From Saccharofermentanales bacterium (lineage in GTDB: Bacteria > Bacillota > Clostridia > Saccharofermentanales > DTU023): 64,000 nt of DNA. Shown here piece by piece: positions 1 through 64,000 of the stretch. The notes beneath the pieces were generated by a model. That model did not search any database. It was not told the DNA's origin and was given only the letters and a program-made list of their open reading frames with translations. The position numbers and the translations under genes were made by a program. Positions within the stretch are counted from its first letter, which is position 1; each line of letters opens with the position of its first letter. Where the stretch lies: NCBI GenBank assembly GCA_050945495.1, contig JBMNTA010000001.1, forward strand, positions 61,075 through 125,074. The letters run 5' to 3'.

Positions 1-814
1 GCATGTTGATGTCGCGGAACAGAATGCCGTACAGCGCGTCGTTCAACATGACGTCCAAGCGCTCCAAGGCGCCCATCACCGCAATCTCCGGCATGCACAG
101 ACCGGAACAGTAATTGCACAACCGCACGTAGCGGCCCAATTCGTCGCCGACCTCGTCCAAAGCGCGCCGCATCAAACGGAAGTTTTCCTGCGTGGCCATG
201 GTGCCGCCGAACCCTTCGGTCGTCGGCCCGTACGGGACGTAGTCCAAGAGGCTCTGTCCCGTCGTCCGAATGACGGCGATGACGTCGGCCCCCTGCCGCG
301 CGCACGCTTTCGCTTGCGTGATGTCTTCGTAGATGTTACCCGTCGCGACGATCGCATACAGCAAGGGACTCGGCCGTTCGCCGAATGCCTTGATCTTCGC
401 ATCGCGTGCGCGCCGATTGGCGCGAATTTTCTCCATCGCCCGAGGCACGCGTTGTTCGGCCCACAATCGACATTCGAAGGGATCGCGGGTTTCCCAACGC
501 GCGAGATCAATCTCGCCGCGGGCCACGCCCTCGGCGATGGCCTGGGGCGAAAGCCCCGTGCCCATCGATCCTTGCGCCAGCCAGTAGGCAACCCCCTGGC
601 CCAACACGCCCCGTTCGTGCAAATGATCCACCAGTACGTTGGGCAACGGCACGTCGAGCTCGTCGACGCCGTCCACGCCGAACAATCGCGCGATCGACCG
701 TTCCACGGTCACCGTGGTGTAGCGGTCCAGCGCGTCCACGACGTCGTCGGCGATGGCCGACGCGGCGTTGCGGGCACGGCGAACTTTATCCCAATCCAGT
801 CTCAGTTCTGCCAT
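1..814 (-). CDS. kamD: Lysine 5,6-aminomutase alpha subunit (KamD), N-terminal part; 3' end runs off the left edge
   Basis: Absent from the ORF track because there is no stop in the window. My minus-strand translation from ATG 814 is MAELRLDWDKVRRARNAASAIADDVVDALDRYTTVTVERSIARLFGVDG...YAIVATGNIYEDITQAKACARQGADVIAVIRTTGQSLLDYVPYGPTTEGFGGTMATQENFRLMRRALDEVG. AAGGAGG lies 4 nt upstream. The start overlaps the upstream gene's stop by 13 nt. The gene sits in a lysine-fermentation context. Confidence 0.8.
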   Translation of the reverse strand, partial: MAELRLDWDKVRRARNAASAIADDVVDALDRYTTVTVERSIARLFGVDGVDELDVPLPNVLVDHLHERGVLGQGVAYWLAQGSMGTGLSPQAIAEGVARGEIDLARWETRDPFECRLWAEQRVPRAMEKIRANRRARDAKIKAFGERPSPLLYAIVATGNIYEDITQAKACARQGADVIAVIRTTGQSLLDYVPYGPTTEGFGGTMATQENFRLMRRALDEVGDELGRYVRLCNYCSGLCMPEIAVMGALERLDVMLNDALYGILFRDINM

Positions 815-2292
815 GACGCCTCCTTATCATCTTTCGATGGACGTTCGATGAGGTCGAGGATGTCCTCGTCGAGTCCGAGCCAGGTCGCGATGCGAATGGC
901 GTCGGTCGGCACCGGATGCGCCCCGTCGACGACGTCCAACGTGTAATCCATCATGTGTTCAATATGCCGAATGGCCGCTTCGTCCGACCGTTCGCCGCCT
1001 TGGTCTGTACGCGCTTCGGCGAGCGCTTCCTCCAACCGAATGCCGCGAATGCGCACGTGCTGAATGCGATCGCCCGCGGGCGTCCTGTAATGCGTCGCCA
1101 CGAGAAGCGACCCCGATTGCCGCGCATAAAATCGACAAATCGCCGCGATCAGGGCGGTCGCTTCTTCGGGGTTGGTCCCACGGCACGGTTCATCCATGAC
1201 GACCAGCCCGGGCGATCGTTTGGCCCGCGTCGCGTCGTCGCGCATGCGCACCACCTCGGCGCCGAACGATGACAATCCCTTGCGCGTCGTATCGACGTGA
1301 TCGGACGCATAGCTGATGAAATCGAACAAGGGCGTTTCGGCCGACGCCGCGGGCGGGAAATACCCCATGTGAATCAAGGTCAAGGCGAGCGTCACCGCTT
1401 TCAGGGTCACGCTCTTGCCGCCCATGTTGGGTCCCGACAAGACCGTCGTGCCCTGCGGAAGCGTCATGGTTTGGCGCGCATACGTCGCGCCCCGCGCTTC
1501 CAGCGCATCGGCGATCACGGGGTGCCAACACGCTTCCAGAACGCACGGTTCCCCCGTGGCGAGGATGCGCGGCCTCGGCGCCTTCCACTCAACCGCCAAC
1601 ACGGCCCGCGCAAGTCGGAAGTCCAAAATCCCGACGGCGCGGAAATTCTCCGACATCGTCTCCGCGAAGGGACGTAACGTCTCGCAAATCGCCCCGCGCA
1701 CCCGCGTCTCTTCTGCGTCTTCCGCTTCGATCAGGCGTGCGCGCTCGTCCAAGAGTTCGGCGCGCAGCGCCGCGTCGGCCTTGGCCATGGCGCGTTCGAT
1801 GCGCGACCGGTCGGCCCGCAGCGCGCTCAGTTCCGGGGAATATTGATCGTACACATAAAATCCTTGCGTTCCGACGCCCGAGGGATCCAAGGTCGCTTCG
1901 GCCGCCTCCAACGGCGTCAGCGTCACCCCCGCGTCGGCCAACAACCGGTCGTGTTCGCGCAATTGTCGGAAAAGCTTTAAGGCCTGTTTGATTTCAAACA
2001 ACTCGGTGACATCGAGCAGACGACCTTCGGACAGCCCCGTCACGGTCTGATGCACGTCGCGGAAATGCGACAAAATGCCCGCGACCCGCCGAACATCGCG
2101 GGGCGCGTTCACGACCCACACGACCAGACGCTCGATCGCATCGAACGTCGCTTCCAACGCCGCCCGATCGTCGGGGCCGTGGAAACGGCGCGCCATCTTC
2201 AAGCGCCGCCCTTGCGGCGAATGACAACGGCACGCTTCCAGCGCGTCGTCGAGGCCCAGCCGGGCGCGATCTTCTTGTCGGACGATCAACAT
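802..2292 (-). CDS. MutS domain V-like ATPase (MutS-related protein of lysine-fermentation clusters)
   Basis: Walker A GPNMGGKSVTLKAV and Walker B VVMDEPCRGTNPEE followed by ATHY. Start re-set to ATG 2292 (MLIVRQEDRARLG) because the upstream gene stops at 2309. The tracked start at 2403 would overlap that gene by 95 nt. Confidence 0.8.
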   Translation of the reverse strand: MLIVRQEDRARLGLDDALEACRCHSPQGRRLKMARRFHGPDDRAALEATFDAIERLVVWVVNAPRDVRRVAGILSHFRDVHQTVTGLSEGRLLDVTELFEIKQALKLFRQLREHDRLLADAGVTLTPLEAAEATLDPSGVGTQGFYVYDQYSPELSALRADRSRIERAMAKADAALRAELLDERARLIEAEDAEETRVRGAICETLRPFAETMSENFRAVGILDFRLARAVLAVEWKAPRPRILATGEPCVLEACWHPVIADALEARGATYARQTMTLPQGTTVLSGPNMGGKSVTLKAVTLALTLIHMGYFPPAASAETPLFDFISYASDHVDTTRKGLSSFGAEVVRMRDDATRAKRSPGLVVMDEPCRGTNPEEATALIAAICRFYARQSGSLLVATHYRTPAGDRIQHVRIRGIRLEEALAEARTDQGGERSDEAAIRHIEHMMDYTLDVVDGAHPVPTDAIRIATWLGLDEDILDLIERPSKDDKEASWQN

Positions 2293-2308
2293 CGTGGCCG
2301 CCTTTCTC

Positions 2309-3385
2309 TCACACAAGCGCCGGACCGAGGTTGACCACCGGTCGGTCGATGACCGAACCGACGGCGTCTGCCAATCGATCCCCGTCCGCCACGCTGCCGT
2401 CACGCCGCATCGGATTGACGGCCACCAACGGCACCTCCAACGGGTGCAACACGTTGAGGGTCACCCGCCGACGGCGCAAGCGCCTGAGGCGTTTCGTGGT
2501 CACAAAGAACCGCGTGCCGTCTTCCGCGATAAGCGTCATGTCGGCCAGCGCACGGTTCGTCAACAGTCGATCGATCAACGTATCGGTGACGGCCCCGGCC
2601 AACAACAGGGCGCGATCGCCCGCTTCGACCAACGAGGCGATGTGATCACCGTGACCGACGAGCGACGGCAATGCGTGCACGGCGCGGATCTCGCCGTCGG
2701 CGTTCACCGCGACGACGCGCGCATCCGCCATGGCCTCCAGGGATGCCGTCAGCCGCGTGCGCAACGGGTCCGCGACGGCCGGCAGCGTCAACAGCGCCAT
2801 CATTTCGGCGGTGCGTTCGGCCAATGCGTCCATGGATCCGGCGTTGGCCATGCCGGCCACCAGGATCGCCGCCTCCGTCAACCCTCCGCCGGCGGGCGAC
2901 TGACGCGACAGCGCGCCGTCCACGAGGAACAGGCCGTCGGGTTCGATTTCGCGACATAAGCGCTCGCAGCGGGTCAGTTCGGGAGCGATCGACGGACCGG
3001 CCAATTCGACGTAGCCCGCCGTCCGCGCACGTGCGAGCACCACTTCGCCCGCCGCCGTCAAGATCTTGGTCAACGCCAACACTTCCAACCCGGCATCGCA
3101 ACGCACGAGGGCGTCGCGCGCCGTCGCAATCAGGGTCGACGGTTGCACGAAGATCCGCGGCTTGACGCCGCCGGTGACGATGTCTTCGTCTTCGCCGTCA
3201 CGGCCGATCGACGTGAGCGCCAACGGCCTCGGCAAGGCGAGCTCCGCACAGGCGGCCAAAAGATGGTTCAAGACCGTCGTTTTGCCGGCATTTTTGCCCG
3301 TGCCGATGATCGCAAGCGAACGCCGCGTCATGAGCCCGAGCGCGTCGACCCAATCGATCGCGTCTGTGGTGCGCCGCTTCATCAT
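2309..3385 (-). CDS. P-loop NTPase of unknown function (conserved partner of the MutS-like gene)
   Basis: 358 aa with Walker A IIGTGKNAGKTTVLNHL near the N-terminus. Its start abuts the kamA stop (3386) with no gap. Confidence 0.7.
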   Translation of the reverse strand: MMKRRTTDAIDWVDALGLMTRRSLAIIGTGKNAGKTTVLNHLLAACAELALPRPLALTSIGRDGEDEDIVTGGVKPRIFVQPSTLIATARDALVRCDAGLEVLALTKILTAAGEVVLARARTAGYVELAGPSIAPELTRCERLCREIEPDGLFLVDGALSRQSPAGGGLTEAAILVAGMANAGSMDALAERTAEMMALLTLPAVADPLRTRLTASLEAMADARVVAVNADGEIRAVHALPSLVGHGDHIASLVEAGDRALLLAGAVTDTLIDRLLTNRALADMTLIAEDGTRFFVTTKRLRRLRRRRVTLNVLHPLEVPLVAVNPMRRDGSVADGDRLADAVGSVIDRPVVNLGPALV

Positions 3386-4684
3386 CTAGGCATACTCGAC
3401 GTCGTCTTCGACTTTGATCTTGCGCAAGAGCACCTCCGGTTCGATCGAAGGTTCTTGCCCTTCCAAAAGCCCCGACACGCCGATCATCTTGATCTTCTGC
3501 TCGCCGCGACAGACCGGGCATTGGCACGGCGTGTCGTCGCGGATCACGGGCTCCGTGTACGTCGTGATGACGCCTTCGTAGTTCCGCAGCACGACCTTGG
3601 TCGGGCTCTGCGAAATCAGGTAATTCGGCATGACGGGGATCTTCCCGCCGCCGCCCGGCGCGTCGACAACAAACGTCGGAACGCAAAAGCCCGACGTGTG
3701 ACCGCGCAGGCCTTCCATGATCTCGATGCCTTTCGACACGGATGTACGGAAGTGCGAGATGCCCACCGACAGGTCGCATTGATAGATGTAGTACGGACGC
3801 ACGCGAATCCACGCGAGGCCGTTCACCAGCCGGCGCATAACGTGCACGCAGTCATTGATGCCGCGCATCAGGACCGATTGGTTGCCCAACGGAATCCCGG
3901 CGTCGGCCATGCGCGCGCAAGCCGCGCGGCTCTCCGGCGTGATTTCATTCGGATGGTTGAACTGCATGTTCACCCACACGGGCTCGTAGCGCTTGAGCAT
4001 CGCACACAGTTCCGGGGTGATGCGCTGCGGCATCACGACGGGCGTCCGGGTGCCCAAGCGAATGATCTCGACGTGCTCAATCGCGCGGAGTTCTTTCAAG
4101 ATGTATTCCAAGCGGTCGTCGCTCATCAGGAGCGCGTCGCCGCCGGACAACAAGACGTCGCGGACGAGCGGGTGCTCGCGGATGTAGTCGATGCAGGCAT
4201 CGATTTCTTCGAGGCTCCGCGCGCCGTCGCGCTCGCCGGCGAGCCGGCGGCGCGTGCAGTGCCGACAATACATCGAGCACATGTCCGTGATCAGAAACAA
4301 GACGCGGTCGGGGTACCGATGCGTCAAGCCGAACACGGGCGAATCGCCGTCTTCTTCCAGCGGATCGTCCAGGTCTTCCTTCGCCAGTTCCGTCTCATGG
4401 ATCGTCGGGACCGCCTGTTTGCGAATCGGATCGTTCGGATCGTCGGGATCGATCAACGTCAAGTAATAGGGCGTGATCGCCATGCGAAATTTTTCCAACG
4501 CCAAGCGCGCGCCCTCGACCTCTTCGTCCGTCATCGGAATCAATCGCTGAAGCTCGTCCAGCGTGGTGATGCGGTGTTTCACCTGCCACGACCACTGATT
4601 CCAATCTTCATCGGGGACGTCGGGAAACAGGTGTTCCCGACGTGCGCGGCCCATCGTGTTTACGTATTTGTCTTCTGCTCTCAT
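3386..4684 (-). CDS. kamA: L-lysine 2,3-aminomutase (radical SAM, PLP)
   Basis: 432 aa. Radical SAM motif CSMYCRHCTRRR. N-terminal WNQWSWQVKHRITTLDEL and PYYLTLIDPDDPNDPIRKQAVP are typical of the KamA family. Confidence 0.93.
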   Translation of the reverse strand: MRAEDKYVNTMGRARREHLFPDVPDEDWNQWSWQVKHRITTLDELQRLIPMTDEEVEGARLALEKFRMAITPYYLTLIDPDDPNDPIRKQAVPTIHETELAKEDLDDPLEEDGDSPVFGLTHRYPDRVLFLITDMCSMYCRHCTRRRLAGERDGARSLEEIDACIDYIREHPLVRDVLLSGGDALLMSDDRLEYILKELRAIEHVEIIRLGTRTPVVMPQRITPELCAMLKRYEPVWVNMQFNHPNEITPESRAACARMADAGIPLGNQSVLMRGINDCVHVMRRLVNGLAWIRVRPYYIYQCDLSVGISHFRTSVSKGIEIMEGLRGHTSGFCVPTFVVDAPGGGGKIPVMPNYLISQSPTKVVLRNYEGVITTYTEPVIRDDTPCQCPVCRGEQKIKMIGVSGLLEGQEPSIEPEVLLRKIKVEDDVEYA

Positions 4685-4729
4685 CGCTCTCTCCTCTTTC
4701 TTTCATCGATCGCGTTTGAGCGGATCCGT

Positions 4730-5764
4730 TTATACGTATTGCGTCTCGAAAATCTTTTTCAAAGCCTCGCTCTCGCGCAGCTCCTGAATCGAAAACTCCG
4801 CGTGATTTTTCGTGTAACCGTTGCCGACGATCATGGTGACGTCTTTGCCGACGCCCTCGGCGCCCAACGCGGCGCGCGTGAAGCTCGTGGCCATGCTGAA
4901 GAAATACACGAGGCCGCCTTCGCGACAGGGCAGGATCGACGACATCTCGGTCCCGTCGATGTTGACGACATTGATGACGACGTCGTACTCTCGGCCGTCA
5001 TTGGCCGCCAACGCGCCTTCCAACACCTCCATCGGGTTCTGCGCGTCCGCCACGAAGTATTTGTGCAAAAGCCCGTTGTCCAGCATCTTCGCTTTATGGC
5101 GATCGTTGCGGCTCATGCCGACGACGTTGCCGCACGGACCGACGCGTTTCATGGCTTCGTAACCGCAGAGCATGCCGCTCTTGCCGCCCGCGCCCAGAAT
5201 AAGAACGCTGTCGCCCGGCTTGACGATTTTGGCCGTTTGGGCCGGCGCACCGGCGACGTCCAACACCGCCAACGCGAGGTTTTCACTCATGTCGTCGGGC
5301 AATTTCGCATAGATGCCGCTTTCAAACAAAATGGCCTGCCCCTTGACTTCGACGCGTTCGATCTCGGGGTACACGCCCGTGATCGCTTCGATCTTCAGCG
5401 GCGTGAGCGAGAGCGACACGAGGGTGGCGATGCGATCGCCGACCTTGAGATCGCGATCTTTCAACGCCGGCCCGATCTCCGCGATCGAACCCATCAGCAT
5501 GCCGCCCGAGCCCGTCACCGGGTTTTGCATTTTTCCGCGCTCGTTCACGATCGCGATGATGCTCTCTTTCAGGCGATCTTCGTCGCCCTCGGCCGCTTCC
5601 CACAACTGACGGAAGCTTGCGGCGTCGATGTTCAATGCCGACACGTCGACCAAGATCTCATTGTCGTAGATCTCCATCGTGTTATCGATTTTTTGTGCCG
5701 CTTGCGGCAGAAGTCCCTTCGGTTCCAACACGCGATGCGCGCCGTATTTGTTGCCTTGTTTCAT
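4730..5764 (-). CDS. kdd: 3,5-diaminohexanoate dehydrogenase
   Basis: 344 aa from ATG 5764 (MKQGNKYGAHRVLEPKG). AAAGGA RBS. The upstream gene stops at 5784. Rossmann motif ILGAGGKSGMLC. Sits between kce and kamA. Confidence 0.85.
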   Translation of the reverse strand: MKQGNKYGAHRVLEPKGLLPQAAQKIDNTMEIYDNEILVDVSALNIDAASFRQLWEAAEGDEDRLKESIIAIVNERGKMQNPVTGSGGMLMGSIAEIGPALKDRDLKVGDRIATLVSLSLTPLKIEAITGVYPEIERVEVKGQAILFESGIYAKLPDDMSENLALAVLDVAGAPAQTAKIVKPGDSVLILGAGGKSGMLCGYEAMKRVGPCGNVVGMSRNDRHKAKMLDNGLLHKYFVADAQNPMEVLEGALAANDGREYDVVINVVNIDGTEMSSILPCREGGLVYFFSMATSFTRAALGAEGVGKDVTMIVGNGYTKNHAEFSIQELRESEALKKIFETQYV

Positions 5765-5783
5765 AAGTCGTCCTTTCGAAAGA

Positions 5784-6611
5784 TCAGCGCCGAGGCGGCA
5801 GCTGGAGGATTTCGCGCGCCTCATCCGGCGTCGCGACGTCGAGGTTCATTTCGTGCGCGATGCGCACCAAACGGGCCACCAATTCACCGTTGCTCTTCGC
5901 GTTCACGCGGCGAGCGTATTGCAAGTTATCTTCAAACCCCGTGCGAGGATGTCCGCCCATGGCCATGGCCATGACGTTCATCGGCAGCTGGTGACGCCCC
6001 ATGCCCGAGACGGTAAACGTCGCCTCCGGCGGCAGGGAGTTCGCGAGGAACAACAGGTCGCGCGGCGTCGCCGCGGCACCGCCGTTGACGCCCAAGACGA
6101 TGTTGAAGTGGTGCGGGCCTTGGATGTAGCCCTTCTTGATCAAGCGAAGCGCCAAATCGATGTGCCCTTTTTCAAAGCACTCGAGCTCGGGGCGAATGTT
6201 GCGTTCGCGCATGCGCTCCGCAAATTCGATGATCATGTTTTCGGTGTTGACGAAGATCTCGTCGCCGCCGAAGTTCAGCGTGCCGCAGTCGAGGCTCGCC
6301 ATTTCGGGATTCAGCTCGGTGGGTTGCAACCGCTCGTCCGCCGACATGCCGGTCGCCCCGCCCGTCGAGGGCTGAATGATGACGTCGGGACACGCCTCGG
6401 CGATGGCGTCCATGATGAGACGGAAGCGCTCGCGATCTTGGGTCGGCGTGCCGTCGTCCCAGCGCGCGTGCAAGTGGATGATCGCCGCGCCGGCATCGGC
6501 CGCCGATTTGGCTTCGCGCACGTACTCTTCGACCGTGTACGGGACGGCCGGGTTCATTTCTTGCGTGACTTCGGCGCCGCTGATGGCCGCCGTGATGATG
6601 ATTTTGTCCAT
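5784..6611 (-). CDS. kce: 3-keto-5-aminohexanoate cleavage enzyme (BKACE/DUF849 family)
   Basis: 275 aa from ATG 6611 (MDKIIITAAISGAEVT...IIHLHARWDDGTP). GAGAGGA RBS between the kal stop (6630) and this ATG. Confidence 0.88.
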   Translation of the reverse strand: MDKIIITAAISGAEVTQEMNPAVPYTVEEYVREAKSAADAGAAIIHLHARWDDGTPTQDRERFRLIMDAIAEACPDVIIQPSTGGATGMSADERLQPTELNPEMASLDCGTLNFGGDEIFVNTENMIIEFAERMRERNIRPELECFEKGHIDLALRLIKKGYIQGPHHFNIVLGVNGGAAATPRDLLFLANSLPPEATFTVSGMGRHQLPMNVMAMAMGGHPRTGFEDNLQYARRVNAKSNGELVARLVRIAHEMNLDVATPDEAREILQLPPRR

Positions 6612-6629
6612 AATGTATCCTCTCTGCAT

Positions 6630-7010
6630 TTATTTCCGCTGTTTGGCTTTCGGCGTGATGCACGTCCCTGTCGCTTGACAGACCAAAACAGGTTCTTCCA
6701 AAACGTCGGCCGCCGAATCCGAGATGTCGGGACGCGGCGTGATGATCTTCCATGCTTCAAATTTCATGCGGCGAGAACTGTTGCCTTCGTCGGTGATCCA
6801 GCCTTTGGCTTCGATGAAGTCGCCGGCCTGAACGGGCGCCAAGAAGTCGACGCTGTCATAAGCTCGAAAGAGCCCTTCATCTCCGTCACGGCGAATCAAT
6901 AATTCGGTCGCGACGTCCCCAAATAGTTTCAACATGTGGGCTCCGTCGACGAGTCCGCCGCCGTAATGGGCGTCGGCGGCACTGATACGAACGCGAATGG
7001 TTGCTTGCAT
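6630..7010 (-). CDS. kal: 3-aminobutyryl-CoA ammonia-lyase (hot-dog fold)
   Basis: 126 aa from ATG 7010 ([32 protein letters not shown]...). GGAGGAGG RBS. The tracked 208-aa ORF extends into the riboswitch leader and is rejected. First gene of the operon. Confidence 0.8.
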
Positions 7011-7036
7011 CTTGTTTCCTCCTCCGGGCTTTTTTA

Positions 7037-7086
7037 CAAAAAATAAAAGCGCTCGCATTTTCCTTTTGAAAAACGCATAGCGCTTC
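7037..7086 (-). terminator. Intrinsic terminator forming the expression platform of the lysine riboswitch
   Basis: Minus-strand RNA AAGCGCUAUGCGUUUUUC-AAAAG-GAAAAUGCGAGCGCUU followed by UUUAUUUUUU. It lies about 25 nt upstream of the kal RBS. Confidence 0.75.
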
Positions 7087-7089
7087 ATG

Positions 7090-7245
7090 CCAAGCATGAC
7101 AGTAAATCGTCCTTCGTCCGACCTACCAGAGATAACGCACGGGATCGCACGCTCCCCTTCGGCAACGGATACTTCAACGCCACCCCGATCCCGGGTCTCG
7201 TCGCGCCTACCCATCCGTCGCGCCTCTATCGTTGGATTGTACGCA
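7090..7245 (-). promoter_or_regulatory. Lysine riboswitch (L-box) aptamer
   Basis: Minus strand reads ...CCAACGAUAGAGGCGCGACGGAUGGGUAGGCGCG...GGGGUGGCGUUGAAGUAUCC...GCCGAAGGGGAGCGUGCG...CUCUGGUAGGUCGG...UUUACUGUCAUGCUUGG. It has the AGAGGCGC, GAAGGGGAGCG and CUGUCA core blocks. P1 pairing is CCAA..GAUAG with CUGUC..UUGG. Matched by eye to the lysC-type L-box. Confidence 0.8.
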
Positions 7246-7303
7246 TCCCGAACCAAATTGTGGCCGTGAGAACTAAGAGGCGTTCCCCCTCGGACGCTTT
7301 AAT

Positions 7304-7311
7304 ATTATACA
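7304..7311 (-). promoter_or_regulatory. Extended -10 promoter element (TGTATAAT) for the riboswitch and lysine operon
   Basis: Minus strand ACATGTATAATATT, about 55 nt upstream of the aptamer. Confidence 0.55.
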
Positions 7312-7421
7312 TGTAAAATATGGCGATCCGCAACCAATTTCAGAAAATTCACCCCATCGCTCCCCCCCGTCTGGTATCATCGACGCACATCATCACATCC
7401 CCGTGTCGAAAGGAGTCGACC

Positions 7422-7838
7422 ATGCGTTCCTACCGCAAAACACTCACCCTCAACACGAAGACGCGCCGCGCCTACGTGAACATCACTTCCCGGGTGCAGG
7501 AAGCCCTCCGCGAAAGCGGCATCCAAGAAGGGCTCTGCCTCGTCAATGCCATGCACATCACCGCCAGCGTTTTCATCAATGACGACGAATCGGGGCTGCA
7601 CCGCGACTTCGAGCGTTGGCTCGAAGGCCTGGCTCCCGAAAAACCATACGAGCAATACGACCACAACGGATACGAAGACAACGCCGACGCCCACTTGAAG
7701 CGCAGCGTGATGGGACGCGAAGTCGTCGTCGCGGTGACGGAAGGCCGCCTCGATTTCGGCCCGTGGGAGCAAATTTTTTACGGCGAATTCGACGGCATGC
7801 GTCCGAAGCGCATTCTCATCAAAATCATCGGCGAATAA
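7422..7838 (+). CDS. yjbQ: YjbQ/UPF0047 family protein (secondary thiamine-phosphate synthase-like)
   Basis: 138 aa from ATG 7422 ([29 protein letters not shown]...[19 protein letters not shown]...RILIKIIGE). AAAGGAG RBS. The tracked start at 7320 lies inside the divergent promoter. Confidence 0.85.
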
Positions 7839-7841
7839 AAA

Positions 7842-7867
7842 GGGCCGCCTCCCGAATGAGACGGCCC
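7842..7867. terminator. Hairpin between convergent yjbQ and tdh
   Basis: GGGCCG-N14-CGGCCC, preceded by AAAAA. Confidence 0.45.
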
Positions 7868-7897
7868 CCATCTTGGGGCGACCGAGGCGCCACGCCG

Positions 7898-8848
7898 TCA
7901 GCCGAGTTTTTTCTTCAACTGTTCGAGCATGTCGGACGTCATGGCGGCGAGGTCGTAATCGGGCGACCAGCCCCATTCCTCACGCGCGCACGAGTCGTCC
8001 ATCGAGTTCGGCCATGAATCGGCGATCGCCTGGCGAACGGGGTCGACGTCGTACGAGAGCTCAAACGACGGGATGTGCTTTTTGATCTCGGCCGCGACAT
8101 GTTCGGGCGCAAAACTCATCGACGAAATGTTGAACGCGTTGCGATGTTGCAAGCGCGCCGGATCGGCCTCCAGCAACATGGTGAACGCCTTCAGGCAATC
8201 GGGCATGTACATCATGTCCATGTACGTCCCTTCGGCGATGTAACTCGTGTAGCTGCCTTTTTTGATGGCATCGTAGTAGATGTGGACGGCGTAGTCGGTC
8301 GTGCCGCCGCCGGGCAGTGCCTTGTAGGAAATGAGCCCCGGCAGACGGACGCCGCGCGTGTCGACGCCGAAGCGTGTGTGGTAATAATCGCAGAGCAATT
8401 CGCCCGCGACTTTCGTCACGCCGTAAATCGTGTTGGGACGTTGAATGGTATCTTGCGGGGTCTGATCTTGCGGGGTCTGTTCACCGAACGCGGCGATCGA
8501 ACTGGGCGTAAACACCGTCAGTTCCTTCTCGCGCGCCACTTCCAAGACATTGTACAAGCCGTTTAAGTTGACGTTGAAGGCCAATTGCGGACGTTGTTCC
8601 CCCACGGCCGACAGAATCGCGGCCAAATGAATGACGGTGTCGACGTGATGTTTGTCACAGATCTCCCCGATGCGTTGCGCGTCCAGCACATCGAGCTGCT
8701 CAAACGGACCGGATTCCATCACCTCGGGAACATCTTTGACAACCAGGTCCGACGCCACAACGTTGTCGTCGCCGTAACGCTTTCGGAAATGCAGCGTCAA
8801 TTCCGTACCGATTTGACCGAGCGACCCGGTCAACAATACCTTTCTCAT
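7898..8848 (-). CDS. tdh: L-threonine 3-dehydrogenase, SDR/epimerase-type
   Basis: 316 aa. Contains MRKVLLTGSLGQIGTEL, YGVTKVAGELL (catalytic YxxxK) and PGGGTTDYAVHIYY. The overall pattern matches the short-chain TDH family. Confidence 0.8.
   Translation of the reverse strand: MRKVLLTGSLGQIGTELTLHFRKRYGDDNVVASDLVVKDVPEVMESGPFEQLDVLDAQRIGEICDKHHVDTVIHLAAILSAVGEQRPQLAFNVNLNGLYNVLEVAREKELTVFTPSSIAAFGEQTPQDQTPQDTIQRPNTIYGVTKVAGELLCDYYHTRFGVDTRGVRLPGLISYKALPGGGTTDYAVHIYYDAIKKGSYTSYIAEGTYMDMMYMPDCLKAFTMLLEADPARLQHRNAFNISSMSFAPEHVAAEIKKHIPSFELSYDVDPVRQAIADSWPNSMDDSCAREEWGWSPDYDLAAMTSDMLEQLKKKLG
8451..8480 (-). repeat. 15-bp tandem duplication inside tdh (in-frame QTPQD QTPQD)
   Basis: Plus strand tcttgcggggtctga / tcttgcggggtctgt, 14 of 15 identical. 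Confidence 0.9.
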
Positions 8849-8943
8849 GATTCCCCTCCAAGTTAATCCTTCGGGTGTTTACACCCGGGCGTTCTGCCGT
8901 CATTGTATCACAGGGGTCGGCCGCCGAACGCACGGGCTCCGTC

Positions 8944-8971
8944 GAAAAAACGACCTTCCGAGGAAGGCCGT
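8944..8971 (-). terminator. Intrinsic terminator after the 243-aa hypothetical gene
   Basis: Minus strand ACGGCCUUC-CUCG-GAAGGUCGU followed by UUUUUU. A TGATACAAT extended -10 for tdh follows (attgta at 8902-8907). Confidence 0.75.
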
Positions 8972-8979
8972 CGATCGTG

Positions 8980-9711
8980 TTATTCCGTCGTCAGATGAAT
9001 CTTCTCCGTCACCCAACGCGTCAATTCATCGAGCATCGCCAGGGTCGGCATCTCGTTCATGAAAACGTGCGGCGGGAAGATGGCTCGAATCTGGTCTTCC
9101 GTCATGTCGGACATCTCTTCGAGCTCCTTGACGTACGCGGCGTATCCCGCCAGATCATAGACTTGGCCTTGGCGTCGATAGTATTCCTTCGCGAGGACGC
9201 GGAAGAGAAAGTCGGTCCGTCCCATGGTGAGGACGTGTTGGCGCACCTGTCCTTCATCGAGCGTCGGCACCCCGAGTTGACGGCGACCCAGTTCTTCCAC
9301 GGAGATCTCGATCTCTTCGGCTTGTTTTTCGAAGGCTTCCAGCGTCTCTTGACCGGCGGCCGAGGCTTCTTCGTCGTTGATTTCGAACGTGCTGCGCTCC
9401 ACCAGTTGCGGGATCAGAACGTGCATCACGATGACGTTTGCCTGCTCCGAAACGATCACTTGGGGCACTTCGCGCTCCAGCGCCGCCCGATACTGTTCCA
9501 CGGTTTCGACGCCGGGCAGCTCTTCCGCCTTGACCATGTCGTCGGTGAGGATCGGCGATTGGCCGTTCGGCAATTCGATTTTGCTGTGCTTTTGCGCCAG
9601 CATCTCACACTGCGTTTCGATGAATCCTCGGAGGTCGATCTTCAGATCCACCAGGGGCTCCGGAATATCAATGTTTTTGTAGTCGTAAATAAAGGTGACT
9701 TTGGTTTCCAT
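8980..9711 (-). CDS. Hypothetical protein, acidic and helical (possibly like the trigger-factor C-terminal domain)
   Basis: 243 aa from ATG 9711 (METKVTFIYDYKNIDIPEPLVDLKIDLRG...). The alternative ATG at 9732 overlaps maf. No motif recognised with confidence. Confidence 0.6.
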   Translation of the reverse strand: METKVTFIYDYKNIDIPEPLVDLKIDLRGFIETQCEMLAQKHSKIELPNGQSPILTDDMVKAEELPGVETVEQYRAALEREVPQVIVSEQANVIVMHVLIPQLVERSTFEINDEEASAAGQETLEAFEKQAEEIEISVEELGRRQLGVPTLDEGQVRQHVLTMGRTDFLFRVLAKEYYRRQGQVYDLAGYAAYVKELEEMSDMTEDQIRAIFPPHVFMNEMPTLAMLDELTRWVTEKIHLTTE

Positions 9712-9715
9712 GGTT

Positions 9716-10360
9716 CTACCCTTTCTGTTCACTCGATGTGTTCATTGTACAGGACGTTCCCTCGACCCCTTCGATGTCGTAGGCTTGCAGGCGCGCATAC
9801 ACTTCCGCGATCGGCAAGCCCATGACGGCAAAAAAGTCGCCGTCGATGTGTTCGATGAGGAGTCCGCCGAGTTCTTGGATCCCGTAAGCCCCGGCTTTGT
9901 CGAGCGGATCGCCGGTGGCGACGTAACGATCGATGAGCCGATCGAGCGCCGGGGTGCGCGGACGAAACGTGACGCGCGACACGCTTGAAAAAACATCGGA
10001 GCGATCGGGGGCCACGATGGCGACGCCCGTGTCGACGATGTGCGTGTTGCCGGCGAGCGTTCGAAGCATGCGCCGTGCGTCGTCCGGATCGACAGGCTTG
10101 CCGTACACGACTCCGTCGAGCGTGACGACGGTGTCGGCGGCCAGAATGACGTGGTTCGGATGGCGCCGAGCGACCGTCATGGCCTTGGCGAGCGCCAGTT
10201 GCTCGACCATCGATCGATCGTCGAGGTCGGGCGTCTGTTCGCGCATGTGTTCCACCACGCGCGCTTCGTCGCAATCCGCGGGCCGGACGTCAAACGGAAT
10301 CCCCGCCATCCGCAGCAAATCACGTCGTCGGGGCGATTGGCTGGCCAAGATCAATCGCAT
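9716..10360 (-). CDS. maf: Maf-like nucleoside triphosphate pyrophosphatase
   Basis: MRLILASQSPRRRDLL...ILAADTVV...GKP...AGAYGIQE are Maf hallmarks. The start overlaps the DUF1847 stop by 10 nt. Confidence 0.88.
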   Translation of the reverse strand: MRLILASQSPRRRDLLRMAGIPFDVRPADCDEARVVEHMREQTPDLDDRSMVEQLALAKAMTVARRHPNHVILAADTVVTLDGVVYGKPVDPDDARRMLRTLAGNTHIVDTGVAIVAPDRSDVFSSVSRVTFRPRTPALDRLIDRYVATGDPLDKAGAYGIQELGGLLIEHIDGDFFAVMGLPIAEVYARLQAYDIEGVEGTSCTMNTSSEQKG

Positions 10361-11010
10361 CGTTCGTCCCCGTCGTCGTTCGGCATGACGGCGTCAAAGG
10401 CGGCCTTCATGTATCCCGAATCGGCCAAGTAGAGCGCGGCCGCGGGATTGTGACCGAGCCGACGATCTTTCGCAATCAAAGTCGTCACGGGCGCTTCGCT
10501 GTATTTGTAAAACAGACTGTCGTGGCCGACGCACAGGCCGATCACGACGTTGAAGTCCGTTTTTTCGCGGTTCAAACGGAGCGCCTGCGCGACGGGATTG
10601 CAAATCACTTCCACCGTGTGCGGCCGAACTTTGTCGGCGTCGGTGAGCCCGAGGGCTTCCTTCTCGATCCCCCCGCTCTTGCACATCGCGGAGACGGTCT
10701 CGAAGCCCGCTTTTTCCAAGAGTCCTTGGAAGATGGCGGCTTCGTTTCGAAGTCCCGTGCAATAGGCCAAACCGATTTTTTTGTAGCCCATGTCTCGGCA
10801 AAAGGCGATGACCTCGACCACTCGCGGATGCACGCCGTAGCCGCGCGCTTCGTTGCGGCTGCTCGCCTGAAAGAACGCGAGGTTGTCGTCCTGTTTCAAT
10901 ATCTCCAAAGCTTCATCGTAGAGCTCCCGATCTTCCATCATCGGGCAGCCGGGGAATCCGTCCCGTTGTCCCTGTCGACAAAGCATCGCTTGGCAGTCCA
11001 CACAATCCAT
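10351..11010 (-). CDS. DUF1847-family Cys-rich metal-binding protein
   Basis: 219 aa from ATG 11010 (MDCVDCQAMLCRQGQ...GLCVGHDSLFYKYS). AAGGAGG lies 8 nt upstream. Confidence 0.75.
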   Translation of the reverse strand: MDCVDCQAMLCRQGQRDGFPGCPMMEDRELYDEALEILKQDDNLAFFQASSRNEARGYGVHPRVVEVIAFCRDMGYKKIGLAYCTGLRNEAAIFQGLLEKAGFETVSAMCKSGGIEKEALGLTDADKVRPHTVEVICNPVAQALRLNREKTDFNVVIGLCVGHDSLFYKYSEAPVTTLIAKDRRLGHNPAAALYLADSGYMKAAFDAVMPNDDGDERCD

Positions 11011-11165
11011 GCCATGAACCTCCTTTGACGGCTTCACTATATCACGGGCGACGTGAAACGTCCTCGATCAAGGTGCTCACAAGCGTGCGCGTCGCTTAAC
11101 AAAAGCTTCACGATGTTTTGGTATGATGACGGCACTTACACGATGTTATTTTTGAGGAGTGTGAC

Positions 11166-13118
11166 ATGAAAGATTTAAAGTACCTCACCTTGTTGGCCAA
11201 CCAATTCCCCACGGCCCGAGCGGCACGCGCGGAGATCATCCGCTTGCGTTCCATCAGCGAATTGCCGAAAGGCACCGAATACTTTTTCAGCGACCTGCAT
11301 GGCGAAGACACGGGATTCATCCATCTTGTCCGGAGCGCCTCCGGCAACATTCGAAAAAAGATTTCGGAATTGTACCGTTACGAACTGACGCAAGACGAGC
11401 AAAACCAATTGGCCAACCTCGTCTACGACCCCAAACGCGTGCTGGCCATCCTGCACGATACGGGGCGCATCACGCCCGACTGGCTCGCGATCACGCTGTA
11501 TCGGCTGGTCAACCTATGCAAATACATCAGCGTCAAGTATTCCTGGCGCGAGATCTCATCGCACATCCCACGGGATTACTACGACGTCATCACGGAACTC
11601 TTGTTCTCGTCGTACGAGGACAGCAAGCGCGACTATCTGAACTCCATCATTCAGTTCATCATCGAGGAAGAGGCGGCGCCCGCCTTCATCGAGGCCTTGT
11701 GCGAAATCGTGTGGACCGTTTCCGTCAATACGCTGCACATCATCGGCGACATCTACGATCGCGGTCCCGGGCCGCACCGCATCATGGAAGAATTGATGGA
11801 ATTCCCGAACGTCGACATCCAATGGGGCAACCACGACATCGTCTGGATGGGCGCGGCGGCCGGCAACCTCGCGTGCATCGCGCACGTCATCCGCATCGGC
11901 ATCAACTACAGTTCGTTTGATTTTCTGGAAGACGGCTACGGCATCAACTTGCGCCCGCTGTCGTCCATGGCGGCATCCGTGTACGCCGACGATCCGTGCG
12001 AGCGCTTCAAGATCCATCATTACGATGCGTCGGAATTCGATTTCATCGACGACCGCCAAGCGGCTCGCATGATGAAGGCGATCACGATCATGCAATTCAA
12101 GTTGGAAGGTCAGCTGATCGAACGCAACCCCGACTGGGGCATGGACGATCGAAACGTGCTCCGCAACATCGATTTCGAGCGCGGCGTCTATCGCTTCAAC
12201 GGCGTGGACCATCCGCTGCTCGACACACGCTTCCCGACCGTCGATCCCGAGGACCCTCTGAAACTCACGGACGACGAAGCTGATGTGCTCCACAACTTAC
12301 ACATGTCGTTCGTTCACAGCGAACCGCTGCACCGTCACATCCGCTTTCTCTACGCCAAGGGCAGCACGTACAAATCAATCAATAAAAATCTCTTGTTCCA
12401 CGGCTGCATTCCCTTGAAAGATGACGGATCGTTTCAATCCATCTCGATCCGCGGACGTCAATATTACGGACGCGAACTCCTGGATCAGTTGAACATCCTC
12501 ATCCACGACGCCTACTTCCAACCGCCCGAAAGCGCGCTGCAGAAGAAAGCCGCCGACTACATGTGGTACCTGTGGTGCGGCCCCGACTCGCCGATGTTCG
12601 GCAAGAGCAAGATGGCGACCTTCGAACGCCTCTTCACCGACGACAGCGAATTGCACCGCGAAATGTACAACCCCTACTACCAATACATCGTGCACGAAGA
12701 CACGTGCAAAATGATTCTGGAAAATTTCGGCATGGATCCCGAGCGTTCGCGCATCATCAACGGGCACGTGCCCGTGAAGATCAAAGACGGCGAACGCCCC
12801 GTCAAAGCGAACGGCAAGCTGTTCGTCATCGACGGCGGGCTGGCGAAGGCGTATCAGCAGAAGACGGGCATCAACGGCTACACCTTATTCTTCAACTCGC
12901 ACCACCTGGCCTTGGCCGAGCACCACGACTTCGAACGCATCGAGAGCGACATGGGCAGTTACACGCCGATGATCAACATCGTCGAAGCGATGCCGGGACG
13001 CCTGCATGTGAAGAACATCGACGCGGGACGCGCGATCGATGAGCGCATCGAAGATCTGCGCGACCTCATCGATGCGTTTCGCTTGGGGAAAATCAAAGAA
13101 CAATCCGAAAGCAATTAA
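11166..13118 (+). CDS. fbp: Fructose-1,6-bisphosphatase class 3
   Basis: 650 aa. MKDLKYLTLLANQFPT...ELPKGTEYFFSDLHGE...HIIGDIYDRGP...QWGNHD. Metallophosphatase motifs typical of YydE-type FBPase. Confidence 0.92.
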   Translation: MKDLKYLTLLANQFPTARAARAEIIRLRSISELPKGTEYFFSDLHGEDTGFIHLVRSASGNIRKKISELYRYELTQDEQNQLANLVYDPKRVLAILHDTGRITPDWLAITLYRLVNLCKYISVKYSWREISSHIPRDYYDVITELLFSSYEDSKRDYLNSIIQFIIEEEAAPAFIEALCEIVWTVSVNTLHIIGDIYDRGPGPHRIMEELMEFPNVDIQWGNHDIVWMGAAAGNLACIAHVIRIGINYSSFDFLEDGYGINLRPLSSMAASVYADDPCERFKIHHYDASEFDFIDDRQAARMMKAITIMQFKLEGQLIERNPDWGMDDRNVLRNIDFERGVYRFNGVDHPLLDTRFPTVDPEDPLKLTDDEADVLHNLHMSFVHSEPLHRHIRFLYAKGSTYKSINKNLLFHGCIPLKDDGSFQSISIRGRQYYGRELLDQLNILIHDAYFQPPESALQKKAADYMWYLWCGPDSPMFGKSKMATFERLFTDDSELHREMYNPYYQYIVHEDTCKMILENFGMDPERSRIINGHVPVKIKDGERPVKANGKLFVIDGGLAKAYQQKTGINGYTLFFNSHHLALAEHHDFERIESDMGSYTPMINIVEAMPGRLHVKNIDAGRAIDERIEDLRDLIDAFRLGKIKEQSESN

Positions 13119-14533
13119 TCGAAGGATCCATCGAGCGACACGACGTTCGCTTGCAGCCGGTCAATCAACGTCAAATCATGCGAGGCGATGACGACCGGCT
13201 TTGTTTTGGCCACGTCGGCCACGAATCGGACGGCCAAGCCGACGCGTTCATCGTCGAGCTCGCGGAACGCCTCATCCAAAAATAAAATGCCGGACGCGGG
13301 CGCCGCGCCGCGAGCGAGCGCCAGGCGGCGCTTCTCCCCGCCCGAAAGCGTACGAGCCGCCTGATCCTTGACGTGCGAGAGATCGAGCGCCGCGAGCAGC
13401 GCATCGGCACGGGCGCCGTCGTGATCGGGCAGCACGAGGCGGATGTTGTCGCGGGCCGTCAGTTGGGGGAAAAGACGATTTTCCTGGAAGACGAGCATCG
13501 GCCGATCGGGCACGCCCTCGATACGGCCGGCATCGGGGGCTTCAAGCCCCATCATGATGCGCATGAGCGTCGTCTTGCCGGATCCCGACGCCCCGATCAA
13601 CATGAGCGGACGATCGAGCGGCAACGTCGCCGAAAAGTCATCGAAGATCACGGCATCGCCGAAGCGCTTGTCGAGGTGACGGACCTCGATGGGCGCCGGG
13701 GACGTTGGGGGGGCGGTCACGGACGTCGACGTCTCGGGCGGGTCGGCCGACGGGTGCGACCAAAATTCGCCGGGCAAGCGCTCTCCGAAACGGACGAGCC
13801 AGGCGCGGCTCAAGCGGACAATGATTTGTTCCGAGACATACGACAGCAAGACCACCGCCAAGGTCCACGCGAGCAGGCGCTCCATGTCAAGGTAGAGTTT
13901 CGCGTCGTACATGTGACGGCCGACCGTCTGCTTCGCAAACGTGATCACCTCGGCGGCGACGCCGGCCTTCCACGCCATTCCGATCGCGACCGACAGCGCC
14001 GCGAGGAACGACTCGCGCACGCTCGGGATCACGATGTAGCGTACGATATTTCGTTTCTTCAAGCGAAAGACGTCGCCCATTTCCAGCATGGATCGGTCGA
14101 CGTTCAGGATGCCGGAGAGTAGCTGACCGTAGACCATCGGAAACACGACCAGACCGCAAATGAACGGGGTGAGCCGCGCATCCGAAAGAAAGAACAGAGC
14201 GATCAGGATGAACGAGACGATCGGCACCGACTTGATGACGAGGACGATCGGGGCAAGCATCCCGCGCAACGGGCGCCACTTCGCCGCAAGCCACGCGAAC
14301 ACGACGGCAAACACGGTCGCACGCAGCACGCTCAACAAGATGCGCCCGGTGGATGTGCCGACCGATTGCCAGCTTTCGGCCACGACCAATCCTCGGGCAA
14401 ACGTTTTCAGAACGGCCCACGGCGACGGCAGGATGAACCCCGTGCCGCCGAAGGAGGCGAGGAGCTGCCACACAATGAGGAGCAGCGCCACGCCTCCGAT
14501 GGCATAGAGCGTATTTTGGCGCTTAGTCGGCAC
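13115..14533 (-). CDS. ABC importer, fused permease (NitT/TauT type) and ATP-binding domain
   Basis: 472 aa. N-terminal half is six-TM permease-like. A P/T/S linker (PPETSTSVTAPPTSPAP) follows. C-terminal half has Walker A GASGSGKTTL, signature LSGGEKRRL, Walker B ILFLDEAF and H-loop ASHD. Confidence 0.85.
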   Translation of the reverse strand: MPTKRQNTLYAIGGVALLLIVWQLLASFGGTGFILPSPWAVLKTFARGLVVAESWQSVGTSTGRILLSVLRATVFAVVFAWLAAKWRPLRGMLAPIVLVIKSVPIVSFILIALFFLSDARLTPFICGLVVFPMVYGQLLSGILNVDRSMLEMGDVFRLKKRNIVRYIVIPSVRESFLAALSVAIGMAWKAGVAAEVITFAKQTVGRHMYDAKLYLDMERLLAWTLAVVLLSYVSEQIIVRLSRAWLVRFGERLPGEFWSHPSADPPETSTSVTAPPTSPAPIEVRHLDKRFGDAVIFDDFSATLPLDRPLMLIGASGSGKTTLMRIMMGLEAPDAGRIEGVPDRPMLVFQENRLFPQLTARDNIRLVLPDHDGARADALLAALDLSHVKDQAARTLSGGEKRRLALARGAAPASGILFLDEAFRELDDERVGLAVRFVADVAKTKPVVIASHDLTLIDRLQANVVSLDGSFD

Positions 14534-15614
14534 CGTAGTAGAACTCGGGTCCCGGCAGCTGACCGCCGATCGACTGCGGGTTGGCGTCGAACATGAGGCG
14601 GAGGAAGCCCTCCAACATGGTCTTCATCGCTTGGCCGTCGGCAAAGCGAATGCTGCAGTAAGGGATCGCCTCTTTGGCAATGGCCGCTTTGAAAATGCCC
14701 AAGGCTTCAATGAGCTCGGCCGCTTCTTCCGGCTGGTCGTTCGCAAAGGCGATGGACGCTTCGTAACGCTCCAAGAAGGCATCCATCATCTCGGGATATG
14801 CCTCGACGAGCGATTTCTGCGCCACGAGCACGCCCATGACAAAGCCCGCGTCTTCCACGAGCGATTCCCACACCGTGTTCAGGTCGATCGCGACGCGCAG
14901 GTCTTCGACCTTCTTTTGCGTCACGGTCACAAACGGTTGCGGCAACAACGCGATGGCGCCGTCGTGCGCGACGAGGCTCTGCACCACGGCGCTGTGTTCG
15001 GCTTCCCAGATGATCTCCACGTCATGATCGGGATCGATGCCGCTCTTTTCCAAGAGCAAATGGAACGCATATTCGGGCACGGCCCCTTGGCCGGACGCGT
15101 AGATCGTCTTACCCTTCAGATCTTCGAGCGAATGAATCGTATCGCCGCGCTCGACGATGTTGAGAATGCCGAGCGTGTTGATCGCGACGGTCACCACTTG
15201 GCCGTCCGTCTTGTTGTACAGGGTCGATGCCAAGTTGGCGGGCACGGCCGCGAGGTCGCACTCCCCTTTGACAATCTTCGGCACGAGCTCATTCGGCGAA
15301 CCGAACAGCTCGAAATCCACACGGATGTCCGCGTCGTCTTGCTGTGCCTTCGTGATCAATTCGGCAAGCCCCATGCTGGTCGGGCCCTTCAAACCCGCAA
15401 GCTTGATCGGTCGATCCGGCACCTTGAGCTCGGTCGGCGGCTCGGTCGGGGGCACGGTCGTTTCCGGCGGCACCGTGACGTCCGGTGCCTCGGTCACGTC
15501 GGAGGCATCCGTCTTGACGGGATTCGTGGGGGTCGGGGCGGGCGCCGGTGCGCATGCCACCGTCAACATGGCGGCGACGAGCAGCACGGCCATCGTTGCA
15601 AATAACTTTTTCAT
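14523..15614 (-). CDS. ABC transporter substrate-binding protein (NMT1/THI5-like, NitT/TauT family), probable lipoprotein
   Basis: 363 aa from ATG 15614 (MKKLFATMAVLLVAAMLTVAC...). AAAGGAG RBS. The tracked 504-aa ORF has a 141-aa basic N-terminal extension across the intergenic region, which I rejected. Confidence 0.8.
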   Translation of the reverse strand: MKKLFATMAVLLVAAMLTVACAPAPAPTPTNPVKTDASDVTEAPDVTVPPETTVPPTEPPTELKVPDRPIKLAGLKGPTSMGLAELITKAQQDDADIRVDFELFGSPNELVPKIVKGECDLAAVPANLASTLYNKTDGQVVTVAINTLGILNIVERGDTIHSLEDLKGKTIYASGQGAVPEYAFHLLLEKSGIDPDHDVEIIWEAEHSAVVQSLVAHDGAIALLPQPFVTVTQKKVEDLRVAIDLNTVWESLVEDAGFVMGVLVAQKSLVEAYPEMMDAFLERYEASIAFANDQPEEAAELIEALGIFKAAIAKEAIPYCSIRFADGQAMKTMLEGFLRLMFDANPQSIGGQLPGPEFYYGAD

Positions 15615-15878
15615 CGTTGACTCCTTTGTATGTCGAGCGAAAGCGCCATCGCTTCCGTTCCTTGTTTCATCGGTGTTTGAGGACGGTTTGCCCTGCCAAA
15701 CACCCGCATGACCAAGATACCCTTGCACATGCGTCTTGGCAAACATTTCCATCCCGCGGTGACGCTGGTCACGCATGCCGTAATTCCCGCGATTGGCCTC
15801 TGAAAAACATGGATCGCCCCCGCCAAAAATGATAGGATGGGGGCGCGCCGACGTACGGGGCGCGGGGAGGTTATTCGA

Positions 15879-16868
15879 ATGAATCGAACAGAGATGCATC
15901 GCCTGATCGGAGTGGCGATCGTCATCGTATTGGTGGCCTTGGCCATCGTGATTCCGATGCGACGTCAACACCGCAACATCGGCACGCCGGATGTGGGCGT
16001 GCCCACCCAACCGTCGAGTCGGGCGGCCGTGCATCACGGCGCCGACGCTCCGCCGCCCTTAACCCCGCCGATCCTCACCACGGCGATCTTCACCACGACA
16101 ACGACCCGCCCGTCGCCAACGACGACCGTCGCACCGACCACGTCGGAACCGACGACCCCGTCGCCCACAACGACCACGACGACCACGACCACGACCACGA
16201 CATCCGTCACCGCAAGCAAGGTCCGTGCGGAAACGTATTCCACCCGCCCGATCCAATCCAAACGCGTGGCCATCACGTTCGATGACGGCCCATCGAAGCA
16301 TACGCCGCGTCTCTTGGACGCCCTCAAACAGTACAACGCCAAGGCGACCTTTTTCGTCCAAGGATGTTTCGTGAAAGAGCGCGGCGCCATTGTGGCGCGG
16401 ATGGCCCAAGAAGGCCATCAAGTCGGCAACCACGCCTACTCCCACCCGAACCTCTGCAAAGTCAGCGCAGAAGAATTGACCTATCAGCTGGAGCACACCA
16501 ACGCCCTGATCGAAGCACAGACGGGCAAAAAGGTGACCGTCATGCGGCCGCCGGGCGGCGCATGCAATCAGGCGGTCCTCGCCGAAGCGAAACGCCTGGG
16601 CATGGCGGTCGTGATCTGGGACTTGGATTCCAACGATTGGCGAAAAAACAACCGCAATCCCGATTATGTCTGCAATTACATTTTGAAACATGCGGGCAAC
16701 GATCAGGTGATGTTGCTCCACGATCTCCACAAGACGACGGTGGACGGCTTCCTCCGCGCGCTGCCGATCCTGGCGGAGCAAGGGTTTGAATTCGTCACGC
16801 TGGACGAACTCTATGACTTGCCGGCCGGCGCGGTGTACCCGGCATGGTTTGTGCGGTACATTAAATAA
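15879..16868 (+). CDS. Membrane-anchored polysaccharide deacetylase (NodB/CE4) with Pro/Thr-rich stalk
   Basis: 329 aa from ATG 15879 (MNRTEMHRLIGVAIVIVLVALAIV). GGGGAGG RBS. NodB motifs are ITFDDGP, GHQVGNHAYSHP and MRPPGG. Confidence 0.88.
   Translation: MNRTEMHRLIGVAIVIVLVALAIVIPMRRQHRNIGTPDVGVPTQPSSRAAVHHGADAPPPLTPPILTTAIFTTTTTRPSPTTTVAPTTSEPTTPSPTTTTTTTTTTTTSVTASKVRAETYSTRPIQSKRVAITFDDGPSKHTPRLLDALKQYNAKATFFVQGCFVKERGAIVARMAQEGHQVGNHAYSHPNLCKVSAEELTYQLEHTNALIEAQTGKKVTVMRPPGGACNQAVLAEAKRLGMAVVIWDLDSNDWRKNNRNPDYVCNYILKHAGNDQVMLLHDLHKTTVDGFLRALPILAEQGFEFVTLDELYDLPAGAVYPAWFVRYIK
16167..16202 (+). repeat. Run of 12 consecutive Thr codons (ACN)12 within a roughly 150-bp Pro/Thr-rich low-complexity segment
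   Basis: acaacgaccacgacgaccacgaccacgaccacgaca, in frame with the deacetylase. The broader PT-rich segment spans about 16060-16215. Confidence 0.9.
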
Positions 16869-17009
16869 AACACATACGGTACATACCGCACGTTTTAAAA
16901 ATAGAGTATACTTCCTACATCGGTGGCGGTCCCGATGGAATACGGCGCCCCCATGAGCGCACATGTGTCGTCGGCGCTTTGACCGAAAGCGTATAAGGAG
17001 GATCATCCC

Positions 17010-18056
17010 ATGCATATCAGCCGAGCCCTGCCCTTCGTTCGCGACTGCTGGCGAGCATCCAGAAAAGAGACCAAACGCTCGGATCGTTCTCGTCTAAACA
17101 TTTTTTTTGACATGCTGTCCTGCAAACTGAAGTACCGCGCGATCATCACCGACTACATCCTCTTTAATTTTTTGGAATTGACGGACAAAGCGATTCGCGA
17201 CGAATACATCTTCGCGCCGGATTGGGAGCACATCGTCCATAATTTAAATCCGCCGAACGACACCCCCGATTTTCTGTCGGATAAAGTGGTGGCCTACAAG
17301 CGCTACAAAGATTACTTCCATCGCGACGTGTTGATCGTCGAAGAAGCTTCCGACGACGACATGCGGACGTTTTTCAAAAACAATCCCGTGTTTTTCGGCA
17401 AACGCTCGTGGAGCTATTCGGGGTACGACGTCGTCAAGATGCGCGTGGAAGATCAGCCCGTCGCGGCCCTGATCCGGCGCGTGCGCAATGAGAAGTTCGA
17501 TCTTTTGGAAGCGGAAATCGTGCAACACCCGAAGATGGACACCATCTGCCCCACGGCCTGTCACTCGATTCGTGTCACGACGTTCAAGCGCGGCGACAAG
17601 ATGCTCATCATGCCGGTCACGGCTCGCGTCGCCCTGTTTGACGACATCGATCGCATCACGACCGGACAGTCCGTCGGCTCGATTTGCGTGGACGAAAACG
17701 GATATCTGGTGTCGGACGCCATCATCAACGACACCGTCTTTGACTACGATGAACCGACGCATTTCGCGGTCCATCCGTTGACCGGCGTGCCGATCAGCGA
17801 CGGATCCTTTCAACTGCCGGATTATCAGGCCATGATGGACATGGTGACGGAACTCGTCGAAAACGAAGACGAGTACGGCCACATCGGCTGGGACATCGCG
17901 CTCGCCGAATCCGGCCCGTGCGTGATTGAAGCCAATCCCTGGGGGATATACGAATTCTACGAGTACTACGACCATGTAAAGCGTCTGCCGAAGCGCATTC
18001 GTCCCATGTTGGAAGACTTTTTCGAATGCAAATTGGAAGACTTGCCCATCCGATGA
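17010..18056 (+). CDS. ATP-grasp family protein, sugar-transfer-associated/TupA-like type (paralog A)
   Basis: 348 aa. AAGGAGG RBS. The C-terminal GHIGWDIALAESGPCVIEANPWG resembles the ATP-grasp C-domain. The N-terminal LPFVRDCWRA...YILFNF and the overall layout match what I recall of the ATPgrasp_ST/TupA families. Confidence 0.65.
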   Translation: MHISRALPFVRDCWRASRKETKRSDRSRLNIFFDMLSCKLKYRAIITDYILFNFLELTDKAIRDEYIFAPDWEHIVHNLNPPNDTPDFLSDKVVAYKRYKDYFHRDVLIVEEASDDDMRTFFKNNPVFFGKRSWSYSGYDVVKMRVEDQPVAALIRRVRNEKFDLLEAEIVQHPKMDTICPTACHSIRVTTFKRGDKMLIMPVTARVALFDDIDRITTGQSVGSICVDENGYLVSDAIINDTVFDYDEPTHFAVHPLTGVPISDGSFQLPDYQAMMDMVTELVENEDEYGHIGWDIALAESGPCVIEANPWGIYEFYEYYDHVKRLPKRIRPMLEDFFECKLEDLPIR

Positions 18057-18075
18057 TCCGCGACATGCCCAAACC

Positions 18076-18114
18076 AAAGGGGTCGGTTCGCAGGCATGGA
18101 ACCGCCCCCTTTTT
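18076..18114. terminator. Bidirectional terminator between the convergent ATP-grasp paralogs
   Basis: AAA-GGGGTCGGTTC-gcaggcatg-GAACCGCCCC-CTTTTT. Confidence 0.8.
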
Positions 18115-18134
18115 CATGCCTTGATCGCGGTCGA

Positions 18135-19187
18135 TTACGTGTTGGGCAACTCGGAAATCGATGATCCCATGAAGGCCTCAATGGTCGGACGGATGCCGTG
18201 CATCGTGCGTTTCACGTGATCGTAATATTGGTAAAAATCGTAGTGCCCCCACGGGTTCGCTTCGATGACACAGGGGCCCTTGTCCGTGATGGCAATGTCC
18301 CACCCGAGATGGCCGTGATCTTGTTCCTGCTCCGTGATCTCCACCATCATGTCGAGCATCTCTTGATAGAACGGTACGACAAAACGACCGTCATCGATGG
18401 GATGGCCCGTCATCGGATGAACATCGTATCGGGTGGCAAAATCGGGATCAAAGATCGAGTCGTTGACCACCGCCGGCGAAATGAATCGCCCCTCCTCATC
18501 GATGGCGACGCAAGCGGAGGACTGCCCCATCTTGATGATGTCGACATCATCGAACAGCGCAATGCGCACCGACACGGGCAGGATCATGATCTCGCCCCGA
18601 TGCTTCAAAATGGTGAGCCGAAACGACGCCACGGCATTCGGGCAGACGCGGTCGAGCGCGGGATGCTGCACGATCGGCTCCTCGAGCATGTCGTACTTCG
18701 AAGCGCGCAATTGCTCCGGCAGCGCATCCATGTGGGTGCGATCGATCGTGACGCGATCGACGTCGCGGCCGGCATAGCTTTTGGCCCGCTTGCCGTAGAA
18801 GGTCGGATGCTTGTCCGCAAACGCTTGAATCTCCCGGTCCGTCGCGTCCTCCAAGATCAGCACGTCACGGAAAAAATACGGCGCGAATCGACGATAGCCG
18901 TCGACCTTGTCGGCCAAAAACTCGGGCGCGTCGTTCGGCGGATTCAAGTTGTGCACCAGCCGCACCCAATCGGGCGCGAAGAGGTATTCTTCGCGCATCG
19001 CCGGGTCTTGGAACGCCATGAAATTGAACAACAGATAGTCGCTCAACGCCGTCTTGTACTTGAATTTGCAGTACAGGATGTCGGTGTACAGATCGAGGAA
19101 CGATCGGTCCGTCAAGATGGCCTGTTTTTTGGCGGCGCGCCAAGAGGATCGCACAAACGGGATCGCGTTTTTAATCTCCATCGACAC
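18135..19187 (-). CDS. ATP-grasp family protein, sugar-transfer-associated/TupA-like type (paralog B)
   Basis: 350 aa. Colinear with paralog A along the whole length: IPFVRSSWRA / LPFVRDCWRA; LFAPDW..LVHNLNPPNDAPEFLADKV / IFAPDW..IVHNLNPPNDTPDFLSDKV; GHLGWDIAITDKGPCVIEANPWG / GHIGWDIALAESGPCVIEANPWG. Confidence 0.65.
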   Translation of the reverse strand: MSMEIKNAIPFVRSSWRAAKKQAILTDRSFLDLYTDILYCKFKYKTALSDYLLFNFMAFQDPAMREEYLFAPDWVRLVHNLNPPNDAPEFLADKVDGYRRFAPYFFRDVLILEDATDREIQAFADKHPTFYGKRAKSYAGRDVDRVTIDRTHMDALPEQLRASKYDMLEEPIVQHPALDRVCPNAVASFRLTILKHRGEIMILPVSVRIALFDDVDIIKMGQSSACVAIDEEGRFISPAVVNDSIFDPDFATRYDVHPMTGHPIDDGRFVVPFYQEMLDMMVEITEQEQDHGHLGWDIAITDKGPCVIEANPWGHYDFYQYYDHVKRTMHGIRPTIEAFMGSSISELPNT

Positions 19188-19201
19188 GTCGTCACACGTC
19201 C

Positions 19202-19897
19202 TCAGTGCACGGGATCGACGAAGACGACACGCTCCATCACCGGCGGCGTCTCGGGGAAGTCGTTTGCGCCCGTCGGCAGCGCGGCGATGCGATCAACTTC
19301 GTCGATGCCGTGAATGACGCGACCGAAGGCGGCGTACTTGCCGTCCAGGTGCGGCGCATCCTTGTGGCAGATAAAGAATTGCGAACTCGCCGAATCGGGA
19401 TCGTTCGTACGCGCCATGGAGATGACGCCGCGTAGATGCGTGAGCTGATTGTCGACGCCGTTTGCGCGGAACTCGCCCTTGATCGTCTGGGGCGCGCCGC
19501 CCATGCCGGTGCCTTCCGGATCGCCGCCTTGGATCATGAATCCCTCAATGATGCGGTGGAAAATCAAACCGTCGTAAAAGTGTTGATCGACCAACATGCG
19601 GAAATTGTCGACGGTGATCGGCGCATTGTGGGGATCGAGGGCGATGATGATCGGGTTGCCGCTGTCCATGATGATCGCGACGGTCAAGGTCATGTCATCG
19701 GTCACAACGTATTGATCGGCGAGTACTTCGCGGTCGCCGTGGTTTGTGGTGGGTTCGGGGGTGGATGTCATGGGGGGTTCTCCTTCTTCGCTAAAATGGG
19801 GGATGTCTTCTTGGGGGGCGCATGCACACGTCAGTGCGATCGCCGCGACGCACAAGATGAGCAGGATTCGGATCCGGGTTCGATGGGATGGCATCAT
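19202..19897 (-). CDS. Secreted or lipid-anchored cyclophilin-type peptidyl-prolyl isomerase
   Basis: 231 aa. N-terminal hydrophobic signal ending ...IALTCAC. Cyclophilin core FHRIIEGFMIQGGDP...GGAP...ISMARTNDPDSASSQFFI. Confidence 0.88.
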   Translation of the reverse strand: MMPSHRTRIRILLILCVAAIALTCACAPQEDIPHFSEEGEPPMTSTPEPTTNHGDREVLADQYVVTDDMTLTVAIIMDSGNPIIIALDPHNAPITVDNFRMLVDQHFYDGLIFHRIIEGFMIQGGDPEGTGMGGAPQTIKGEFRANGVDNQLTHLRGVISMARTNDPDSASSQFFICHKDAPHLDGKYAAFGRVIHGIDEVDRIAALPTGANDFPETPPVMERVVFVDPVH

Positions 19898-19905
19898 GGT
19901 TCTCC

Positions 19906-20535
19906 TTACTTCATTGATTCTTGTTCATCCGTGAAGGGCTCGATCAGCTCCGCCACGGCATATCGCAACACGATAAATTCGCCGGCATGTGCGTCGACTT
20001 CGACGTCATGGGCCACGTCATAGGCTCGAAGCACGTTGACGTCGGTGCGGCCGGGACGATCGACGATCTTGCAAAACGGCAAAAGATCTTTCGGATGATC
20101 CAGGCCTTTCACGGTGTACCGACCGGGCACAACGTCGACGCCGACCCAGAACGTTCCGTGTTCATAGGGCGGTTCAAGCGTCGGCATCGCTTCTTTGTCC
20201 GCTTCCGACCACAGGCGCGCGTCATTGAATTTCAACAACTCACCGTCCTCGACGTCGACCCAGTTGCGCGTCGAGAACGAGCGTCCCATGATCAGGTTTT
20301 CGCCGGCACCGATCGGTTCCGACAAGTGAAACAAGCCCTTGCCGTCGGTCGCTTCCAAACAGTATCGACCGGGCGGCAAAACGTCTTTCAGGTCCATGGT
20401 CTCCGCGCCGTCGAGGATGCGGTACGTTTGATCAAACGCCATCGGCGTCGGGTGATAAATGCACCCGACCGTCCAGGGCAAAAGGAGCATCACCATCCAG
20501 GCAATGGCCGTCATGCGTTTGCAAAAATCGGACAT
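19906..20535 (-). CDS. Hypothetical lipoprotein
   Basis: 209 aa. Signal sequence MTAIAWMVMLLLPWTVGC. Two internal PGRY-containing segments (LPPGRYCLEA, VVPGRYTVKG). No family recognised. Confidence 0.65.
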   Translation of the reverse strand: MSDFCKRMTAIAWMVMLLLPWTVGCIYHPTPMAFDQTYRILDGAETMDLKDVLPPGRYCLEATDGKGLFHLSEPIGAGENLIMGRSFSTRNWVDVEDGELLKFNDARLWSEADKEAMPTLEPPYEHGTFWVGVDVVPGRYTVKGLDHPKDLLPFCKIVDRPGRTDVNVLRAYDVAHDVEVDAHAGEFIVLRYAVAELIEPFTDEQESMK

Positions 20536-20591
20536 GGCGTCCCTCCGTTCACGCGCATCGGCGCGCCTTCCATATTACCAAAGACCGGCCG

Positions 20592-21308
20592 CTAACGGTA
20601 TGTGTCGCCGAAAACCTTGCGATCGGCCCATCGGATGAGCGGGATCGACAGCGGAATGGCCGCCAATCCATAGAGCCATCCGCCGGGAATGTCCAAGAAA
20701 ACGTGCTGTTTCGTCAAGACCGTGGTGGCCATGATGAAGAGGTAATGAAGCGTCAACAAAACCTTAAGCCACGTCTTGCCGTCCTTCCACTGCCAGACGA
20801 AGAAAATGGTGATGGTACAGAGGGTGACATGAATCGACGGAAAACCGCAGTAATGGTTGTCCGTCCGGTACACCCACGCCAACAGCTTCGAAAAGATATC
20901 GTCGGCGCCGAATACGGTCGCGTAAGGACGTGGAATTTTGGTCTGAAAGAACGGAAACGTGAGATCCGCCATGAGCTGGCCGACCAGCATAGTTATGACG
21001 TAACGACGACATAAAATCCTGTCAACAAAAAAATACGTGATCGCCAAGATAATGAGGATCGGCCCCCACGTGTTGTACGGGATGACCGTCCACGGCACGA
21101 GCGGGATCTTGTCGTCCAGGGGGATCGAGAGGTCGTGCACGGTGCCGATCGGGCGATTTAAGAGCTCCATCACCCACATGCTCGCGGCAAATCCCACGAT
21201 CATCACGACGTCACGCCAAAAATAGCGTACATAAGCCCAAAGCGCCGCGCGATCTTTTCGACTCGACGGTGGGGCGGGTTTCACCGCATGGACGGCGGGA
21301 TCGGCCAT
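20592..21308 (-). CDS. PAP2-superfamily membrane phosphatase/transferase-like protein
   Basis: 238 aa from ATG 21308 (MADPAVHAV...), 1 nt after the upstream stop. Multi-TM. FPSIH and a KQHVFLD block resemble the PAP2 C2/C3 motifs. Confidence 0.65.
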   Translation of the reverse strand: MADPAVHAVKPAPPSSRKDRAALWAYVRYFWRDVVMIVGFAASMWVMELLNRPIGTVHDLSIPLDDKIPLVPWTVIPYNTWGPILIILAITYFFVDRILCRRYVITMLVGQLMADLTFPFFQTKIPRPYATVFGADDIFSKLLAWVYRTDNHYCGFPSIHVTLCTITIFFVWQWKDGKTWLKVLLTLHYLFIMATTVLTKQHVFLDIPGGWLYGLAAIPLSIPLIRWADRKVFGDTYR

Positions 21309-21309
21309 C

Positions 21310-22107
21310 TTACGCGTTCCCTTCCCCGGCGCGTTGCTCGGCCTCACGATCGGCCACGCGATTGAGCACGCGCCCAAAACCGTACTGAATCAAGATGAGG
21401 ACTTCGTATCCCAGAAGCATGATGATGTAATAGAGCCCCGGCCACATCGACAACACGACTTCGTGAAGGCTCGGCGGCGGCAACGTCACGTAGCCGTAAT
21501 TGTAGAGCGCCCCTCGGTACGGAATGAACGAACCGTTCCCCCATGCATTGATGCCGATGAGGAAGACGTTATAGACCAGCGTGACGACCAGCGTCTTCAC
21601 CAAATTCTTGCGATCGAATCGATAATCCAAGACGAAAATGGTGTAAATGATGACCCAGCCGAGTAAAATGTGCACGATGAAAAACTGGAAATTCGTGTAG
21701 TGCGGAAAATCGAATCGATACAAATCCATGAAACCCATCGCAAACACCGAACCCAAAAGGCCCCAGTAAATCCAGATTGATCGCAGGGCTTTCACGCCGA
21801 ACAGGAGGTCAAGGATTAAGAACGGCACCGAGATGCGGCAGTGATAGAGGGGCAAGCTGACAGGCAGATTAAAATACCCCGATCCGAATTGCCAGGCGTA
21901 CAAAACAATCTGGTCCAACAAAAGGATGGCGGCCATGATCCGCGCCGGCCGTTCGGGATGGGCGCGCGCCTTCCATCGCTCGCGGTTCGCGACGATGGTG
22001 AACATGCCACCCAGCCAAAGCGTGAGCAAGGCAATGCGCAGCCACGGGGAAATGACGACCGGTTCGGGGCGTTCGACACCACTGAAAAAAGACAATAAAA
22101 AAATCAA
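21310..22107 (-). CDS. Polytopic membrane protein (TIGR02206/YwaF-like)
   Basis: Start uncertain. I favour TTG 22107 (IFLLSFFSGV...) with a GAGGAAA RBS; the tracked start is GTG 22164. About 7 TM segments. The family call comes from the overall hydrophobic pattern only. Confidence 0.55.
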   Translation of the reverse strand: MIFLLSFFSGVERPEPVVISPWLRIALLTLWLGGMFTIVANRERWKARAHPERPARIMAAILLLDQIVLYAWQFGSGYFNLPVSLPLYHCRISVPFLILDLLFGVKALRSIWIYWGLLGSVFAMGFMDLYRFDFPHYTNFQFFIVHILLGWVIIYTIFVLDYRFDRKNLVKTLVVTLVYNVFLIGINAWGNGSFIPYRGALYNYGYVTLPPPSLHEVVLSMWPGLYYIIMLLGYEVLILIQYGFGRVLNRVADREAEQRAGEGNA

Positions 22108-22173
22108 TGTTTTCCTCGCAGAACGACTCGAGCGATCGAGCGTACTTCTGACAGTATACGCCACCCGCCGCGG

Positions 22174-23673
22174 TTATTCATCCCCGTCGACCCGACTAAA
22201 CGACCGTGTGACGGCTCGGCGCCATCCCGCGTATCGGGCGCGACGTTGCGACGCGGACATGGCGGGCGTAAACACGCGATCGACTTGCCATGTCGCGCGG
22301 AGGGCGTCGATATCTTCCCACACCCCCACGGCAAGGCCGGCCAGGAATGCGGCGCCCAACGCGGTGGTCTCGACCGACGCCGGACGTGACACCGGCACAT
22401 CGGCGATGTCGGCTTGAAATTGCATCAGGAAATCGTTGTTGGCCGCGCCACCGTCGGCTTTGAGGGACGTCACATCGATCGACGCATCCTTTTCCATGGC
22501 GTCCAACACATCGAGGGTCTGGTAGGCGATCGATTCGAGGGCGGCACGTACGATGTGTTCGCGGTTAACCCCCCGCGTCAAGCCCACGATGACGCCGCGA
22601 GCGTACGGATCCCAATACGGTGCGCCCAACCCCGTAAACGCCGGCACGACGTAGCAACCGCAGGTGTCGTCGACCGCCGCGGCCATCGCCTCCGAGGCTT
22701 CGGCCGACGGAATCAGACGCAATTCGTCTCGAAGCCATTGCACGACGGCACCCGCCACGAAGACGGAGCCTTCCAGCGCATACGTCACCCGGCCGCCGAG
22801 GTCCCACGCCACGGTCGTCACGAGGCCGTGCTCGCTTTTCACCGGCACGTCGCCCGTGTTCATCAATAGGAAGCAGCCCGTCCCGTACGTGTTCTTGACA
22901 TCGCCGGGATCGTAACAGGCTTCGCCGAACAGCGCCGCCTGCTGATCGCCGGCGGCGCCCGCAATGACGATGGGCTCACCGAAGAAGGCCGGATCGGTCG
23001 TGCCGAATCGGCCGCTCGACGGTCGCACCTCCGGGAGCATCGCGCGCGGGATGTCGAGGATGCGCAGCAAATCGTCGTCCCATGTCATCGTATGGAGATT
23101 GAAGAGCATCGTGCGCGAAGCATTCGAGACGTCGGTCGCGTGTACGGCGCCGCCCGTCAATTTCCAGACGAGCCACGTCTCGACCGTGCCGAACAGGAGG
23201 TCGCCGCGTTCGGCGCGCGCACGGGCGCCGTCGACGTGGTCCAAAAGCCACGCGATTTTGGTTCCGCTGAAGTAGGCGTCGACGACCAATCCCGTCTTGT
23301 CGCGGATCGTCTCGGCCAGCCCCCGAGCCTTCAGGCGGTCGCACATCTCGGCCGTGCGGCGGCACTGCCAGACGATGGCGTTGTGAATCGGCCGACCGGT
23401 TATCTTGTCCCATACGATCGTGGTCTCGCGTTGGTTCGTGATCCCGATCGCTCGGATGTCGGACGCTTTGGCGCCGGCCTTTTGCATCGCCTCGACCGCC
23501 ACGCCGAGCATGGTCGACCAGATGTCGTTGGCGTCGTGCTCCACCCAGCCGGGTTTCGGATAGATTTGCCTTAACGGGCGCTGCGCGACGGCGCGAATCG
23601 TCCCCGTGTGATCAAACATGATGGCACGGTTGCTGGTCGTTCCGGCGTCGAGCGCCATGACAAAGGTTGGCAT
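22174..23673 (-). CDS. glpK: Glycerol kinase
   Basis: 499 aa. [34 protein letters not shown] and [12 protein letters not shown] are FGGY kinase/GlpK hallmarks. Confidence 0.95.
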
Positions 23674-23684
23674 CGCTCGCTCCT

Positions 23685-24032
23685 TTAATCGATGTCGCGC
23701 GTGGCGATCACATGGGCGGGGTGCCCCAGCACATGTTCAAGGATGACGTCGCCCCGATGCACGGGCGCCGCGACGGTCACCTCATCCAGCGCGGCCATGA
23801 CGGCCATGACGTCCGCCTTCGGGATCGGACGATCGGTCTTGACGGGACAGCGTCGATGACGGCCGCCCGTGACACGCACGGTCGATGTCACCGTCCGCGT
23901 CGGGTTCGAGGCCTCGCTCTTGCCGTAGGCCGCCCCGCGCAGGCAGCGATTGCCCGTCACGTCGTAATCATGCTCCGGATCGACCGTCAAGTGACAGCCT
24001 TGCGGACACACGGTGCAAATCATCTCAATCAT
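23685..24032 (-). CDS. DUF1667 domain protein (small Cys-rich subunit of the anaerobic glycerol-3-P dehydrogenase-like cluster)
   Basis: 115 aa from ATG 24032 ([17 protein letters not shown]...). GGGAGG lies 7 nt upstream. Overlaps the upstream stop by 8 nt. Confidence 0.75.
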
Positions 24033-25323
24033 GGCGTTCCTCCCGAACTTCAACCACGCGCACGGTCAGGCGATCCGTCGTCACCGCGGCCAACCGCTCG
24101 CGCGGCAAGGCGATGTGCTCCATCTCCCCCGGCGCCATGTAGGGGCGCCGGAAGGTCGCGATGACGTCGTCTCCGTCCGCCACCTCAATGTGCATGGAGC
24201 GCTTGTGCGGGGCGCGCACGCGAAAGTACACACGCGTCGTCTCGTCGAGATCGTCGAGATCGATCCGTTGGGGCACGGTATACGCGATCGAGGGATCGGG
24301 GGTAAACGTCACCACGCGTTTCGGCCGATTGCGGTTGATGCGATGCAAGACATGGCGCGCGGCGGCACATCCGGCGTATTCGCTCTCCACCGTGACGTCG
24401 TCCACGAGATCGTGGACGTGCAGCACGTTGCCGCACGCAAAGACGCCCGCCAGCGATGTCTCGTTGTGCTGGTCGACCGCGGCGCCCGACGTCTTGGGAT
24501 CGATTTCAATGCCGACCGAACGCGTCAATTCGTTTTCGGGGATCAAGCCGACCGACAGCAACACGGTGTCGACGTCATAATAAATTTCCGTCCCCGGGAT
24601 CGGTCGACGCTCCGGATCGACCTTTTGGACGGTCACGCGTTCGACCCGCCGTTTTCCCTCGATGTTCGTGATCGTGTGGGACAGCAACAGCGGGATGTCA
24701 AAGTCATCGAGGCATTGCGCGATGTTCCGCGCCAGCCCGCCGGAATACGGCAACAATTCGACGCATGCGACCACCTCGGCGCCTTCCAACGTCATGCGCC
24801 GCGCCATGATGAGTCCGATGTCGCCCGACCCCAAAATGATGACGCGACGTCCCACCATGTACCCCTCGATGTTGACGTATCGCTGCGCCGTGCCGGCCGT
24901 CAGAATGCCGGCGGCACGGGTTCCGGGAATTTGAATCGCCCCGCGCGTCCGTTCGCGACATCCCATGGCCAGGATCAGGGCATCCGCTTCGATGACGGAC
25001 AGGCCGCAAGCTTCGCTCATGACGGTGATGCGCGCTCCCGTGCCTTCGGGTTCGATCGCGAGCGCCATCGTGTCCAGGGCAACCTCGATCGGGGACGCCG
25101 AGACGTCGTCGATCAAGCGCTGCGCGTATTCGGGACCCGTCATTTCCCGTTTGAAATAGTGGAGACCGAAGCCGTGATGGACGCACTGATTGAGGATGCC
25201 TCCCAATTCGCGGTCGCGCTCGATGATCAGGATCTCCGACAGGCCGGCACGATGCGCGGCCAAGGCGGCCGACATCCCCGCGGGACCGCCCCCCAACACC
25301 GCGAGCTGCACATGTTTACGCAT
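24025..25323 (-). CDS. NAD(P)/FAD-dependent pyridine nucleotide-disulfide-type oxidoreductase
   Basis: 432 aa from ATG 25323 (MRKHVQLAVLGGGPAGMSAA). Second dinucleotide fold VIILGSGDIGLIMA. Overlaps the upstream stop by 8 nt. Confidence 0.8.
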   Translation of the reverse strand: MRKHVQLAVLGGGPAGMSAALAAHRAGLSEILIIERDRELGGILNQCVHHGFGLHYFKREMTGPEYAQRLIDDVSASPIEVALDTMALAIEPEGTGARITVMSEACGLSVIEADALILAMGCRERTRGAIQIPGTRAAGILTAGTAQRYVNIEGYMVGRRVIILGSGDIGLIMARRMTLEGAEVVACVELLPYSGGLARNIAQCLDDFDIPLLLSHTITNIEGKRRVERVTVQKVDPERRPIPGTEIYYDVDTVLLSVGLIPENELTRSVGIEIDPKTSGAAVDQHNETSLAGVFACGNVLHVHDLVDDVTVESEYAGCAAARHVLHRINRNRPKRVVTFTPDPSIAYTVPQRIDLDDLDETTRVYFRVRAPHKRSMHIEVADGDDVIATFRRPYMAPGEMEHIALPRERLAAVTTDRLTVRVVEVREERHD

Positions 25324-26770
25324 GGCGCATCCCCCCTTTCGTCTCCGCAATGAGCACCCGGCTCCCGACGCCGTCCTGACAGATCGACACGGGCGACACG
25401 CCGCGTTCGCGCGCCAAGATCTCCATCACCCGCGGCCCGCAAAAGCCCCCCTGGCAGCGGCCCATGCCCGTGCCGCAGCGACGCTTGACGCCGTCGATCG
25501 AGACGGGCGGAATCTCCCGTGCCATGGCCGCCAGGATCTCCCCTTCCGTGATCGTCTCGCATCGACAGATCACGCGGCCGTACGACGGGTATTCGCGCAC
25601 AAAGGACACGCGCTCCTCCTCCGACAAATCCTTGAAACGCACCACCGTGCGTCCGTCGAGAAACGATGCTTTCGGCGTCATGACCAGGCCGTCCGCTTCG
25701 AGCAACGCTTTCGCGTGGCGCGCCATCGCGGGCGCACAGGTGAGGCCCGGCGACCGAATCGCCGCGATGTCGAGAAAATTCGGCGCGGCGAATTTGACGT
25801 AAAAATCGGGATACGAACTGTTGGCTCGGATGCCCGCAAAATTGCGAATGCTCCTGCCCAACGGCAACGCGGGGATCGTACGTCGCGCCGCTTCGGCGAC
25901 GTACGCCAGTCCTTCGCGCGTCACGGCCGTGTCGGTGCGATCGGCGATCACGTCCGCGTTCGGACCGACCAAGAAATTGTCGTGAATCGTCGGCGATACG
26001 GTGACCCCCTTGCCCTTCGCGGACGGGCACTGAAAAATGACATGACGGACGAGCGGTCCGATCGACCGATCGAGCAAGTAATATTCCCCGCGCGTCGGAT
26101 GAATTTCGAAGGCGGGCTCGGCGACCATGTTGTGGATGTGATCGCTCTCGACGCCGGCCGCATTGACCACATACCGCGCCGAGATCACGCGCCGCTCCCC
26201 GTTCGGGGTCGACACCGTAAGGTCGTAGCGATCGCCCACACGCTCGATGTCGTCCACGTTTTCGTTCAAACGAAGCTCCACGCCGTTGCGAACGGCGACT
26301 TCCGCCATCGCCAGCGTGAGTTCCCACGGATTGATGACGCCCGATTCCGGAACGTACAGCGCACCGACGACCGCCTCGGACAGATGCGGCTCCATCGCAC
26401 GCACCTCCTCGCCCGTGAGAATTTGCATGGGCGAACATCCGTTGGCGACGCCGCGCGCGTAGAGTTCGTCCAGCATCGGTCGATCGCTTTCGTCGAGCGC
26501 AATGACCAGCGAACCGGTCTTTCGAACCTCGACGTCCAGTTTTTCACAGAGCTCAAAGCAGCGACGTGCGCCTTCGACGTTCAGCCGACCCATCAGCGTC
26601 GACGGCTTCGGATCGTACCCGCCGTGCACAATCGCCGTGTTGGCGCGTGACGCCCCCATGGCGACGTCATTTTCACGTTCAATGACGGCGACCTTGAGTC
26701 GATAAGCGGAAAGCGTGTAGGCCAGCGCGCTTCCGATGACGCCGGCCCCGACAATCGCGAGATCATACAT
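25316..26770 (-). CDS. FAD-dependent glycerol-3-phosphate dehydrogenase/oxidase-like protein with C-terminal BFD-like [2Fe-2S] domain
   Basis: 484 aa. MYDLAIVGAGVIGSALAY is the FAD fold. C-terminal ICRCETITEGEI...RRCGTGMGRCQGGFC. Confidence 0.85.
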   Translation of the reverse strand: MYDLAIVGAGVIGSALAYTLSAYRLKVAVIERENDVAMGASRANTAIVHGGYDPKPSTLMGRLNVEGARRCFELCEKLDVEVRKTGSLVIALDESDRPMLDELYARGVANGCSPMQILTGEEVRAMEPHLSEAVVGALYVPESGVINPWELTLAMAEVAVRNGVELRLNENVDDIERVGDRYDLTVSTPNGERRVISARYVVNAAGVESDHIHNMVAEPAFEIHPTRGEYYLLDRSIGPLVRHVIFQCPSAKGKGVTVSPTIHDNFLVGPNADVIADRTDTAVTREGLAYVAEAARRTIPALPLGRSIRNFAGIRANSSYPDFYVKFAAPNFLDIAAIRSPGLTCAPAMARHAKALLEADGLVMTPKASFLDGRTVVRFKDLSEEERVSFVREYPSYGRVICRCETITEGEILAAMAREIPPVSIDGVKRRCGTGMGRCQGGFCGPRVMEILARERGVSPVSICQDGVGSRVLIAETKGGMRHA

Positions 26771-26954
26771 GGGGCAAGTCCCCCTTTCTTACCCATTATC
26801 GGTTGTCCCTCTTTATTGTTCAAGGCCGCCCGAACATGGCATGCTGTGATACCATAAAACAAGAAGCAAATCCGTCGTGAACGCACGTTTTGATCTCACT
26901 TTTGCGCTCACATCCGCCACATCGAAGCGGCCACCCGACCAAGGAGGATACGTC

Positions 26955-28688
26955 ATGGATCGCCAAGCACTGAAACACCTCATTGACGTCGCCGCCGGCA
27001 GAGCCCCGGCCGACCTCGTCATCCGACGTTGCCGGATCGTCGACGTCGGATCGGGCACGATTCGTGAAGGCGACATCGCCATCACGGACGGCTTGATCGC
27101 CGGCACCGGATCTTACGAAGGCAAGACCACGATCGACGCCAAAGGGCTCTATGCCCTCCCCGGCCTGATCGACGGACACATCCACATCGAATCGGCGTTC
27201 GTGACCCCCGAAGAGATCAGCCGTTTGCTGGTTCCGCACGGCACGACCACCATCATCGCCGATCCCCATGAGATCGTAAACGTCGCGGGTCTTCGCGGCT
27301 TCAACTACATGCTCGACGCCGCGGCCCACGCCCATCTACATATAGAATACATGCTCCCGTCGTGCGTCCCGGCAACGCCCTTTGAGCATGCCGGATGCGT
27401 TTTGAGTTCCGATATGATGGATGCGCCCTTGGCCGACGAACGCGTTTTGGGTCTCGGCGAATTCATGAACTTCCCCGGCGTCGTCAACGCCGACGATGAA
27501 GTGTTGAACAAACTCCTGGCCGGCAAACGCGCCGGCAAACCGATCGACGGCCACAGCCCGGGCCTCTCCGGATCGGCCCTGGCGGCGTACGCCTCGGCCG
27601 GCATCCTCGCCGATCACGAATGTTCCACCGCCGAAGAAATGCGCGAACGCCTCGCAAACGGCATGTACATTCTCATGCGCCGGGGATCCGCGTGCCACAA
27701 CTTGGAAGCGCTCCTCCCCGTCGTCACCGTGACGAACGCGCGCCGCTGCCTCTTGTGTTCCGACGACCGCCAACCGAAAACCATCTTGGAAGAGGGGCAC
27801 TTGGACGATCACCTGCGCCGGTGCGTGAACTTCGGCATCGACCCGATCGTCGCCGTCCAGATGGCCTCGTTGAACGCGGCCGAATGCTTCGGCCTTAACG
27901 ATCGCGGCGCGATTTTCCCCGGCCGACGCGCCGACATCGCCCTGGTCGACGGGCTCGACACCTTCGTGGCCAAACACGTCTTCATCGACGGCGTCGAAGT
28001 GGCTCGCGACGGCGAGTATCTTCTGGACATCGAACGCGCCGACATCACGCCGGTGCGCAGCAGCGTCCACGTCAAAGATTTCTCGATCGAACGCCTCAAG
28101 CTGCCGCTTAAAAGCGAACGCGTCCACGTCATCGACATCATGCCCGGCGGCGTGGTGACCGGCAAAGGCGTCGAGACGGTGAAGCGCGATGCGGACGGCG
28201 ACTTCGTCTTCGACCCCGAGCTCGATGTCGTCAAACTCGCGGTCATCGAACGCCATCATTCGACGGGGAACGTCGCCGTCGGCTTGCTGCGCGGGTACGG
28301 CCTCCGACGCGGCGCCGTGGCACTGACCATCGCCCACGACTCCCACAACATCATCGTGGCGGGCACGAACGACGACGACATGGTCACGACCGTCGAAGCG
28401 ATCATTGCCCAGGAAGGCGGCATCGTCCTCGCGAACGACGGCGAGATTCTGTACCGCCTGCCCCTCCCCGTCGGCGGGATCATGAGCGATCGCTCGGGCG
28501 AGTGGGTGATGGAGCAGTTGACCGCCATTCACAAAGCGGCGATCGACGACCTCGGCATTCGCGACGACATTGAACCCGTGATGACGCTGTGCTTCATGTC
28601 GTTGCCGGTCATCCCGGAATTGAAGCTGACGGACATGGGACTCTTCGACGTGACACAGTTTGATTTCATCCCGATCGAAGCGGACTGA
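26955..28688 (+). CDS. ade: Adenine deaminase
   Basis: 577 aa from ATG 26955 (MDRQALKHLIDVAAG...). AAGGAGG RBS. GLIDGHIHIESAF metal motif. Length and domain order fit the Ade family. Confidence 0.88.
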   Translation: MDRQALKHLIDVAAGRAPADLVIRRCRIVDVGSGTIREGDIAITDGLIAGTGSYEGKTTIDAKGLYALPGLIDGHIHIESAFVTPEEISRLLVPHGTTTIIADPHEIVNVAGLRGFNYMLDAAAHAHLHIEYMLPSCVPATPFEHAGCVLSSDMMDAPLADERVLGLGEFMNFPGVVNADDEVLNKLLAGKRAGKPIDGHSPGLSGSALAAYASAGILADHECSTAEEMRERLANGMYILMRRGSACHNLEALLPVVTVTNARRCLLCSDDRQPKTILEEGHLDDHLRRCVNFGIDPIVAVQMASLNAAECFGLNDRGAIFPGRRADIALVDGLDTFVAKHVFIDGVEVARDGEYLLDIERADITPVRSSVHVKDFSIERLKLPLKSERVHVIDIMPGGVVTGKGVETVKRDADGDFVFDPELDVVKLAVIERHHSTGNVAVGLLRGYGLRRGAVALTIAHDSHNIIVAGTNDDDMVTTVEAIIAQEGGIVLANDGEILYRLPLPVGGIMSDRSGEWVMEQLTAIHKAAIDDLGIRDDIEPVMTLCFMSLPVIPELKLTDMGLFDVTQFDFIPIEAD

Positions 28689-28711
28689 CGGCAATCGACG
28701 TCATCGAAACA

Positions 28712-28737
28712 AACGGGCCGGCGATCGCCGGCCCGTT
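28712..28737. terminator. Perfect 26-bp palindrome between convergent ade and the amidohydrolase gene
   Basis: AACGGGCCGGCGATCGCCGGCCCGTT. No strong U-run on either side. Confidence 0.6.
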
Positions 28738-28764
28738 GTCTGTACCCTTACCTTTCGGATCGCG

Positions 28765-30129
28765 TCAGTAACCCGCACGGTCGAGCATCCGTGCGACGCT
28801 TTCGCGCGCTTGTGCGGCGACGCGTTCCTCATCGATGTTCAACAGGCGGCCGTCCTCCGCGACCAACGCGCCGTTCACGAAGACGAGTGCGGCCGGCGCG
28901 GCCACGCCGACGGTGCCGAGCAGGTTCTTCGGATCGTTGTCGGCACAGACAAACTCCAACGACGTGGCATCGATCGCAAAGAGGTCGGCCGCCATGCCGG
29001 GGGCCAACGCACCGATGTCGTCGCGGCCGAGCAGCGTCGCGCTACCGCGGGTCGCCATCTTCAATAGGTCGTAACCCGACGGTGCCGCGTCGGAGTAATG
29101 AAGTCGATGCAAGAGGTACGCGGCTCGGATTTCGGCCATCAAATTGGAACAGTCGTTGCTCGCGCTGCCGTCCACGGCGAGCCCGAGCGGCACCCCCAAT
29201 CGGAGTAAATCGGGCACGCGACAGACGCCGGACGCGAGTTTCATGTTGGACGCGGGACAGTGCGCGACCCCCGTCTTCGTCTCGGCCAACACCTTCAGTT
29301 CATCATCATTGAAATGAATGCCGTGCGCGTACCAGACGTCGTCGCCGAGCCAGTCACAGCTCGCCATGTATTCCAACGGGCGCATCTCGAACATGTCGAG
29401 ACAGAATTGTTCTTCGTCCTTGGTCTCGCACAGGTGCGTGTGCAAACGCACGCCCAACGATCGCGCCAACGCCGCCGATGCTTTCAAAAGATCGGTCGTG
29501 ACGCTGAACGGCGAACACGGTGCCAGCGCGACTTGATGCATCGCAAAGCGCTCGGGATCGTGGAATTTCCGCACGAGCCGCTCACTGTCTTTGAGAATCG
29601 TCTCGGTGTCTTGCACGAGGTCGTCGGGCGGCAATCCCCCGTCGCTCTCGCCGCGCGACATGCTGCCCCGCGTCGCGTGGAGTCGGATCCCCAATCGGTC
29701 GGCCGCTTCAAATTGGCGATCGATGAAGGTCTCCGAACCCGCTTTCGGGAAGACGTAGTGGTGATCGAGGCACGTCGTGCAGCCATAACGCAAGAGCTCA
29801 CCCAGACCGGTCAACGCACTGTCGTAAATGCATCGGTCGTCCAGATACCGCCAGATCTGATACAGCGCCTTCAGCCAGTCGAACAGCTCAAGGTTCTGAA
29901 CCTTCGCCAAGTTGCGGGTAAACGTCTGATACAAATGGTGGTGCGTGTTGACCAGGCCGGGGTACAGGATTTTCCCCGTGCAATCGATCACGCGATCGCC
30001 CGTCAAACCGTGACCCAGCGCTTGGATCGCGGGGCCTTCGATCCGAAGATCCGCATGCTTCAGGACGCGATCCTCATCGTCCACCGTCACGATCGCCTGC
30101 GCATTTTTCAAAAGAATCGTCTCGTGCAT
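28765..30129 (-). CDS. Amidohydrolase of the 8-oxoguanine deaminase / chlorohydrolase (SsnA-like) family
   Basis: 454 aa from ATG 30129 (MHETILLKNAQAIVT...). GGAGG RBS. VNTHHHLYQT, HTHLCET, AHGIH and AVDGSASND metal/active-site blocks. Confidence 0.8.
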   Translation of the reverse strand: MHETILLKNAQAIVTVDDEDRVLKHADLRIEGPAIQALGHGLTGDRVIDCTGKILYPGLVNTHHHLYQTFTRNLAKVQNLELFDWLKALYQIWRYLDDRCIYDSALTGLGELLRYGCTTCLDHHYVFPKAGSETFIDRQFEAADRLGIRLHATRGSMSRGESDGGLPPDDLVQDTETILKDSERLVRKFHDPERFAMHQVALAPCSPFSVTTDLLKASAALARSLGVRLHTHLCETKDEEQFCLDMFEMRPLEYMASCDWLGDDVWYAHGIHFNDDELKVLAETKTGVAHCPASNMKLASGVCRVPDLLRLGVPLGLAVDGSASNDCSNLMAEIRAAYLLHRLHYSDAAPSGYDLLKMATRGSATLLGRDDIGALAPGMAADLFAIDATSLEFVCADNDPKNLLGTVGVAAPAALVFVNGALVAEDGRLLNIDEERVAAQARESVARMLDRAGY

Positions 30130-30204
30130 AACAGCCTCCATGGGTCACATTCGTGAAACATGCCCATTATAATGGAAATCCCTTGGCAGACGCGAGGCGA
30201 TAGA

Positions 30205-30231
30205 TTGGCACTCTCGCCGTGAGAGTGCTAA
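30205..30231. promoter_or_regulatory. CIRCE element (HrcA operator)
   Basis: TTGGCACTC-tcgccgtga-GAGTGCTAA against the consensus TTAGCACTC-N9-GAGTGCTAA (one mismatch). It lies 117 nt upstream of hsp20. Confidence 0.85.
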
Positions 30232-30347
30232 ATTTCAGATTTGCGTCACGATTCCATGAACTTGATGTCACATCTCCCGACTACCCTATACATGTAAAGA
30301 AAACGGTGGTCGATGCCACCCGAACCATTGAAAGGAGTCCATAGATT

Positions 30348-30776
30348 ATGTTTGATTTAATGCCTTACAGACGGCACAACCGTGGTTTGTTGAATGATTT
30401 TGATCGCTTTTTCGACAGCGCGATGATGGAGTGGCCCGGCGTTCGCGGCTTCAAAGTCGACGTTCAAGACTGTGGCGACCACTTCCTTCTGGAAGCGGAC
30501 CTCCCCGGCGCGACGAAAGACGATGTCACCTTGACCCTCGACGGCACCCTGCTCACGATTCATGCGGAGCAGAACGCGGAGACGACCGAGGAAGACACGC
30601 ACTATATCTACAAAGAGCGTTCCTTCGGCTCCTGCTCCCGTACCTTTGATGTCTCGGGGATTAAGACCGACGAGATTTCCGGCAAATTCAAGGACGGCGT
30701 CCTCACGCTGACGCTCCCGAAAGAAGCGCCGGAAGAGGATCAACCTACTACCATCGATATTGAGTTCGAAGATTAA
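30348..30776 (+). CDS. Hsp20/alpha-crystallin small heat-shock protein
   Basis: 142 aa. AAAGGAG RBS. The alpha-crystallin domain runs from FKVDVQDCGDHFLLEADLPG to GVLTLTLPK. Confidence 0.92.
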   Translation: MFDLMPYRRHNRGLLNDFDRFFDSAMMEWPGVRGFKVDVQDCGDHFLLEADLPGATKDDVTLTLDGTLLTIHAEQNAETTEEDTHYIYKERSFGSCSRTFDVSGIKTDEISGKFKDGVLTLTLPKEAPEEDQPTTIDIEFED

Positions 30777-30804
30777 TCGAACCATCAATATATGCCCACA
30801 GACG

Positions 30805-30831
30805 AAAGGGGAGGCCATGCGCCTCCCTTTT
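30805..30831 (+). terminator. Intrinsic terminator after hsp20
   Basis: AAAGGGGAGGC-catgc-GCCTCCCTTTT. Confidence 0.8.
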
Positions 30832-30971
30832 CCTTACTCGTGCGGATACGAAAAAGGACACCTTCGAGACGTGCGATCCCTTTTGCGGTAGAATGGTAAC
30901 GTCGTTTTGCGACGTCACGTCGCGCCTTTCACGCATCAACGGCACACATCGACGGGAGGGTGTCCTTCGGT

Positions 30972-32375
30972 ATGGCAAAAAAGCCCCAACAATCGAAAGA
31001 TCAAGAGCTCGGCACGCGGCCGGTGGGTCGCCTCTTGTTTGATCTCGCGCTGCCCGCCGTCTTGGGACAACTTGTCAACCTCCTCTACAACATCGTCGAC
31101 CGCATCTTCATCGGCAACATGCCCGTCACGGGCAACGTGGCTCTGTCGGCCTTGGGTGTGGCGATGCCCGTCGTCATGATGATCGGGGCCTTCGCCTTTT
31201 TGGTCGGCATGGGCGGTGCGCCGCGGGCCGCGATCGCCTTGGGCGCGGGAGAACGCGACCACGCCGAAAAGATTCTCGGCAACGCCGTGACGATGCTCGT
31301 CTTGATCGCCGCCGTGCTGACGGCCGTGTTCTTGACGTTCAACGAAACGTTCCTGTGGTTTTTCGGGGCAAGCGATGCGACCATCGGCTACGCCATGGAA
31401 TACATGCAGATGTATACGATCGGCACGATCTTCGTCATGCTGGCCCTCGGACTCAACCCGTTCATCAGCACACAGGGTTACGCCAAGATGAGCATGGTGA
31501 CGATCACGATCGGCGCGGCGCTGAACATCGCCTTGGATCCGCTCTTCATCTACACCTTCGACATGGGGGTCCGCGGCGCGGCGCTTGCGACCATCATCAG
31601 TCAGGGCGTGTCGGCCGTCTGGGTCGTGACGTTCCACTCGTTGGACCGCGACCGCATGCGGATTCGACCGAAACATCTGCGCCTTGAGGGGTCCGTCGTC
31701 TTGTCGATCCTCGCCTTGGGTCTCTCCCCGTTCATCATGAACATCACGGAGAGCTTCCTGATGGTTGTCTTCAACAAAAACTTGTTCCGTTACGGCGGCG
31801 ACAACGCGATCGGCGCCATGACGATCATGAACTCGGCCATGAGCTTTTCGTTCTTGCCGCTCTCGGGCATCAGCCAAGGGGCACAGCCGATCATCAGCTT
31901 CAATTACGGCGCAAAGAAACCTGAGCGCATGCAACAGGCCTTTCACTACCTCTTGCGCAGCGCGCTCGTCTATTCCGGCGCGTTCTTTGCCTTCATCATG
32001 ATTGCACCGCACGTGTTCGCCCGACTGTTTACGCCGGATCCGACGCTGTTGGCGCTGACGAGCCGCGGCTTGCGCGTCTACATGTTCGGCACACTCGCCA
32101 TGGCCGTCCAAATTTCGTGCCAACAGACGTTTCTCGCCCTCGGCAAGGCCAAGGTCTCGATTTTCCTCGCCCTTTTGCGAAAGATCATCCTGTTGATCCC
32201 CTTGATCTACCTCTTGCCGCACCTCTTGCGCGACCAACTGTTTGCCGTGTGGCTCGCCGAACCCGTGGCCGATATCATTTCGGCGACGACCGCCGGCCTT
32301 TTGTTCCGAAAACACTTCAAGAACACGATCGCCGACCTCCGCGGCCCCGACCACGAAGATACCCTTCCCGCGTAA
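30972..32375 (+). CDS. MATE family efflux transporter
   Basis: 467 aa from ATG 30972 (MAKKPQQSKDQELGTRPVGRLLFDLALPAVLGQLVNLLYNIVDRIFIG). 12-TM pattern. The tracked GTG 30960 abuts the GGGAGG and is too close. Confidence 0.88.
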   Translation: MAKKPQQSKDQELGTRPVGRLLFDLALPAVLGQLVNLLYNIVDRIFIGNMPVTGNVALSALGVAMPVVMMIGAFAFLVGMGGAPRAAIALGAGERDHAEKILGNAVTMLVLIAAVLTAVFLTFNETFLWFFGASDATIGYAMEYMQMYTIGTIFVMLALGLNPFISTQGYAKMSMVTITIGAALNIALDPLFIYTFDMGVRGAALATIISQGVSAVWVVTFHSLDRDRMRIRPKHLRLEGSVVLSILALGLSPFIMNITESFLMVVFNKNLFRYGGDNAIGAMTIMNSAMSFSFLPLSGISQGAQPIISFNYGAKKPERMQQAFHYLLRSALVYSGAFFAFIMIAPHVFARLFTPDPTLLALTSRGLRVYMFGTLAMAVQISCQQTFLALGKAKVSIFLALLRKIILLIPLIYLLPHLLRDQLFAVWLAEPVADIISATTAGLLFRKHFKNTIADLRGPDHEDTLPA

Positions 32376-32410
32376 CATTTAGCCTGTTTATAAGCGGAAC
32401 GGCACCCCCC

Positions 32411-32462
32411 TTGACAAGTGGTTAGTCATGGCTTACATTGGTAACGGTTAGTCGATACTAAC
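32411..32462 (+). promoter_or_regulatory. Sigma-A-type promoter (TTGACA-17-TACATT) with candidate operator
   Basis: TTGACA at 32411-32416 and TACATT at 32434-32439. GGTTAGTC occurs twice (32420-32427 and 32446-32453). The second copy is part of the perfect palindrome GTTAGTCGATACTAAC at 32447-32462. Confidence 0.55.
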
Positions 32463-32488
32463 ATCTTATGGGCATGGAGGGACGACAC

Positions 32489-33088
32489 GTGCGGAATGCA
32501 ACCTCATACCACGTCGACGACGATCGGGCGATCCTGGACGACATCCATCGGACGATCGTGATCCACGGAGCGGCCACGCTGGCCGGTCTCAAAGTGGGCA
32601 GTCTGTTCTGCTATCGCGGGTTTGTTGGTCCTCTTTTATCACATCACTTGGAATCAACGCGTCGGTTATTGGCCGAGCGCGGTGTTCTTTTGCATGTATT
32701 CCGTCGGTGCGAACGCGGATGTCAAATTTACATCTACCGCCCCTCCATGCTCCGAACTCTGTTGGACGACGATGACGTACGGGCCTTCCTGACATCGTAC
32801 GGCTATGACGTGGATCAGCCGACCGACGCGCTGGTTCGGCGCCTGGCCGAACGCTTCCGAAGCGATCGGTTCCCGCACGAACTGGGCATCTTTTTGGGCT
32901 ATCCCCTCCACGACGTCGAAGGTTTTATCCGCCATCGCGGAAAAAATTACCTCTGCGCCGGCTGCTGGAAAGTGTACGCCGAGCGCGAACGCGCCGAAGC
33001 GATGTTTCAGAAAATCAAATCCTGCCGCGAGACATTGCTCGATCGATATCAATCGGGCGCGCCCTTGCGGCAACTCATCGCGGCATAA
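32489..33088 (+). CDS. DUF3793 family protein
   Basis: Conserved PHELGIFLGYPLHDVEGFI and YLCAGCWKVY blocks. Start set to GTG 32489, with GGAGG 8 nt upstream. The tracked ATG 32468 has no RBS. Start uncertain. Confidence 0.7.
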   Translation: MRNATSYHVDDDRAILDDIHRTIVIHGAATLAGLKVGSLFCYRGFVGPLLSHHLESTRRLLAERGVLLHVFRRCERGCQIYIYRPSMLRTLLDDDDVRAFLTSYGYDVDQPTDALVRRLAERFRSDRFPHELGIFLGYPLHDVEGFIRHRGKNYLCAGCWKVYAERERAEAMFQKIKSCRETLLDRYQSGAPLRQLIAA

Positions 33089-33106
33089 CCTCAAGGAGGA
33101 TCATCG

Positions 33107-33517
33107 ATGAAAAAGACAGCGATCATTTACTGGAGCGGCACCGGCAACACGGAAGCGATGGCGGAAGCCCTCGCCGCGGCCGCCCAAGGCGACCTCTTCC
33201 CCGTGGATGCCTTTGACGTGACCACGTGGGACGATTACGACGCGTATGCGCTGGGCTGCCCGGCCATGGGCGCCGAGGAACTCGAAGACGCGGATTTCCA
33301 ACCGTTCTTTGACGCCGTCAAAGAACGACTCGCCGACCGTCCGCTGGCCCTCTTCGGCTCGTACGGTTGGGGCGACGGCGAATGGATGCAAACATGGGAA
33401 GCGGAATGCCGCGACCTCGGCGCGCTGCTCGTCGATGACCCCGTGATCTGCATGGAAGCCCCCGATGACGAGGCCCTTGAAGCCCTCGAAGCCCTCGGAA
33501 AAAAACTATCTTCGTAG
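33107..33517 (+). CDS. Short-chain flavodoxin
   Basis: 136 aa. MKKTAIIYWSGTGNTEAMAE (FMN phosphate loop) and GSYGWGDGEWM. AAGGAGG RBS. Confidence 0.92.
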   Translation: MKKTAIIYWSGTGNTEAMAEALAAAAQGDLFPVDAFDVTTWDDYDAYALGCPAMGAEELEDADFQPFFDAVKERLADRPLALFGSYGWGDGEWMQTWEAECRDLGALLVDDPVICMEAPDDEALEALEALGKKLSS

Positions 33518-33553
33518 ACCCCCTCTACGACGTTCCTTTCTTCTGCCAAAGGA

Positions 33554-33581
33554 GGCTGTCGCTTCAATCGAAGCGGCAGCC
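33554..33581 (+). terminator. Terminator hairpin after the flavodoxin gene
   Basis: GGCTGTCGCTTC-aatc-GAAGCGGCAGCC followed by TTCTTCG. Confidence 0.65.
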
Positions 33582-33632
33582 TTCTTCGTCGTTAACACGA
33601 TTTCGATGGCATCCGCCGGAACATGCACCCCG

Positions 33633-34817
33633 TTACGCGAGTCGGCCGATCGCCTCCTCGATCTTATCCATCGCTTCGACGAGGTTCTCCATGGAGTTGG
33701 AATACGTCAGACGAAGGGCGTACGGCGCTTCGAACGCGTTGCCGGGGACAAGCGCCACCCCCGCTTCGTCGAGGAGGTAGTTTGCGAGAGCCGGGGCGCC
33801 GTCGATCACGACGTCCCCCGCGCGTTTGCCGAAAAGGCCGGAGACGTCCGGGAAGAGATAGAACGCGCCGTCCGGGAACGGACACGTGACGCCCGGCAGC
33901 GCCCGAACGCGCTCGTACATGTAGTTTCGGCGCTCCTCGAACGCTTGACGCATCATTTCGACGGCGTCATTACATGATTCCAACGCCGCGATCGCCGCCC
34001 ACTGGACAAACGACGTGGAGTTTGACGTCGTGTGGCCTTGGATGGCGCTGATGCCTCGGATGACGGGACGCGGGCCGGCCGCGTAGCCGATCCGCCATCC
34101 GGTCATGGCGTACGCCTTGGAAAATGCATTGATCGTGACGGTGCGCTCGTAAATGTCGGGGCCGAACGACGCGGGACTCACGTGCGGCGTCGTCCCGTAG
34201 ATCAATTTTTCGTAGACTTCGTCCGTGACGAGAAACAGATCGTGATCGACGACGATCTTTGCGATGCGACGGAGGCTTGCCTCCGTGTACACGGCGCCCG
34301 TCGGGTTGTTCGGCGAATTGATGAGGAGGACGCGCGTCTTCGGCGTGACGGCCGCCTCGATCGCGTCGAGGTCGAGTTGGTTGTCGGCCTTGACCGGCAC
34401 CAACACGGGCACGGCGTCGGCAAGTTTCACCATCTCGACGTAGCTCACCCAGCACGGGGTCGGAATGATGACCTCGTCGCCGGGATTGCAGAGCACTTGA
34501 AACGTGTTCGCGAGCGCGAATTTGGCGCCCGTCGACACGATGATCTGGTCGGGCGCGTAGTCGATGCCGTTATCTTTTTTGAATTTGCGGGCGATGGCTT
34601 CACGCAGCGGGCGAATGCCGGGCGTCTCGGTGTACTTCGTTTTGCCTTCCAACATTGCGCGATACGCCGCCTCGATGACGGGTTTCGGCGTGTTGAAATC
34701 GGGCTCGCCGCTGTTCAAGGCGATGATGCGCTTCCCTTCCGCGCGCAACTCGGCGACCTTGCTGTTCAAGGCCAAGGTCTGTGACGGCGACATGCGGCGA
34801 ATGCGATCGGAAATCAT
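33633..34817 (-). CDS. Class I pyridoxal-phosphate aminotransferase (aspartate aminotransferase-like)
   Basis: 394 aa. NSPNNPTG and SKAYAMTGWRIGY (PLP lysine). Confidence 0.88.
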   Translation of the reverse strand: MISDRIRRMSPSQTLALNSKVAELRAEGKRIIALNSGEPDFNTPKPVIEAAYRAMLEGKTKYTETPGIRPLREAIARKFKKDNGIDYAPDQIIVSTGAKFALANTFQVLCNPGDEVIIPTPCWVSYVEMVKLADAVPVLVPVKADNQLDLDAIEAAVTPKTRVLLINSPNNPTGAVYTEASLRRIAKIVVDHDLFLVTDEVYEKLIYGTTPHVSPASFGPDIYERTVTINAFSKAYAMTGWRIGYAAGPRPVIRGISAIQGHTTSNSTSFVQWAAIAALESCNDAVEMMRQAFEERRNYMYERVRALPGVTCPFPDGAFYLFPDVSGLFGKRAGDVVIDGAPALANYLLDEAGVALVPGNAFEAPYALRLTYSNSMENLVEAMDKIEEAIGRLA

Positions 34818-34829
34818 GACGATCCTCCC

Positions 34830-36617
<1,788 letters not shown>

Positions 36618-36785
36618 GTGATTTCCCCTCCGAAATGTTTGATCAACTTGAGTCTACCACGTCGGGCTCCGAAAATGCATGACCCACCGCCTTCTAACCG
36701 CTGACGTGAGGGGCAGTCGCGCATGGCACGTCCACGGCTTTTTTTAAACAAAATTTTACACGTCCGTGACCTGCGAGTACTTGAC

Positions 36786-36825
36786 CTGTCGTAGTAATTG
36801 GATTACCCTTTAACTACTACGACAG
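36786..36825. promoter_or_regulatory. 11-bp perfect inverted repeat, candidate PadR operator
   Basis: CTGTCGTAGTA-N18-TACTACGACAG. It starts within a TTGACC -35-like hexamer (36781-36786) and ends 20 nt before padR. Confidence 0.55.
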
Positions 36826-36844
36826 ACGAAGTAAAGGAGGCGCC

Positions 36845-37171
36845 ATGATCTCAAGCGACACCATGCGGGGCTTCAACGACTTGTTGATCCTGCACCTGCT
36901 CTCTTTGGAAGATTCGTACGGGTATGCCCTCTCGAAACGCATCAGTGAGCTGTCGGAGGGACAATACAACATCAAGGAGACGACGTTGTATTCCGCATTC
37001 AACCGAATGGAACGCCAAGGGTGGATCCGTGGGTATGACGGCCTGGAAACGCATGGTCGTATGCGCACGTATTTTGCGATCACCGATCTCGGTCGACACG
37101 TATTGGCCGACAAGCGCGTGGAGTGGACCACCGTCCAACGCGTCATGAAAAACATTTTGGAGGCATCTTAA
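36845..37171 (+). CDS. PadR family transcriptional regulator
   Basis: 108 aa. LLILHLLSLEDSYGYALSKRI...IKETTLYSAFNRMERQGWI is a winged-helix PadR signature. Confidence 0.9.
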   Translation: MISSDTMRGFNDLLILHLLSLEDSYGYALSKRISELSEGQYNIKETTLYSAFNRMERQGWIRGYDGLETHGRMRTYFAITDLGRHVLADKRVEWTTVQRVMKNILEAS

Positions 37172-37911
37172 TGGACAGCATTCTCGCTTACATCAACAAT
37201 CTATTCTCGACCATTCCCGACAACGACGCGACGCGTCGCCTTCGCCTCGATATGATCCGTGACGGCGAAGAACGTTATCGCGACTACCGCGCCGAAGGCA
37301 AAAACGAAGCGGAGGCCATCGGACTCGTCATTCAACACTTCGGCAACTTCGATGACATCCGACAACAGTACGGGACCATCGAATCGCCCACCATGATCTC
37401 CCCCGCGGAACAAGCCAACCGCGACGCCATGGTCGAATCGTTCATGCGATTTCGGAAACGCTTTGCGCTCGGCATCGGCATCGGCGTTCTGATCTGCATC
37501 TTCGCCATCGTGATCGCCGCCATCGCCGATCAATACACGGACAACGAAGCCATCCTCACGGCCGCTTTCTTCGTCCCCGTCGCCATCGGGGTGCTGCTGT
37601 TCGTCGTCTACGGCATCCGATACAGTCATTACACGACGTACTTTAAGGCCAATAAAATGTATGAGTACACGGGGCTTCCCGACACCGACGATGATGACTT
37701 GCCGATCATTACCGAGGATATGCCGGAACAAGAAAAGGAGTACATCCGCCGACGCCGCCGTGTCAATCTCATCGGCAACGCCTTGACTTTCATCGCCCTC
37801 ATCGGATTTCTCGCGATCGGCTTCTTTCTGGATGCGTGGCATCCCGGTTGGCTGATTTTCCTGGTCGCCTTCGGCATCAAGCTGGTGCTCCAAGCCTTTT
37901 ACGTCAAATAA
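37171..37911 (+). CDS. PadR-associated membrane protein (DUF1700-like N-terminal helical prefix plus 4 TM segments)
   Basis: 246 aa from ATG 37171, which overlaps the padR stop (TAATG). Begins MDSILAYINNLFSTIPDNDATRRL... Confidence 0.7.
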   Translation: MDSILAYINNLFSTIPDNDATRRLRLDMIRDGEERYRDYRAEGKNEAEAIGLVIQHFGNFDDIRQQYGTIESPTMISPAEQANRDAMVESFMRFRKRFALGIGIGVLICIFAIVIAAIADQYTDNEAILTAAFFVPVAIGVLLFVVYGIRYSHYTTYFKANKMYEYTGLPDTDDDDLPIITEDMPEQEKEYIRRRRRVNLIGNALTFIALIGFLAIGFFLDAWHPGWLIFLVAFGIKLVLQAFYVK

Positions 37912-37933
37912 ACGCGTCGCACCCGACGAAAAA

Positions 37934-37951
37934 GGCCGCCGATCGGCGGCC
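37934..37951. terminator. Perfect-palindrome bidirectional terminator
   Basis: AAAAA-GGCCGCCGATCGGCGGCC-TTTG, between convergent genes. Confidence 0.75.
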
Positions 37952-37977
37952 TTTGACGTGTGGTAAAAGCGATCTCT

Positions 37978-38766
37978 TTACGACCGATCGGCGCTCGCCA
38001 TGTAACCGCCGTCAAACAGAATCGACATGCTGCCGAGGCGAACGGCTTGATCGACGATGTCGCGATCTTGAACGCAATACCCCGAGAGGTTGTCGACGCC
38101 GTAATCAAAGAGGATCGGCGCCATGCACGTCGAGGGACCGACCATGCTGACTTTGCAATGGTCGCCCGCCAGCTCCAAGAGGCGCGGCAACGTCTTGTTG
38201 ATGATGGTCGTGCCGGTGATGAACGCATAATCCTGATCGCGCATGATGTATTCACACGCCGGATCCGGCAGATCGCCCTTCCTCGGGTTGCGCTCCAAAA
38301 TGGTCATGTTGCAGCGATCCGCGAACCGCTGTTCCAGATGCGGGAAGTGGCCGATGACGACCACGTTCTTGCCTTCGATCTCTTCCTGAAACGCGATAAA
38401 CGCATTGAGTTCGCGAAACCGCCGCGGCGGGATCTGACCGCGCTTAACGTCGAATCCGCCGAACCCGTCCATCCGATCGACGCGATCGATCGTGTTGTAG
38501 TAGCAGTTCAGGGCGGCGGCGCCCAGCGACGCCTCAAACATGTTCCACGATTTCACCATGCGCGCCATGTCTTTCAGCGACATGCCGTCGTGCGGCGTGG
38601 GATACATGCGGCGAGGCCCCTGTCCCCGCAAGCCCATGGCGACCCCCGTATCGGGACCGCTCCAAACTTGGCTCCAAAGCGCGCCCGGCGCGAAGTAGTC
38701 GACCGTCCGCGTCGGATCGACGCCTTCAATCAGTGCATCGTACACGGCCCATGGATCTCGCATCAT
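37978..38766 (-). CDS. DUF4213/DUF364 domain protein (putative metal-chelation/Rossmann-like)
   Basis: 262 aa from ATG 38766 (MMRDPWAVYDALIEGV...). AAAGGAGGG RBS. VVVIGHFPHLE and AFITGTTIINKTLPRLL blocks. Confidence 0.7.
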   Translation of the reverse strand: MMRDPWAVYDALIEGVDPTRTVDYFAPGALWSQVWSGPDTGVAMGLRGQGPRRMYPTPHDGMSLKDMARMVKSWNMFEASLGAAALNCYYNTIDRVDRMDGFGGFDVKRGQIPPRRFRELNAFIAFQEEIEGKNVVVIGHFPHLEQRFADRCNMTILERNPRKGDLPDPACEYIMRDQDYAFITGTTIINKTLPRLLELAGDHCKVSMVGPSTCMAPILFDYGVDNLSGYCVQDRDIVDQAVRLGSMSILFDGGYMASADRS

Positions 38767-39032
38767 GCCCTCCTTTTCGGCGATGTCCCCCCATCGAAGG
38801 GGACGTCTCACCGTCTATTAAACCATAAGCAATCGGTGGACACGTGCCCACGTGAAGGTCGCCTCAAAACTCGGATGGGCGGTTTGACCTCATTCGAATA
38901 TGTGGAGTACACTAAGATTTGTGAACAGAGGGGGATCTTCCGCACCTAAAACCCGTCGATAATGCCCCGTAACAGGCGATTATGCAGGGTATGCAAGGTG
39001 AATCGGAAACGTTCAAGCAGCGGAGAGAACAC

Positions 39033-39953
39033 ATGATTCAATCTTTCGCCACGATGGGCGAACGCATTTTAGCGATGGGACGCCAGAGCGTCGTCGTCGC
39101 CGCCGCCCAAGACGACGATGTCTTGTTATCCATTGACAAAGCTGCCGCGCTGGGCATCGCAGAGCCCATGTTGATCGGCCGAAAAGACGATATTTTGAAG
39201 GCGGCCGACCACTGCGGCGTCGACGTCACACCGTATGAAATCATTGAAGAAGCCGACGACGTCGCCGCGTGCAACCTCGCCATACGTTTGATTCGCGAGG
39301 GCCGCGCTGACGCCATTATGAAAGGGCTTGTCAGCACGGCGTACGTGCTCAAAGCCGTCCTCAACAAAGAAACCGGCATCCGAGATCGAGCGTTGCTATC
39401 GCACATCGGTCTCTTTTTTATTAAGAAAACTCAACGCTTCTGCATGGTGACGGACGCGGCCATGTGCATCGCGCCCGATGCGGAGCAAAAACGCCACATC
39501 CTCGAGAATGCGGTGGAAGCGGCCCAATTGTTGGGCATCGAACGCCCGAACGTCGCGTGTGTATGCGCCTTGGAGAAAGTGAATCCGGCGATGCCCGCCA
39601 CGGTCGACGCGCAGACGCTCGTCCGCTGGAATCGCGAGGGCATCATCCGAGACTGCGTCGTCGGCGGACCGTTCGCGTTGGACAATGCGCTCTTTAAAGA
39701 GGCGGCGCGCCTCAAAGGCGTCGAGGATCCCGTTGCCGGAGAACCTGATATCCTTTTAATGCCGAACATTGAAGCCGGCAACGTCTTGTACAAGGCGTTG
39801 GCCTTTGTGGCGGATTCGCCCGGCGCCGGGTTGGTGCTGGGCGCCAAAGCGCCCGTCATTCTGACGTCGCGCAGCGACAACGACGAGACAAAATTGAACG
39901 CGATCATTTTGGCCCTGTACTTAGCGGCCATGAAAAAAGAACGTGACCGATAA
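39033..39953 (+). CDS. ptb: Phosphate butyryltransferase (phosphotransacylase)
   Basis: 306 aa from ATG 39033 (MIQSFATMGERILA...). ADAIMKGLVSTA, PNIEAGNVLYKAL and PVILTSRSD blocks. Confidence 0.88.
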   Translation: MIQSFATMGERILAMGRQSVVVAAAQDDDVLLSIDKAAALGIAEPMLIGRKDDILKAADHCGVDVTPYEIIEEADDVAACNLAIRLIREGRADAIMKGLVSTAYVLKAVLNKETGIRDRALLSHIGLFFIKKTQRFCMVTDAAMCIAPDAEQKRHILENAVEAAQLLGIERPNVACVCALEKVNPAMPATVDAQTLVRWNREGIIRDCVVGGPFALDNALFKEAARLKGVEDPVAGEPDILLMPNIEAGNVLYKALAFVADSPGAGLVLGAKAPVILTSRSDNDETKLNAIILALYLAAMKKERDR

Positions 39954-39964
39954 GGAGGCACGCC

Positions 39965-41044
39965 ATGCTACGACTTTTTGTGATTAACCCCGGATCGACG
40001 TCGACCAAAGTCGGCGTCTTCGAAGACGGAAAAGAAATTTTCTCGAAGAGCGTCAAACACAGCGGCGACGTCATGAAAAATTATCCCGATTTGAAGAGCC
40101 AGATGCCCTTCCGCGAAGGCCTGATCCGCGAGATCATCGAAGAAGAAAACATCGACCTCTCGACGATGGACGCCTTTGTCGGACGCGGCGGCGTCGTCCA
40201 CCCCCTGGTCGGCGGCGTCTACGAAGTGAACGAAGCCATGAAAGATGACCTCGAAAGCTGCCGTTACGGCTGGCATTCGAGCAACATGGGCGGGCTCTTG
40301 GCCGACGTGCTGGCGAAACCCTTGGGACGTAAGGCCTACATCGCCGATCCCGTCATCGTCGATGAGTTCGAGCCGCTGGCGCGCGTGTCCGGCTGGCCCG
40401 AGATCGAACGCATCTCGATCTTCCACGCACTGAACCAAAAGGCGGTCGCGCGCCGCTACGCCAAAGAACACGGGCAGGCGTACGACGAACTGAATCTCAT
40501 CGTCGTCCACATGGGCGGCGGCGTCTCGATCGGCGCACACCAAAAAGGCCGCGTCATCGACGTCAACAATGCGCTGACGGGCGACGGCCCCTTCTCGGTC
40601 GAGCGCACGGGCGATCTGCCCCTTTTCTCGCTCATCGAGCTCTGCTATTCCGGCCAATACACGGAAGCCGAATTGAAGGCGCAACTCGTCGGCCACGGCG
40701 GTCTCATCGCCTACCTGCACACGAGCGACGGCCTCGAGATCGACGACCGCATCGAAGCCGGAGATGACTACGCACGCTACATCTTGGAAGCCATGGGCTA
40801 CCAAATTTCGAAAGAAATCGGATCGGCGGCGACCGTTCTCAAAGGCGACGTCGACCAAATCATTCTGACGGGCGGCCTCGGCCGCGACCCGTTCCTCGTG
40901 GACTGGATCACCGAACGGACCGCATGGATCGCCCCGATCACCCTGTACCCCGGCGAAGACGAGCTCGGCGCCCTGGCCGATGCCGTAAGCGAAGCGCTCG
41001 CGGGCAACGCGCCCATTCGCCAATACGAAAAAGAAACTGAGTAA
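39965..41044 (+). CDS. buk: Butyrate (branched-chain acyl) kinase
   Basis: 359 aa. MLRLFVINPGSTSTKVGVFEDG...VVHMGGGVSIGAH...ILTGGL are acetate/butyrate kinase family motifs. Confidence 0.92.
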   Translation: MLRLFVINPGSTSTKVGVFEDGKEIFSKSVKHSGDVMKNYPDLKSQMPFREGLIREIIEEENIDLSTMDAFVGRGGVVHPLVGGVYEVNEAMKDDLESCRYGWHSSNMGGLLADVLAKPLGRKAYIADPVIVDEFEPLARVSGWPEIERISIFHALNQKAVARRYAKEHGQAYDELNLIVVHMGGGVSIGAHQKGRVIDVNNALTGDGPFSVERTGDLPLFSLIELCYSGQYTEAELKAQLVGHGGLIAYLHTSDGLEIDDRIEAGDDYARYILEAMGYQISKEIGSAATVLKGDVDQIILTGGLGRDPFLVDWITERTAWIAPITLYPGEDELGALADAVSEALAGNAPIRQYEKETE

Positions 41045-41047
41045 CGG

Positions 41048-41761
41048 ATGCATTTACCTGATAAAAAAATAACGATCGTCGCCGGGCACTACGGCACCGG
41101 CAAAACGGAATTTGCGGTCAATTTGGCGATCGCGATGGCGCGCGAAGGACGGAAAACGGCCTTGGTCGACCTCGACATCGTCAACCCGTACTTCCGCTCG
41201 TACGAACGGCAAAAAGAGATGGCGCGTGAAGGCATCAAGGTCTTTGTGACGTCGAACGACGGCAAGGCCGACATTCCCTCGCTCCCCGCCGACATCCAAT
41301 CCATTTTCATCAAAGACGGCCTCCAATCGATCATCGATTTGGGCGGCGACCCCGTCGGCGCGCGGGTGCTCGGTTATTACAAGCCCCAGCTCGACCGAAC
41401 GGACCGCGATTTTCTGTTCGTCATCAATCAAAACCGTCCGGAAAACGCGACCGTGGAGCAGGCGATCCAATACCTGCAGGATACGGAATTCCATGCACGT
41501 CAACGGGTGACGGGCATCGTCAACAACACACATTTATGCCGGGAGACGACGGTCGAAGACATCCTTCGAGGCGACCGCTTCGCCGCCGAGGTGGCCGACC
41601 GGCTCGACCTGCCGCTCGTCTACACCGTCGGAGAACGCCGTTTTGCAGAAACGGTTCAAGGCCGATTGAACGGCCCATATTTTCCAATCGATCTCTACAT
41701 GATCAAACCATGGGAACTTAGTGAAGATAAAGGAGGGCAATTTGCATGGCTGGTAGAGTAA
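41048..41761 (+). CDS. P-loop NTPase of unknown function (MinD/ParA/CooC-like fold)
   Basis: 237 aa. Walker A VAGHYGTGKTEFAVNLA and Walker B-like ALVDLD. The start lies 3 nt after the buk stop. The 3' end overlaps the ferredoxin gene by 16 nt. Confidence 0.7.
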   Translation: MHLPDKKITIVAGHYGTGKTEFAVNLAIAMAREGRKTALVDLDIVNPYFRSYERQKEMAREGIKVFVTSNDGKADIPSLPADIQSIFIKDGLQSIIDLGGDPVGARVLGYYKPQLDRTDRDFLFVINQNRPENATVEQAIQYLQDTEFHARQRVTGIVNNTHLCRETTVEDILRGDRFAAEVADRLDLPLVYTVGERRFAETVQGRLNGPYFPIDLYMIKPWELSEDKGGQFAWLVE

Positions 41762-41958
41762 CGTTCCGAGAAGATCGCTGCAAAGGCTGCGGCCTTTGTG
41801 TGTCGGTCTGTCCGAGGGAAATCATTTTCTTGGACGAAACCAAGACAAATCGAAAAGGGTATCACCCCGCGACGGTGACCGAAATGGAAAAGTGCATCGG
41901 GTGCGCGAACTGCGCGCGGATGTGCCCCGACTCCATCATCACCGTTGAGCGCGATTAG
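41746..41958 (+). CDS. 2x[4Fe-4S] ferredoxin, delta subunit of 2-oxoacid:ferredoxin oxidoreductase
   Basis: 70 aa. CKGCGLCVSVCP and CIGCANCARMCP. Confidence 0.9.
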   Translation: MAGRVTFREDRCKGCGLCVSVCPREIIFLDETKTNRKGYHPATVTEMEKCIGCANCARMCPDSIITVERD

Positions 41959-41968
41959 GAGGTCACAC

Positions 41969-43030
41969 ATGGCAAAAGAATTATGGAAAGGCAACGAAGC
42001 GATCGCCGAAGCCGCCATCCGTGCCGGATGTCGCTGCTACTTCGGCTATCCCATCACGCCTCAAAGCGAAGTCCCCGAATACATGTCCTTGCACATGCCG
42101 AAAGCGGGCGGTGTGTTCCTTCAATCCGAATCTGAGATCGCGGCCATCAACATGGTGTACGGCGCCGCCGGCGCCGGTGCCCGCGTGATGACCTCGTCAT
42201 CGTCGCCCGGCGTCAGCCTGAAACAAGAAGGCATTTCCTACATGTGCGGCGCGGAACTCCCCGCCGTCATCGTCAACGTCATGCGCGGCGGCCCCGGCCT
42301 CGGCACGATTCAGCCGGCGCAAGGCGATTACTACCAAGCGACCCGCGGCGGCGGCAACGGCGACTATCGCCTGATCGTCCTCGCTCCCGCCAACATCCAA
42401 GAAGTCGTCGACTTGATGCAATTGGCCTTTGACCTCGCCGACAAGTACCGCATGCCCGCCATGCTGCTGGTCGACGGCATGATCGGCCAGATGATGGAGC
42501 CCGTCGAATGGAAAACCGACAAGGTGACCGAACTCCCGGAAAAAGACTGGGCGACCACGGGCACGCAAGGCAAACGTAAACCCAACATCATCAACTCGCT
42601 CTTCATCGACCCGAACGAGTGCAACGTCCATAACCGTCGCCTCGAAGAAAAATACCAACGCGTGGAAGAAAATGAAGTGCGTTACGAAGCGATCGACACC
42701 GAAGATGCCGAAGTCCTTTTTGTCGCGTACGGCACGCCGGCCCGCTTGGCCCGCGCCGCCGCGCGTCTGCTCTCGGAAGAGGGCATCAAGGCCGGCGTGT
42801 TCCGTCCGATCACGGTGTGGCCGTACCCCTACGACGCCCTCCACGACATCGCGGCGCAAGACAGCGTCAAGGCGGTCGTGACCGTCGAGATGAGCACGGG
42901 CCAGATGGTCGATGACGTCAAAATTGCCGTCAACGGCGCGAAGCCCGTCGCATTCGTCGGTGAAACGGGCGGCGTCATTCCGACACCGCGCGACGTCGCC
43001 GAAGCGGCGAAGAAAGCACTGGGGAGGTAA
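41969..43030 (+). CDS. 2-oxoacid:ferredoxin oxidoreductase alpha subunit (VOR-like by operon context)
   Basis: 353 aa from ATG 41969 ([34 protein letters not shown]). AGGAGG RBS. Confidence 0.88.
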
Positions 43031-43034
43031 GCAT

Positions 43035-43784
<750 letters not shown>

Positions 43785-43785
43785 G

Positions 43786-44334
43786 ATGGCTTACAAAGAA
43801 ATCATCATCTCGGGATTCGGCGGACAAGGCGTCATGGCCATCGGCAAAACGCTCACCGAAGCGGGTATGGTGGAAGATATGAACGTCAGCTGGCTCCCGT
43901 CGTACGGTCCGGAAATGCGGGGCGGCACCGCGAACTGCAGCGTCGTCATCGCCGATTCGGAAATCATCTCCCCAATCGTCTTGGAACCGACGGAATTGAT
44001 CGCCATGAACGAGCCCTCGCTCGACAAATTTGAGCCGCACGTCAAAAAGGGCGGCACGATCTTTGTCAACAGCTCGATCGTCTCGCGCAAGATTCGACGC
44101 GAAGACGTCGACGCGGTCTATGTGCCGACGGCGGAAATCGCCACGGAATTGGGCAACATGCGCGTCGCCAACATGGTGATGCTCGGAGCCTTCATCCGCA
44201 AGACGCAACTTTTGAAGTTCGATACCATCGTTGAAATGCTGAAACGTATGTTTACCGGCCGCAAAGCCCACCTGGTCGGTCTGAACGAAGAAGCCCTGAA
44301 GCGCGGCGCCGCGTGCGCGTGCCTCGACGACTGA
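43786..44334 (+). CDS. 2-oxoacid:ferredoxin oxidoreductase gamma subunit
   Basis: 182 aa. IIISGFGGQGVMAIGK...SYGPEMRGGTANC. Confidence 0.88.
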   Translation: MAYKEIIISGFGGQGVMAIGKTLTEAGMVEDMNVSWLPSYGPEMRGGTANCSVVIADSEIISPIVLEPTELIAMNEPSLDKFEPHVKKGGTIFVNSSIVSRKIRREDVDAVYVPTAEIATELGNMRVANMVMLGAFIRKTQLLKFDTIVEMLKRMFTGRKAHLVGLNEEALKRGAACACLDD

Positions 44335-44359
44335 CGCCACCCGCTCAGAAAAGAGCTCC

Positions 44360-44393
44360 GCGTGTCCGGTGCGGTCGACAGCACCGGACACGC
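44360..44393 (+). promoter_or_regulatory. 13-bp perfect stem-loop between the OFOR gamma gene and ilvE (no U-run)
   Basis: GCGTGTCCGGTGC-ggtcgaca-GCACCGGACACGC. Confidence 0.6.
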
Positions 44394-44417
44394 GCTCAAG
44401 GAAGCGAAAGGATTTCC

Positions 44418-45491
44418 ATGGATATCAAAATAACCAAAACCGAACATCCGAAAGCGAAGCCGCAAAATGAAGCGAAGCTCGGATTCGGTAAAGTGTTCAC
44501 CGATCATATGTTTATGATCCATTACAACCCGGACGAAGGTTGGCACGACGCGCGCATCGTCCCGTACGGCAACATCGCGCTCGACCCCGCCTCCCCCGTC
44601 TTCCACTACGGTCAGGAAGTCTTTGAAGGCGCCAAGGCCTATCGCCTCGACAACGGCGAGATCGGCCTGTTCCGCCTCATGGACAACGCCCGCCGTTTAA
44701 ACCAAAGCGCCGACCGCACCTGCATGCCCGCGTTGGACGCCGAATTTCAATACGAAGCGATTTGCCGCTTGATCGACCTGGATCGCGACTGGGTTCCCAA
44801 GAACGAAGGCACGTCGCTCTACTTGCGTCCCACCATGATCGCGGACGGCAAGAGCCTCGGGGCGCACAGCGCCACCGAATTCATCTACTACGTCATCTGC
44901 GCGCCTTCGGGATCCTATTACCCGAACGGCATGGAGCCCGTTCGCATCCGCATCGAGTCGCATTACGTCCGCGCCGTCAAAGGCGGCATGGGCCGTGCGA
45001 AGACCGGCGGTAACTACGCGGCAAGCTTCAAGGCCACGAAAGAAGCCATGGATCAGGGCTACAACCAGGTCCTCTGGCTGGACGGCCGCGAGCAGAAATA
45101 CGTCGAAGAAGTCGGCGCGATGAACATGATGTTCGTGATCGACGGCAAAATCGTGACGGCCGAGTTGGGCGATACGATCCTGCCCGGCATCACGCGCGAT
45201 TCGGTCCTGACCCTCGCCAAATCCATGGGCTATGAGGTCGAAGAACGCAAGATCCCCGTCGTCGAGCTCTTCCAAGCCTACGACGAAGGCCGCTTGAACG
45301 AAGCGTTCGGCACCGGCACCGCCGCCGTCATTTCACCCGTCGGCGAACTGACGTGGGAAGACCGCACGATCATCATCAACAACAATGAAATCGGCCCCAT
45401 CGCCCAGAGAATGTACGACACCCTGACGGGCATTCAGTGGCAACGCCGCGAGGATCCGCACAACTGGACCTCGGTCGTCCCCCACTTCTAA
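44418..45491 (+). CDS. ilvE: Branched-chain amino acid aminotransferase
   Basis: 357 aa from ATG 44418 (MDIKITKTEHPKAKPQ...FTDHMFMIHY...VFHYGQEVFEGAKAYR). The layout is that of class IV aminotransferases. Confidence 0.9.
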   Translation: MDIKITKTEHPKAKPQNEAKLGFGKVFTDHMFMIHYNPDEGWHDARIVPYGNIALDPASPVFHYGQEVFEGAKAYRLDNGEIGLFRLMDNARRLNQSADRTCMPALDAEFQYEAICRLIDLDRDWVPKNEGTSLYLRPTMIADGKSLGAHSATEFIYYVICAPSGSYYPNGMEPVRIRIESHYVRAVKGGMGRAKTGGNYAASFKATKEAMDQGYNQVLWLDGREQKYVEEVGAMNMMFVIDGKIVTAELGDTILPGITRDSVLTLAKSMGYEVEERKIPVVELFQAYDEGRLNEAFGTGTAAVISPVGELTWEDRTIIINNNEIGPIAQRMYDTLTGIQWQRREDPHNWTSVVPHF

Positions 45492-45518
45492 GCCCGACAC
45501 TCCTTTATCTGAGACACG

Positions 45519-45547
45519 CAGCCCCGCCGAGCCGGCGGGGCTGTTTG
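45519..45547. terminator. Terminator after ilvE, shared with the convergent hxlR
   Basis: CAGCCCCGCCG-agc-CGGCGGGGCTG followed by TTTG. Confidence 0.75.
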
Positions 45548-45548
45548 A

Positions 45549-45935
45549 TTATGCGTGATAGTCCGTGTAGTCACATCGCTGACATTGTTTGAGACTTCGA
45601 TCCGTGACTTCATTGTGATAGGCGCCCGCCCATTTGCAAATGGTCTGCAAAATGGGCACCACGGACAACCCCTTGTCCGTCAGGCAATACTCCACCCGCG
45701 GAGGAATTTCATTGTAAGAGGTGCGATCGACGAGCCCGTCTCGGGCCAGTTCTTTCAGCGTGGAGGTCAAGACGGCATCCGTAATGTTGATCATTTCGCC
45801 GCGAAGCTCGCTGTAGCGCAACGTGCCCTTCTCCGATAACACACAGATGATGCGTGATTTCCATTTTCCCCCGAAAATTTGCAGGGCATACTCCAACGGA
45901 CACCGGATATCTTCTTCCATCTTTTTTTCGTACAT
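45549..45935 (-). CDS. HxlR family transcriptional regulator
   Basis: 128 aa. CPLEYALQIFGGKWKSRIICVL...LRYSELRGEM...ITDAVLTSTLKELARDGLV...PPRVEYCLTDKG. Confidence 0.9.
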   Translation of the reverse strand: MYEKKMEEDIRCPLEYALQIFGGKWKSRIICVLSEKGTLRYSELRGEMINITDAVLTSTLKELARDGLVDRTSYNEIPPRVEYCLTDKGLSVVPILQTICKWAGAYHNEVTDRSLKQCQRCDYTDYHA

Positions 45936-45997
45936 GATGACCTCCGTACGTTTATCTTAGTTGGTAGAAGCGATTTTAAAAAGTTACTATGAAAATT

Positions 45998-46010
45998 ATG
46001 AGTGACTCAT
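45998..46010. promoter_or_regulatory. Perfect palindrome ATGAGTGACTCAT in the hxlR divergent intergenic region (candidate operator)
   Basis: Seen directly. A second palindrome, GTTGATCAAC, lies at 46063-46072. Confidence 0.4.
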
Positions 46011-46105
46011 TCTTTTCTTAATATCTTACATTTCGAGCGCGCGACCTCTACACTAAAAATGCGTTGATCAACCGCACTCAATGATTGACAAGGAGGTCAC
46101 TTCAC

Positions 46106-46396
46106 ATGAACGTCAAAGCGTATTTGCAGGTCATCATGACCATTTCCGAAGAAAATCGTGCGAAAGCCGCCCAAGTTTACACGGATTACCGCCAACCCTT
46201 CCTCGATGACGTCGAGGGCGCGCTCACCAAAGAGCTGCTGGTGCGTGACGAGGATGTTCAGGTCATTCACGGGTTCGACAGCATGGAACACGCAGAAGCG
46301 TACCTTGAAACGCCGCTGTTCACCGAGAAAGTCGCCCCCGGACTGCAACCCTTGTGGGACAAAGATCCCGACATCCGTTTCTACGCGGTGCCTTAA
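46106..46396 (+). CDS. Small ferredoxin-like-fold protein (ABM/quinol monooxygenase-like), function unknown
   Basis: 96 aa from ATG 46106 (MNVKAYLQVIMTISEENRAKAAQVY...). AAGGAGG RBS. The length and the alternating pattern ending ...HAEAYLETPLF resemble the ABM domain. Divergent from hxlR. Confidence 0.6.
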   Translation: MNVKAYLQVIMTISEENRAKAAQVYTDYRQPFLDDVEGALTKELLVRDEDVQVIHGFDSMEHAEAYLETPLFTEKVAPGLQPLWDKDPDIRFYAVP

Positions 46397-46422
46397 TCGG
46401 ACGCAAGCGATCCCATGAAACT

Positions 46423-46451
46423 ACGGCCTCGCACACGCGAGGTCGTTTTTA
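46423..46451 (+). terminator. Intrinsic terminator after the 96-aa gene
   Basis: ACGGCCTCGC-acac-GCGAGGTCGT followed by TTTTT. Confidence 0.75.
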
Positions 46452-46627
46452 AGGCTTTTTTAAAACGGGAATTTGTATTTCTGTTACGTATCGTCTGATC
46501 CATGATTTAAAAGCCGTTTGTGGCTGAGATCAATCGCCGCTTGCACGGGGACCTTCGGAAGGTAGGCCATGACGCAAAAAGACATTCCTTATGGGTTAGC
46601 GCCGTGCCCAACATACTGATTACAACG

Positions 46628-46975
46628 CTAGAACGTCGCATCGTTCATATCGAGCGATTCGATGCCTTTTTGCAGCTCCGTCATCCGTTTTTCCAAAGCC
46701 AGAAAATCAATGAAACGGCTCTGTCGGTGGTATTCCTTCGTGCCGTGCATGATGAGCACGGTCGGGGCGGTGAGCACCATCATCTGCCCGCCCACGTCGG
46801 GGGCATGTTCGATGCGAATGTGAAACAACGGATAGTCGTATCGCTCGGCCAAGCGTTGCACCACAAGAAGGTCGTCGCCGCAGACGGGACACGTCGGACT
46901 TGAAAAATAGACGAGCGCGTACGGTGTGTCGGCCAGTCGATGCCGTAAGTCTTGAAAGCTTTGGATTTCGGTCAT
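46628..46975 (-). CDS. Thioredoxin-fold protein (CPVC active site)
   Basis: 115 aa from ATG 46975 (MTEIQSFQDLRHRLADTPYALVYFSSPTCPVCGDD...), 4 nt after the scfB stop. The tracked 196-aa extension overlaps scfB and is rejected. Confidence 0.75.
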   Translation of the reverse strand: MTEIQSFQDLRHRLADTPYALVYFSSPTCPVCGDDLLVVQRLAERYDYPLFHIRIEHAPDVGGQMMVLTAPTVLIMHGTKEYHRQSRFIDFLALEKRMTELQKGIESLDMNDATF

Positions 46976-46979
46976 CGCG

Positions 46980-48338
46980 TCAGATATCCAACAGAGCGCC
47001 GACCTTGGCGCGGAGCGCGCATTCGATGCGCTTTCGGAAGAGTTCGCAACTCGTCTCGTCGACGCTGTCGAGGCGCCCGTGGACATGGAATGCATTGGCG
47101 GCACACCCGCCGGAGCAGTAATACTTGGCCCAGCAGTCGTGACAGTCGTCCAACGAGAAAATGTTGCGTTTCGAAAATTGTTCGACGATGTCATCCCGCT
47201 CGAGCCCGGTCCACACATTGCCCATCTTGAATTCGGGGTGTTCCACCAATTGGTGGCACGGATAGATATCGCCGTTCGGGGTGACGGCGAGGTATTCGGT
47301 GCCGGATCCGCAGCCGGCCACCCGCTTGTAGATGCAGGGTCCGCCTTCCAAATTGATCATGAAATGATAGAAACGGAACGGGTGCCCCTCGCGCTCGGCC
47401 CGCACAATCTCACGGGCCAGTCGTTCATACCCCGTTTTGACGGCGGCGACGTCTTCGTCGGTTAAGGCATACGGCGAATCGGGCGCACAGACCACCGGCT
47501 CCATGCTGATCTCATCGAATCCGAGATCGTGGATATGGAGGATGTCTTCGACAAAGTCGGGGTTGGCATGCGTGAACGTGCCGCGCATGTAATACGTCCC
47601 GCGGTGACGGTTCTGTACGAGCTTTTGAAACTTCGGCACGATTTCGTCGTACGATCCGCGACCGGACAGATGCGTTCGGAAGCGGTCGTGAACCTCCGGC
47701 CGTCCGTCGAGGCTCAGGACGACGTTGTCCATTTCCCGATTGGCAAACGCAATGACATCGTCGTCGATCAGGACCCCGTTCGTCGTGAGCGTGAAGCGAA
47801 ACACTTTATCGTGGTCTTTTTCTTGCCGACGCGCATAGGCGACGGTGGCTTTCACCATGGGCCAATTGAGCAGCGGTTCACCGCCGAAAAAATCGACTTC
47901 GAGATGTTTCCGATCGCCGGAATGCTCGATCAGGAAGTCAATGGCGCGTTGCCCCGTCGCAAGCGACATCAGGGCCTGATCGCCTTTGTACGTGCCCTGC
48001 GCGGCAAAGCAATATTCACAGTTGAGGTTGCACGTGTGCGCGACGTTGAGGCAGAGCGCCTTGATGACGTCGCCTTGGGCCAGCTTGGATTGGGCCAGAG
48101 GACGAAAATCATGCTCGGAAAACAATTGCCCGGCATCGATCAGGGCGTTGACTTCATCCAAGGCGTCGCGGACGTCCGCTTCGGGATACGATCGGGTGAG
48201 CTCGTCCACGATCGCCCGGTCGGACATCGTCGTTTTGCGCGCGACGATCGCGTCGATGAGTTCGTCAACGACGTGAATGCATCCGCTGTCGACGTCCAGA
48301 ACAAAACGGACGCCGTCGAGTTCAAATCGGTGAATCAT
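46980..48338 (-). CDS. scfB: SCIFF peptide radical SAM/SPASM maturase (thioether cross-link forming)
   Basis: 452 aa from ATG 48338 (MIHRFELDGVRFVLDVDSGCIHVVDE). Radical SAM CNLNCEYC. C-terminal SPASM cysteines CGSG...YPCH...CHDCWAKYYCSGGCAANA. Immediately downstream of a SCIFF precursor. Confidence 0.9.
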   Translation of the reverse strand: MIHRFELDGVRFVLDVDSGCIHVVDELIDAIVARKTTMSDRAIVDELTRSYPEADVRDALDEVNALIDAGQLFSEHDFRPLAQSKLAQGDVIKALCLNVAHTCNLNCEYCFAAQGTYKGDQALMSLATGQRAIDFLIEHSGDRKHLEVDFFGGEPLLNWPMVKATVAYARRQEKDHDKVFRFTLTTNGVLIDDDVIAFANREMDNVVLSLDGRPEVHDRFRTHLSGRGSYDEIVPKFQKLVQNRHRGTYYMRGTFTHANPDFVEDILHIHDLGFDEISMEPVVCAPDSPYALTDEDVAAVKTGYERLAREIVRAEREGHPFRFYHFMINLEGGPCIYKRVAGCGSGTEYLAVTPNGDIYPCHQLVEHPEFKMGNVWTGLERDDIVEQFSKRNIFSLDDCHDCWAKYYCSGGCAANAFHVHGRLDSVDETSCELFRKRIECALRAKVGALLDI

Positions 48339-48351
48339 GGGCACAAAGAGA

Positions 48352-48373
48352 GAGGGACCGCAGAGGGTCCCTC
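48352..48373 (-). promoter_or_regulatory. Stem-loop between scfA and scfB (candidate partial terminator or processing site)
   Basis: Minus strand GAGGGACC-CUCUGC-GGUCCCUC followed by UCUCUUUGU, 10 nt before the scfB ATG. Confidence 0.55.
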
Positions 48374-48396
48374 CCATCGGTTGTCACACGTGGTCG

Positions 48397-48552
48397 TTAC
48401 GCGTCTTTGCGTTCGCACGCTTGGTTCACGACGCCACACGACGTCTTACACGCCGATTGGCACGAGGTTTGGCATTCGCCGCAGCCGTCATGCTCGATGT
48501 GATCGGTGAAATCACGCGTGGAAAGCGTAACAATGCGTTTTGATTTTTTCAT
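48397..48552 (-). CDS. scfA: Six-cysteine peptide SCIFF (ranthipeptide precursor)
   Basis: 51 aa: MKKSKRIVTLSTRDFTDHIEHDGCGECQTSCQSACKTSCGVVNQACERKDA. It carries the canonical GGCGECQTSCQSACKTSC core with six Cys. AAAGGG RBS. The tracked 70-aa ORF is over-extended. Confidence 0.92.
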   Translation of the reverse strand: MKKSKRIVTLSTRDFTDHIEHDGCGECQTSCQSACKTSCGVVNQACERKDA

Positions 48553-48586
48553 GGTCAAGACCCTTTCTTCATTCAAATACATGTCC

Positions 48587-48595
48587 ATCATACCA
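48587..48595 (-). promoter_or_regulatory. Extended -10 promoter element (TGGTATGAT) upstream of scfA
   Basis: Minus strand GGGGTGGTATGATGGAC, about 35 nt upstream of the scfA ATG. Confidence 0.5.
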
Positions 48596-48630
48596 CCCCG
48601 GCGGGCCATTGCGCGACCCGCGGGCGACCC

Positions 48631-49929
48631 TTATTTGCCGGAAATGACGATGCCGTCCAGGGCAACCCACGGCACGATGCCGGAGCCGTCGTTCACGGTC
48701 TCCTTCGAAATGGCGCGAATGTTCATCAGGGCGTCGGCGAAGTTGCCGGCGATCATCGTCTCGGAGAGCGCCTCCTTGACCTCACCGTTTTCGATGAGGA
48801 ACGCGTTTTTCGCCACCCCGGAAAAATCGCCGTTGCTGCTCGGCATGCCGCCGGAGAAACGAGCGATCAGGAGCCCGCGATCGATGCCTTGAATGATCGC
48901 TTCGACCGAGGTGTCGCCCGGTTCAACGACCACGTTGAACGACATGTTTTTCGCGCGTTCGTATCCCGTCTTGCGCGCGGCGTGATCGGAGATCGTGAAG
49001 CTCTTGAGCACGCCGTGTTCGATCGGGCTGAAATCTTCGGAAAGATAGCCTTCTTGCGAGTATCGATCCCCCAAGATGATGTCCGGATGATGCGGCGCGA
49101 GCGAGATCGTGAGCCGCGGATCGGCGACGCGTTCGCCGAGTCGATCGAGCCAAAGGCTCGTTTTGTTGAGGATCGATCCGTCCGCCGTGAAGAGGTCCAA
49201 GGCACTGCCGATGAAACCGCGCACGCAATCGGGCGTCATGAGTACCGTGCCTTCGAACTTGCCCGTCACGTGGTCGGTATGCACCTGATCCGAGACGAGC
49301 GCGAAGTCTTCGGCGATGGAGCCCAGTTCGATGAACGGCGTGTCCAACGAGGTAAAGAGCACGCCGTTGCCGAAAAAGGACGAGGCTTTGTCACTCTCCT
49401 GGGCATTGAACATGGTGCTGATCTCATAGGCGCCGCGTTGGGCCTTCAGGATGCTGCCGGTCGAAAACACGGCGGCGCTTTCTTTCACCGTGTGCGTGAC
49501 GATGACTTGCTCCAGATGGATCTTCGGGAATTGCGTCTTCACGTCGTCGAGGAAGCCTTCGAAGCGCTCGATGAGCTTCGCTTCGTCGCACGTGAGCGCA
49601 CCTTCCACGAAGGTATGCTCACCGACCGACGGCGCCAATTGCCACGCCTCGTCGGGATCGGCGGCTTCGGCCGATTGCAAACATTGGCGCGCGCCGTCAC
49701 GAATGGCATCTTCGGTGACGTTGTTCTGACTCAAGACGCCGCGACGTCCGTCGGCGATAGCCTGAAAACTCACATGGTCTTCGTACAGCGTCCGGTAGAG
49801 GGTGAAGTCGCCTTGTTCCACGTTGATTTCGCGAACGACGGTGCGTGAAACGGCGCACGAGGCCTGATCGGCACCCCCCGCCTTCAACGCATCCAATCCG
49901 AGGTTCGCTTTTTTGATCAATTGTTCCAT
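48631..49929 (-). CDS. pmbA: PmbA/TldE family protein (TldD partner)
   Basis: 432 aa. TldD/PmbA fold pattern without an HExxxH motif. C-terminal GGMPSSNGDFSGVAKNAFLIENGE. Directly downstream of tldD. Confidence 0.82.
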   Translation of the reverse strand: MEQLIKKANLGLDALKAGGADQASCAVSRTVVREINVEQGDFTLYRTLYEDHVSFQAIADGRRGVLSQNNVTEDAIRDGARQCLQSAEAADPDEAWQLAPSVGEHTFVEGALTCDEAKLIERFEGFLDDVKTQFPKIHLEQVIVTHTVKESAAVFSTGSILKAQRGAYEISTMFNAQESDKASSFFGNGVLFTSLDTPFIELGSIAEDFALVSDQVHTDHVTGKFEGTVLMTPDCVRGFIGSALDLFTADGSILNKTSLWLDRLGERVADPRLTISLAPHHPDIILGDRYSQEGYLSEDFSPIEHGVLKSFTISDHAARKTGYERAKNMSFNVVVEPGDTSVEAIIQGIDRGLLIARFSGGMPSSNGDFSGVAKNAFLIENGEVKEALSETMIAGNFADALMNIRAISKETVNDGSGIVPWVALDGIVISGK

Positions 49930-49944
49930 TGCGCAGCTCCTCTC

Positions 49945-51330
49945 TTACCTTCCGCCAACCGTCAGTTGACAGCGCACCGCGGGGCCGCCGAGCCCCACGG
50001 GCATGATTTGTTTTTTGCCGCAGAAGCCGGAACTCGCCCATTCGACGTCCGCCGACAACATGTCAACCGTCTTCAGCATATCGAAGGCGACGCCGGAGAT
50101 GGTCGTGTCGAAGACGGCCCGACCGAGTTTGCCGTTTTTGATTTCGTAGCCGACCGTGACGCCGAACATGAACTCGCCCGTCGTGTCGGCCTGGCCGTTG
50201 TTGGTGTCCATGAAGTAATAACCGTCGTCGATGGAGGCGATCATGTCCTCGATCGTGTCGTTGCCGGGGAGGATCGCGGTGTTGCGCATGCGGATCAACG
50301 GCTCGTCGGAAAAGAGCCAGGCGCGGGCGTTACCCTGCGGTCGGGTGCCGAAATGTTCGGCCGACTCCCGATTGTGCATGTAGCCTTTGAGCAAGCCGTC
50401 TTCAATCAAGACGGCGTCTTCGGCGACGACGCCTTCATCGTCCACGTAGACCGGCAGCGGCGCCGGCTTACCGAAGGCGGTGTGCGCATAGTCGACGAGG
50501 CTCACCATCTCGGAGGCGACCGGTTGGTCCATGAGATGCTGGGCGACGGAGCCCCCGAGCACCAAGTCGGCTTCGACCGTGTGACCGACGGCTTCGTGCG
50601 CGAGCATGCCGGCCAAGGTGCCGGACAAGATCACGGTCTTGAGCCCGGCTTCCGTGTAGACGGCCTCCCGCTTCTTCATCAAATGTTCGTATGTTTGATC
50701 CACCGCGGCGTGCGCGGCCTCGAGGTCCGTGAAGTTCTCGTCGAGTGTGCCGTATCCGCCGATGGGTCGGAAGACCTCGACCGGCGTCCCCTCCTTCGAC
50801 ATGGCCGTCAAGACGACGTAGATGTAGCTTCGTGGGATCACGACGTGCGCGTCGTATCCGTCGGAGGTCGCGATGACCTTTTCGACCGTATCGGACGTGG
50901 CCAGCACCACGCGGCTGATGAGCTCCGGACAGTGCTCCGTGATGTAGCGATCCACGGCGCGGCACGTTTCCACGTAAACGCGCTGTTCGACATCGTGGAA
51001 CGATTCGATCAGAGGACGCATTCCCGTCCCGGGCGCGGGCAACGGCGGTTGTTTCGACCGCGCATGGTTCGAAAGCACGGTGGCGTTCGACGTCGCTTCT
51101 TGCAAAACGCGTTCAATCGACGCGTCGGAAAAATCACCGATGGACGCAAAGCCGTACACGCCGTTGCGGCGTACGCGGGCGCTCACGCCGGCATGGTCCG
51201 TGCGCGTGTTGGCGGTCAACTCCCCGTTCAGCAGCGTGACGCGGCGCATGGCGTTGTGCTGGGCGCGCAACTCCGATTCGGCCCCCTCGGCGAAGTGCCG
51301 TTTGTGTTCAAAAATCGTTTCTTTTAACAT
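49945..51330 (-). CDS. tldD: TldD family metalloprotease
   Basis: 461 aa from ATG 51330 (MLKETIFEHKRHF...). AAAGGAG RBS. Zinc motif HEAVGHTVEAD. GNARA... and FMFGV blocks. Confidence 0.85.
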   Translation of the reverse strand: MLKETIFEHKRHFAEGAESELRAQHNAMRRVTLLNGELTANTRTDHAGVSARVRRNGVYGFASIGDFSDASIERVLQEATSNATVLSNHARSKQPPLPAPGTGMRPLIESFHDVEQRVYVETCRAVDRYITEHCPELISRVVLATSDTVEKVIATSDGYDAHVVIPRSYIYVVLTAMSKEGTPVEVFRPIGGYGTLDENFTDLEAAHAAVDQTYEHLMKKREAVYTEAGLKTVILSGTLAGMLAHEAVGHTVEADLVLGGSVAQHLMDQPVASEMVSLVDYAHTAFGKPAPLPVYVDDEGVVAEDAVLIEDGLLKGYMHNRESAEHFGTRPQGNARAWLFSDEPLIRMRNTAILPGNDTIEDMIASIDDGYYFMDTNNGQADTTGEFMFGVTVGYEIKNGKLGRAVFDTTISGVAFDMLKTVDMLSADVEWASSGFCGKKQIMPVGLGGPAVRCQLTVGGR

Positions 51331-51509
51331 GGCGCTCCTTTCCGTCTCTCCCACGAAAGACTCGCCGAACAGTATATCATGTTCGCGCGCGCGTTACTGA
51401 TTAAACAATTGGTTGACATGGTTTGTGCCCTGTCATTATCATGGGGACACGTCGGATCGTTCGACCCGTCCCCCACGGTTTCGCAACGGTCATCAAAGGA
51501 GATCATCGA

Positions 51510-52667
51510 ATGTCTAAACACACCATCCTCATCATTGGCAGCGGCATCGCGGGCGTATCCGCCGCGGAAGCTGCGCGCAAACAAAACGATGATTGCGAAA
51601 TCATCATGTTCACGGACGAGACGAACTTGCCGGTCCATCGGCCGAGTTTACCGCGTGTCGTCGTCCAACCCGACGACTTGAAACGCGTCTTTGTCCACGA
51701 TCAAGCGTGGTTCGACGAGCGTCGGATCGATGTGCGCTTGGACACGCCGGTCGCATCCGTCGACGCCGAAAAGAAAGTGATCCGACTCGAAGACGGCACG
51801 GAACATGCCTACGATAAATTAATCCTTGCGACCGGGAGCCGCAGTTTCGTGCCCCCAATCAAGGGCAGCGACATCGAAGGCGTCTTCACCCTCTGGACAT
51901 TCGAGGATGCGATGGCCATTTCCGATTACGCCAAAAAGGCCTCCTCCGCGGTCGTCATCGGCGGCGGACTGTTGGGCTTGGAAATCGCCCATGCGCTCAG
52001 TCAACGCAAATTGCACACCACCATTTTGGAGCGCGGCGACGCGTTGCTGAGCCGTCAATTGGATGAGCGCTCGAGCGCCATGTTCCTCGAACAGGTCGAA
52101 CGCGTCGGCGTTGAGGTCATGTTCAACGCCAACACAGAAGAAATCCTCGCCGACGAGGCGGGCAAGGTGAAGGGGCTACGACTCGACGACGGCCGCGTCA
52201 TCGACTGCGACCTCGTGATGATTTCGACCGGCGTCCGCGCCCGCGTCGAAGTCATGGAGGACGAACCGATCGAGATTGATCGCCGCTTTGTCGTCAACGA
52301 ACGGTTGGAGACGAATTTGCCCGATATCTATGCGGCCGGTGACTGCGCCGTGATGAACGGCCAGTGGTACGGCTTGTGGTCCGTTTCGACGCGCGAAGGC
52401 CGCGTCGCGGGCGCCAATGCCGCCGGCGGCGATGAGACGTGCGTCATTCCGCCGCCGCCCTACATCGTCAACACGATGGAGACGCGCATTGCGTCGGCGG
52501 GCGATGTCTCGCCGGACGACCCCGAGGTCTCGTCGCGCATTCACTTCGACGAAGCGCAGCTGACCTACGACCGCCGCAATTTCCTCGGCGATCAATTGAA
52601 GGGGTACATCTTGCTCGGCGACACGACCCCGTTCTCCATGTTGAGCCGCGAATTGCAACAGGGCTAA
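51510..52667 (+). CDS. NAD(P)/FAD-dependent oxidoreductase (rubredoxin-reductase/NROR-like)
   Basis: 385 aa from ATG 51510 (MSKHTILIIGSGIAGVSAAEAARK). Second fold AVVIGGGLLGLEIA. AAGDCA motif. AAAGGAG RBS. Confidence 0.82.
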   Translation: MSKHTILIIGSGIAGVSAAEAARKQNDDCEIIMFTDETNLPVHRPSLPRVVVQPDDLKRVFVHDQAWFDERRIDVRLDTPVASVDAEKKVIRLEDGTEHAYDKLILATGSRSFVPPIKGSDIEGVFTLWTFEDAMAISDYAKKASSAVVIGGGLLGLEIAHALSQRKLHTTILERGDALLSRQLDERSSAMFLEQVERVGVEVMFNANTEEILADEAGKVKGLRLDDGRVIDCDLVMISTGVRARVEVMEDEPIEIDRRFVVNERLETNLPDIYAAGDCAVMNGQWYGLWSVSTREGRVAGANAAGGDETCVIPPPPYIVNTMETRIASAGDVSPDDPEVSSRIHFDEAQLTYDRRNFLGDQLKGYILLGDTTPFSMLSRELQQG

Positions 52668-52686
52668 AACGCACCCCTGACATCTC

Positions 52687-53346
52687 GTGCTTCCGATTCG
52701 CGACAGCCAACCGAGCCGACGGTTTCCGTTCGTCACGATCGTTTTGATCGTGGTGAACGTCTTGGTGTTTCTGCATCAGGTACGACTGCCCGCGCTGGCC
52801 TTGATGGCGTTTTATGAAAAGTACGCCTTCACGCCGGCCGGGCTGAGCGCATCCATCGAAGCGGGCCGCTTTTATCCCCCGGTCCTCACAAGCATGTTCT
52901 TGCATGGCGACTGGGGGCACCTTTTGGGCAACATGTGGAGCCTTTGGCTCTTCGGCGACAATGTCGAAGATTACCTGCGCCCGTTCCGATTCATTTTGTT
53001 TTATCTTTTGACGGGGCTGGCCGCCATCGCGGCCCACACGCTCGCATACCCCGGGAGCACGACCGTCACGCTCGGCGCCTCCGGCGCGATTGCGGGGGTG
53101 ATGGGCGCGTACCTGGTGCTGTATCCGCACGCGCGCATTCGAACCTTGATCCCCGTCCTCCCCTACATCATCGATGTCCCGGCGTTCGTGTACCTGATCA
53201 TCTGGTTTGTCCTGCAAGTCATCGGCGTCGCCTCGCGTCAAGCGGCCGGCATCGCTTGGTGGGCGCACATTGCGGGCTTTGCGGTGGGGCTGCTCTTGTG
53301 CGTCCGCGGACGCAACCGCCATCGCAGGCGCGCATCCCGCGCCTGA
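52687..53346 (+). CDS. Rhomboid family intramembrane serine protease
   Basis: 219 aa with a GTG start. FLHGDWGHLLGNM, GASGAIAGVMGAY (catalytic Ser) and AHIAGFAVG (catalytic His). Confidence 0.88.
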   Translation: MLPIRDSQPSRRFPFVTIVLIVVNVLVFLHQVRLPALALMAFYEKYAFTPAGLSASIEAGRFYPPVLTSMFLHGDWGHLLGNMWSLWLFGDNVEDYLRPFRFILFYLLTGLAAIAAHTLAYPGSTTVTLGASGAIAGVMGAYLVLYPHARIRTLIPVLPYIIDVPAFVYLIIWFVLQVIGVASRQAAGIAWWAHIAGFAVGLLLCVRGRNRHRRRASRA

Positions 53347-53442
53347 GCCACCCCGCACCCCGCGCGAACGTGTTGCCATAGAGGCATAAATCGGTGTGGG
53401 TGCCCATGCCCCACCCAACGATGATCGAAAGGGACAAAAAGC

Positions 53443-53847
53443 ATGACGAAATTAGACGTGATTGAAGGCATCGGCGATGCCTATGCCGGCCAACTTGCGG
53501 CCGCAGGCATTGCATCGGTGGAAGCATTGCTCGAAGCCTGCAAAACGAAAAAAGGCAGAGTCGAGCTCGCGGAGAAAGCGGACATTTCCGAAAAATTGAT
53601 CCTTCGCTGGGCGAACCACGCGGACCTCTTCCGCATCAAAGGCGTCGCCGGCGAATATGCGGAGCTCTTGGAAGCCGCGGGCGTGGACACGGTCCCCGAA
53701 CTCGCGCAACGCAATGCCGCCAACCTCGCGAAAAAAATGGAAGAAGTGAACCTCGAGAAAAAACTCGTCCGTAAACTTCCGACCGAGAAACAAGTGACCG
53801 ATTGGGTGGAGCAGGCGAAGGCGCTGCCCCGCGTGCTCGAATACTAA
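53443..53847 (+). CDS. DUF4332 domain protein (helix-hairpin-helix repeats)
   Basis: 134 aa. LDVIEGIGDAYAGQLAAAGI and LFRIKGVAGEYAELLEAAGV repeats. Confidence 0.75.
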   Translation: MTKLDVIEGIGDAYAGQLAAAGIASVEALLEACKTKKGRVELAEKADISEKLILRWANHADLFRIKGVAGEYAELLEAAGVDTVPELAQRNAANLAKKMEEVNLEKKLVRKLPTEKQVTDWVEQAKALPRVLEY

Positions 53848-53893
53848 TCCCCAGACGCCCCTTCCGGGCGACGCAACCGAAAGGAAACCATCC

Positions 53894-54118
53894 ATGGATA
53901 TCAAAAAAATGATTGACGATCTCGTACAAAAGATCAAAGGTGATCAAGGATTCGCGGATCAATTCAAAAAAGATCCGATTAAAGCCGTCGAAAAGACGAT
54001 CGGCGTGGATCTGCCGGACGAACAAATCAAATCCGTCGTGGACGGTGTCAAGGCCAAATTGAAGCTCGACGACGCCGGCGACGTGGTGGGAAAAGTCAAA
54101 GGCATCTTCGGAAAATAA
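53894..54118 (+). CDS. Small hypothetical protein (74 aa, Lys/Asp-rich helical)
   Basis: GAAAGGA RBS. A strong terminator follows. No family recognised. Confidence 0.6.
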   Translation: MDIKKMIDDLVQKIKGDQGFADQFKKDPIKAVEKTIGVDLPDEQIKSVVDGVKAKLKLDDAGDVVGKVKGIFGK

Positions 54119-54142
54119 GACCCGAACCGCGCCTTTTTCAAA

Positions 54143-54177
54143 AACAGGCCGTCATCCGACGACCTGTTTTTTTATTT
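54143..54177 (+). terminator. Intrinsic terminator
   Basis: ACAGGCCGTC-atcc-GACGACCTGT followed by TTTTTTTATTT. Confidence 0.8.
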
Positions 54178-54262
54178 GGTGTAGAATGACAGATGGATTG
54201 TCCGAGGCGATCTCGCTGACGTCCGCTGACGAGCGGGGCGACCTCGCCCGAGACAAACGAAA

Positions 54263-54274
54263 TTATCGCGATAA
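54263..54274. promoter_or_regulatory. Perfect palindrome TTATCGCGATAA just upstream of the rubrerythrin RBS (candidate operator)
   Basis: Seen directly. It ends 1 nt before AAGGAGAG. Confidence 0.4.
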
Positions 54275-54289
54275 GGAGAGAACAAACCC

Positions 54290-54838
54290 ATGAAAAAAGA
54301 CCTCAAAGGCACCAAAACCGAAGCCAATTTGAAAGCCGCATTCGCCGGTGAATCGCAGGCGCACACGAAGTATCAATACTACGCGTCAAAAGCGAAAAAG
54401 GAAGGCTACGAACAAATCGCGGGCTTCTTCACCGAAACGTCCAACAACGAAAAGGAGCACGCCGAGCTGTGGTTCAAACTGCTGCACGACGATGAAATCC
54501 CCGGCACCGAAGCCAACCTGCTCGATGCCGCCGAAGGCGAAAATTACGAGTGGACCGACATGTACGCGACGTTTGCCAAAGAAGCCGAAGAAGAGGGCTT
54601 CAAAGAGATCGCGGCCCAATTCCGCGGCGTCGCCAAGATTGAAAAACATCACGAAGAGCGCTATCGCAAACTCTTGAAGAACATCGAAGAAGACATCGTG
54701 TTCGAACGTGAAGACGGCGAGACCGTTTGGATTTGCCGCAACTGCGGTCACATCCACGTCGGCAAAAAAGCGCCGAAAATTTGCCCCGTCTGCAAACACG
54801 ACCAAGCGTACTTCGAACTGCGCTGCGAAAACTATTAA
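54290..54838 (+). CDS. rbr: Rubrerythrin
   Basis: 182 aa. Di-iron four-helix motifs ([34 protein letters not shown]) plus a C-terminal rubredoxin-like CRNCGH...CPVCKH. Confidence 0.93.
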
Positions 54839-54847
54839 GCTCGAACG

Positions 54848-54884
54848 GAAAACCGTCCGGCCCGTGTCGGACGGTTTTCTTTTG
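54848..54884 (+). terminator. Intrinsic terminator after rbr
   Basis: GAAAACCGTCCG-gcccgtgt-CGGACGGTTTTC followed by TTTTG. Confidence 0.85.
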
Positions 54885-54955
54885 CTCTTTTTTACCGTCA
54901 CCGCCATGGACGCGCCGTCGATTGCGGCCGTCATGCCTTCATGAAGGAGCCTCAC

Positions 54956-55513
54956 ATGCGCAGAAAAGACCGTGAACGCGACCGCGCGTTCGCCCTTCAG
55001 GTCATGGATGACGCCGCCTTCGGCGTCTTGGGCCTGTTCGATCGGGCGACCGACGAACCGTACACGCTTCCCCTCTCGATCGTGCGCGACGGCGATGCGC
55101 TGTATTTTCACAGCGCACAGGCCGGACGCAAAGTCGACCTCATTGAGGACGGCATGACGGTCTCCGTGACCTTCGTCTCCCACCATCATGTGCCCGCGTG
55201 CCTCTCGCACGATGAAGTGCGCGATATGCTCGACGCCGGATCGGAACGCAAGGTCCTCAGCAAGGTCTTTACGACGGAATTTGCCTCGGCGCACGTCGTG
55301 GGCACCCTCCATCCGGTCACCGATGTCGCGGAAAAGAAACATGCGTTGCAGTTGGTCTGCGACAAATACACGCCCGACGTTGCCGATCTCGCAAAGACGG
55401 TCATCGAGCAAAGCCATACGTATACGGCCGTTTACCGGATCGACATGCGGTCGATTGCGGGAAAAGCGAAAACCGTGACGGCCGACGACATCGAACGCGT
55501 GCTCAAGGCTTAA
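54956..55513 (+). CDS. Pyridoxamine 5'-phosphate oxidase-like (NimA-type) flavoprotein
   Basis: 185 aa from ATG 54956 (MRRKDRERDRAFALQVMDDAAFGVLGL...YFHSAQAGRK). GAAGGAG RBS. Confidence 0.8.
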   Translation: MRRKDRERDRAFALQVMDDAAFGVLGLFDRATDEPYTLPLSIVRDGDALYFHSAQAGRKVDLIEDGMTVSVTFVSHHHVPACLSHDEVRDMLDAGSERKVLSKVFTTEFASAHVVGTLHPVTDVAEKKHALQLVCDKYTPDVADLAKTVIEQSHTYTAVYRIDMRSIAGKAKTVTADDIERVLKA

Positions 55514-55594
55514 CAAAAACCGAAACAAACGTTAACCGCGTTAGCGTATAATGGCCACGACCAACACCAAGGCAGAAAAGGAGTTTTGATACCG

Positions 55595-56524
55595 GTGCGA
55601 CCCGTCATTTCCGTCATCGTCCCCGCGTACAACGCCGAACCATGGATCGGACGATGCTTGGATTCCATTTTGGAACAGACCTACCCCGATTTCGAGATCA
55701 TTGCGATCAACGACGGTTCCGTCGATGCGACGCCGACCATCTTGGACGATTACGCACGGCGCGATCCGCGCGTCCGCGCGATCCATCAGACCAACCGCGG
55801 CGTCGGACCGACGCGCAATCGCGGCATCGAAGAGGCCGAGGGCGAGTGGATCGCGTTCATCGATGCGGACGACACCATTCCGCCGGACTTTTTGGCCAAG
55901 CTGATCGCTCGAACGGACGATCCCGACATCGACATCGTTATCGCGCATTTAAATTTCATCGCGCCCGAAGGTCGCGTCATCCGCTACCCGTTCGCTCCGC
56001 TGCGCCGAACCATGACGTCGCGGCAAGCGGTGCGAGAAGCGTTTCGGTTCCTTCCCATTCCGCTGTTGGTGACGAACAAACTCTATCGCCGTTCCATCTT
56101 TGTGAACCACGACTTGAAATTCTTCGATATCTGGTATGAAGACGGCGTGCTGCTCATTATGTTCCTCTTGAACGCACGGGCCGTCGCCTATGAGCGCAAA
56201 ACAAGTTACGGGTACCACCGCCACGAGACGAGTCTCACGTCGAACTTTACGGAACGACATCTCTCGTTTTACATGCAGGCGGTCAATCTGATCCGCCATT
56301 ACTTGGCCGACAACGATCTCTGGGATCTGTGGCGCTGGAATTTCCGAGATTATTTGAATCGCATCATGATCTTCATCACGATCTTGCTGATCCGCTTCGG
56401 GGCGCCGATGTCCTTCAAAGAGCGGTGGCGACTGTTCAAAAAAGCCCTCACGACGCTGCACCGCTTGAAAAAATGTCCCGATGAGGAAGAAAGCCCCTAC
56501 GTGCTGACGAGTTTGGCTCGATAG
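55595..56524 (+). CDS. Family 2 glycosyltransferase
   Basis: ISVIVPAYNAEPWIGRCLDSILEQTY...IAINDGSVD...FIDADD. Start ambiguous: GTG 55595 is favoured, and the tracked TTG 55586 is only 2 nt from AAAGGAG. Confidence 0.85.
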   Translation: MRPVISVIVPAYNAEPWIGRCLDSILEQTYPDFEIIAINDGSVDATPTILDDYARRDPRVRAIHQTNRGVGPTRNRGIEEAEGEWIAFIDADDTIPPDFLAKLIARTDDPDIDIVIAHLNFIAPEGRVIRYPFAPLRRTMTSRQAVREAFRFLPIPLLVTNKLYRRSIFVNHDLKFFDIWYEDGVLLIMFLLNARAVAYERKTSYGYHRHETSLTSNFTERHLSFYMQAVNLIRHYLADNDLWDLWRWNFRDYLNRIMIFITILLIRFGAPMSFKERWRLFKKALTTLHRLKKCPDEEESPYVLTSLAR

Positions 56525-56553
56525 TCGCGGACATCGATTTTATGCATGCAATC

Positions 56554-56582
56554 AAAAGGGGTGCCGATCGGCACCCCTTTTT
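56554..56582. terminator. Perfect-palindrome bidirectional terminator
   Basis: AAAAGGGGTGCCGATCGGCACCCCTTTT, between convergent genes. Confidence 0.85.
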
Positions 56583-56618
56583 CGGTGATCTGCGTTTGAA
56601 CGTGCGGTCCGGCCGCGA

Positions 56619-57569
56619 TCACATGGTCTGCTGCGCCACGCCTTGGACGGTCGAGAGCACCCAGTCGAATTCGGGCGCGGTGACCAGCGAGTGGCAGTAG
56701 CTGCATCGTGCGGACTGCGCCAAATCGATCGGCGCCCCGCAGTGCGGACAATTGCGGCTGACTTCCGTTTTGCCGGATTGATCCGGGGGCGGCGTCTGCA
56801 CGCCACGCGAACGGATCATGTTCCAGTCGTACGTCATGAACTTCTCGCGGTTCGGATCGCCGGAGACGACCTTGCCCGTGGCGCGTTCGACGGTGTAGTC
56901 GGTGATGCGCGTCGAGAGACGGATCGTCAGGATATCGTGCTGGTCGTCTTGGTAGAAGTGACTCAAGGCGACGTTCATCACGGCGATGTTGTCGATGCGA
57001 TTGATGAGGCCGCGATTGATCAACTCTTGCAACTGACGTCCCATCTGGTTGTACAGATCGTTCGTCATGCGCGCACGCATCGGCGCCCAATCTTGCGACT
57101 CCCACGCCTCTTGCATCTCGACGTAGAGGTTGGCCACTTTCTCGCGCATGAGCGCTTCCGTGAAGAACGGGTCGATGGCGCGGACTTGGTTGGCCACGGC
57201 CGCCGACTGCTCGGCCGAGATCATGCGAACGGTGGTCGGCATCGTCCTGCTCTGCTTCGCCTTCTTGCCCTGTCGTTTGGACATGACGATGATGATCACG
57301 ATGATGATCAGCGAAATGATGGCCCCGGGCAGGCTCATTTCGCCGCTGCCGCCTCCGCCGCCCGAGTCGGACCAATCGGAATCGCCGCCGCTCCAACCGC
57401 CGCCGCTGTCGCCGCCGGGATCGTAACTGAAATCGTTATCGCCGGAAAATCCGCCGGCGTCGATGATGATGGGCTCGATTTGAACACTGGCCGACACGGC
57501 CGCACTGATGCCCAAAACGACGGAAAGTGCCACCAAGAGCACGAGTACAACTTTCACAGAGCGTTTCAT
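56619..57569 (-). CDS. Tim44-like domain membrane protein with C-terminal zinc ribbon
   Basis: 316 aa from ATG 57569 (MKRSVKVVLVLLVALS...). Gly/Ser/Asp-rich segment, a second TM (IISLIIIVIIIVM), a Tim44-like region and CPHCGAPI...CSYCHS. GGGGAGG RBS. Confidence 0.7.
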   Translation of the reverse strand: MKRSVKVVLVLLVALSVVLGISAAVSASVQIEPIIIDAGGFSGDNDFSYDPGGDSGGGWSGGDSDWSDSGGGGGSGEMSLPGAIISLIIIVIIIVMSKRQGKKAKQSRTMPTTVRMISAEQSAAVANQVRAIDPFFTEALMREKVANLYVEMQEAWESQDWAPMRARMTNDLYNQMGRQLQELINRGLINRIDNIAVMNVALSHFYQDDQHDILTIRLSTRITDYTVERATGKVVSGDPNREKFMTYDWNMIRSRGVQTPPPDQSGKTEVSRNCPHCGAPIDLAQSARCSYCHSLVTAPEFDWVLSTVQGVAQQTM

Positions 57570-57657
57570 CGGCATTGCCTCCCCGATTGATTGCGTTTAT
57601 TTTACCGTAAAAAGTGCCTGGTTTCGAGCGTCTTGCCGCCGTTTTTTGACGCGGGCA

Positions 57658-58548
57658 TCAGTCGCCGGACGTATCCTTGCGATACAGACGAATCAACGCC
57701 TGCGTGCCTAAATTTTCTTGGCCTTGTTCAGCCATCGTTTCATAGAGGGATCGCACCGTCTCAAGCATCGGCAACCGCGTGTCGCGATCGGCCATTTCGT
57801 TCGAGATGATGCGCATGTCTTTGATGAAATGTTTGATGAAAAATCCGGGGAGATGGTCGCCATTCAACACGCGCGGCGCCATGTTTGCGATTTGCCAGCT
57901 GCCGGCCGCGCCGGCGCCGATGGCGTCCAGCATCGTCTCGGGATCGAGCCCCACCTGTTCGGCGTAGCGAATCGCCTCCGTCATCGCGGCGGTCGCGCCG
58001 GCGACGGCGATTTGGTTGGCCGCTTTCGTGTGCTGGCCGAATCCCGCCGGCCCCATGTACACGATGTTCTGCCCCAAGAGCGACAGGATCGGCGTCGAAT
58101 AATCGAAGGCTTGGCGGTCGCCCCCCACCATGATGGAGAGCGTACCGTTTTTGGCACCCACATCGCCGCCCGACACGGGAGCGTCGAGGACGTCCAGATC
58201 GCGCGCCTTGCCCTGTTCGTAGAGCTCTTCCGCGAGCGTGGGCGACGACGTCGTCATGTCGATGACCACGGCACCGCGAGGGGCGTGCTCAAACACACCG
58301 CCGGGGCCCATCATGACCTCACGGACGTCGTCGGGATAGCCGACGATCGTGATGACAAAATCGGCGCCTTGCACGGCGTCCGCGATGGTGTCGCAACACG
58401 TGGCGCCCGTGGCACAGGCCGTTGCCTCCGCCTTCTCGCGCGTGCGGTTGTAGACGGAGACGTGATGTCCGGCCAAGCAAAGGCGCTCGACCATCGCCCG
58501 ACCCATCACGCCGGTGCCGATGAATCCTATATGAACCGGGGTCGCCAT
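57658..58548 (-). CDS. NAD(P)-dependent beta-hydroxyacid dehydrogenase (3-hydroxyisobutyrate/tartronate semialdehyde reductase family)
   Basis: 296 aa from ATG 58548 (MATPVHIGFIGTGVMGRAM...), 1 nt after the pdxS stop. DAPVSGG and GFGQHTKAANQ blocks. Confidence 0.82.
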   Translation of the reverse strand: MATPVHIGFIGTGVMGRAMVERLCLAGHHVSVYNRTREKAEATACATGATCCDTIADAVQGADFVITIVGYPDDVREVMMGPGGVFEHAPRGAVVIDMTTSSPTLAEELYEQGKARDLDVLDAPVSGGDVGAKNGTLSIMVGGDRQAFDYSTPILSLLGQNIVYMGPAGFGQHTKAANQIAVAGATAAMTEAIRYAEQVGLDPETMLDAIGAGAAGSWQIANMAPRVLNGDHLPGFFIKHFIKDMRIISNEMADRDTRLPMLETVRSLYETMAEQGQENLGTQALIRLYRKDTSGD

Positions 58549-58549
58549 G

Positions 58550-59413
58550 TCAGATGCCCCTCGACGACATGATGACTTCAATCTCTTCCGGATTGATGCC
58601 GACCATGGCTTCTCCGAGGTTCTCGGAGACGGCCGCCAGCCGTTCGGGGTCATCGTAATGTCGGACGGCTTCCACGATCGCCTTGGCGCGTTTTTTCGGG
58701 TCGCCGGACTTAAAGATGCCGGATCCCACGAAGACGCCTTCGGCGCCGAGTTGACGCATCAGGGCCGCATCGGCCGGCGTGGCGACGCCGCCCGCCGAGA
58801 AATTCGGAACGGGCAATTTGCCGTGTTCGTGCACATAGCGCAACAGATCGACCGGCACGTGGAGATCACGCGCGCGGACGTACAGTTCGTCCTCGCGAAG
58901 CGCCGTGACCTCGGCCATCTGGCCGTTGATTTTTCTCAAATGGGTGACCGCCTGAACGACGTCGCCCGTCCCGGGCTCGCCCTTCGTGCGAATCATGAGC
59001 GCACCTTCCGCGATGCGACGCAGCGCCTCGTCGAGGCCGCGCGCGCCACACACAAAGGGCACGTCGAATTTCGTTTTATCGATGTGGAAAACGTTGTCGG
59101 CCGGGCTCAACACCTCGCTCTCGTCGATGCAATCGACACCGATCGCCTGCAAAATCTGAGCTTCCACGAAATGCCCGATGCGGGCTTTCGCCATGACGGG
59201 AATCTTCACCGCGGCCATGATCTCCTTGATCATGCCGGGATCGCTCATGCGCGAGACGCCGCCGGCCGCGCGAATGTCGGCGGGCACGCGTTCCAGCGCC
59301 ATGACGGCCACGGCTCCGGCTTCTTCGGCAATCTTCGCCTGCTCGACGTTGACGACGTCCATGATGACGCCCCCCACCAACTTTTCCGCTAATGCGCGAT
59401 CAAATTTTTTCAT
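58550..59413 (-). CDS. pdxS: Pyridoxal 5'-phosphate synthase lyase subunit PdxS
   Basis: 287 aa. [35 protein letters not shown]...[14 protein letters not shown]...DESEVL...RTKGEPGTG. Confidence 0.95.
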
Positions 59414-59462
59414 CGCTGTCAGTCCTCCATCTTGTTCGTTTGATATGTCGATGACGTCCCGT

Positions 59463-59491
59463 AGAAAAAGACCTCGTATCCACGCGAAGTC
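59463..59491 (-). terminator. Intrinsic terminator inside the pdxS 5' leader (attenuator candidate)
   Basis: Minus strand GACUUCG-CGUGGAUA-CGAGGUC followed by UUUUUCU. It lies between the predicted promoter and the pdxS RBS. Confidence 0.65.
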
Positions 59492-59523
59492 CTCCCGACG
59501 ATAACGCCTTCCTGTTCATTCAA

Positions 59524-59552
59524 AGTATAGGTCGGAGCCCATGATAAAGCAA
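59524..59552 (-). promoter_or_regulatory. Sigma-A-type promoter for pdxS (TTGCTT-17-TATACT)
   Basis: Minus strand TTGCTTtatcatgggctccgaccTATACT. Confidence 0.6.
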
Positions 59553-59595
59553 GAACGGGCGTGCCTGCGCGCGCGACTTGACAGCGTGCCATTTA

Positions 59596-59630
59596 ATCGA
59601 TACCCTGATATCGATAAAGGAGTATCGATA
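59596..59630 (+). repeat. Three ATCGATA motifs phased at 14 bp, spanning the rex promoter/5'UTR/start codon
   Basis: ATCGATA at 59596-59602, 59610-59616 and 59624-59630. The last copy overlaps the rex ATG at 59630. TTGACA lies at 59578-59583. Confidence 0.8.
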
Positions 59631-60283
59631 TGCCGCCAAGAACATTTTCATTGCAGACGCTCGAGCGTCTTCCCTACTATCTTGACTTTTTAAAATCGAT
59701 TGACTGCGATGATGTTTCCGCCGCGGCGATTGCCGAAAATTTCGACTTAAGCGACGTCCAAGTCCGAAAAGACATCGCCGCCGTCAGCAGCGAAGCGGGG
59801 CGTCCGCGCGTCGGATTCAATCGGCGGGCGCTGATTCGCGACATCGAAGAGGTGCTCGGATACCGTCACATCAACGAAGCCGTCATTGTCGGCGTCGGAC
59901 ATCTCGGCACGGCGCTGATCAATTACAAAGGATTCGCCCAATACGGCATGAAAATCGTGGCGGGCTTCGACGTCAAAGTCGACCATGAGACTTGGATCGG
60001 CGATACCCCCGTCTTTGCGGCCGACCGCATGATCCCGCTGATTCGGCGCCTGAACGTGCAAATGGGCATCATCGCGGTGAACGCCGACGCGGCCCAATCG
60101 GTCTGCGATCGCCTGATCGACGCCGGCATCGAGTGCATCTGGAACTTCGCGCCGGTTATGCTGGACACGCCCGAACACATCATCGTTCAAAACGAGAACA
60201 TGGCGAGTTCCCTCGCCGTGTTGAGTCATCACTTAAGAAATAAGCGAGGCAACGGTTCGTCCGCGCCGCGCTCACATACTTAA
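59630..60283 (+). CDS. rex: Redox-sensing transcriptional repressor Rex
   Basis: 217 aa. LERLPYYLDFLK...SAAAIAENFDLSDVQVRKDI...VIVGVGHLGTALINY...IWNFAP. Confidence 0.92.
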   Translation: MPPRTFSLQTLERLPYYLDFLKSIDCDDVSAAAIAENFDLSDVQVRKDIAAVSSEAGRPRVGFNRRALIRDIEEVLGYRHINEAVIVGVGHLGTALINYKGFAQYGMKIVAGFDVKVDHETWIGDTPVFAADRMIPLIRRLNVQMGIIAVNADAAQSVCDRLIDAGIECIWNFAPVMLDTPEHIIVQNENMASSLAVLSHHLRNKRGNGSSAPRSHT

Positions 60284-60319
60284 ACGTTTTACGTTCAAAA
60301 AGGAGAGGAGATCCACCAC

Positions 60320-60817
60320 ATGGCCCACGCATCCAATCAGAAGTTCGCCGAAGTCTGTGACATTCTCGATCGTCACGACCATCAGGCGAGTCAACTGATC
60401 CCGATTCTGCAAGAAATTCAGGCGGCCTACGGCTACCTGCCCGAAGACATCATGACGTACATTTCGACGGCATTGAACATTTCGCCGTCGCAGGTGTACG
60501 GCGTCGCGACCTTCTTCACACACTTCACGCTGACCCCGAAGGGACGCCACGTCATCAAGGTATGTGACGGCACGGCGTGCCACGTCAACAAGTCTCAGGC
60601 GATTCTCGACACCATCGTCGAACATCTCCGATTGAGCGATAAAAAGACGACCACCGATGACGGCATGTTTACGCTGGAAACGGTCGCGTGCCTCGGCGCA
60701 TGCGGCTTGGCACCCGTCATCGTCATCGATGAGAAAGCCCACGGACAGATGACGCCCGAATCGACCATCGCATTGCTCGATTCCATGCGCGAAGCGGAGG
60801 AGACAGACAGTGAATAG
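60320..60817 (+). CDS. hydC: [FeFe] hydrogenase NuoE-like [2Fe-2S] subunit (gamma)
   Basis: 165 aa. LIPILQEIQAAYGYLP...VCDGTACHV...VACLGACGLAPV. AAAGGAGAGGAG RBS. Confidence 0.88.
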   Translation: MAHASNQKFAEVCDILDRHDHQASQLIPILQEIQAAYGYLPEDIMTYISTALNISPSQVYGVATFFTHFTLTPKGRHVIKVCDGTACHVNKSQAILDTIVEHLRLSDKKTTTDDGMFTLETVACLGACGLAPVIVIDEKAHGQMTPESTIALLDSMREAEETDSE

Positions 60818-62690
60818 ACAAGCCATCCAAACGGTTGCCGAACGTTACGAATCGGCCACGAAAGATTACAAACGCAGCGTCGTCGTCTGCGCCGGAACCG
60901 GCTGCCTTGCCAACGGATCTCAAGGCGTGTACGACGCCTTCTTGGACTACGGCAACACCCACGGATTTACCATGTCCGTCGCGCTCCGCAAAGAGGAAGC
61001 CGACGGGTTGTTGAAGCACAGCGGCTGCCAAGGCTTTTGCCAAAAAGGCCCCTTGGTGGAAATTTATCCCGAGGGCTGGTGCTACGCCCACGTCCACCCC
61101 GAGGATGTCCCCGAGATCATCGAAAAAACGCTGATCGGCGGCGAAGTCATCGATCGTCTGACCGTCAAGGACGAGGACGATCAGCCCATCGCCCGCCAAA
61201 AGGACATTCCGTTTTACGCCCGACAACAGCGCACGACCCTCGCCCTCTGCGGTGTGGTTGACGCGGAAGACATTGACGAGTACATCGCACGCGGCGGCTA
61301 CGAGATGGCCGCCAAAGCGGTGACCACCATGACAGATAAAGAGGTCTGTGACACCATCCTCACGTCCGGCTTGCGAGGTCGCGGCGGCGGCGGATTTCCG
61401 ACCGGCCGCAAATGGGATCTCGCTCGCCGGAACGAGGGTCACCCAAAATACATGATCTGTAACGGCGACGAGGGCGACCCCGGCGCATTTATGGATCGCT
61501 GCCTGATGGAAGGCAACCCGCACAGCGTCATCGAAGGCATGATCATCGCCGCCCACGCATTCGGAGCGAGCGAAGGTTACATCTACGTGCGCGCCGAATA
61601 TCCCTTGGCCGTCAAACGCTTGAAGTTTGCGGTCGAAAAAGCCACCGAATACGGCTTCCTGGGCGACCACATCTTCGACACCGACAAGTCATTCATCATC
61701 CACGTGTTTGAAGGCGCCGGGGCCTTTGTGTGCGGCGAAGAGACGGCTCTGATCGCCTCGATCGAGGGCAAACGCGGCATGCCGATGCCGAAGCCCCCCT
61801 TCCCCGCGCAATCGGGTCTGTTCAACTGCCCGACGATCATCAACAACGTCGAGACGCTCTCGTCCGTGCCGATCGTGCTGCGCAAAGGCGCGGAAACGTA
61901 CGCGAACGTCGGCACCGAGACGTCGCCCGGCACGAAGACGTTCGCCCTGACGGGCCACGTCGCCAACACGGGCCTCATCGAGGTACCGTTCGGCACGACG
62001 TTGCGCGAGATCATCGGCGACATCGGCGGCGGCGTCATGTGCAACGGCGAAAACGTCGGACTCGACTTCAAAGCCGTCCAAATCGGCGGTCCGTCCGGCG
62101 GCTGCCTCACCCAAGAGCACCTCGACTTGCCCTTGGACTACGAAAACCTGCGCTCGGTCGGCGCCATGGTCGGTTCCGGCGGCCTCGTCGTGATGAACCA
62201 AGACACCTGCATGGTGCAGATCGCGCGTTTCTTCATGCAATTCACGCAGAACGAATCGTGCGGCAAATGCACGGTCTGCCGCGAAGGCACAAAACAGATG
62301 CTGAACCTCCTCGACGACATCATCGAGGGGCGCGCCACAATGGAAACGCTCGAACTTTTGGAGGACTTGGCGGAAACCGTCTCGATCGGATCGCTCTGCG
62401 GTCTCGGCAAGACGGCTCCGAACCCCGTGCTCTCGACCTTGCGTTACTTCCGCGATGAATACTTGGCGCACATCGAACAAAAGATTTGTCCGACCGGCAA
62501 CTGCAAGGCGCTCGCCCGCTACAGCATCAACCCGGACGTGTGCAAACGCTGCGGCCTCTGCGCCCGCAAATGCCCCGTGCATGCCATTGAGGGCTCGCGC
62601 GAAAAACCGTACGTCATCGACCGCGACACGTGCATCCGCTGCGGCGCGTGCTTCAAAGCCTGCCGCTTCGGCGCCGTCGAATTGAAATAA
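60810..62690 (+). CDS. hydB: [FeFe] hydrogenase NuoF-like flavoprotein subunit (beta)
   Basis: 626 aa with GTG start after GGAGGAG. GLRGRGGGGFPTGRKW, CNGDEGDPGAF, ESCGKCTVCREG, plus C-terminal 2x[4Fe-4S] CKRCGLCARKCP / CIRCGACFKAC. Confidence 0.9.
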   Translation: MNRQAIQTVAERYESATKDYKRSVVVCAGTGCLANGSQGVYDAFLDYGNTHGFTMSVALRKEEADGLLKHSGCQGFCQKGPLVEIYPEGWCYAHVHPEDVPEIIEKTLIGGEVIDRLTVKDEDDQPIARQKDIPFYARQQRTTLALCGVVDAEDIDEYIARGGYEMAAKAVTTMTDKEVCDTILTSGLRGRGGGGFPTGRKWDLARRNEGHPKYMICNGDEGDPGAFMDRCLMEGNPHSVIEGMIIAAHAFGASEGYIYVRAEYPLAVKRLKFAVEKATEYGFLGDHIFDTDKSFIIHVFEGAGAFVCGEETALIASIEGKRGMPMPKPPFPAQSGLFNCPTIINNVETLSSVPIVLRKGAETYANVGTETSPGTKTFALTGHVANTGLIEVPFGTTLREIIGDIGGGVMCNGENVGLDFKAVQIGGPSGGCLTQEHLDLPLDYENLRSVGAMVGSGGLVVMNQDTCMVQIARFFMQFTQNESCGKCTVCREGTKQMLNLLDDIIEGRATMETLELLEDLAETVSIGSLCGLGKTAPNPVLSTLRYFRDEYLAHIEQKICPTGNCKALARYSINPDVCKRCGLCARKCPVHAIEGSREKPYVIDRDTCIRCGACFKACRFGAVELK

Positions 62691-62703
62691 GAGGGGAACC
62701 GAC

Positions 62704-64000
62704 ATGAAAAATTTTACCGTGAACATTGATCAACGCGACATCCCTTACGAGGGCGAACGCAACTTGTTGGAAGTGATCCGCAAAGCGAACATCGAACTGC
62801 CGACCTTCTGCTATTACAGCGACATCAGCGTCTACGGCGCCTGCCGCCTGTGCATGGTCGAAGTCGAAGGTCGCGGCACCGTCCCCGCCTGCTCCACGCC
62901 CGTCGTGGAGGGCATGGTCGTCCGCACCAACACGCAACGGCTTCGCAAAATGCGTAAGATCATCCTCGAATTGATGCTCGCAAGCCACAACCAATCGTGC
63001 ACGACGTGCGCGACGAGCAACGACTGCAAACTGCAGATGCTCGCAAAACAATTGGGCGTGCGCGACGTCCGTTTCAAACAAAAGACCGACTTCCACCCCG
63101 TCGACTACTCGAGCGATGCCATCGTCCGCGACCCGTCGAAGTGCATCCTGTGCGGTGACTGCGTCCGCGTCTGCGACGAGATCCAATCGGTGGGCGTCCT
63201 CGACTTTGCCGACCGCGGCGCCGACGCCCGCGTCGTCGCCTGCTACGACAAAGGCATGGGCGAGATCGAGTGCGTCAACTGCGGCCAGTGCGTCAAAGCC
63301 TGCCCCGTCGGTGCGCTGACGATCAAGTCGGAAGTCGATCAAGTCTTCGAGGCGATCGAAGACGAGTCCAAACGCGTCGTCGTGCAAATCGCACCCGCGA
63401 CCCGCGTCGCCATCGGCGAGCAATTCGGCCTCGACGCCGGCGTCACCTCGACCGGCCAAATGGTCACCGCCATGCGCATGATCGGCTTTGACAAAGTGTT
63501 CGACACGGCGTTCGGCGCCGACGTGACCGTCATTGAAGAAGGCAACGAATTCCTGGAGCGCTACACCCAAAACAAGGATCTGCCGCAATTCACATCGTGC
63601 TGCCCCGCCTGGATCAAATTCGCGGAGCAGTATTACCCCGACGTGCTCTCGCACCTGTCATCCTGCCGCTCGCCGCAACAGATGTTCGGCTCCCTGGTCA
63701 AAAATCAACTGGCCAAAGAGTGGGACATGGATCGCGAAGACATCGTCGTTGTCTCGATCATGCCGTGCACGGCCAAGAAGTTTGAAGCGCGCCGACCCGA
63801 ATTTGCGGTCGACGGCAACCGCGACGTCGACTATGTGTTGACGACGCGCGAATTGACCCTCATGATCCAAGAGGTCGGCATCGACTTCGCGTCGCTGCCG
63901 CCCGGATCGTTCGACATGCCGTTCGGTTTCAACACCGGCGCGGGCGTCATCTTCGGCGCCTCCGGCGGCGTCTCCGAAGCCGTGCTCCGCTACGCCGCGT
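62704..64000 (+). CDS. hydA: [FeFe] hydrogenase catalytic subunit HydA, N-terminal 432 aa; runs off the right edge
   Basis: Absent from the ORF track because there is no stop in the window. My translation is MKNFTVNIDQRDIPYEGERNLLEVIRKANIELPTFCYY...CRLCMVEV...CILCGDCVRVC...CVNCGQCVKACP...FTSCCPAW...MPCTAKKFE (H-cluster motifs L1 and L2). Confidence 0.9.
   Translation, partial: MKNFTVNIDQRDIPYEGERNLLEVIRKANIELPTFCYYSDISVYGACRLCMVEVEGRGTVPACSTPVVEGMVVRTNTQRLRKMRKIILELMLASHNQSCTTCATSNDCKLQMLAKQLGVRDVRFKQKTDFHPVDYSSDAIVRDPSKCILCGDCVRVCDEIQSVGVLDFADRGADARVVACYDKGMGEIECVNCGQCVKACPVGALTIKSEVDQVFEAIEDESKRVVVQIAPATRVAIGEQFGLDAGVTSTGQMVTAMRMIGFDKVFDTAFGADVTVIEEGNEFLERYTQNKDLPQFTSCCPAWIKFAEQYYPDVLSHLSSCRSPQQMFGSLVKNQLAKEWDMDREDIVVVSIMPCTAKKFEARRPEFAVDGNRDVDYVLTTRELTLMIQEVGIDFASLPPGSFDMPFGFNTGAGVIFGASGGVSEAVLRYAA

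Follow-up and report, generated by a model that had tools for sequence, protein, structure and literature searches.

A lysine riboswitch wired as a probable transcriptional ON switch ahead of the lysine-fermentation operon of an uncultured Saccharofermentanales bacterium

The leader of the kal-kce-kdd-kamABCD operon carried by the 64,000-nucleotide stretch of Saccharofermentanales DNA analysed here (hereafter the window) most probably contains a transcriptional lysine ON riboswitch for lysine fermentation, a reading to which we assign a probability of roughly 85%. The core of the initial annotation, in which a lysine riboswitch and an intrinsic terminator were placed in front of a lysine-fermentation operon and were thought probably to act as an activator, is supported by the present analysis. 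A lysine switch before a catabolic operon had seemed a paradox. It is removed by the wiring, which would turn the operon on and can be read directly from the sequence. The features of the locus, all of which lie on the minus strand, are listed in Table 1.

Table 1. Features of the kal operon and its leader, with positions given in window coordinates.
Feature	Position	Strand	Basis
Putative promoter: -35-like TTGCGG (7333-7328), 18-nt spacer, -10 TATAAT (7309-7304)	7304..7333	-	sequence
5' leader ahead of the aptamer, with small hairpin 7285-7270 (GAAC-GCCUCUUA-GUUC), CCUCU loop	7237..7297	-	sequence
Lysine riboswitch aptamer (L-box, RF00168), five-helix junction	7070..7236	-	cmscan
P1 5' strand, AACGAUAG	7226..7233	-	cmscan alignment and explicit pair list
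P2/P2a/P2b arm; distal loop with CGGGAUCG at 7193-7186	7162..7221	-	helix coordinates
P3 arm; loop with CGAUCCCG at 7147-7140, candidate L2-L3 kissing partner	7128..7158	-	helix coordinates and complementarity
P4 arm	7101..7127	-	cmscan alignment and helix coordinates
P5 hairpin UCAUGC-UUG-GCAUGA	7085..7099	-	cmscan alignment and helix coordinates
Shared switching strand: J5/1 AGCG (7084-7081) and P1 3' strand CUAUGCGUU (7080-7072)	7072..7084	-	pair lists and length-series folds
Intrinsic terminator: 5' arm 7084-7068, loop 7067-7064, 3' arm 7063-7048, U-tract 7047-7038	7038..7084	-	folding
RBS GGAGGAGG (7025-7018) and kal start ATG (7010-7008)	7008..7025	-	sequence; gene call on identical contig agrees
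kal (3-aminobutyryl-CoA ammonia lyase)	7010-6630	-	NCBIfam equivalog 189.7 vs cut-off 160
kce (3-keto-5-aminohexanoate cleavage enzyme)	6629-5784	-	NCBIfam equivalog 404.6 vs 382
kdd (3,5-diaminohexanoate dehydrogenase)	ORF 5824-4730	-	NCBIfam equivalog 275.8 vs 200
kamA (lysine 2,3-aminomutase)	4684-3386	-	NCBIfam equivalog 609.2 vs 525.4
kamB (reactivase subunit)	3385-2309	-	NCBIfam equivalog 277.9 vs 210
kamC (reactivase subunit)	ORF 2403-802	-	NCBIfam equivalog 381.5 vs 300
kamD	from ~814, continues past window edge	-	N-terminus seen

The identity of the aptamer was established by a covariance-model scan with cmscan, which gave a match to RF00168, the lysine riboswitch family, at 7236-7070 of the minus strand with a score of 52.1 bits (gathering score 30, E-value 9.2e-11). 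The alignment extends over the full model, positions 1-182. No Rfam family besides RF00168 was matched in a scan of the whole window, and a permissive rescan of 6990-7430 (E <= 5) returned nothing beyond the lysine riboswitch. Likewise, scans of the window for tRNAs and tandem repeats gave nothing relevant. The junction blocks of the family, namely AGAGGNGC, GCCGAAG, CUGG, CUGUCA and AG.GCUA, are all kept and occur in that order at 7227-7220, 7163-7157, 7129-7126, 7102-7097 and 7084-7078. Three of them, AGAGGCGC (7227-7220), GCCGAAG and CUGUCA, had been named correctly beforehand. On the basis of these matches the element can confidently be assigned to the lysine riboswitch family, and its aptamer is predicted to bind lysine.

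The covariance model places the 3' strand of P1 at CUAUGC(GUU), 7080-7072. The best extended helix is formed by AACGAUAG and CUAU-G-CGUU, with eight pairs and a bulged G7076. This differs from the helix drawn in the initial annotation, CCAA..GAUAG / CUGUC..UUGG, the two sides of which are indeed complementary, but the 3' stretch begins with the CUGUCA junction motif and continues into P5, covering its 5' strand and loop. The supposed competing hairpin, CAUGC-UUG-GCAUG, is in fact helix P5 of the aptamer (7099-7085). In lysine riboswitches the loops of P2 and P3 contact one another, as established from the T. maritima structures. The L2 loop of the window aptamer, CGGGAUCG, is complementary to its L3 loop, CGAUCCCG, over 8-mers (shuffle p 0.01), and at the homologous loops of relatives L204-L209 the pair covaries to GGGCC/GGCCC. 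Both observations are compatible with a kissing contact in the window aptamer. At the loop-E position of P2 the window sequence is GGUA...GAAGU versus AGUA...GAAAGG in the family. The G variant occurs in 78% of the kal-linked group and the A in 94% of the other lysine riboswitches.

The long terminator with its U-run that had been noticed at the outset is present, its stem delineated by 7084 and 7048. The stem contains 16 pairs and a bulged A7078, and nine of the ten nucleotides in the tail, UUUAUUUUUU, are uridines. Its predicted stability is -19.5 kcal/mol (z = -4.0), and none of 200 shuffled sequences was equally stable. Note that a simple promoter/terminator pattern scan overlooked this hairpin, probably owing to the bulged stem, and hence folds were used instead.

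The terminator begins at 7084, the nucleotide directly after P5, and its 5' arm is built from the strand that closes the aptamer. The partners available to this shared strand are 7233-7226, in P1, or 7059-7048, in the terminator. Indeed, J5/1 and all but one of the nine P1 3'-strand nucleotides (7080-7072) are paired in the terminator, contrary to the earlier view that the terminator 5' arm lies clear of the P1 3' arm. No antiterminator helix between the aptamer and the terminator was observed in folds of the window leader, and no further hairpin separates the terminator from the RBS. Since the P1 3' strand and J5/1 lie inside the terminator 5' arm, and there is no antiterminator, P1 and the terminator are mutually exclusive. 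A lysine-stabilized P1 should thus block termination, which is the arrangement of an ON switch. The initial annotation held that the ON/OFF logic could not be read by eye; that impasse arose from the mis-assignment of P1, and once the helix is corrected the logic is readable and reads ON.

Folds with and without a P1 constraint describe the energetics of this exchange. In the ligand-free ensemble the terminator pairs have probabilities of 0.79-1.00, and that of P1 is 0.000. In a series of transcripts of increasing length, P1 is closed in the minimum-energy folds of those ending at 7070-7060, and the terminator is formed from 7055 onward. The terminator state is favored over the P1-enforced state by 10.2 kcal/mol on nearest-neighbor energies, a model that takes no account of tertiary contacts, the L2-L3 kissing pair among them. 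A gap of this size exceeds what lysine binding alone could supply at equilibrium, which points either to kinetic control or to a substantial contribution from tertiary contacts.

The following sequence of events can be envisaged. RNA polymerase would start near 7297 and transcribe the L-box aptamer, and upon emergence of the P1 3' strand, P1 would be able to close the five-way junction. The same strand and J5/1 would double as the terminator 5' arm, the 3' arm of which would be made ~10-25 nucleotides later. Without lysine, the terminator would nucleate at the free pairs next to its loop (7071-7068 with 7063-7060) and displace P1, and transcription would end at the U-tract. With lysine bound, the junction and P1 would be locked, the shared strand would be unavailable, and the terminator would be blocked. 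Read-through into kal-kce-kdd-kamABCDE would follow, such that lysine would induce its own fermentation. Control in this scheme is probably kinetic, in that lysine would have to bind between the synthesis of 7072 and that of 7048. The direction of the response, ON, is deduced from the wiring.

The promoter assigned to this transcript is putative. Its -10 element is conserved in close relatives, and its -35 element is weak, for which reason a simple scan gave no sigma-70 match; the start near 7297 is likewise putative. The CCUCU loop of the leader hairpin is kept, on a different stem, in L001 and L210 only, and not in L204-L209. A general role for this hairpin was considered and dropped, given that six of the nine close relatives lack the loop, as does the wider set. 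The RBS is located 13 nucleotides past the U-tract and is part of neither alternative helix.

The order first read for the genes, an RBS followed by kal-kce-kdd-kamA and, farther on, kamD, is correct, with kal through kamC all scoring above their NCBIfam equivalog cut-offs. On contig L081, which encodes an identical Kal and carries an identical 423-nucleotide leader, kamD (521 aa) and kamE (259 aa, B12-binding) follow, and the genes from kal to kamE seem to be transcribed as one unit. As judged by these family assignments, the operon is that of the lysine fermentation (3,5-diaminohexanoate) pathway, with Kal, Kce, Kdd, KamA, KamD/E and the reactivase KamB/C. The identical Kal protein is assigned by NCBI to a Saccharofermentanales MAG, and the G+C content of the window is ~59%. 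The upstream neighbor, yjbQ, is divergent, and thus the intergenic region of 411 nucleotides belongs to the kal operon.

The conservation of the wiring was followed with a Kal protein profile, which identified 582 Kal-encoding stretches in species-representative genomes, the best 80 of which were used. An Rfam-confirmed lysine riboswitch lies directly upstream of kal in 24 of these best 80 of 582 loci, with scores of 43.6-101.7 bits. A profile search of the 80 loci with nhmmer returned those 24 and L029 (25/80), and found no lysine riboswitch in the remaining 55. The nhmmer profile was employed because a regex prefilter for AGAGGNGC overlooked L012 and L029, each with one extra base in its core. 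L001 was missed by a multi-locus search at the Rfam gathering threshold and scored 59.4 bits alone, a filter effect. The carriers among the 80 loci belong to the Clostridia, Fusobacterium (L018, L025 and L032) and the Anaerolineaceae. Those loci of the 80 from Bacteroidota, Myxococcota, Thermotogota and Spirochaetota are without the riboswitch.

Wiring was scored as overlapping when four or more of the six P1 3' nucleotides of the model fell in the 5' arm of the first hairpin with a U-run. By this test the overlap is present in 21 of 25 kal-linked switches, namely the window and the 24 Rfam-confirmed loci. The four that fail are two Fusobacterium loci in which the terminator was undetected, L073, which has a separate terminator, and L012, which failed only the tail rule. 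By eye, both L012 and L029 (the latter outside the 25) fit the overlap wiring. For a control set, metagenome contigs were scanned with a sequence pattern, which gave 120 stretches, 98 of them with a recognizable aptamer 3' end. Two of the 98 (L115 and L165) proved to be kal-linked, and both display the overlap wiring. The other 96 precede asd, dapA, dapB, lysA, or genes for an M20 peptidase, an NhaC-type transporter, an ABC binding protein (SBP) or a Na:Ala symporter. In these 96 the terminator is clear of P1 in 66, there is none in 22, and the automatic caller flagged an overlap in eight. At least seven of the eight flagged hairpins are antiterminator helices with weakly U-rich tails, after which a compact canonical terminator follows; L114 is ambiguous on inspection.

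Stated per nucleotide, 76% of the P1-paired 3'-strand nucleotides are also terminator-paired in the kal group versus 6% in the 96 controls. The 10-mer that makes up the shared strand differs in 23 of 26 kal-linked sequences, and the dual complementarity has therefore been maintained through sequence change. In the close relatives the aptamer, shared strand and terminator are all conserved despite differing loop and 3'-arm sequences. A polarity rule, according to which a P1 3' strand within the terminator 5' arm would signify ON, parted the kal-linked switches from those linked to biosynthesis or transport almost perfectly and could serve to annotate riboswitch polarity in metagenomes.

The kal-linked aptamers also cluster apart from the rest, the nearest neighbor being kal-linked for 27 of 27 versus 0 of 96. 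Their signature has two parts: the P2 loop-E motif reads GGUA where the others have AGUA, and the first pair of P5 is U-A in place of C-G. After L001, the nearest relatives of the window aptamer are the Anaerolineaceae versions, with which it has the bulged-G P1 in common. This likeness hints that the riboswitch may have been transferred together with the operon. A second terminator was observed in five loci from gut or rumen Clostridia. Its 5' arm repeats the switching-strand core AGCGCUAU exactly in four of the five, the corresponding sequence in L038 being GCGCUAU. Two schemes for its control were considered, exchange with the P1 3' strand, and use of the freed 3' arm of the first terminator as an antiterminator of the second. 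Neither fits all five loci.

The separate sequence cluster and its signature could be taken to mean that the ON mechanism is as proposed and that the ligand is different, such as beta-lysine or another basic amino acid, or that the affinity for lysine is markedly shifted. We regard this as unlikely. All of the conserved RF00168 junction blocks are kept, the signature columns lie in peripheral helices and are accounted for just as well by an ancestry shared with the operon, and lysine is the expected physiological inducer of the pathway. The demonstrated lysine riboswitches are described as OFF switches, or the natural ones as used for repression (PMC11477304; PMC10974012), and by that precedent lysine would promote termination and repress the operon. 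Such an arrangement, however, requires a terminator that is compatible with P1 and an antiterminator that competes with both. In the window the terminator 5' arm is the P1 3' strand, and the two cannot coexist. Whereas 66 of the 96 controls have a terminator clear of P1, and at least seven of the eight flagged ones an antiterminator with a separate terminator, the window has neither. Repression by lysine of its own catabolism would, moreover, make no physiological sense, and a classical OFF switch is considered very unlikely.

It is equally hard to credit that the aptamer is decayed or without function, and the hairpin either an attenuator that acts constitutively or a terminator left behind. 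At 52 bits the score does lie at the low end of that of the relatives (44 to 102 bits), but it is 22 bits over the threshold, and the L2-L3 complementarity is intact, with covariation in the relatives. In addition, close relatives with different loop and 3'-arm sequences have all kept the aptamer, shared strand and terminator. With the upstream neighbor being divergent, the hairpin ends no upstream gene, and a constitutive terminator would silence a nine-gene operon. Finally, the CCUCU leader loop (7280-7276) could pair with the GGAGG of the RBS, and a weak pairing between the far 5' leader and the RBS region is seen in some minimum-energy folds, as might be expected if control were mainly translational, with the RBS sequestered in one state. 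The position of the RBS outside both alternative helices, the canonical U-tract of the hairpin that competes with P1, and the absence of the CCUCU loop from L204-L209, where the terminator is kept, all argue for transcriptional control instead, and a mainly translational mechanism seems extremely improbable.

A more speculative proposal, which we advance as a tentative idea rather than as the expected outcome, is that the kal-linked switches form an ON subclass within the L-box that is distinct and moves horizontally. Its members might be recognized by their own signature and by a terminator built from J5/1 and the P1 3' strand. They might travel with the operon among Clostridia, Fusobacteria and Anaerolineae, and respond at a higher lysine threshold than do the biosynthetic OFF switches. 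Certain gut Clostridia may have elaborated this design into a relay of two terminators, in which the AGCGCUAU strand is used again in a second copy. If this subclass is real, the window element would supply a natural lysine-ON part that is ready for use. Lysine-ON switches are now built by selection, the natural ones being regarded as repressing only (PMC10974012), and a natural ON switch of the kal-linked family, if validated, would be directly useful to metabolic engineers. The element also marks the fermentation of lysine to butyrate and acetate as a probable regulated trait in uncultured Saccharofermentanales and Anaerolineaceae. The value of the analysis lies in a clean polarity rule, in the breadth of conservation measured against a control, and in candidate natural lysine-ON parts; the logic itself will be no surprise to the specialist.

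Indeed, lysine ON wiring has been predicted since 2003, and the window adds a clean further case of a kind already known. Barrick and Breaker 2007 (PMC2258182) describe lysine ON switches that work by burying pieces of the terminator, and cite Rodionov 2003 as having predicted lysine-activated riboswitches before lysine-catabolic genes. Mukherjee 2017 (PMC5584792) places lysine riboswitches upstream of kal/kce in C. sticklandii, F. nucleatum and Thermoanaerobacter, with positive regulation. Activator LYS elements ahead of kamA-type operons, which the initial annotation had mentioned, are thus borne out indirectly by PMC2258182 and PMC5584792. Experimental validation of a natural lysine ON switch was not found in the literature searched, an absence that is not proof.

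The predicted LYS elements, or L-boxes, of Thermoanaerobacter tengcongensis, Fusobacterium nucleatum and Clostridium sticklandii, associated with kamA, kal and kce, have the aptamer family and the pathway in common with the window. They also have kal as the first regulated gene and the same predicted ON logic, aptamer versus terminator. The window differs from them in its host, an uncultured Saccharofermentanales (Clostridia) MAG of ~59% G+C, in having no intervening pspF-type regulator gene, and in the bulged G of its P1, which is found in the Anaerolineaceae versions as well. Whereas the earlier reports dealt with a handful of genomes, the present one draws on 25 of the best 80 of 582 species-level loci and a control set.

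The lysC lysine riboswitch (L-box) of Bacillus subtilis, which Sudarsan and Grundy reportedly described in 2003, is a transcriptional OFF switch. Like the window element, it belongs to RF00168, has a five-way junction and an L2-L3 loop-loop contact, and acts on an intrinsic terminator. In lysC, however, an antiterminator stands between the two, contending with the P1 3' strand on one side and with a separate terminator on the other, such that lysine terminates transcription. In the window this additional element is absent, the terminator itself competes with P1, and the logic would be inverted. The genes of lysC are biosynthetic, whereas those of the window are catabolic.

A closer parallel in wiring is the B. 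subtilis pbuE (ydhL) adenine ON riboswitch, in which the 5' arm of the terminator and the 3' side of the aptamer overlap and no antiterminator is present. Kinetic control is expected for both, and PMC2258182 groups adenine, glycine and lysine ON switches together. Unlike the window element, pbuE employs a purine three-way-junction aptamer, recognizes a different ligand, and governs an efflux pump gene rather than a catabolic operon. In physiological terms the window element most resembles the glycine ON riboswitch of gcvT (glycine cleavage), where an amino acid in excess induces its own degradation (PMC11477304), as lysine would here. The gcvT switch differs in its aptamer, which is usually a tandem pair, and in the pathway that it controls.

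A lysine riboswitch lies 5' of kal in 25 of 80 species-level loci (L001-L080, the best 80 of 582 Kal-encoding stretches), and its carriers belong to the Clostridia, Fusobacterium, and four Anaerolineaceae. None was observed upstream of kal in any Bacteroidota, Myxococcota, Thermotogota or Spirochaetota locus among these 80, and the lysine pathway in these loci must be under other regulation. The coordinates of the features discussed here are provided in the table. A 140-kb multi-locus Rfam search at the gathering threshold did not report the riboswitch of locus L001, which was recovered when 600 nt were searched alone. Rfam speed filters can lose G+C-rich riboswitches. The L029 variant, which carries a complete terminator overlapping P1, either falls under the Rfam gathering threshold or is lost to filters. 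Members with a one-base insertion such as this would escape Rfam-based surveys.

Features of the window and of the Kal loci (L entries in their own locus numbering)
Feature	Location	Coordinates	Detail
Variant L-box	L029	3745-3990	one-base insertion in most conserved block (AGAGGUUGC)
Variant L-box	L012	3741-3916	one-base insertion in most conserved block (AGAGGUUGC)
Lysine riboswitch	L001	3766-3937	59-bit Rfam score
Second terminator, 3' of first and upstream of kal	L010	about 3930-3985	
Second terminator, same placement	L021	about 3935-3975	
Second terminator, same placement	L041	about 315-360	
Second terminator, same placement	L043	about 3825-3870	
Second terminator, same placement	L038	about 585-640	
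kal leader with separate terminator	L073	3900-3990	
kal leader with separate terminator	L042	3850-3950	
Small 5'-leader hairpin	window	7285-7270 (-)	GAAC-GCCUCUUA-GUUC
P2 loop-E signature	window	7212-7208	GGGUA
P5 first-pair signature	window	U7099-A7085	

The simple ON model, in which lysine-stabilized P1 excludes an overlapping terminator, does not explain the leaders of L073 and L042. In L073 no good U-run accompanies the hairpin that holds the P1 3' strand, in L042 only a weak one does, and in both leaders a distinct canonical terminator follows with no overlap.

Five kal leaders, all from gut or rumen Clostridia, display two hairpin-plus-U-run terminators in tandem. The AGCGCUAU core of J5/1 and the P1 3' strand recurs in the 5' arm of the second terminator, exactly in four of the five loci and as GCGCUAU in L038. 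The P5 sequence is also repeated in L043 and L041. The second terminator could serve as a second lysine checkpoint, operating via strand exchange or via the freed 3' arm of the first terminator, or it could be the leftover of a duplicated riboswitch. Neither of the two pairing models accounts for all five loci.

The CCUCU loop of the small hairpin in the window leader is complementary both to AGAGG of the aptamer core (7227-7223) and to the RBS. In a comparison of close relatives, L001 and L210 showed the identical loop on another stem (GGCA-CCUCUA-UGCC), and L204-L209 were without this loop.

An alignment of 27 kal-linked aptamers with 96 other lysine riboswitches places the former in a separate cluster. 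The nearest neighbor is kal-linked for all 27, versus none of the 96 others, and the window aptamer is closest to that of L001 and then to those of the Anaerolineaceae. One possible source of this clustering and its signature is common ancestry with transfer alongside the operon; another is tuning of the switch. The kal-linked signature is twofold: the P2 loop-E motif reads GGUA rather than AGUA, and the first pair of P5 is U-A rather than C-G.

What the first reader, a model, noticed from the sequence alone, without database searches (positions are those of the whole stretch)
15879..19187. Mirror-image pair of paralogous ATP-grasp genes within an envelope-modification locus
- **The pair.** Two full-length paralogs (348 and 350 aa, colinear, roughly 45% identical by eye) face each other across a 78-bp spacer that contains only a bidirectional terminator.
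- **Family.** They resemble the poorly characterised sugar-transfer-associated/TupA-like ATP-grasp ligases, which are predicted amidoligases acting on glycopolymers.
- **Plus-strand context.** Paralog A follows a membrane-anchored NodB deacetylase carrying a Pro/Thr stalk.
- **Minus-strand context.** Paralog B is the last gene of a string encoding a TIGR02206-like membrane protein, a PAP2 protein, a lipoprotein and an exported cyclophilin.
- **Inference.** An inverted duplication followed by divergence, within a locus that decorates a cell-wall polymer with amino acids or amines. The substrates are unknown.
Basis: partly seen in the sequence, partly recalled or inferred. Interest (0 to 1): 0.55.

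Follow-up and report, generated by a model that had tools for sequence, protein, structure and literature searches.

The report
Mirror-image pair of ATP-grasp ligase genes
Two tail-to-tail copies of an uncharacterised ATP-dependent ligase gene are real, but only one copy is shared with related bacteria; the other is a fast-evolving yet selectively maintained extra copy found only in this uncultured Clostridia species, so this is an ordinary though tidy case of gene duplication in a cell-envelope gene neighbourhood.

Summary
A (17010..18056 +) and B (18135..19181 −) each encode 348 aa. They are 50% identical with no gap, both pass Pfam PF14397 (ATPgrasp_ST), and a 78-bp spacer between them folds into a strong two-way terminator hairpin.

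- **Comparison with relatives.** Sixteen related uncultured Saccharofermentanales lineages all have cyclophilin→B, usually convergent on a NodB deacetylase. Only this species has A.
- **Origin of A.** A derives from the B type, with 50–53% identity to every B orthologue and no orthologue of its own. The split is old (dS saturated).
- **Evolution of A.** A has changed about 2.6 times faster than B. Its changes cluster at residues 181–240.
- **Selection on A.** Two haplotypes differ at 15 sites, all synonymous, so A is under strong purifying selection.
- **A second case.** An independent tandem duplication in another lineage shows the same acceleration.

The substrate is unknown. The locus has no glycosyltransferase or sugar-nucleotide genes. 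The nearest stand-alone relatives pair with alanine racemase, MurT/GatD, a MurJ-type flippase or a YkuD transpeptidase. I therefore favour a peptidoglycan-precursor amidoligase over a glycopolymer one, with low confidence.

Verdict: new member of a known kind, modest interest.

The parts
15879..16868 (+). Membrane-anchored NodB-type polysaccharide/peptidoglycan deacetylase with a Pro/Thr-rich stalk. The longest ORF starts at 15837.
   Evidence: PF01522 at 132.7 bits. Sub-threshold NCBIfam hits to PdaB, PgdA and PdaA. The TM segment and the T-run are visible in the translation. It is convergent partner of B in 13 of 16 related lineages.
16869..17009 (+). NodB-A intergenic region with the ribosome-binding site AAGGAGG (16995-17001), 8 nt before the ATG of A. 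It has no convincing terminator.
   Evidence: Sequence. The hairpin after NodB is not better than shuffles, z -0.3 to -1.1. The region has no similarity to the region upstream of B.
17010..18056 (+). Paralog A: a species-specific, fast-evolving but selectively maintained PF14397 ATP-grasp ligase gene (348 aa).
   Evidence: no orthologue; 50-53% to all B-type proteins; 19 unique changes; 15 synonymous, 0 non-synonymous variants; a single protein variant on 18 contigs; AF2 pLDDT 73.6, same fold layout as B.
18057..18134 (.). Spacer with a bidirectional intrinsic-terminator hairpin. Stems are 18076-18089 and 18099-18112, loop 18090-18098. T-runs lie on both strands. The axis is at 18094, 1.5 nt from the midpoint between the two stop codons.
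   Evidence: (z -3.3 and -3.5). Single-copy relatives have only 4-19 nt between the B and NodB stops, with no hairpin.
18135..19181 (-). Paralog B: the ancestral, conserved PF14397 ATP-grasp ligase gene. It is 348 aa from the ATG at 19181; an alternative GTG start lies at 19187. It is the last gene of the minus-strand string.
   Evidence: orthologues at 57-73%. (cyclophilin→B in 16 of 16 lineages). (evolves at background rate: 71% against GlpK 68% to L010). (AF2 pLDDT 78.5). (Foldseek hits to ATP-grasp enzymes).
17109..17296 (.). Left arm of the surviving DNA-level inverted repeat. The right arm is 18895-19082. Length 188 nt, 70% complementary.
19202..19897 (-). Exported (lipoprotein-type signal) cyclophilin PPIase, immediately upstream of B with a gap of 14-20 nt.
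   Evidence: PF00160 at 157 bits. It is adjacent to B in all 16 lineages.
19906..20535 (-). 209-aa lipoprotein-like ORF with no family assignment.
   Evidence: No Pfam, NCBIfam or PADLOC hit. Weakly conserved (27-40%) in 11 lineages.
20592..21308 (-). PAP2_3 membrane phosphatase/phosphotransferase-like protein.
   Evidence: PF14378 at 41.3 bits. Gene calls.
21310..22107 (-). TMEM164/TIGR02206-type integral membrane acyltransferase, 1 nt from the PAP2 start.
   Evidence: PF14808 at 99.3 bits and TIGR02206 at 85.8 bits, cutoff 75.

Best explanation
A and B are two cytoplasmic ATP-grasp carboxylate-amine ligases of Pfam family PF14397.

**Shown**
- B is the ancestral gene. In every sampled relative it is the last gene of a transcription unit that always contains an exported cyclophilin directly upstream, and it usually converges on a NodB deacetylase gene.
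- A exists only in this species. It sits exactly between NodB and B, co-oriented with NodB.
- A descends from the B type, has diverged about 2.6 times faster than B, keeps all family-invariant residues, and is under strong purifying selection.

**Inferred**
- A arose by an in-situ inverted duplication of B in the window lineage. The palindromic junction of that duplication became the two-way terminator.
- The copy came under NodB-side transcription, because no convincing terminator separates NodB from A.
- A then changed substrate specificity. Its changes cluster in residues ~181-240, including the flexible loop 213-221, and in residues 321-340.

**Inferred, lower confidence (about 0.35)**
- Both enzymes use ATP to form an acyl-phosphate on a carboxyl group of a cell-envelope precursor and ligate an amino acid or amine to it.
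- The precursor is most likely the peptidoglycan stem peptide (UDP-MurNAc-peptide or lipid II). A adds or accepts a different residue than B.
For: **Family and fold**
- PF14397 scores above the gathering score for both copies.
- Foldseek on the AF2 model returns only ATP-grasp enzymes (PurK, Ddl, LysX, RimK, an ATP-grasp peptide ligase), probability 1.0, E about 1e-6.
- The Lys-loop (FYGK131), the LEExIxQH hinge, GWD295 and IE307-x-N309 are invariant in both copies.

**B is ancestral and A is unique**
- Searches show cyclophilin→B in 16 of 16 lineages and A in 0 of 16.
- A has no orthologue among 5.8e9 proteins or in any fetched locus.

**A is of B type**
- A is 50-53% identical to the B clade, 42-45% to the P0012/P0016 clade and at most 31% to anything else.
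- The NJ bootstrap places A next to B_win.
- GlpK shows the window species is the deepest branch, so no gene losses are needed.

**Geometry**
- The genes are tail-to-tail and equal in length with no indels. A 188-nt, 70% inverted repeat survives. The hairpin axis lies 1.5 nt from the midpoint.

**Asymmetry**
- A has 19 unique changes at invariant columns against 3 for B.
- B_win evolves at background rate.
- A's divergence is regionally clustered.

**Purifying selection on A**
- A has 15 synonymous and 0 non-synonymous variant sites between haplotypes.
- Its 90% cluster holds one protein variant on 18 contigs.

**A replicate**
- L013 has a tandem B1/B2 pair. The two copies are 77% identical to each other but about 60% to the sister species' B, although GlpK is 91% between those species.

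**Peptidoglycan lean**
Operon partners of the nearest stand-alone relatives, verified with Pfam:
- alanine racemase, with overlapping stop and start
- MurT with GatD
- a MurJ/Polysacc_synt flippase
- a YkuD L,D-transpeptidase with PG_binding_4
- NodB

.
Against: - No biochemical data exist for any PF14397 member in the searchable literature. No solved structure or curated NCBIfam model covers the family.
- The window locus contains no Mur, racemase or flippase gene.
- The PLP-enzyme→ATP-grasp→flippase module also occurs in a proteobacterial polysaccharide/uronic-acid context. The flippase and PLP partners therefore do not discriminate peptidoglycan from other lipid-linked glycopolymers.
- The neighbour analysis is a small, redundant sample (26 lineages) without a formal enrichment test.
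- The invariant link to an extracellular cyclophilin is unexplained by this model.
- Placement of A as sister to B_win is unresolved. Bootstrap support is 21-32%, against 53-68% for one node deeper. Informative quartet sites split 4:4:1.
- Spacer palindromy outside the terminator stem is not significant, P about 0.11.
Confidence: 0.5

Rival explanations
1. A and B are amidoligases that decorate a non-peptidoglycan cell-wall glycopolymer (teichuronic-acid-like or capsular) by amidating sugar-acid carboxylates with amino acids or amines, as TupA-like enzymes do.
For: - The Pfam family is named for association with sugar-transfer genes.
- A distant member on a Shinella plasmid lies between a type III PLP enzyme and a nucleotide-sugar dehydrogenase, next to an oligosaccharide flippase.
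- The sister TupA-like enzyme Cj1438C amidates GlcA in a capsule (PMC11800379).
- Several Bacillota relatives adjoin Polysacc_synt-type flippases.
Against: - None of the 16 Saccharofermentanales loci has a glycosyltransferase, sugar-nucleotide enzyme, polymerase or flippase within ±6-10 kb.
- There is no PF14305 hit.
- The MurT/GatD, YkuD and alanine-racemase partners of the nearest relatives are peptidoglycan-specific.
Confidence: 0.2
2. A and B are protein- or peptide-modifying ligases of the RimK/CfmP type. They add amino acids to, or otherwise modify, a protein substrate, possibly one linked to the co-transcribed secreted cyclophilin or to lipoprotein maturation.
For: - The cyclophilin→B gene pair is invariant in 16 of 16 lineages with a 12-25 nt gap.
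- Relatives give partial, sub-threshold similarity to TIGR02291 'alpha-L-glutamate ligase-like'.
- The TupA-like protein CfmP is required for a fimbrial protein modification independent of surface polysaccharides (PMC13419641).
Against: - The cyclophilin is exported, whereas an ATP-grasp enzyme must work in the cytoplasm.
- No candidate substrate peptide gene is conserved next to B.
- The TIGR02291 scores of the relatives scanned (17-94 bits) are far below the cutoff of 314, and A and B themselves give no hit.
Confidence: 0.12
3. A was not made by local duplication. It was acquired horizontally from an unsampled relative, or is an old paralogue lost elsewhere, and happened to insert between NodB and B.
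For: - The bootstrap majority (53-68%) puts A one node below B_win rather than as its sister.
- A is slightly closer to foreign B orthologues (53%) than to its neighbour B (50%).
- A's GC content is somewhat lower, 53.9% against 56.9% for B and 59.3% for the window.
- A's upstream region has no similarity to B's.
Against: - No donor-like sequence exists in 5.8e9 proteins, 185k species genomes or the metagenome scan.
- The position is exactly tail-to-tail, with the terminator axis 1.5 nt from the midpoint.
- There are no mobile-element traces or flanking direct repeats.
- Long-branch attraction would bias A towards the base of the tree.
- The window species is the deepest branch by GlpK, so sister placement needs no losses.
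Confidence: 0.15
4. A is a redundant or decaying duplicate with no distinct function.
For: A evolves about 2.6 times faster than B. It carries radical changes at nearly invariant positions (E168A, G196D, S222V, E274A, G329R, G339E).
Against: - The 348-codon ORF is intact and has a strong ribosome-binding site.
- A retains every column that is invariant across the 14-sequence B-type alignment (A included) and across the 16-sequence family-wide alignment.
- Polymorphism is 15 synonymous and 0 non-synonymous sites. One protein variant occurs on 18 contigs, while B has 3-4 variants.
- The predicted fold is confident.
Confidence: 0.03

Closest known systems
Pfam PF14397 ATPgrasp_ST ('sugar-transfer associated ATP-grasp'; defined computationally by Iyer et al. 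2009, cited from memory because PMC3268129 is not held)
   Same: Both proteins pass the gathering score. The length and architecture (about 335-350 aa, an N-terminal helical region plus the ATP-grasp core) match thousands of stand-alone members.
   Different: - The B clade is one isolated 50%-identity cluster: 671 bits, with the next relative at 242 bits.
- The family loop motif 'VDNxSSGG' is replaced by 'D(I/V)xxI(K/T)xGQS'.
- The locus lacks sugar-transfer genes.
- No member has been characterised biochemically in the literature I could search.
TupA-like ATP-grasp amidoligases (PF14305), e.g. the C. jejuni Cj1438 C-terminal domain
   Same: The predicted chemistry is the same: ATP-dependent amide formation on a carboxylate of an envelope component (PMC11800379).
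   Different: There is no PF14305 match at E<=0.01. A and B are stand-alone proteins, not fused to or adjacent to a glycosyltransferase.
D-aspartate ligase Aslfm of Enterococcus faecium (an ATP-grasp enzyme that adds the side-chain residue to UDP-MurNAc-pentapeptide and is encoded next to a racemase; recalled from Bellais et al. 2006, not checked here)
   Same: It is a working analogy for the favoured mechanism. It is an ATP-grasp ligase tailoring the peptidoglycan precursor. The racemase + ligase pairing resembles the alanine racemase→ATPgrasp_ST pairs seen in relatives.
   Different: No sequence comparison was possible, and no NCBIfam model hit A or B. Membership is neither tested nor claimed.
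RimK / TIGR02291 'alpha-L-glutamate ligase-like' proteins
   Same: The stand-alone relatives scanned give partial hits over the C-terminal catalytic core (17-38 bits); the two-module fusion P0020 scores 94 bits. RimK is among the Foldseek matches.
   Different: The scores are far below the cutoff of 314 bits, and A and B give no hit. The retropepsin and transglutaminase partners typical of TIGR02291 (from memory) were not seen.
Tandem or fused ATPgrasp_ST pairs (P0020, P0021, P0027, P0043; L013 B1-B2; L037 triple)
   Same: Two or three modules of this family working side by side is a recurrent arrangement.
   Different: Here the two modules are separate genes on opposite strands in different transcription units. 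I saw no other convergent pair.

Membership tests
ATP-grasp superfamily | ATP-grasp fold (central and C-terminal domains that clasp ATP). | tested here: met
   AF2 models have pLDDT 78.5 (B) and 73.6 (A). Foldseek against PDB gives 198 hits at E<=1e-3. All 50 listed matches are ATP-grasp-fold proteins (mostly ligases/carboxylases; also synapsin I), probability 1.0, though TM scores are only 0.30-0.44.
ATP-grasp superfamily | Conserved ATP-binding and Mg2+-binding residues: a Lys in a beta-strand followed by a Gly loop, a hinge Glu, and an Asp/Glu-x-Asn metal-ligand set. | tested here: met
   K131 and G138, E167 (LEE), Q172 and H173, R188, D295 (GWD), E307 and N309 (IExNP) are invariant in the clade. 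All of these except E167 are also invariant family-wide (E167's family-wide equivalence was not established), and all are present in both A and B. A alone has E168A. Assignment of roles is by motif analogy, not by residue-level structural superposition.
ATP-grasp superfamily | ATP-dependent carboxylate-amine (or thiol) ligase activity via an acyl-phosphate. | not testable with these tools
   This needs an enzyme assay.
Pfam PF14397 ATPgrasp_ST | Score at or above the gathering threshold of 31.4 bits. | tested here: met
   A scores 69.8 bits and B scores 78.3 bits.
Pfam PF14397 ATPgrasp_ST | Genomic association with sugar-transfer or polysaccharide-synthesis genes, which is the basis of the family's name. 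| tested here: not met
   No such genes are present in the window locus or in any of the 16 related loci. The association is seen in a distant Shinella member.
TupA-like ATP-grasp (PF14305) | Significant match to the PF14305 profile. | tested here: not met
   At E<=0.01 only PF14397 was reported for A and B.
TIGR02291 alpha-L-glutamate ligase-like | Score at or above the curated cutoff of 314 bits. | tested here: not met
   A and B give no hit at E<=0.01. The stand-alone relatives scanned reach 17-38 bits and the fusion protein P0020 94 bits, all far below the cutoff.
Bidirectional intrinsic terminator | A GC-rich stem-loop followed by a U-run on both transcripts. | tested here: met
   The stem is 13 bp plus one mismatch with a 9-nt loop. 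It is followed by UUUUU on the + strand and UUUGGUUUGG on the − strand, z -3.3 and -3.5. Actual termination was not tested.
Inverted (tail-to-tail) gene duplication | Homologous arms in inverted orientation sharing one symmetry axis, with single-copy relatives at the same site. | tested here: met
   The arms are 1,044 nt each with no indel and 59.7% nt identity. Inverted repeat I1 is 188 nt at 70%. The hairpin axis at 18094 lies against a midpoint of 18095.5. All 16 relatives lack A; most carry a single B-type copy, and L013 has an independent tandem pair. Sister relationship of A and B_win in the tree is inconclusive.

The most novel reading that the evidence does not exclude
The stand-alone PF14397 ATP-grasp proteins of Bacillota, including A, B and the 'C-type' gene beside NodB in related genomes, are a so-far unrecognised class of peptidoglycan-precursor ligases. 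They would add side-chain, cross-bridge or carboxyl-capping residues, analogous to D-aspartate ligase. On this reading, the variable copy number (1-3) in the cyclophilin-NodB slot reflects lineage-specific diversification of cell-wall peptide chemistry. Each duplication there is followed by accelerated, then constrained, evolution.
Probability: 0.25. Interest if true: 0.6.

Novelty: new member of a known kind. Interest (0 to 1): 0.35.

Why it matters
- **For annotation.** The label 'sugar-transfer associated' should not be read as glycopolymer decoration for this clade. Its conserved partners are an exported cyclophilin and a NodB deacetylase. Its nearest relatives sit with alanine racemase, MurT/GatD, a MurJ-type flippase and an L,D-transpeptidase.
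- **For enzymology.** If the peptidoglycan reading is right, PF14397 would supply candidate enzymes for unexplained stem-peptide and cross-bridge modifications in Clostridia and Erysipelotrichaceae.
- **For evolution.** The locus gives two independent natural replicates, one inverted (this window) and one tandem (L013). In both, duplication of the same ligase gene is followed by strongly accelerated protein divergence; purifying selection afterwards is shown only for copy A of this window. It is a compact system for studying neofunctionalisation.
- **Limits.** The organisms are uncultured and the substrate is unknown. The pair itself is an ordinary outcome of gene duplication.

Tried and rejected
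1. **TupA-like membership.** Rejected: no PF14305 hit.
2. **Named function from curated resources.** Nothing found. There is no NCBIfam equivalog for A, B or their relatives. No PDB sequence relative was found with a single sequence or with a profile. No paper mentions PF14397/ATPgrasp_ST or ATP-grasp together with YkuD. Iyer et al. 2009 is not held.
3. **dN/dS between A and B.** Computed but uninformative, because synonymous sites are saturated: pS 0.70, dS about 2, third-position identity 40.5%.
4. **Gene conversion from B as the source of A's polymorphism.** Rejected. The alternative alleles match B at 6 of 15 sites, against 5 of 15 for the window alleles.
5. **A as orthologue of the extra copies elsewhere.** Rejected. 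L013's second copy is a recent duplicate of its own B (77%). L013's third copy and L007's second copy form a distant C-type, about 23% identical to A and B.
6. **Resolving A's exact branch point.** The NJ bootstrap and quartet site counts are inconclusive.
7. **Terminator between NodB and A.** Not supported: z is -0.3 to -1.1. The consensus promoter hit at 16979-17006 overlaps the ribosome-binding site and is implausible. Promoter and terminator counts equal shuffle expectation.
8. **Homology of the two 3' flanks beyond the terminator stem.** Only six consecutive pairs (CCGCGA/TCGCGG) match. Overall 8 of 19 pairs match, P about 0.11, which is not significant.
9. **Similarity of A's upstream region to B's upstream region (the cyclophilin 3' end).** None found.
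10. **Defence-system reading.** No PADLOC hits.
11. **RNA elements in the locus.** None found. The only Rfam hit in the window is a lysine riboswitch 10 kb away.

Full report
**1. Observation**

The two ORFs exist as described. A is 17010..18056 (+), 348 aa. B is 18135..19187 (−), 350 aa from a GTG start. Gene callers on identical metagenomic contigs start B at the ATG at 19181, which also gives 348 aa.

BLASTP between them gives 50% identity and 72% positives over 346 residues with no gap, E 1e-141. At the DNA level the codon-aligned arms are 59.7% identical. A 188-nt inverted repeat at 70% complementarity is still detectable, 17109-17296 against 18895-19082.

The 78-bp spacer contains a GC-rich hairpin with stems 18076-18089 and 18099-18112 and a 9-nt loop. 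T-runs follow it on both strands. It folds at -33.4 and -36.3 kcal/mol on the two strands, z = -3.3 and -3.5 against dinucleotide shuffles. 'Bidirectional terminator' is therefore a fair structural description.

- NodB/PF01522 with a TM segment and a Pro/Thr stalk
- a TIGR02206/TMEM164-type membrane protein
- PAP2_3
- a family-less lipoprotein-like ORF
- a cyclophilin with an export signal

**2. Family**

Both proteins exceed the gathering score of Pfam PF14397 (ATPgrasp_ST), at 69.8 and 78.3 bits against 31.4. They match nothing else at E<=0.01, so they are not TupA-like (PF14305).

AlphaFold2 models reach pLDDT 78.5 for B and 73.6 for A, with the same order of secondary-structure elements. 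Both have a low-confidence loop, at residues 214-221 in B and 213-220 in A. Foldseek against the PDB returns only ATP-grasp enzymes (PurK, Ddl/VanA, LysX, RimK, an ATP-grasp peptide ligase), with probability 1.0 but modest TM scores of 0.30-0.44.

The motifs that carry ATP and Mg2+ binding in ATP-grasp enzymes are present in both copies. They are invariant in the clade, and all except E167 are also invariant in a family-wide alignment:
- K131 with G138
- the LEE hinge
- R188
- GWD295
- IE307-x-N309

No solved structure is a sequence relative, either by single sequence or by profile. No curated NCBIfam model names A, B or their relatives. Only sub-threshold partial similarity to TIGR02291 appears, and only for relatives. 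No paper in the searchable library mentions this Pfam family.

**3. Where it comes from and how common it is**

The window is from an uncultured Saccharofermentanales bacterium (Clostridia). The NCBI MAG proteins are MGI6156922.1 and MGI6156923.1. The pair recurs on at least 21 contigs of the same species from several anaerobic-digester or similar samples.

An exhaustive HMMER search of 1.84 billion representatives shows a large family, with 4,604 representatives at E<=1e-3. Within it the B clade is a single isolated 50%-identity cluster, at 671 bits against 242 bits for the next relative.

**4. Comparative anatomy**

I mapped the locus in 16 related species-level lineages, using contigs encoding homologues and GTDB species representatives.

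- **Cyclophilin→B.** Adjacent on the same strand in all 16.
- **NodB.** Convergent downstream in 13. In the single-copy genomes the two stop codons are only 4-19 nt apart.
- **TMEM164-PAP2-lipoprotein.** Precedes the cyclophilin in 11 lineages and is absent in 5.
- **C-type gene.** A distant third type of ATPgrasp_ST gene, about 23% identical to B, sits next to NodB in five lineages.
- **L013.** Carries a tandem B1-B2 pair plus C.
- **A.** No lineage other than the window species has it.

The convergent pair is therefore not conserved. The conserved unit is cyclophilin→B, usually together with NodB.

**5. Origin of A**

A has no orthologue in 5.8 billion proteins or in any locus I fetched. It is 50-53% identical to every B-clade protein, 42-45% to the P0012/P0016 subclade and at most 31% to any other family member. 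It is thus a derivative of the B type.

A bootstrapped NJ tree places A on the backbone next to B_win. It is sister to B_win in 21-32% of replicates, and one node deeper in 53-68%. Informative quartet sites split 4:4:1. The exact node is unresolved, and long-branch attraction would bias A downwards.

GlpK identities show that the window species is the deepest branch of the sampled group, at 67-72% against at least 72% among all others. A duplication within the window lineage therefore needs no gene losses.

The geometry fits an in-situ inverted duplication. The genes are tail-to-tail with equal arm lengths and no indel. The hairpin axis (18094) lies 1.5 nt from the midpoint between the stop codons (18095.5). 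Complementarity of the spacer outside the terminator stem is not significant, P about 0.11. The 141 bp upstream of A shows no similarity to the region upstream of B.

I found no mobile-element traces or flanking direct repeats. I rate in-situ duplication at about 0.7 and acquisition from an unsampled relative at about 0.15.

The split is old. Third-position identity is 40.5%, pS is 0.70 and dS is about 2, which is saturated. dN is 0.42.

**6. Fate of the copies**

B_win has evolved at the background rate. It is 71% identical to the L010 orthologue, against 68% for GlpK and 69% for the cyclophilin.

A is the fast copy. At columns invariant in 13 other B-type proteins, A alone differs at 19 and B alone at 3. 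Poisson distances give about 0.50 against 0.19 if the two are sisters; this figure is derived from the identities.

A's changes are concentrated in residues ~181-240 and 321-340. The first stretch comprises beta-strands and the flexible loop, where 'DIIKMGQSS' has become 'DRITTGQSV'. These segments are 81-85% conserved in the rest of the clade. The ATP-binding and metal-binding motifs are kept, apart from E168A.

A is nevertheless clearly functional:
- It has an AAGGAGG ribosome-binding site 8 nt before its ATG.
- Two haplotypes in the population differ at 15 sites in A, all synonymous third-position changes.
- Its 90%-identity cluster contains a single full-length protein variant seen on 18 contigs, whereas B has 3-4 variants.
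- The variants are not copied from B (6 of 15 against 5 of 15 matches).

No convincing terminator separates NodB from A. A is therefore probably transcribed from the NodB side, while B ends the cyclophilin operon. The copies have different regulatory contexts.

There is a replicate. L013 and L007 are close relatives, with GlpK 91% and adenine deaminase 95% identical. Yet L013's duplicated B1 and B2 are only about 60% identical to L007's single B, and 77% identical to each other. Duplication in this gene family is thus repeatedly followed by rapid protein divergence.

**7. What the enzymes do**

The chemistry follows from established knowledge of the ATP-grasp superfamily: ATP-dependent activation of a carboxylate as an acyl-phosphate, followed by attack by an amine. 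The substrate is not shown by any data.

The window locus and its 16 relatives contain no glycosyltransferase, sugar-nucleotide, polymerase or flippase genes. This argues against a dedicated glycopolymer-decoration locus.

To get at function I sampled the nearest stand-alone relatives: proteins of about 335 aa from Bacillota that align over their full length, reduced to 26 lineages at 70% identity. Their same-strand, often overlapping partners, verified with Pfam, are:
- alanine racemase directly upstream (2 lineages)
- a Polysacc_synt/MurJ-type flippase directly downstream (3 lineages), and another flippase upstream (1 lineage)
- MurT (3 lineages) with GatD (2 lineages)
- a YkuD L,D-transpeptidase with PG_binding_4, in an Erysipelotrichaceae MAG and related gut-metagenome contigs

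. One relative lies near an S66 LD-carboxypeptidase and one beside EzrA.

These partners are peptidoglycan-precursor or remodelling enzymes. I therefore favour a peptidoglycan stem-peptide or cross-bridge ligase, in the manner of the ATP-grasp D-aspartate ligase. That analogy is recalled from memory and is not a tested membership.

Three caveats apply:
- The sample is small and partly redundant.
- The flippase and PLP-enzyme partners are not specific to peptidoglycan. A distant Shinella plasmid member has a type III PLP enzyme overlapping the ATP-grasp gene, beside an oligosaccharide flippase and a nucleotide-sugar dehydrogenase, which is the classical uronic-acid amidation context.
- The invariant link of B to an exported cyclophilin remains unexplained.

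Close fusion relatives carry two ATPgrasp_ST modules in one polypeptide. One is fused to a PGA_cap domain. Paired modules are thus a family habit, which fits two ligases acting in sequence or as a heteromer. This is an inference.

**8. Comparison with the known, and novelty**

The pair belongs to a known but biochemically uncharacterised Pfam family. It fails membership of the TupA-like and TIGR02291 families. The inverted arrangement is unique to one species.

Its 'envelope-polymer decoration locus' is only partly supported, and conservation of the pair is refuted.

I classify this as a new member of a known kind, of modest interest (0.35). The most novel reading is that this clade represents missing peptidoglycan-tailoring ligases whose copy number tracks cell-wall diversification. 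I give that about 0.25 probability.

Noticed in passing
window 17096-17978 (gene A), compared with 7010-17000: Same-species contigs fall into two haplotypes. They differ at 14-15 synonymous sites inside A (about 1.4%), while the 10 kb to the left differs at 0-2 sites. Similar patches lie at about 21500-22500, 24000-26000 and 27000-27500. This looks like a recombination mosaic, and one tract coincides almost exactly with gene A.
   Followed up: partly
window 7070-7236 (− strand): A lysine riboswitch (RF00168, 52.1 bits against a gathering score of 30). It is the only Rfam hit in the 64-kb window. The regulated gene was not examined.
   Followed up: no
window, 19500-19999 bin, inside the cyclophilin gene (19202-19897): A 6-nt indel polymorphism between haplotypes (L001-L005 against the window). 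It lies within the cyclophilin gene; the exact position within the bin was not determined.
   Followed up: no
L013 8001-11338 (GCA_040364315.1): Three ATPgrasp_ST genes lie in tandem between the cyclophilin and NodB. B1 and B2 are 77% identical to each other but about 60% to the single B of L007, although GlpK is 91% identical between the two genomes. This is an independent duplication with accelerated divergence.
   Followed up: partly
L007 11496-12497; L013 10334-11338; L023, L024, L025, L032-L036: A distant 'C-type' ATPgrasp_ST gene, about 23% identical to B, with faint YheCD similarity. It always lies convergent on NodB. It is present in the deeper lineages and absent from the window species and the single-copy group.
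   Followed up: partly
L029 7001-9327; L030 7001-9325; L110 704-3030: ATPgrasp_ST overlaps (by 4 nt in L029 and L110) or directly abuts (24-nt gap in L030) a YkuD L,D-transpeptidase gene (PG_binding_4 detected in L029 only), followed by YhhN. It occurs in an Erysipelotrichaceae MAG (L110) and in related gut-metagenome contigs. I found no literature on it.
   Followed up: partly
L061/L065/L066/L068 and others; L097/L099/L059/L040: Two recurrent modules in gut Bacillota. One is alanine racemase→ATPgrasp_ST→Polysacc_synt/MurJ-type flippase, with overlapping genes. The other is ATPgrasp_ST→MurT→GatD.
   Followed up: partly
P0020, P0021, P0027, P0043, P0047: Large relatives carry two ATPgrasp_ST modules in one polypeptide. 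P0047 (1,564 aa) also has BspA-type leucine-rich repeats and a PGA_cap (CapA-like) domain. P0032 has a methyltransferase domain between its modules.
   Followed up: no
L062 623-1636 and L043 4920-5936: Two family members from different loci share an identical C-terminal ~160 residues but have different N-terminal halves. This is either recombination between paralogues or a chimeric assembly.
   Followed up: no
window 13115-15611 (− strand): An ABC transporter whose permease (BPD_transp_1) and ATPase (ABC_tran) are fused in one 472-aa protein. It is preceded by an NMT1/phosphonate-binding-type lipoprotein. The pair is syntenic with the NodB side of the locus in most relatives.
   Followed up: no
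L007 12723-15988; L024 9408-12247: Three consecutive NodB-family deacetylase genes replace the single one of the window. In the O group a secreted CAP-domain protein with a Thr-rich linker sits between B and the C-type gene.
   Followed up: no
window 20592-22107 (− strand): The TMEM164/TIGR02206-type acyltransferase and PAP2_3 genes are separated by 1 nt and lie directly downstream of the glycerol kinase/glycerol-3-phosphate dehydrogenase genes. This suggests a membrane-lipid remodelling pair rather than a wall-polymer function. The pair is absent from five related loci that still keep cyclophilin→B.
   Followed up: no

Follow-up and report, generated by a model that had tools for sequence, protein, structure and literature searches.

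Five co-oriented minus-strand genes, tldD, pmbA, scfA, scfB and trx, make up the region examined here within the window, the whole 64,000 nt stretch of DNA that was analysed. They are separated by gaps of 15 nt (tldD–pmbA), 78 nt (pmbA–scfA), 58 nt (scfA–scfB) and 4 nt (scfB–trx; TGA CGCG ATG). The preliminary description had placed and identified all five genes correctly, and the motifs it named (HEAVGH in tldD, six Cys in the 51-aa scfA product, CPVC in the 115-aa trx product) as well as its pmbA–scfA and scfB–trx spacings are confirmed. Identical proteins are annotated by NCBI on a 174.5-kb Saccharofermentanales bacterium MAG contig, with MGI6156954.1 named 'thioether cross-link-forming SCIFF peptide maturase' and MGI6156953.1 'thioredoxin family protein'.

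The scfA gene (48397..48552, minus strand) encodes a SCIFF ranthipeptide precursor with the core HDGCGECQTSCQSACKTSCGVVNQAC, which scores 80 bits against TIGR03973 (cut-off 50) and 78.5 bits against PF13165 (cut-off 27). Its Cys residues are at positions 24, 27, 31, 35, 39 and 46, and 23 linear N-terminal residues precede the first of them. The length and Cys count first reported for this peptide stand, but the core letters do not, as HDGCGECQTSCQSACKTSC is found instead of GGCGECQ. SCIFF precursors are recognized by six Cys in a conserved region of ~45 residues and a maturase gene no more than 500 bp away (PMC5300114); here there are six, and scfB begins 58 nt downstream. The 452-aa product of scfB (46980..48338, minus strand), a radical SAM/SPASM thioether-forming SCIFF maturase with Pfam Radical_SAM, Fer4_12 and SPASM domains, reaches 670.6 bits against the TIGR03974 equivalog (cut-off 425). 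Against the exception model NF040492 ('not_ScfB') it scores 532.7 bits, short of the 855 cut-off. The radical SAM motif CNLNCEYC (CxxxCxxC) is at residue 103, the SPASM domain is matched by TIGR04085 (69 bits) and PF13186, and C-terminal Cys occur at 335, 343, 361, 399, 402, 408, 412 and 431; the nearest relatives are just 65 % identical. As a member of this family, ScfB would install one or more thioether cross-links, of the Cys-to-Thr or another non-alpha type, in the Cys-rich ScfA core. scfA–scfB is an ordinary, known SCIFF peptide/maturase pair, in this case of an uncultured Saccharofermentanales bacterium.

The tldD gene (49945..51330, minus strand) encodes the catalytic subunit of an M103-family zinc metalloprotease, TldD/PmbA. 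Counted from the ATG it is 461 aa, the length also found in relatives, and it matches all three Pfam domains (PmbA_TldD_1st, 2nd and 3rd). HEAVGH at residue 245 and GFCGK at residue 435 are both aligned in a full-length match to E. coli TldD (PDB 5nj5, E 3e-39). Beginning 15 nt after the tldD stop, pmbA (tldE; 48631..49929, minus strand) encodes the non-catalytic partner subunit, in which PmbA_TldD_3rd scores 159 bits and a search of all 432 aa for HExxxH found none. The pair fits the M103 family, with three domains, HExxxH and the Cys ligand confined to TldD, and an adjacent paralogous partner; in related loci PmbA always occurs together with TldD. Scores for TldD are below the NCBIfam equivalog cut-offs of both the E. 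coli model NF008006 (147.9 vs 513) and the archaeal model NF040952 (230.7 vs 635). On its sequence, TldD is classed as a family member, yet as no named NCBIfam equivalog.

At the other end of the gene string, trx (46628..46975, minus strand) encodes a YdfQ-like thioredoxin-family protein. It matches PDB 4euy at E 2.6e-9, its AF2 model has a pLDDT of 92.8, and the best Foldseek matches of that model are thioredoxins (TM 0.79–0.87, rmsd ~1.5 Å). As expected of a thioredoxin fold, helix 2 begins with the CPVC motif (residues 29–32) and P71 occupies the conserved cis-Pro position; family members do not vary at C29, C32 or P71. The score against the Pfam Thioredoxin model PF00085 is 17.9 bits, under the 23.5 gathering score, and TraF, itself a Trx-like family, is the sole Pfam model whose cut-off is passed (25.2 vs 23). 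The homologue P0122 does pass PF00085 (25.2 bits). Relatives are named 'thioredoxin family protein' or YdfQ in Virgibacillus, Sporosarcina, Oceanobacillus, Enterococcus and others, mostly Bacilli. Between trx and ilvE lies the rest of a low-GC insert (45549..46396), comprising an hxlR-family regulator (45549–45935, minus strand; Pfam HxlR, 97 bits) and a 96-aa ABM-like ORF (46106–46396, plus strand; Pfam ABM, weak at 17.6 bits). GC content of the inserted segment is 0.514 vs 0.593 for the window, and hxlR and the ABM-like ORF are absent between scfB and ilvE in 8/8 related lineages. These features suggest that trx, the ABM-like ORF and hxlR arrived together, as one small insertion of lower GC, in a variable slot after scfB, where trx would now be co-transcribed with scfB and is probably translationally coupled to it.

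Upstream of scfA, ~35 nt from its ATG, conservation and a pattern count mark an extended −10 promoter-like box, GTGGTATGAT (48587..48596, minus strand), with TGGTATGAT at 48595–48587. The equivalent box aaGTGCTATAGTa occupies the same position in eight related lineages, so that in 9/9 GTG(N)TATRRT precedes the scfA ATG by 35–45 nt, although the gene behind the box varies between pmbA, glycerate kinase and a TauE gene on the opposite strand. In the 64-kb window GTGNTATRRT has two matches vs 0.54 expected. The caveat raised earlier, that scfA has a promoter of its own and its position beside pmbA may be coincidental, gains weight from this conservation, and scfA would be transcribed from this promoter. 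The 78 nt pmbA–scfA spacer has no predicted terminator-like site, and read-through from tldD–pmbA into scfA is thus possible. Between scfA and scfB, a terminator-like site (48350..48375, minus strand) consists of a GC-rich hairpin (10 bp, 7 of them G–C) followed by TCTTTGTG. The predicted folding energy is −25.2 kcal/mol (z −2.5), and comparable hairpins are present in three relatives (L084, L086 and L088). The hairpin buries the sole SD-like GGGAGGG and is probably a partial terminator or attenuator; with its T-run, it would probably let the precursor message accumulate above the maturase message.

Nine Saccharofermentanales-like lineages have a common backbone: rhomboid – oxidoreductase – [slot] – scfA – scfB – [slot] – ilvE – POR. 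On the tldD side, domain matches and relatives identify a Pyr_redox_2/Rubredoxin_C oxidoreductase (51504–52667) and a rhomboid protease (52687–53346), both on the plus strand; L084, L086, L088 and L098–L101 keep the two genes in this relative order. On the scfB side are ilvE, a class IV aminotransferase gene convergent with scfB (44418–45491, plus strand), and the POR gamma subunit gene (43786–44334, plus strand), in an arrangement identical across all relatives. TldD–PmbA fills the upstream slot in 5/9 lineages; the pair is absent beside scfAB in the other four (L084, L086/87, L088 and L100). The order is TldD–PmbA–GlyK–scfA in L098 and L101, TldD–PmbA–DUF308–GlyK–scfA in L099, and TldD–PmbA–DUF308–TauE(opposite strand)–scfA in L081 and L083. 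Only in the window does pmbA directly adjoin scfA; in the other four lineages with the pair, one or two unrelated genes lie between them. In L098 and L099 the slot after scfB holds a PLD gene, with 13-nt gaps.

Beyond these lineages, 80 species-representative scfB loci from other Clostridia were searched by tblastn, with 1.11 Mb of flanking sequence in total; at least 3 kb was available upstream in 57 loci and downstream in 63. scfA was found in 75/80. TldD and PmbA were each found in 0/80 (flanks up to 10 kb), and the thioredoxin likewise in 0/80. Across 91 scfB loci, trx directly follows scfB in this organism only, and a Trx-family HMM gave two weak matches (~30 bits), both on the opposite strand and neither adjacent downstream. 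The slot after scfB is generally filled by unrelated, tightly spaced genes. Of the 75 loci whose sequence extends far enough past scfB, 56 have a PLP decarboxylase gene (OKR_DC_1) as the next gene, at a median gap of 12 nt. The preliminary description had proposed that TldD/PmbA could process ScfA and that the thioredoxin could service ScfA or the maturase clusters, and had named a scfAB neighbourhood census for enrichment of these genes as one check; that census came out against both proposals.

It is therefore quite probable that the SCIFF unit is autonomous and standard, and that TldD/PmbA and the thioredoxin are inherited or inserted neighbours rather than dedicated parts. Compared across ~100 related loci, tldD–pmbA and trx beside scfAB are best described as lineage-specific gene-order accidents, with no conserved biosynthetic cassette, and are explained by synteny through descent, by loss of genes and by one small insertion. 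TldD/PmbA would be a general-purpose heterodimeric metalloprotease within an inherited Saccharofermentanales string: rhomboid – oxidoreductase – 238-aa gene – TldD – PmbA – DUF308 – glycerate kinase – scfA – scfB – (PLD) – ilvE – POR – ack – pta. The window lineage would have lost the 238-aa gene, DUF308 and glycerate kinase, and as a result pmbA now abuts scfA. However, several observations pull the other way, the terminator-free pmbA–scfA spacer among them. Co-oriented TldD–PmbA within ~2 kb of scfAB in 5/9 lineages could point beyond descent alone to weak selection for proximity. The 4-nt gap before trx, lacking a good SD, is a signature of genuine co-expression with scfB, and co-expressed genes are often functionally related. 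By analogy with other modified peptides, the linear ScfA N-terminus would fit low-specificity leader trimming by TldD/E.

Recruitment of the YdfQ-like thioredoxin as a SCIFF accessory in this lineage, with translational coupling tying its synthesis to that of ScfB, is unlikely. Such a protein could keep the six ScfA Cys or the cluster-ligating Cys of ScfB reduced for thioether formation or, alternatively, resolve wrong disulfides in the product. Lack of an independent SD before trx, a genuine thioredoxin fold, a presumed substrate rich in Cys, and a weak local likeness to MauD (E 0.0098), a Trx-like protein needed for maturation of a Cys-rich subunit, are consistent with this role. However, the cytoplasm of strict anaerobes is already reducing, and an accessory is expected to recur beside scfB, whereas trx does so in 1/91 loci. 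Radical SAM and SCIFF genes are absent from the four homologue contexts sampled, the closest homologue (64 % identity) included. Elsewhere the slot holds an unrelated PLD or PLP decarboxylase gene at equally tight spacing, and here trx shares its lower-GC segment with hxlR. Additionally, the Trx family is widespread in Bacilli, whereas SCIFF is confined to Clostridia (PMC8326336).

Less probable again is a role for TldD/PmbA as the long-sought peptidase for SCIFF leaders, if only in Saccharofermentanales, with gene proximity reflecting this partnership. The linear leader of cross-linked ScfA would be threaded into the TldD/PmbA chamber and chewed, as in a 'pencil sharpener', until a thioether ring blocked entry. 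The intact TldD motifs and the expected inactive partner, the co-oriented upstream position in five lineages, the terminator-free spacer, the 23 linear residues of ScfA and the lack of protease genes belonging to SCIFF loci themselves are all compatible with such trimming. TldD/E trims the leaders of modified peptides with low sequence specificity, among them those of microcin B17, klebsazolicin and McC-Yps (PMC5810440; PMC10885120). However, a dedicated leader protease is expected to be conserved beside precursor and maturase, and TldD/PmbA is missing there from all 80 scfB loci of other Clostridia and from four of nine close relatives. Of the five lineages with the pair, four have glycerate kinase, DUF308 or TauE on the opposite strand between it and scfA, and scfA has its own conserved promoter box. 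Among metagenome relatives of TldD, a PmbA partner is always present, but scfAB is absent from all three loci with usable flanks. No paper in the literature collection searched names SCIFF and TldD together. TldD/E occurs in ~60 % of bacterial genomes, is mostly encoded away from RiPP clusters and serves the cell in other ways too (PMC10885120); any trimming of ScfA by it would be a housekeeping role that adjacency neither predicts nor needs. Gene order here is no evidence for processing of ScfA by TldD/PmbA. Least probable of all is the joint reading, with TldD/PmbA ancestrally in the scfAB string as leader peptidase, the window as its most compact, five-gene cassette, and an acquired, ScfB-coupled thioredoxin keeping the six Cys reduced for thioether formation.

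With the leader-removal step and the physiological function of SCIFF peptides still poorly defined, conservation of a protease or redox gene beside scfAB could have offered valuable guidance; the census points to none at this locus. The grounds for considering TldD/PmbA on SCIFF peptides are its general, promiscuous trimming of modified peptides and not this gene order. Two other features may be more useful to those working on SCIFF: the scfA-proximal promoter box conserved in this order, and the very frequent PLP decarboxylase gene directly 3′ of scfB in gut Clostridia.

The unit is like the SCIFF system (TIGR03973 with TIGR03974) that includes CteA/CteB of Clostridium thermocellum and Tte1186a/Tte1186. 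The precursor has six Cys in the GCGECQTSCQSACKTSCGV core, the radical SAM/SPASM maturase is immediately downstream, and scores are far above the cut-offs; as in 87 other loci examined, it is a two-gene unit without its own protease or transporter. Unlike usual SCIFF loci, the downstream PLP decarboxylase gene is absent and an scfB-coupled thioredoxin-family gene takes its place. TldD/PmbA resembles E. coli TldD/TldE, the microcin B17 leader trimmer, in its adjacent paralogous genes and in having HExxxH and the GxCGK Cys in TldD only, and, as in E. coli, it has no genetic tie to a RiPP cluster. Pearlin/ammosamide and biphenomycin-like (PbsP/BpmI) clusters also have a TldD-type HExxxH protease beside a precursor and a radical or oxidative maturase (PMC10885120; PMC12257519). 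There, however, the protease is encoded inside the cluster, whereas the co-localization in the window is not conserved. The activity of PbsP is demonstrated and that of the ammosamide-cluster homologue putative (PMC10885120; PMC12257519); PbsP works alone without a TldE partner (PMC12257519), whereas the window has a classical TldD/PmbA pair. The thioredoxin is like the uncharacterized YdfQ-like Bacillota family (PDB 4EUY) in size (~105–120 aa), Cx(V)C, invariant P71, E81 and R84, and the RFIDF motif. It differs in having CPVC where the commoner motif is CSVC, and it is the only YdfQ-like member seen joined to an scfAB operon.

The scfA and scfB genes of the window, encoding the SCIFF ranthipeptide precursor and its radical SAM/SPASM maturase, probably constitute an autonomous SCIFF unit whose neighbours were either inherited or inserted. 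Five co-oriented genes lie on the minus strand at 46628–51330, exactly as the preliminary description stated. The tldD gene (49945–51330, minus, 461 aa) matches all three PmbA_TldD Pfam domains and E. coli TldD (PDB 5nj5, E 3e-39), and in the alignment its zinc motif HEAVGH at residue 245 and the cysteine of GFCGK at 435 fall on their E. coli counterparts. Starting 15 nt past tldD, pmbA (48631–49929, minus, 432 aa) encodes a protein without HEAVGH and without the GFCGK cysteine motif, as expected of the inactive partner. The product of scfA (48397–48552, minus), MKKSKRIVTLSTRDFTDHIEHDGCGECQTSCQSACKTSCGVVNQACERKDA, has six cysteines and passes the TIGR03973 cut-off of 50 with 80 bits; its core, previously given as GGCGEC, correctly reads DGCGEC. 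ScfB (46980–48338, minus, 452 aa) carries CNLNCEYC and a SPASM domain and reaches 670.6 bits with TIGR03974, whose cut-off is 425; its score under the 'not_ScfB' exception model is below the cut-off of that model. The thioredoxin-family gene trx (46628–46975, minus, 115 aa, CPVC) starts 4 nt past the scfB stop, a distance already described and now confirmed in the sequence. Identical ScfB and Trx proteins are present in NCBI (174.5 kb MAG contig, Saccharofermentanales bacterium) as 'thioether cross-link-forming SCIFF peptide maturase' and 'thioredoxin family protein'. Two longer gene models were rejected: an scfB of 465 aa (JGI call, ATG at 48377), as the family consensus and the NCBI call begin at MIHRF, and a trx within a 196 aa ORF from 47218, which overlaps scfB out of frame, the homologues and the NCBI call beginning at the 115 aa ATG. 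Elsewhere in the window, a lysine riboswitch (RF00168) is located at 7070–7236 on the minus strand (52.1 bits, E 9e-11).

Eight relative lineages with 61–65 % ScfB identity, looked up one by one, share a gene backbone with the window: divergent rhomboid and Pyr_redox_2 oxidoreductase genes, a variable slot, scfA, scfB, a second variable slot, a convergent ilvE, POR subunits, a CbiA-like gene, ack and pta. The upstream slot holds a 238 aa gene, TldD, PmbA and glycerate kinase in L098 and L101; the same genes with DUF308 before glycerate kinase in L099; and TldD, PmbA, DUF308 and TauE (opposite strand) in L081/L083. TldD/PmbA are missing from L084 (238 aa gene, glycerate kinase) and from L086/L087, L088 and L100 (238 to 273 aa gene, DUF308, glycerate kinase), and the window has TldD and PmbA only. 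The protease genes thus occur within this gene string in five of the nine lineages, with 68–79 % identity for TldD and 54–56 % for PmbA. The window is the only one of the nine in which a PmbA gene touches scfA, owing to its lack of the 238 aa gene, DUF308 and glycerate kinase; pmbA would have come to abut scfA through deletion of these intervening genes. The 238 aa gene, which has no Pfam match and is not in the window, separates the Pyr_redox_2 gene from the TldD/glycerate kinase slot in most relatives (L084:5741–6457, L088:5246–5962, L098:1962–2678, L099:1418–2134 and L101:2118–2834).

The downstream slot is likewise variable. It is empty in four lineages (L081–L083, L084, L100 and L101) and holds a PLD-family gene in three, with 13 nt gaps in L098 and L099 and overlapping gene calls in L088; L086/L087, whose sequence ends soon after scfB, was left out of this count. 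Only in the window is it filled by trx, an ABM-like ORF and an hxlR regulator. This segment (45493–46979) has a GC content of 0.514, compared with 0.593 for the window, and a GC3 of 0.64–0.69, compared with 0.73–0.82 in backbone genes, as would fit an acquisition at a later time; trx was probably gained by insertion.

An extended −10-like box, GTGGTATGAT (48596–48587, minus), precedes the scfA ATG by ~35 nt. The pattern GTGNTATRRT has two matches in the whole 64 kb window (0.54 expected), and such a box is found 35–45 nt upstream of the scfA ATG in 9/9 lineages, as aaGTGCTATAGTa in the relatives. It is kept in L081, L084, L086, L088 and L098–L101 regardless of the upstream gene and despite diverged flanks; no −35 element is evident beside it in the nine Saccharofermentanales-like lineages. 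The 78 nt pmbA–scfA spacer has no predicted terminator-like site. The scfA–scfB spacer contains a GC-rich 10 bp hairpin followed by the T-run TCTTTGTG (48375–48350, minus; −25.2 kcal/mol, z −2.5), and a GC-rich hairpin with a T-run is also present in this spacer in L084, L086 and L088. The window hairpin hides the sole SD-like GGGAGGG of the spacer (48338–48396), and no SD lies within 15 nt of the scfB ATG (48338). The hairpin is likely an attenuator setting the precursor:maturase ratio. There is no convincing SD ahead of the trx ATG either; together with the 4 nt distance from the scfB stop, this makes co-transcription with scfB likely and translational coupling probable. The scfA–scfB genes, with trx in the window, would form their own transcription unit.

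With an scfB alignment as query, a scan of one genome per GTDB species returned at least 80 scfB loci (Oscillospiraceae, Lachnospiraceae, Acutalibacteraceae and others), with 54–60 % ScfB identity among the matches listed. The 80 listed loci provide 1.11 Mb of flanks, with at least 3 kb upstream in 57 and at least 3 kb downstream in 63. Among these listed matches, tblastn with the window proteins located scfA in 75/80 loci and TldD, PmbA and Trx in 0/80 each. A Trx-family HMM run on six-frame translations of 91 scfB loci gave two weak matches (~30 bits), both on the opposite strand and neither directly downstream of scfB. One of them (L009:8683–9135, minus; 30 bits), ~500 nt upstream of scfB, is the sole other Trx-like ORF near scfAB among the 91 loci. 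Clustering of flanking ORFs identified the conserved scfAB neighbour as an OKR_DC_1 PLP enzyme of the Orn/Lys/Arg decarboxylase family, in 64/80 loci among the matches listed. This gene of ~450 aa, exemplified in gut and rumen Clostridia by L006:4279–5640 and L007:11380–12759, immediately follows scfB in the same orientation in 56 of the 75 listed loci with enough sequence (median gap 12 nt); in 7 loci it shortly precedes scfA, and the window lacks it. The adjacency may reflect a functional tie or a conserved housekeeping string. The same clustering grouped six further loci with a single ORF at L054:9252–9515 that contains two tandem in-frame SCIFF units (...CGVANQPCEATSRIVTLNTRNLTNCEGGCGECQTS...).

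The preliminary description had proposed TldD/PmbA as processor of ScfA and Trx as helper, with the caveat that scfA has its own promoter element and the adjacency may be coincidental. No enrichment of TldD/PmbA or Trx beside scfAB was found in the 80 loci listed from other Clostridia, and the promoter box is indeed present and conserved across the nine lineages; the box and the non-conserved neighbours support the caveat.

Genuine recruitment of the thioredoxin to the SCIFF system is unlikely. The 4 nt coupling is real; however, it is not functional evidence alone. In most gut Clostridia the PLP decarboxylase, and in sister lineages the PLD gene, sits just as tightly behind scfB. In addition to the lack of trx after scfB in the listed Clostridia, four neighbourhoods of Trx homologues, the closest included, contain no radical SAM or SCIFF gene. 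A word-indexed search with Trx returned two matches, a copy from the same species and a protein of 64 % identity (L085:436–789), which has no scfB upstream, an amidohydrolase-like gene (by eye) downstream, and a contig that is visibly AT-rich by translation. This striking likeness in spite of such different base compositions would fit horizontal transfer of this small gene. An exhaustive HMMER search (~250 cluster representatives, 100–125 aa) and a profile search placed Trx as YdfQ-like; the source names are 'thioredoxin family protein' or 'Thioredoxin-like protein YdfQ', and the aligned top matches share Cx(V)C, P71, E81, R84 and the RFIDF motif. Named members are mostly Bacilli (Virgibacillus, Sporosarcina, Oceanobacillus, Enterococcus and Facklamia), with others in Desulfosporosinus, Thermoanaerobacterium and Clostridium. 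The AlphaFold model (pLDDT 92.8) superposes on classical thioredoxins (TM 0.79–0.87, rmsd ~1.5 Å), and its closest sequence match among solved structures is the uncharacterised protein 4EUY (E 2.6e-9). A likeness to MauD (E 0.0098), confined to the CxxC neighbourhood, was dismissed as mere analogy.

A real partnership between TldD/PmbA and SCIFF is unlikely. The pair could trim ScfA, whose linear N-terminus is 23 residues long: TldD/E is promiscuous, a sequence-tolerant 'pencil sharpener' that requires a linear N-terminus of ~15 residues and halts at the modification (PMC10885120; primary work PMC5810440). Such trimming would, however, be a housekeeping activity with no specific support from the locus. 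By eye, the ScfA leaders of five of the nine lineages do not differ systematically according to whether TldD/PmbA is nearby. A metagenome scan with the window TldD gave five loci (54–68 % identity), all with PmbA after TldD; none of the three with usable flanks, a small sample, has scfA or scfB beside TldD, which agrees with the absence of a link. The literature searched contained no SCIFF–TldD link.

TldD/E occurs in ~60 % of bacterial genomes, mostly encoded outside RiPP clusters and with other cellular roles (2023 review, PMC10885120), but pearlin and biphenomycin-like clusters include a TldD-type protease (PMC10885120; PMC12257519). SCIFF peptides, which are widespread among Clostridia, carry beta/gamma thioethers and have been linked to quorum sensing (PMC8326336). 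The SCIFF core system is a known one, already annotated in this MAG, of which the present locus is a somewhat divergent member with an unusual, unconserved third gene.
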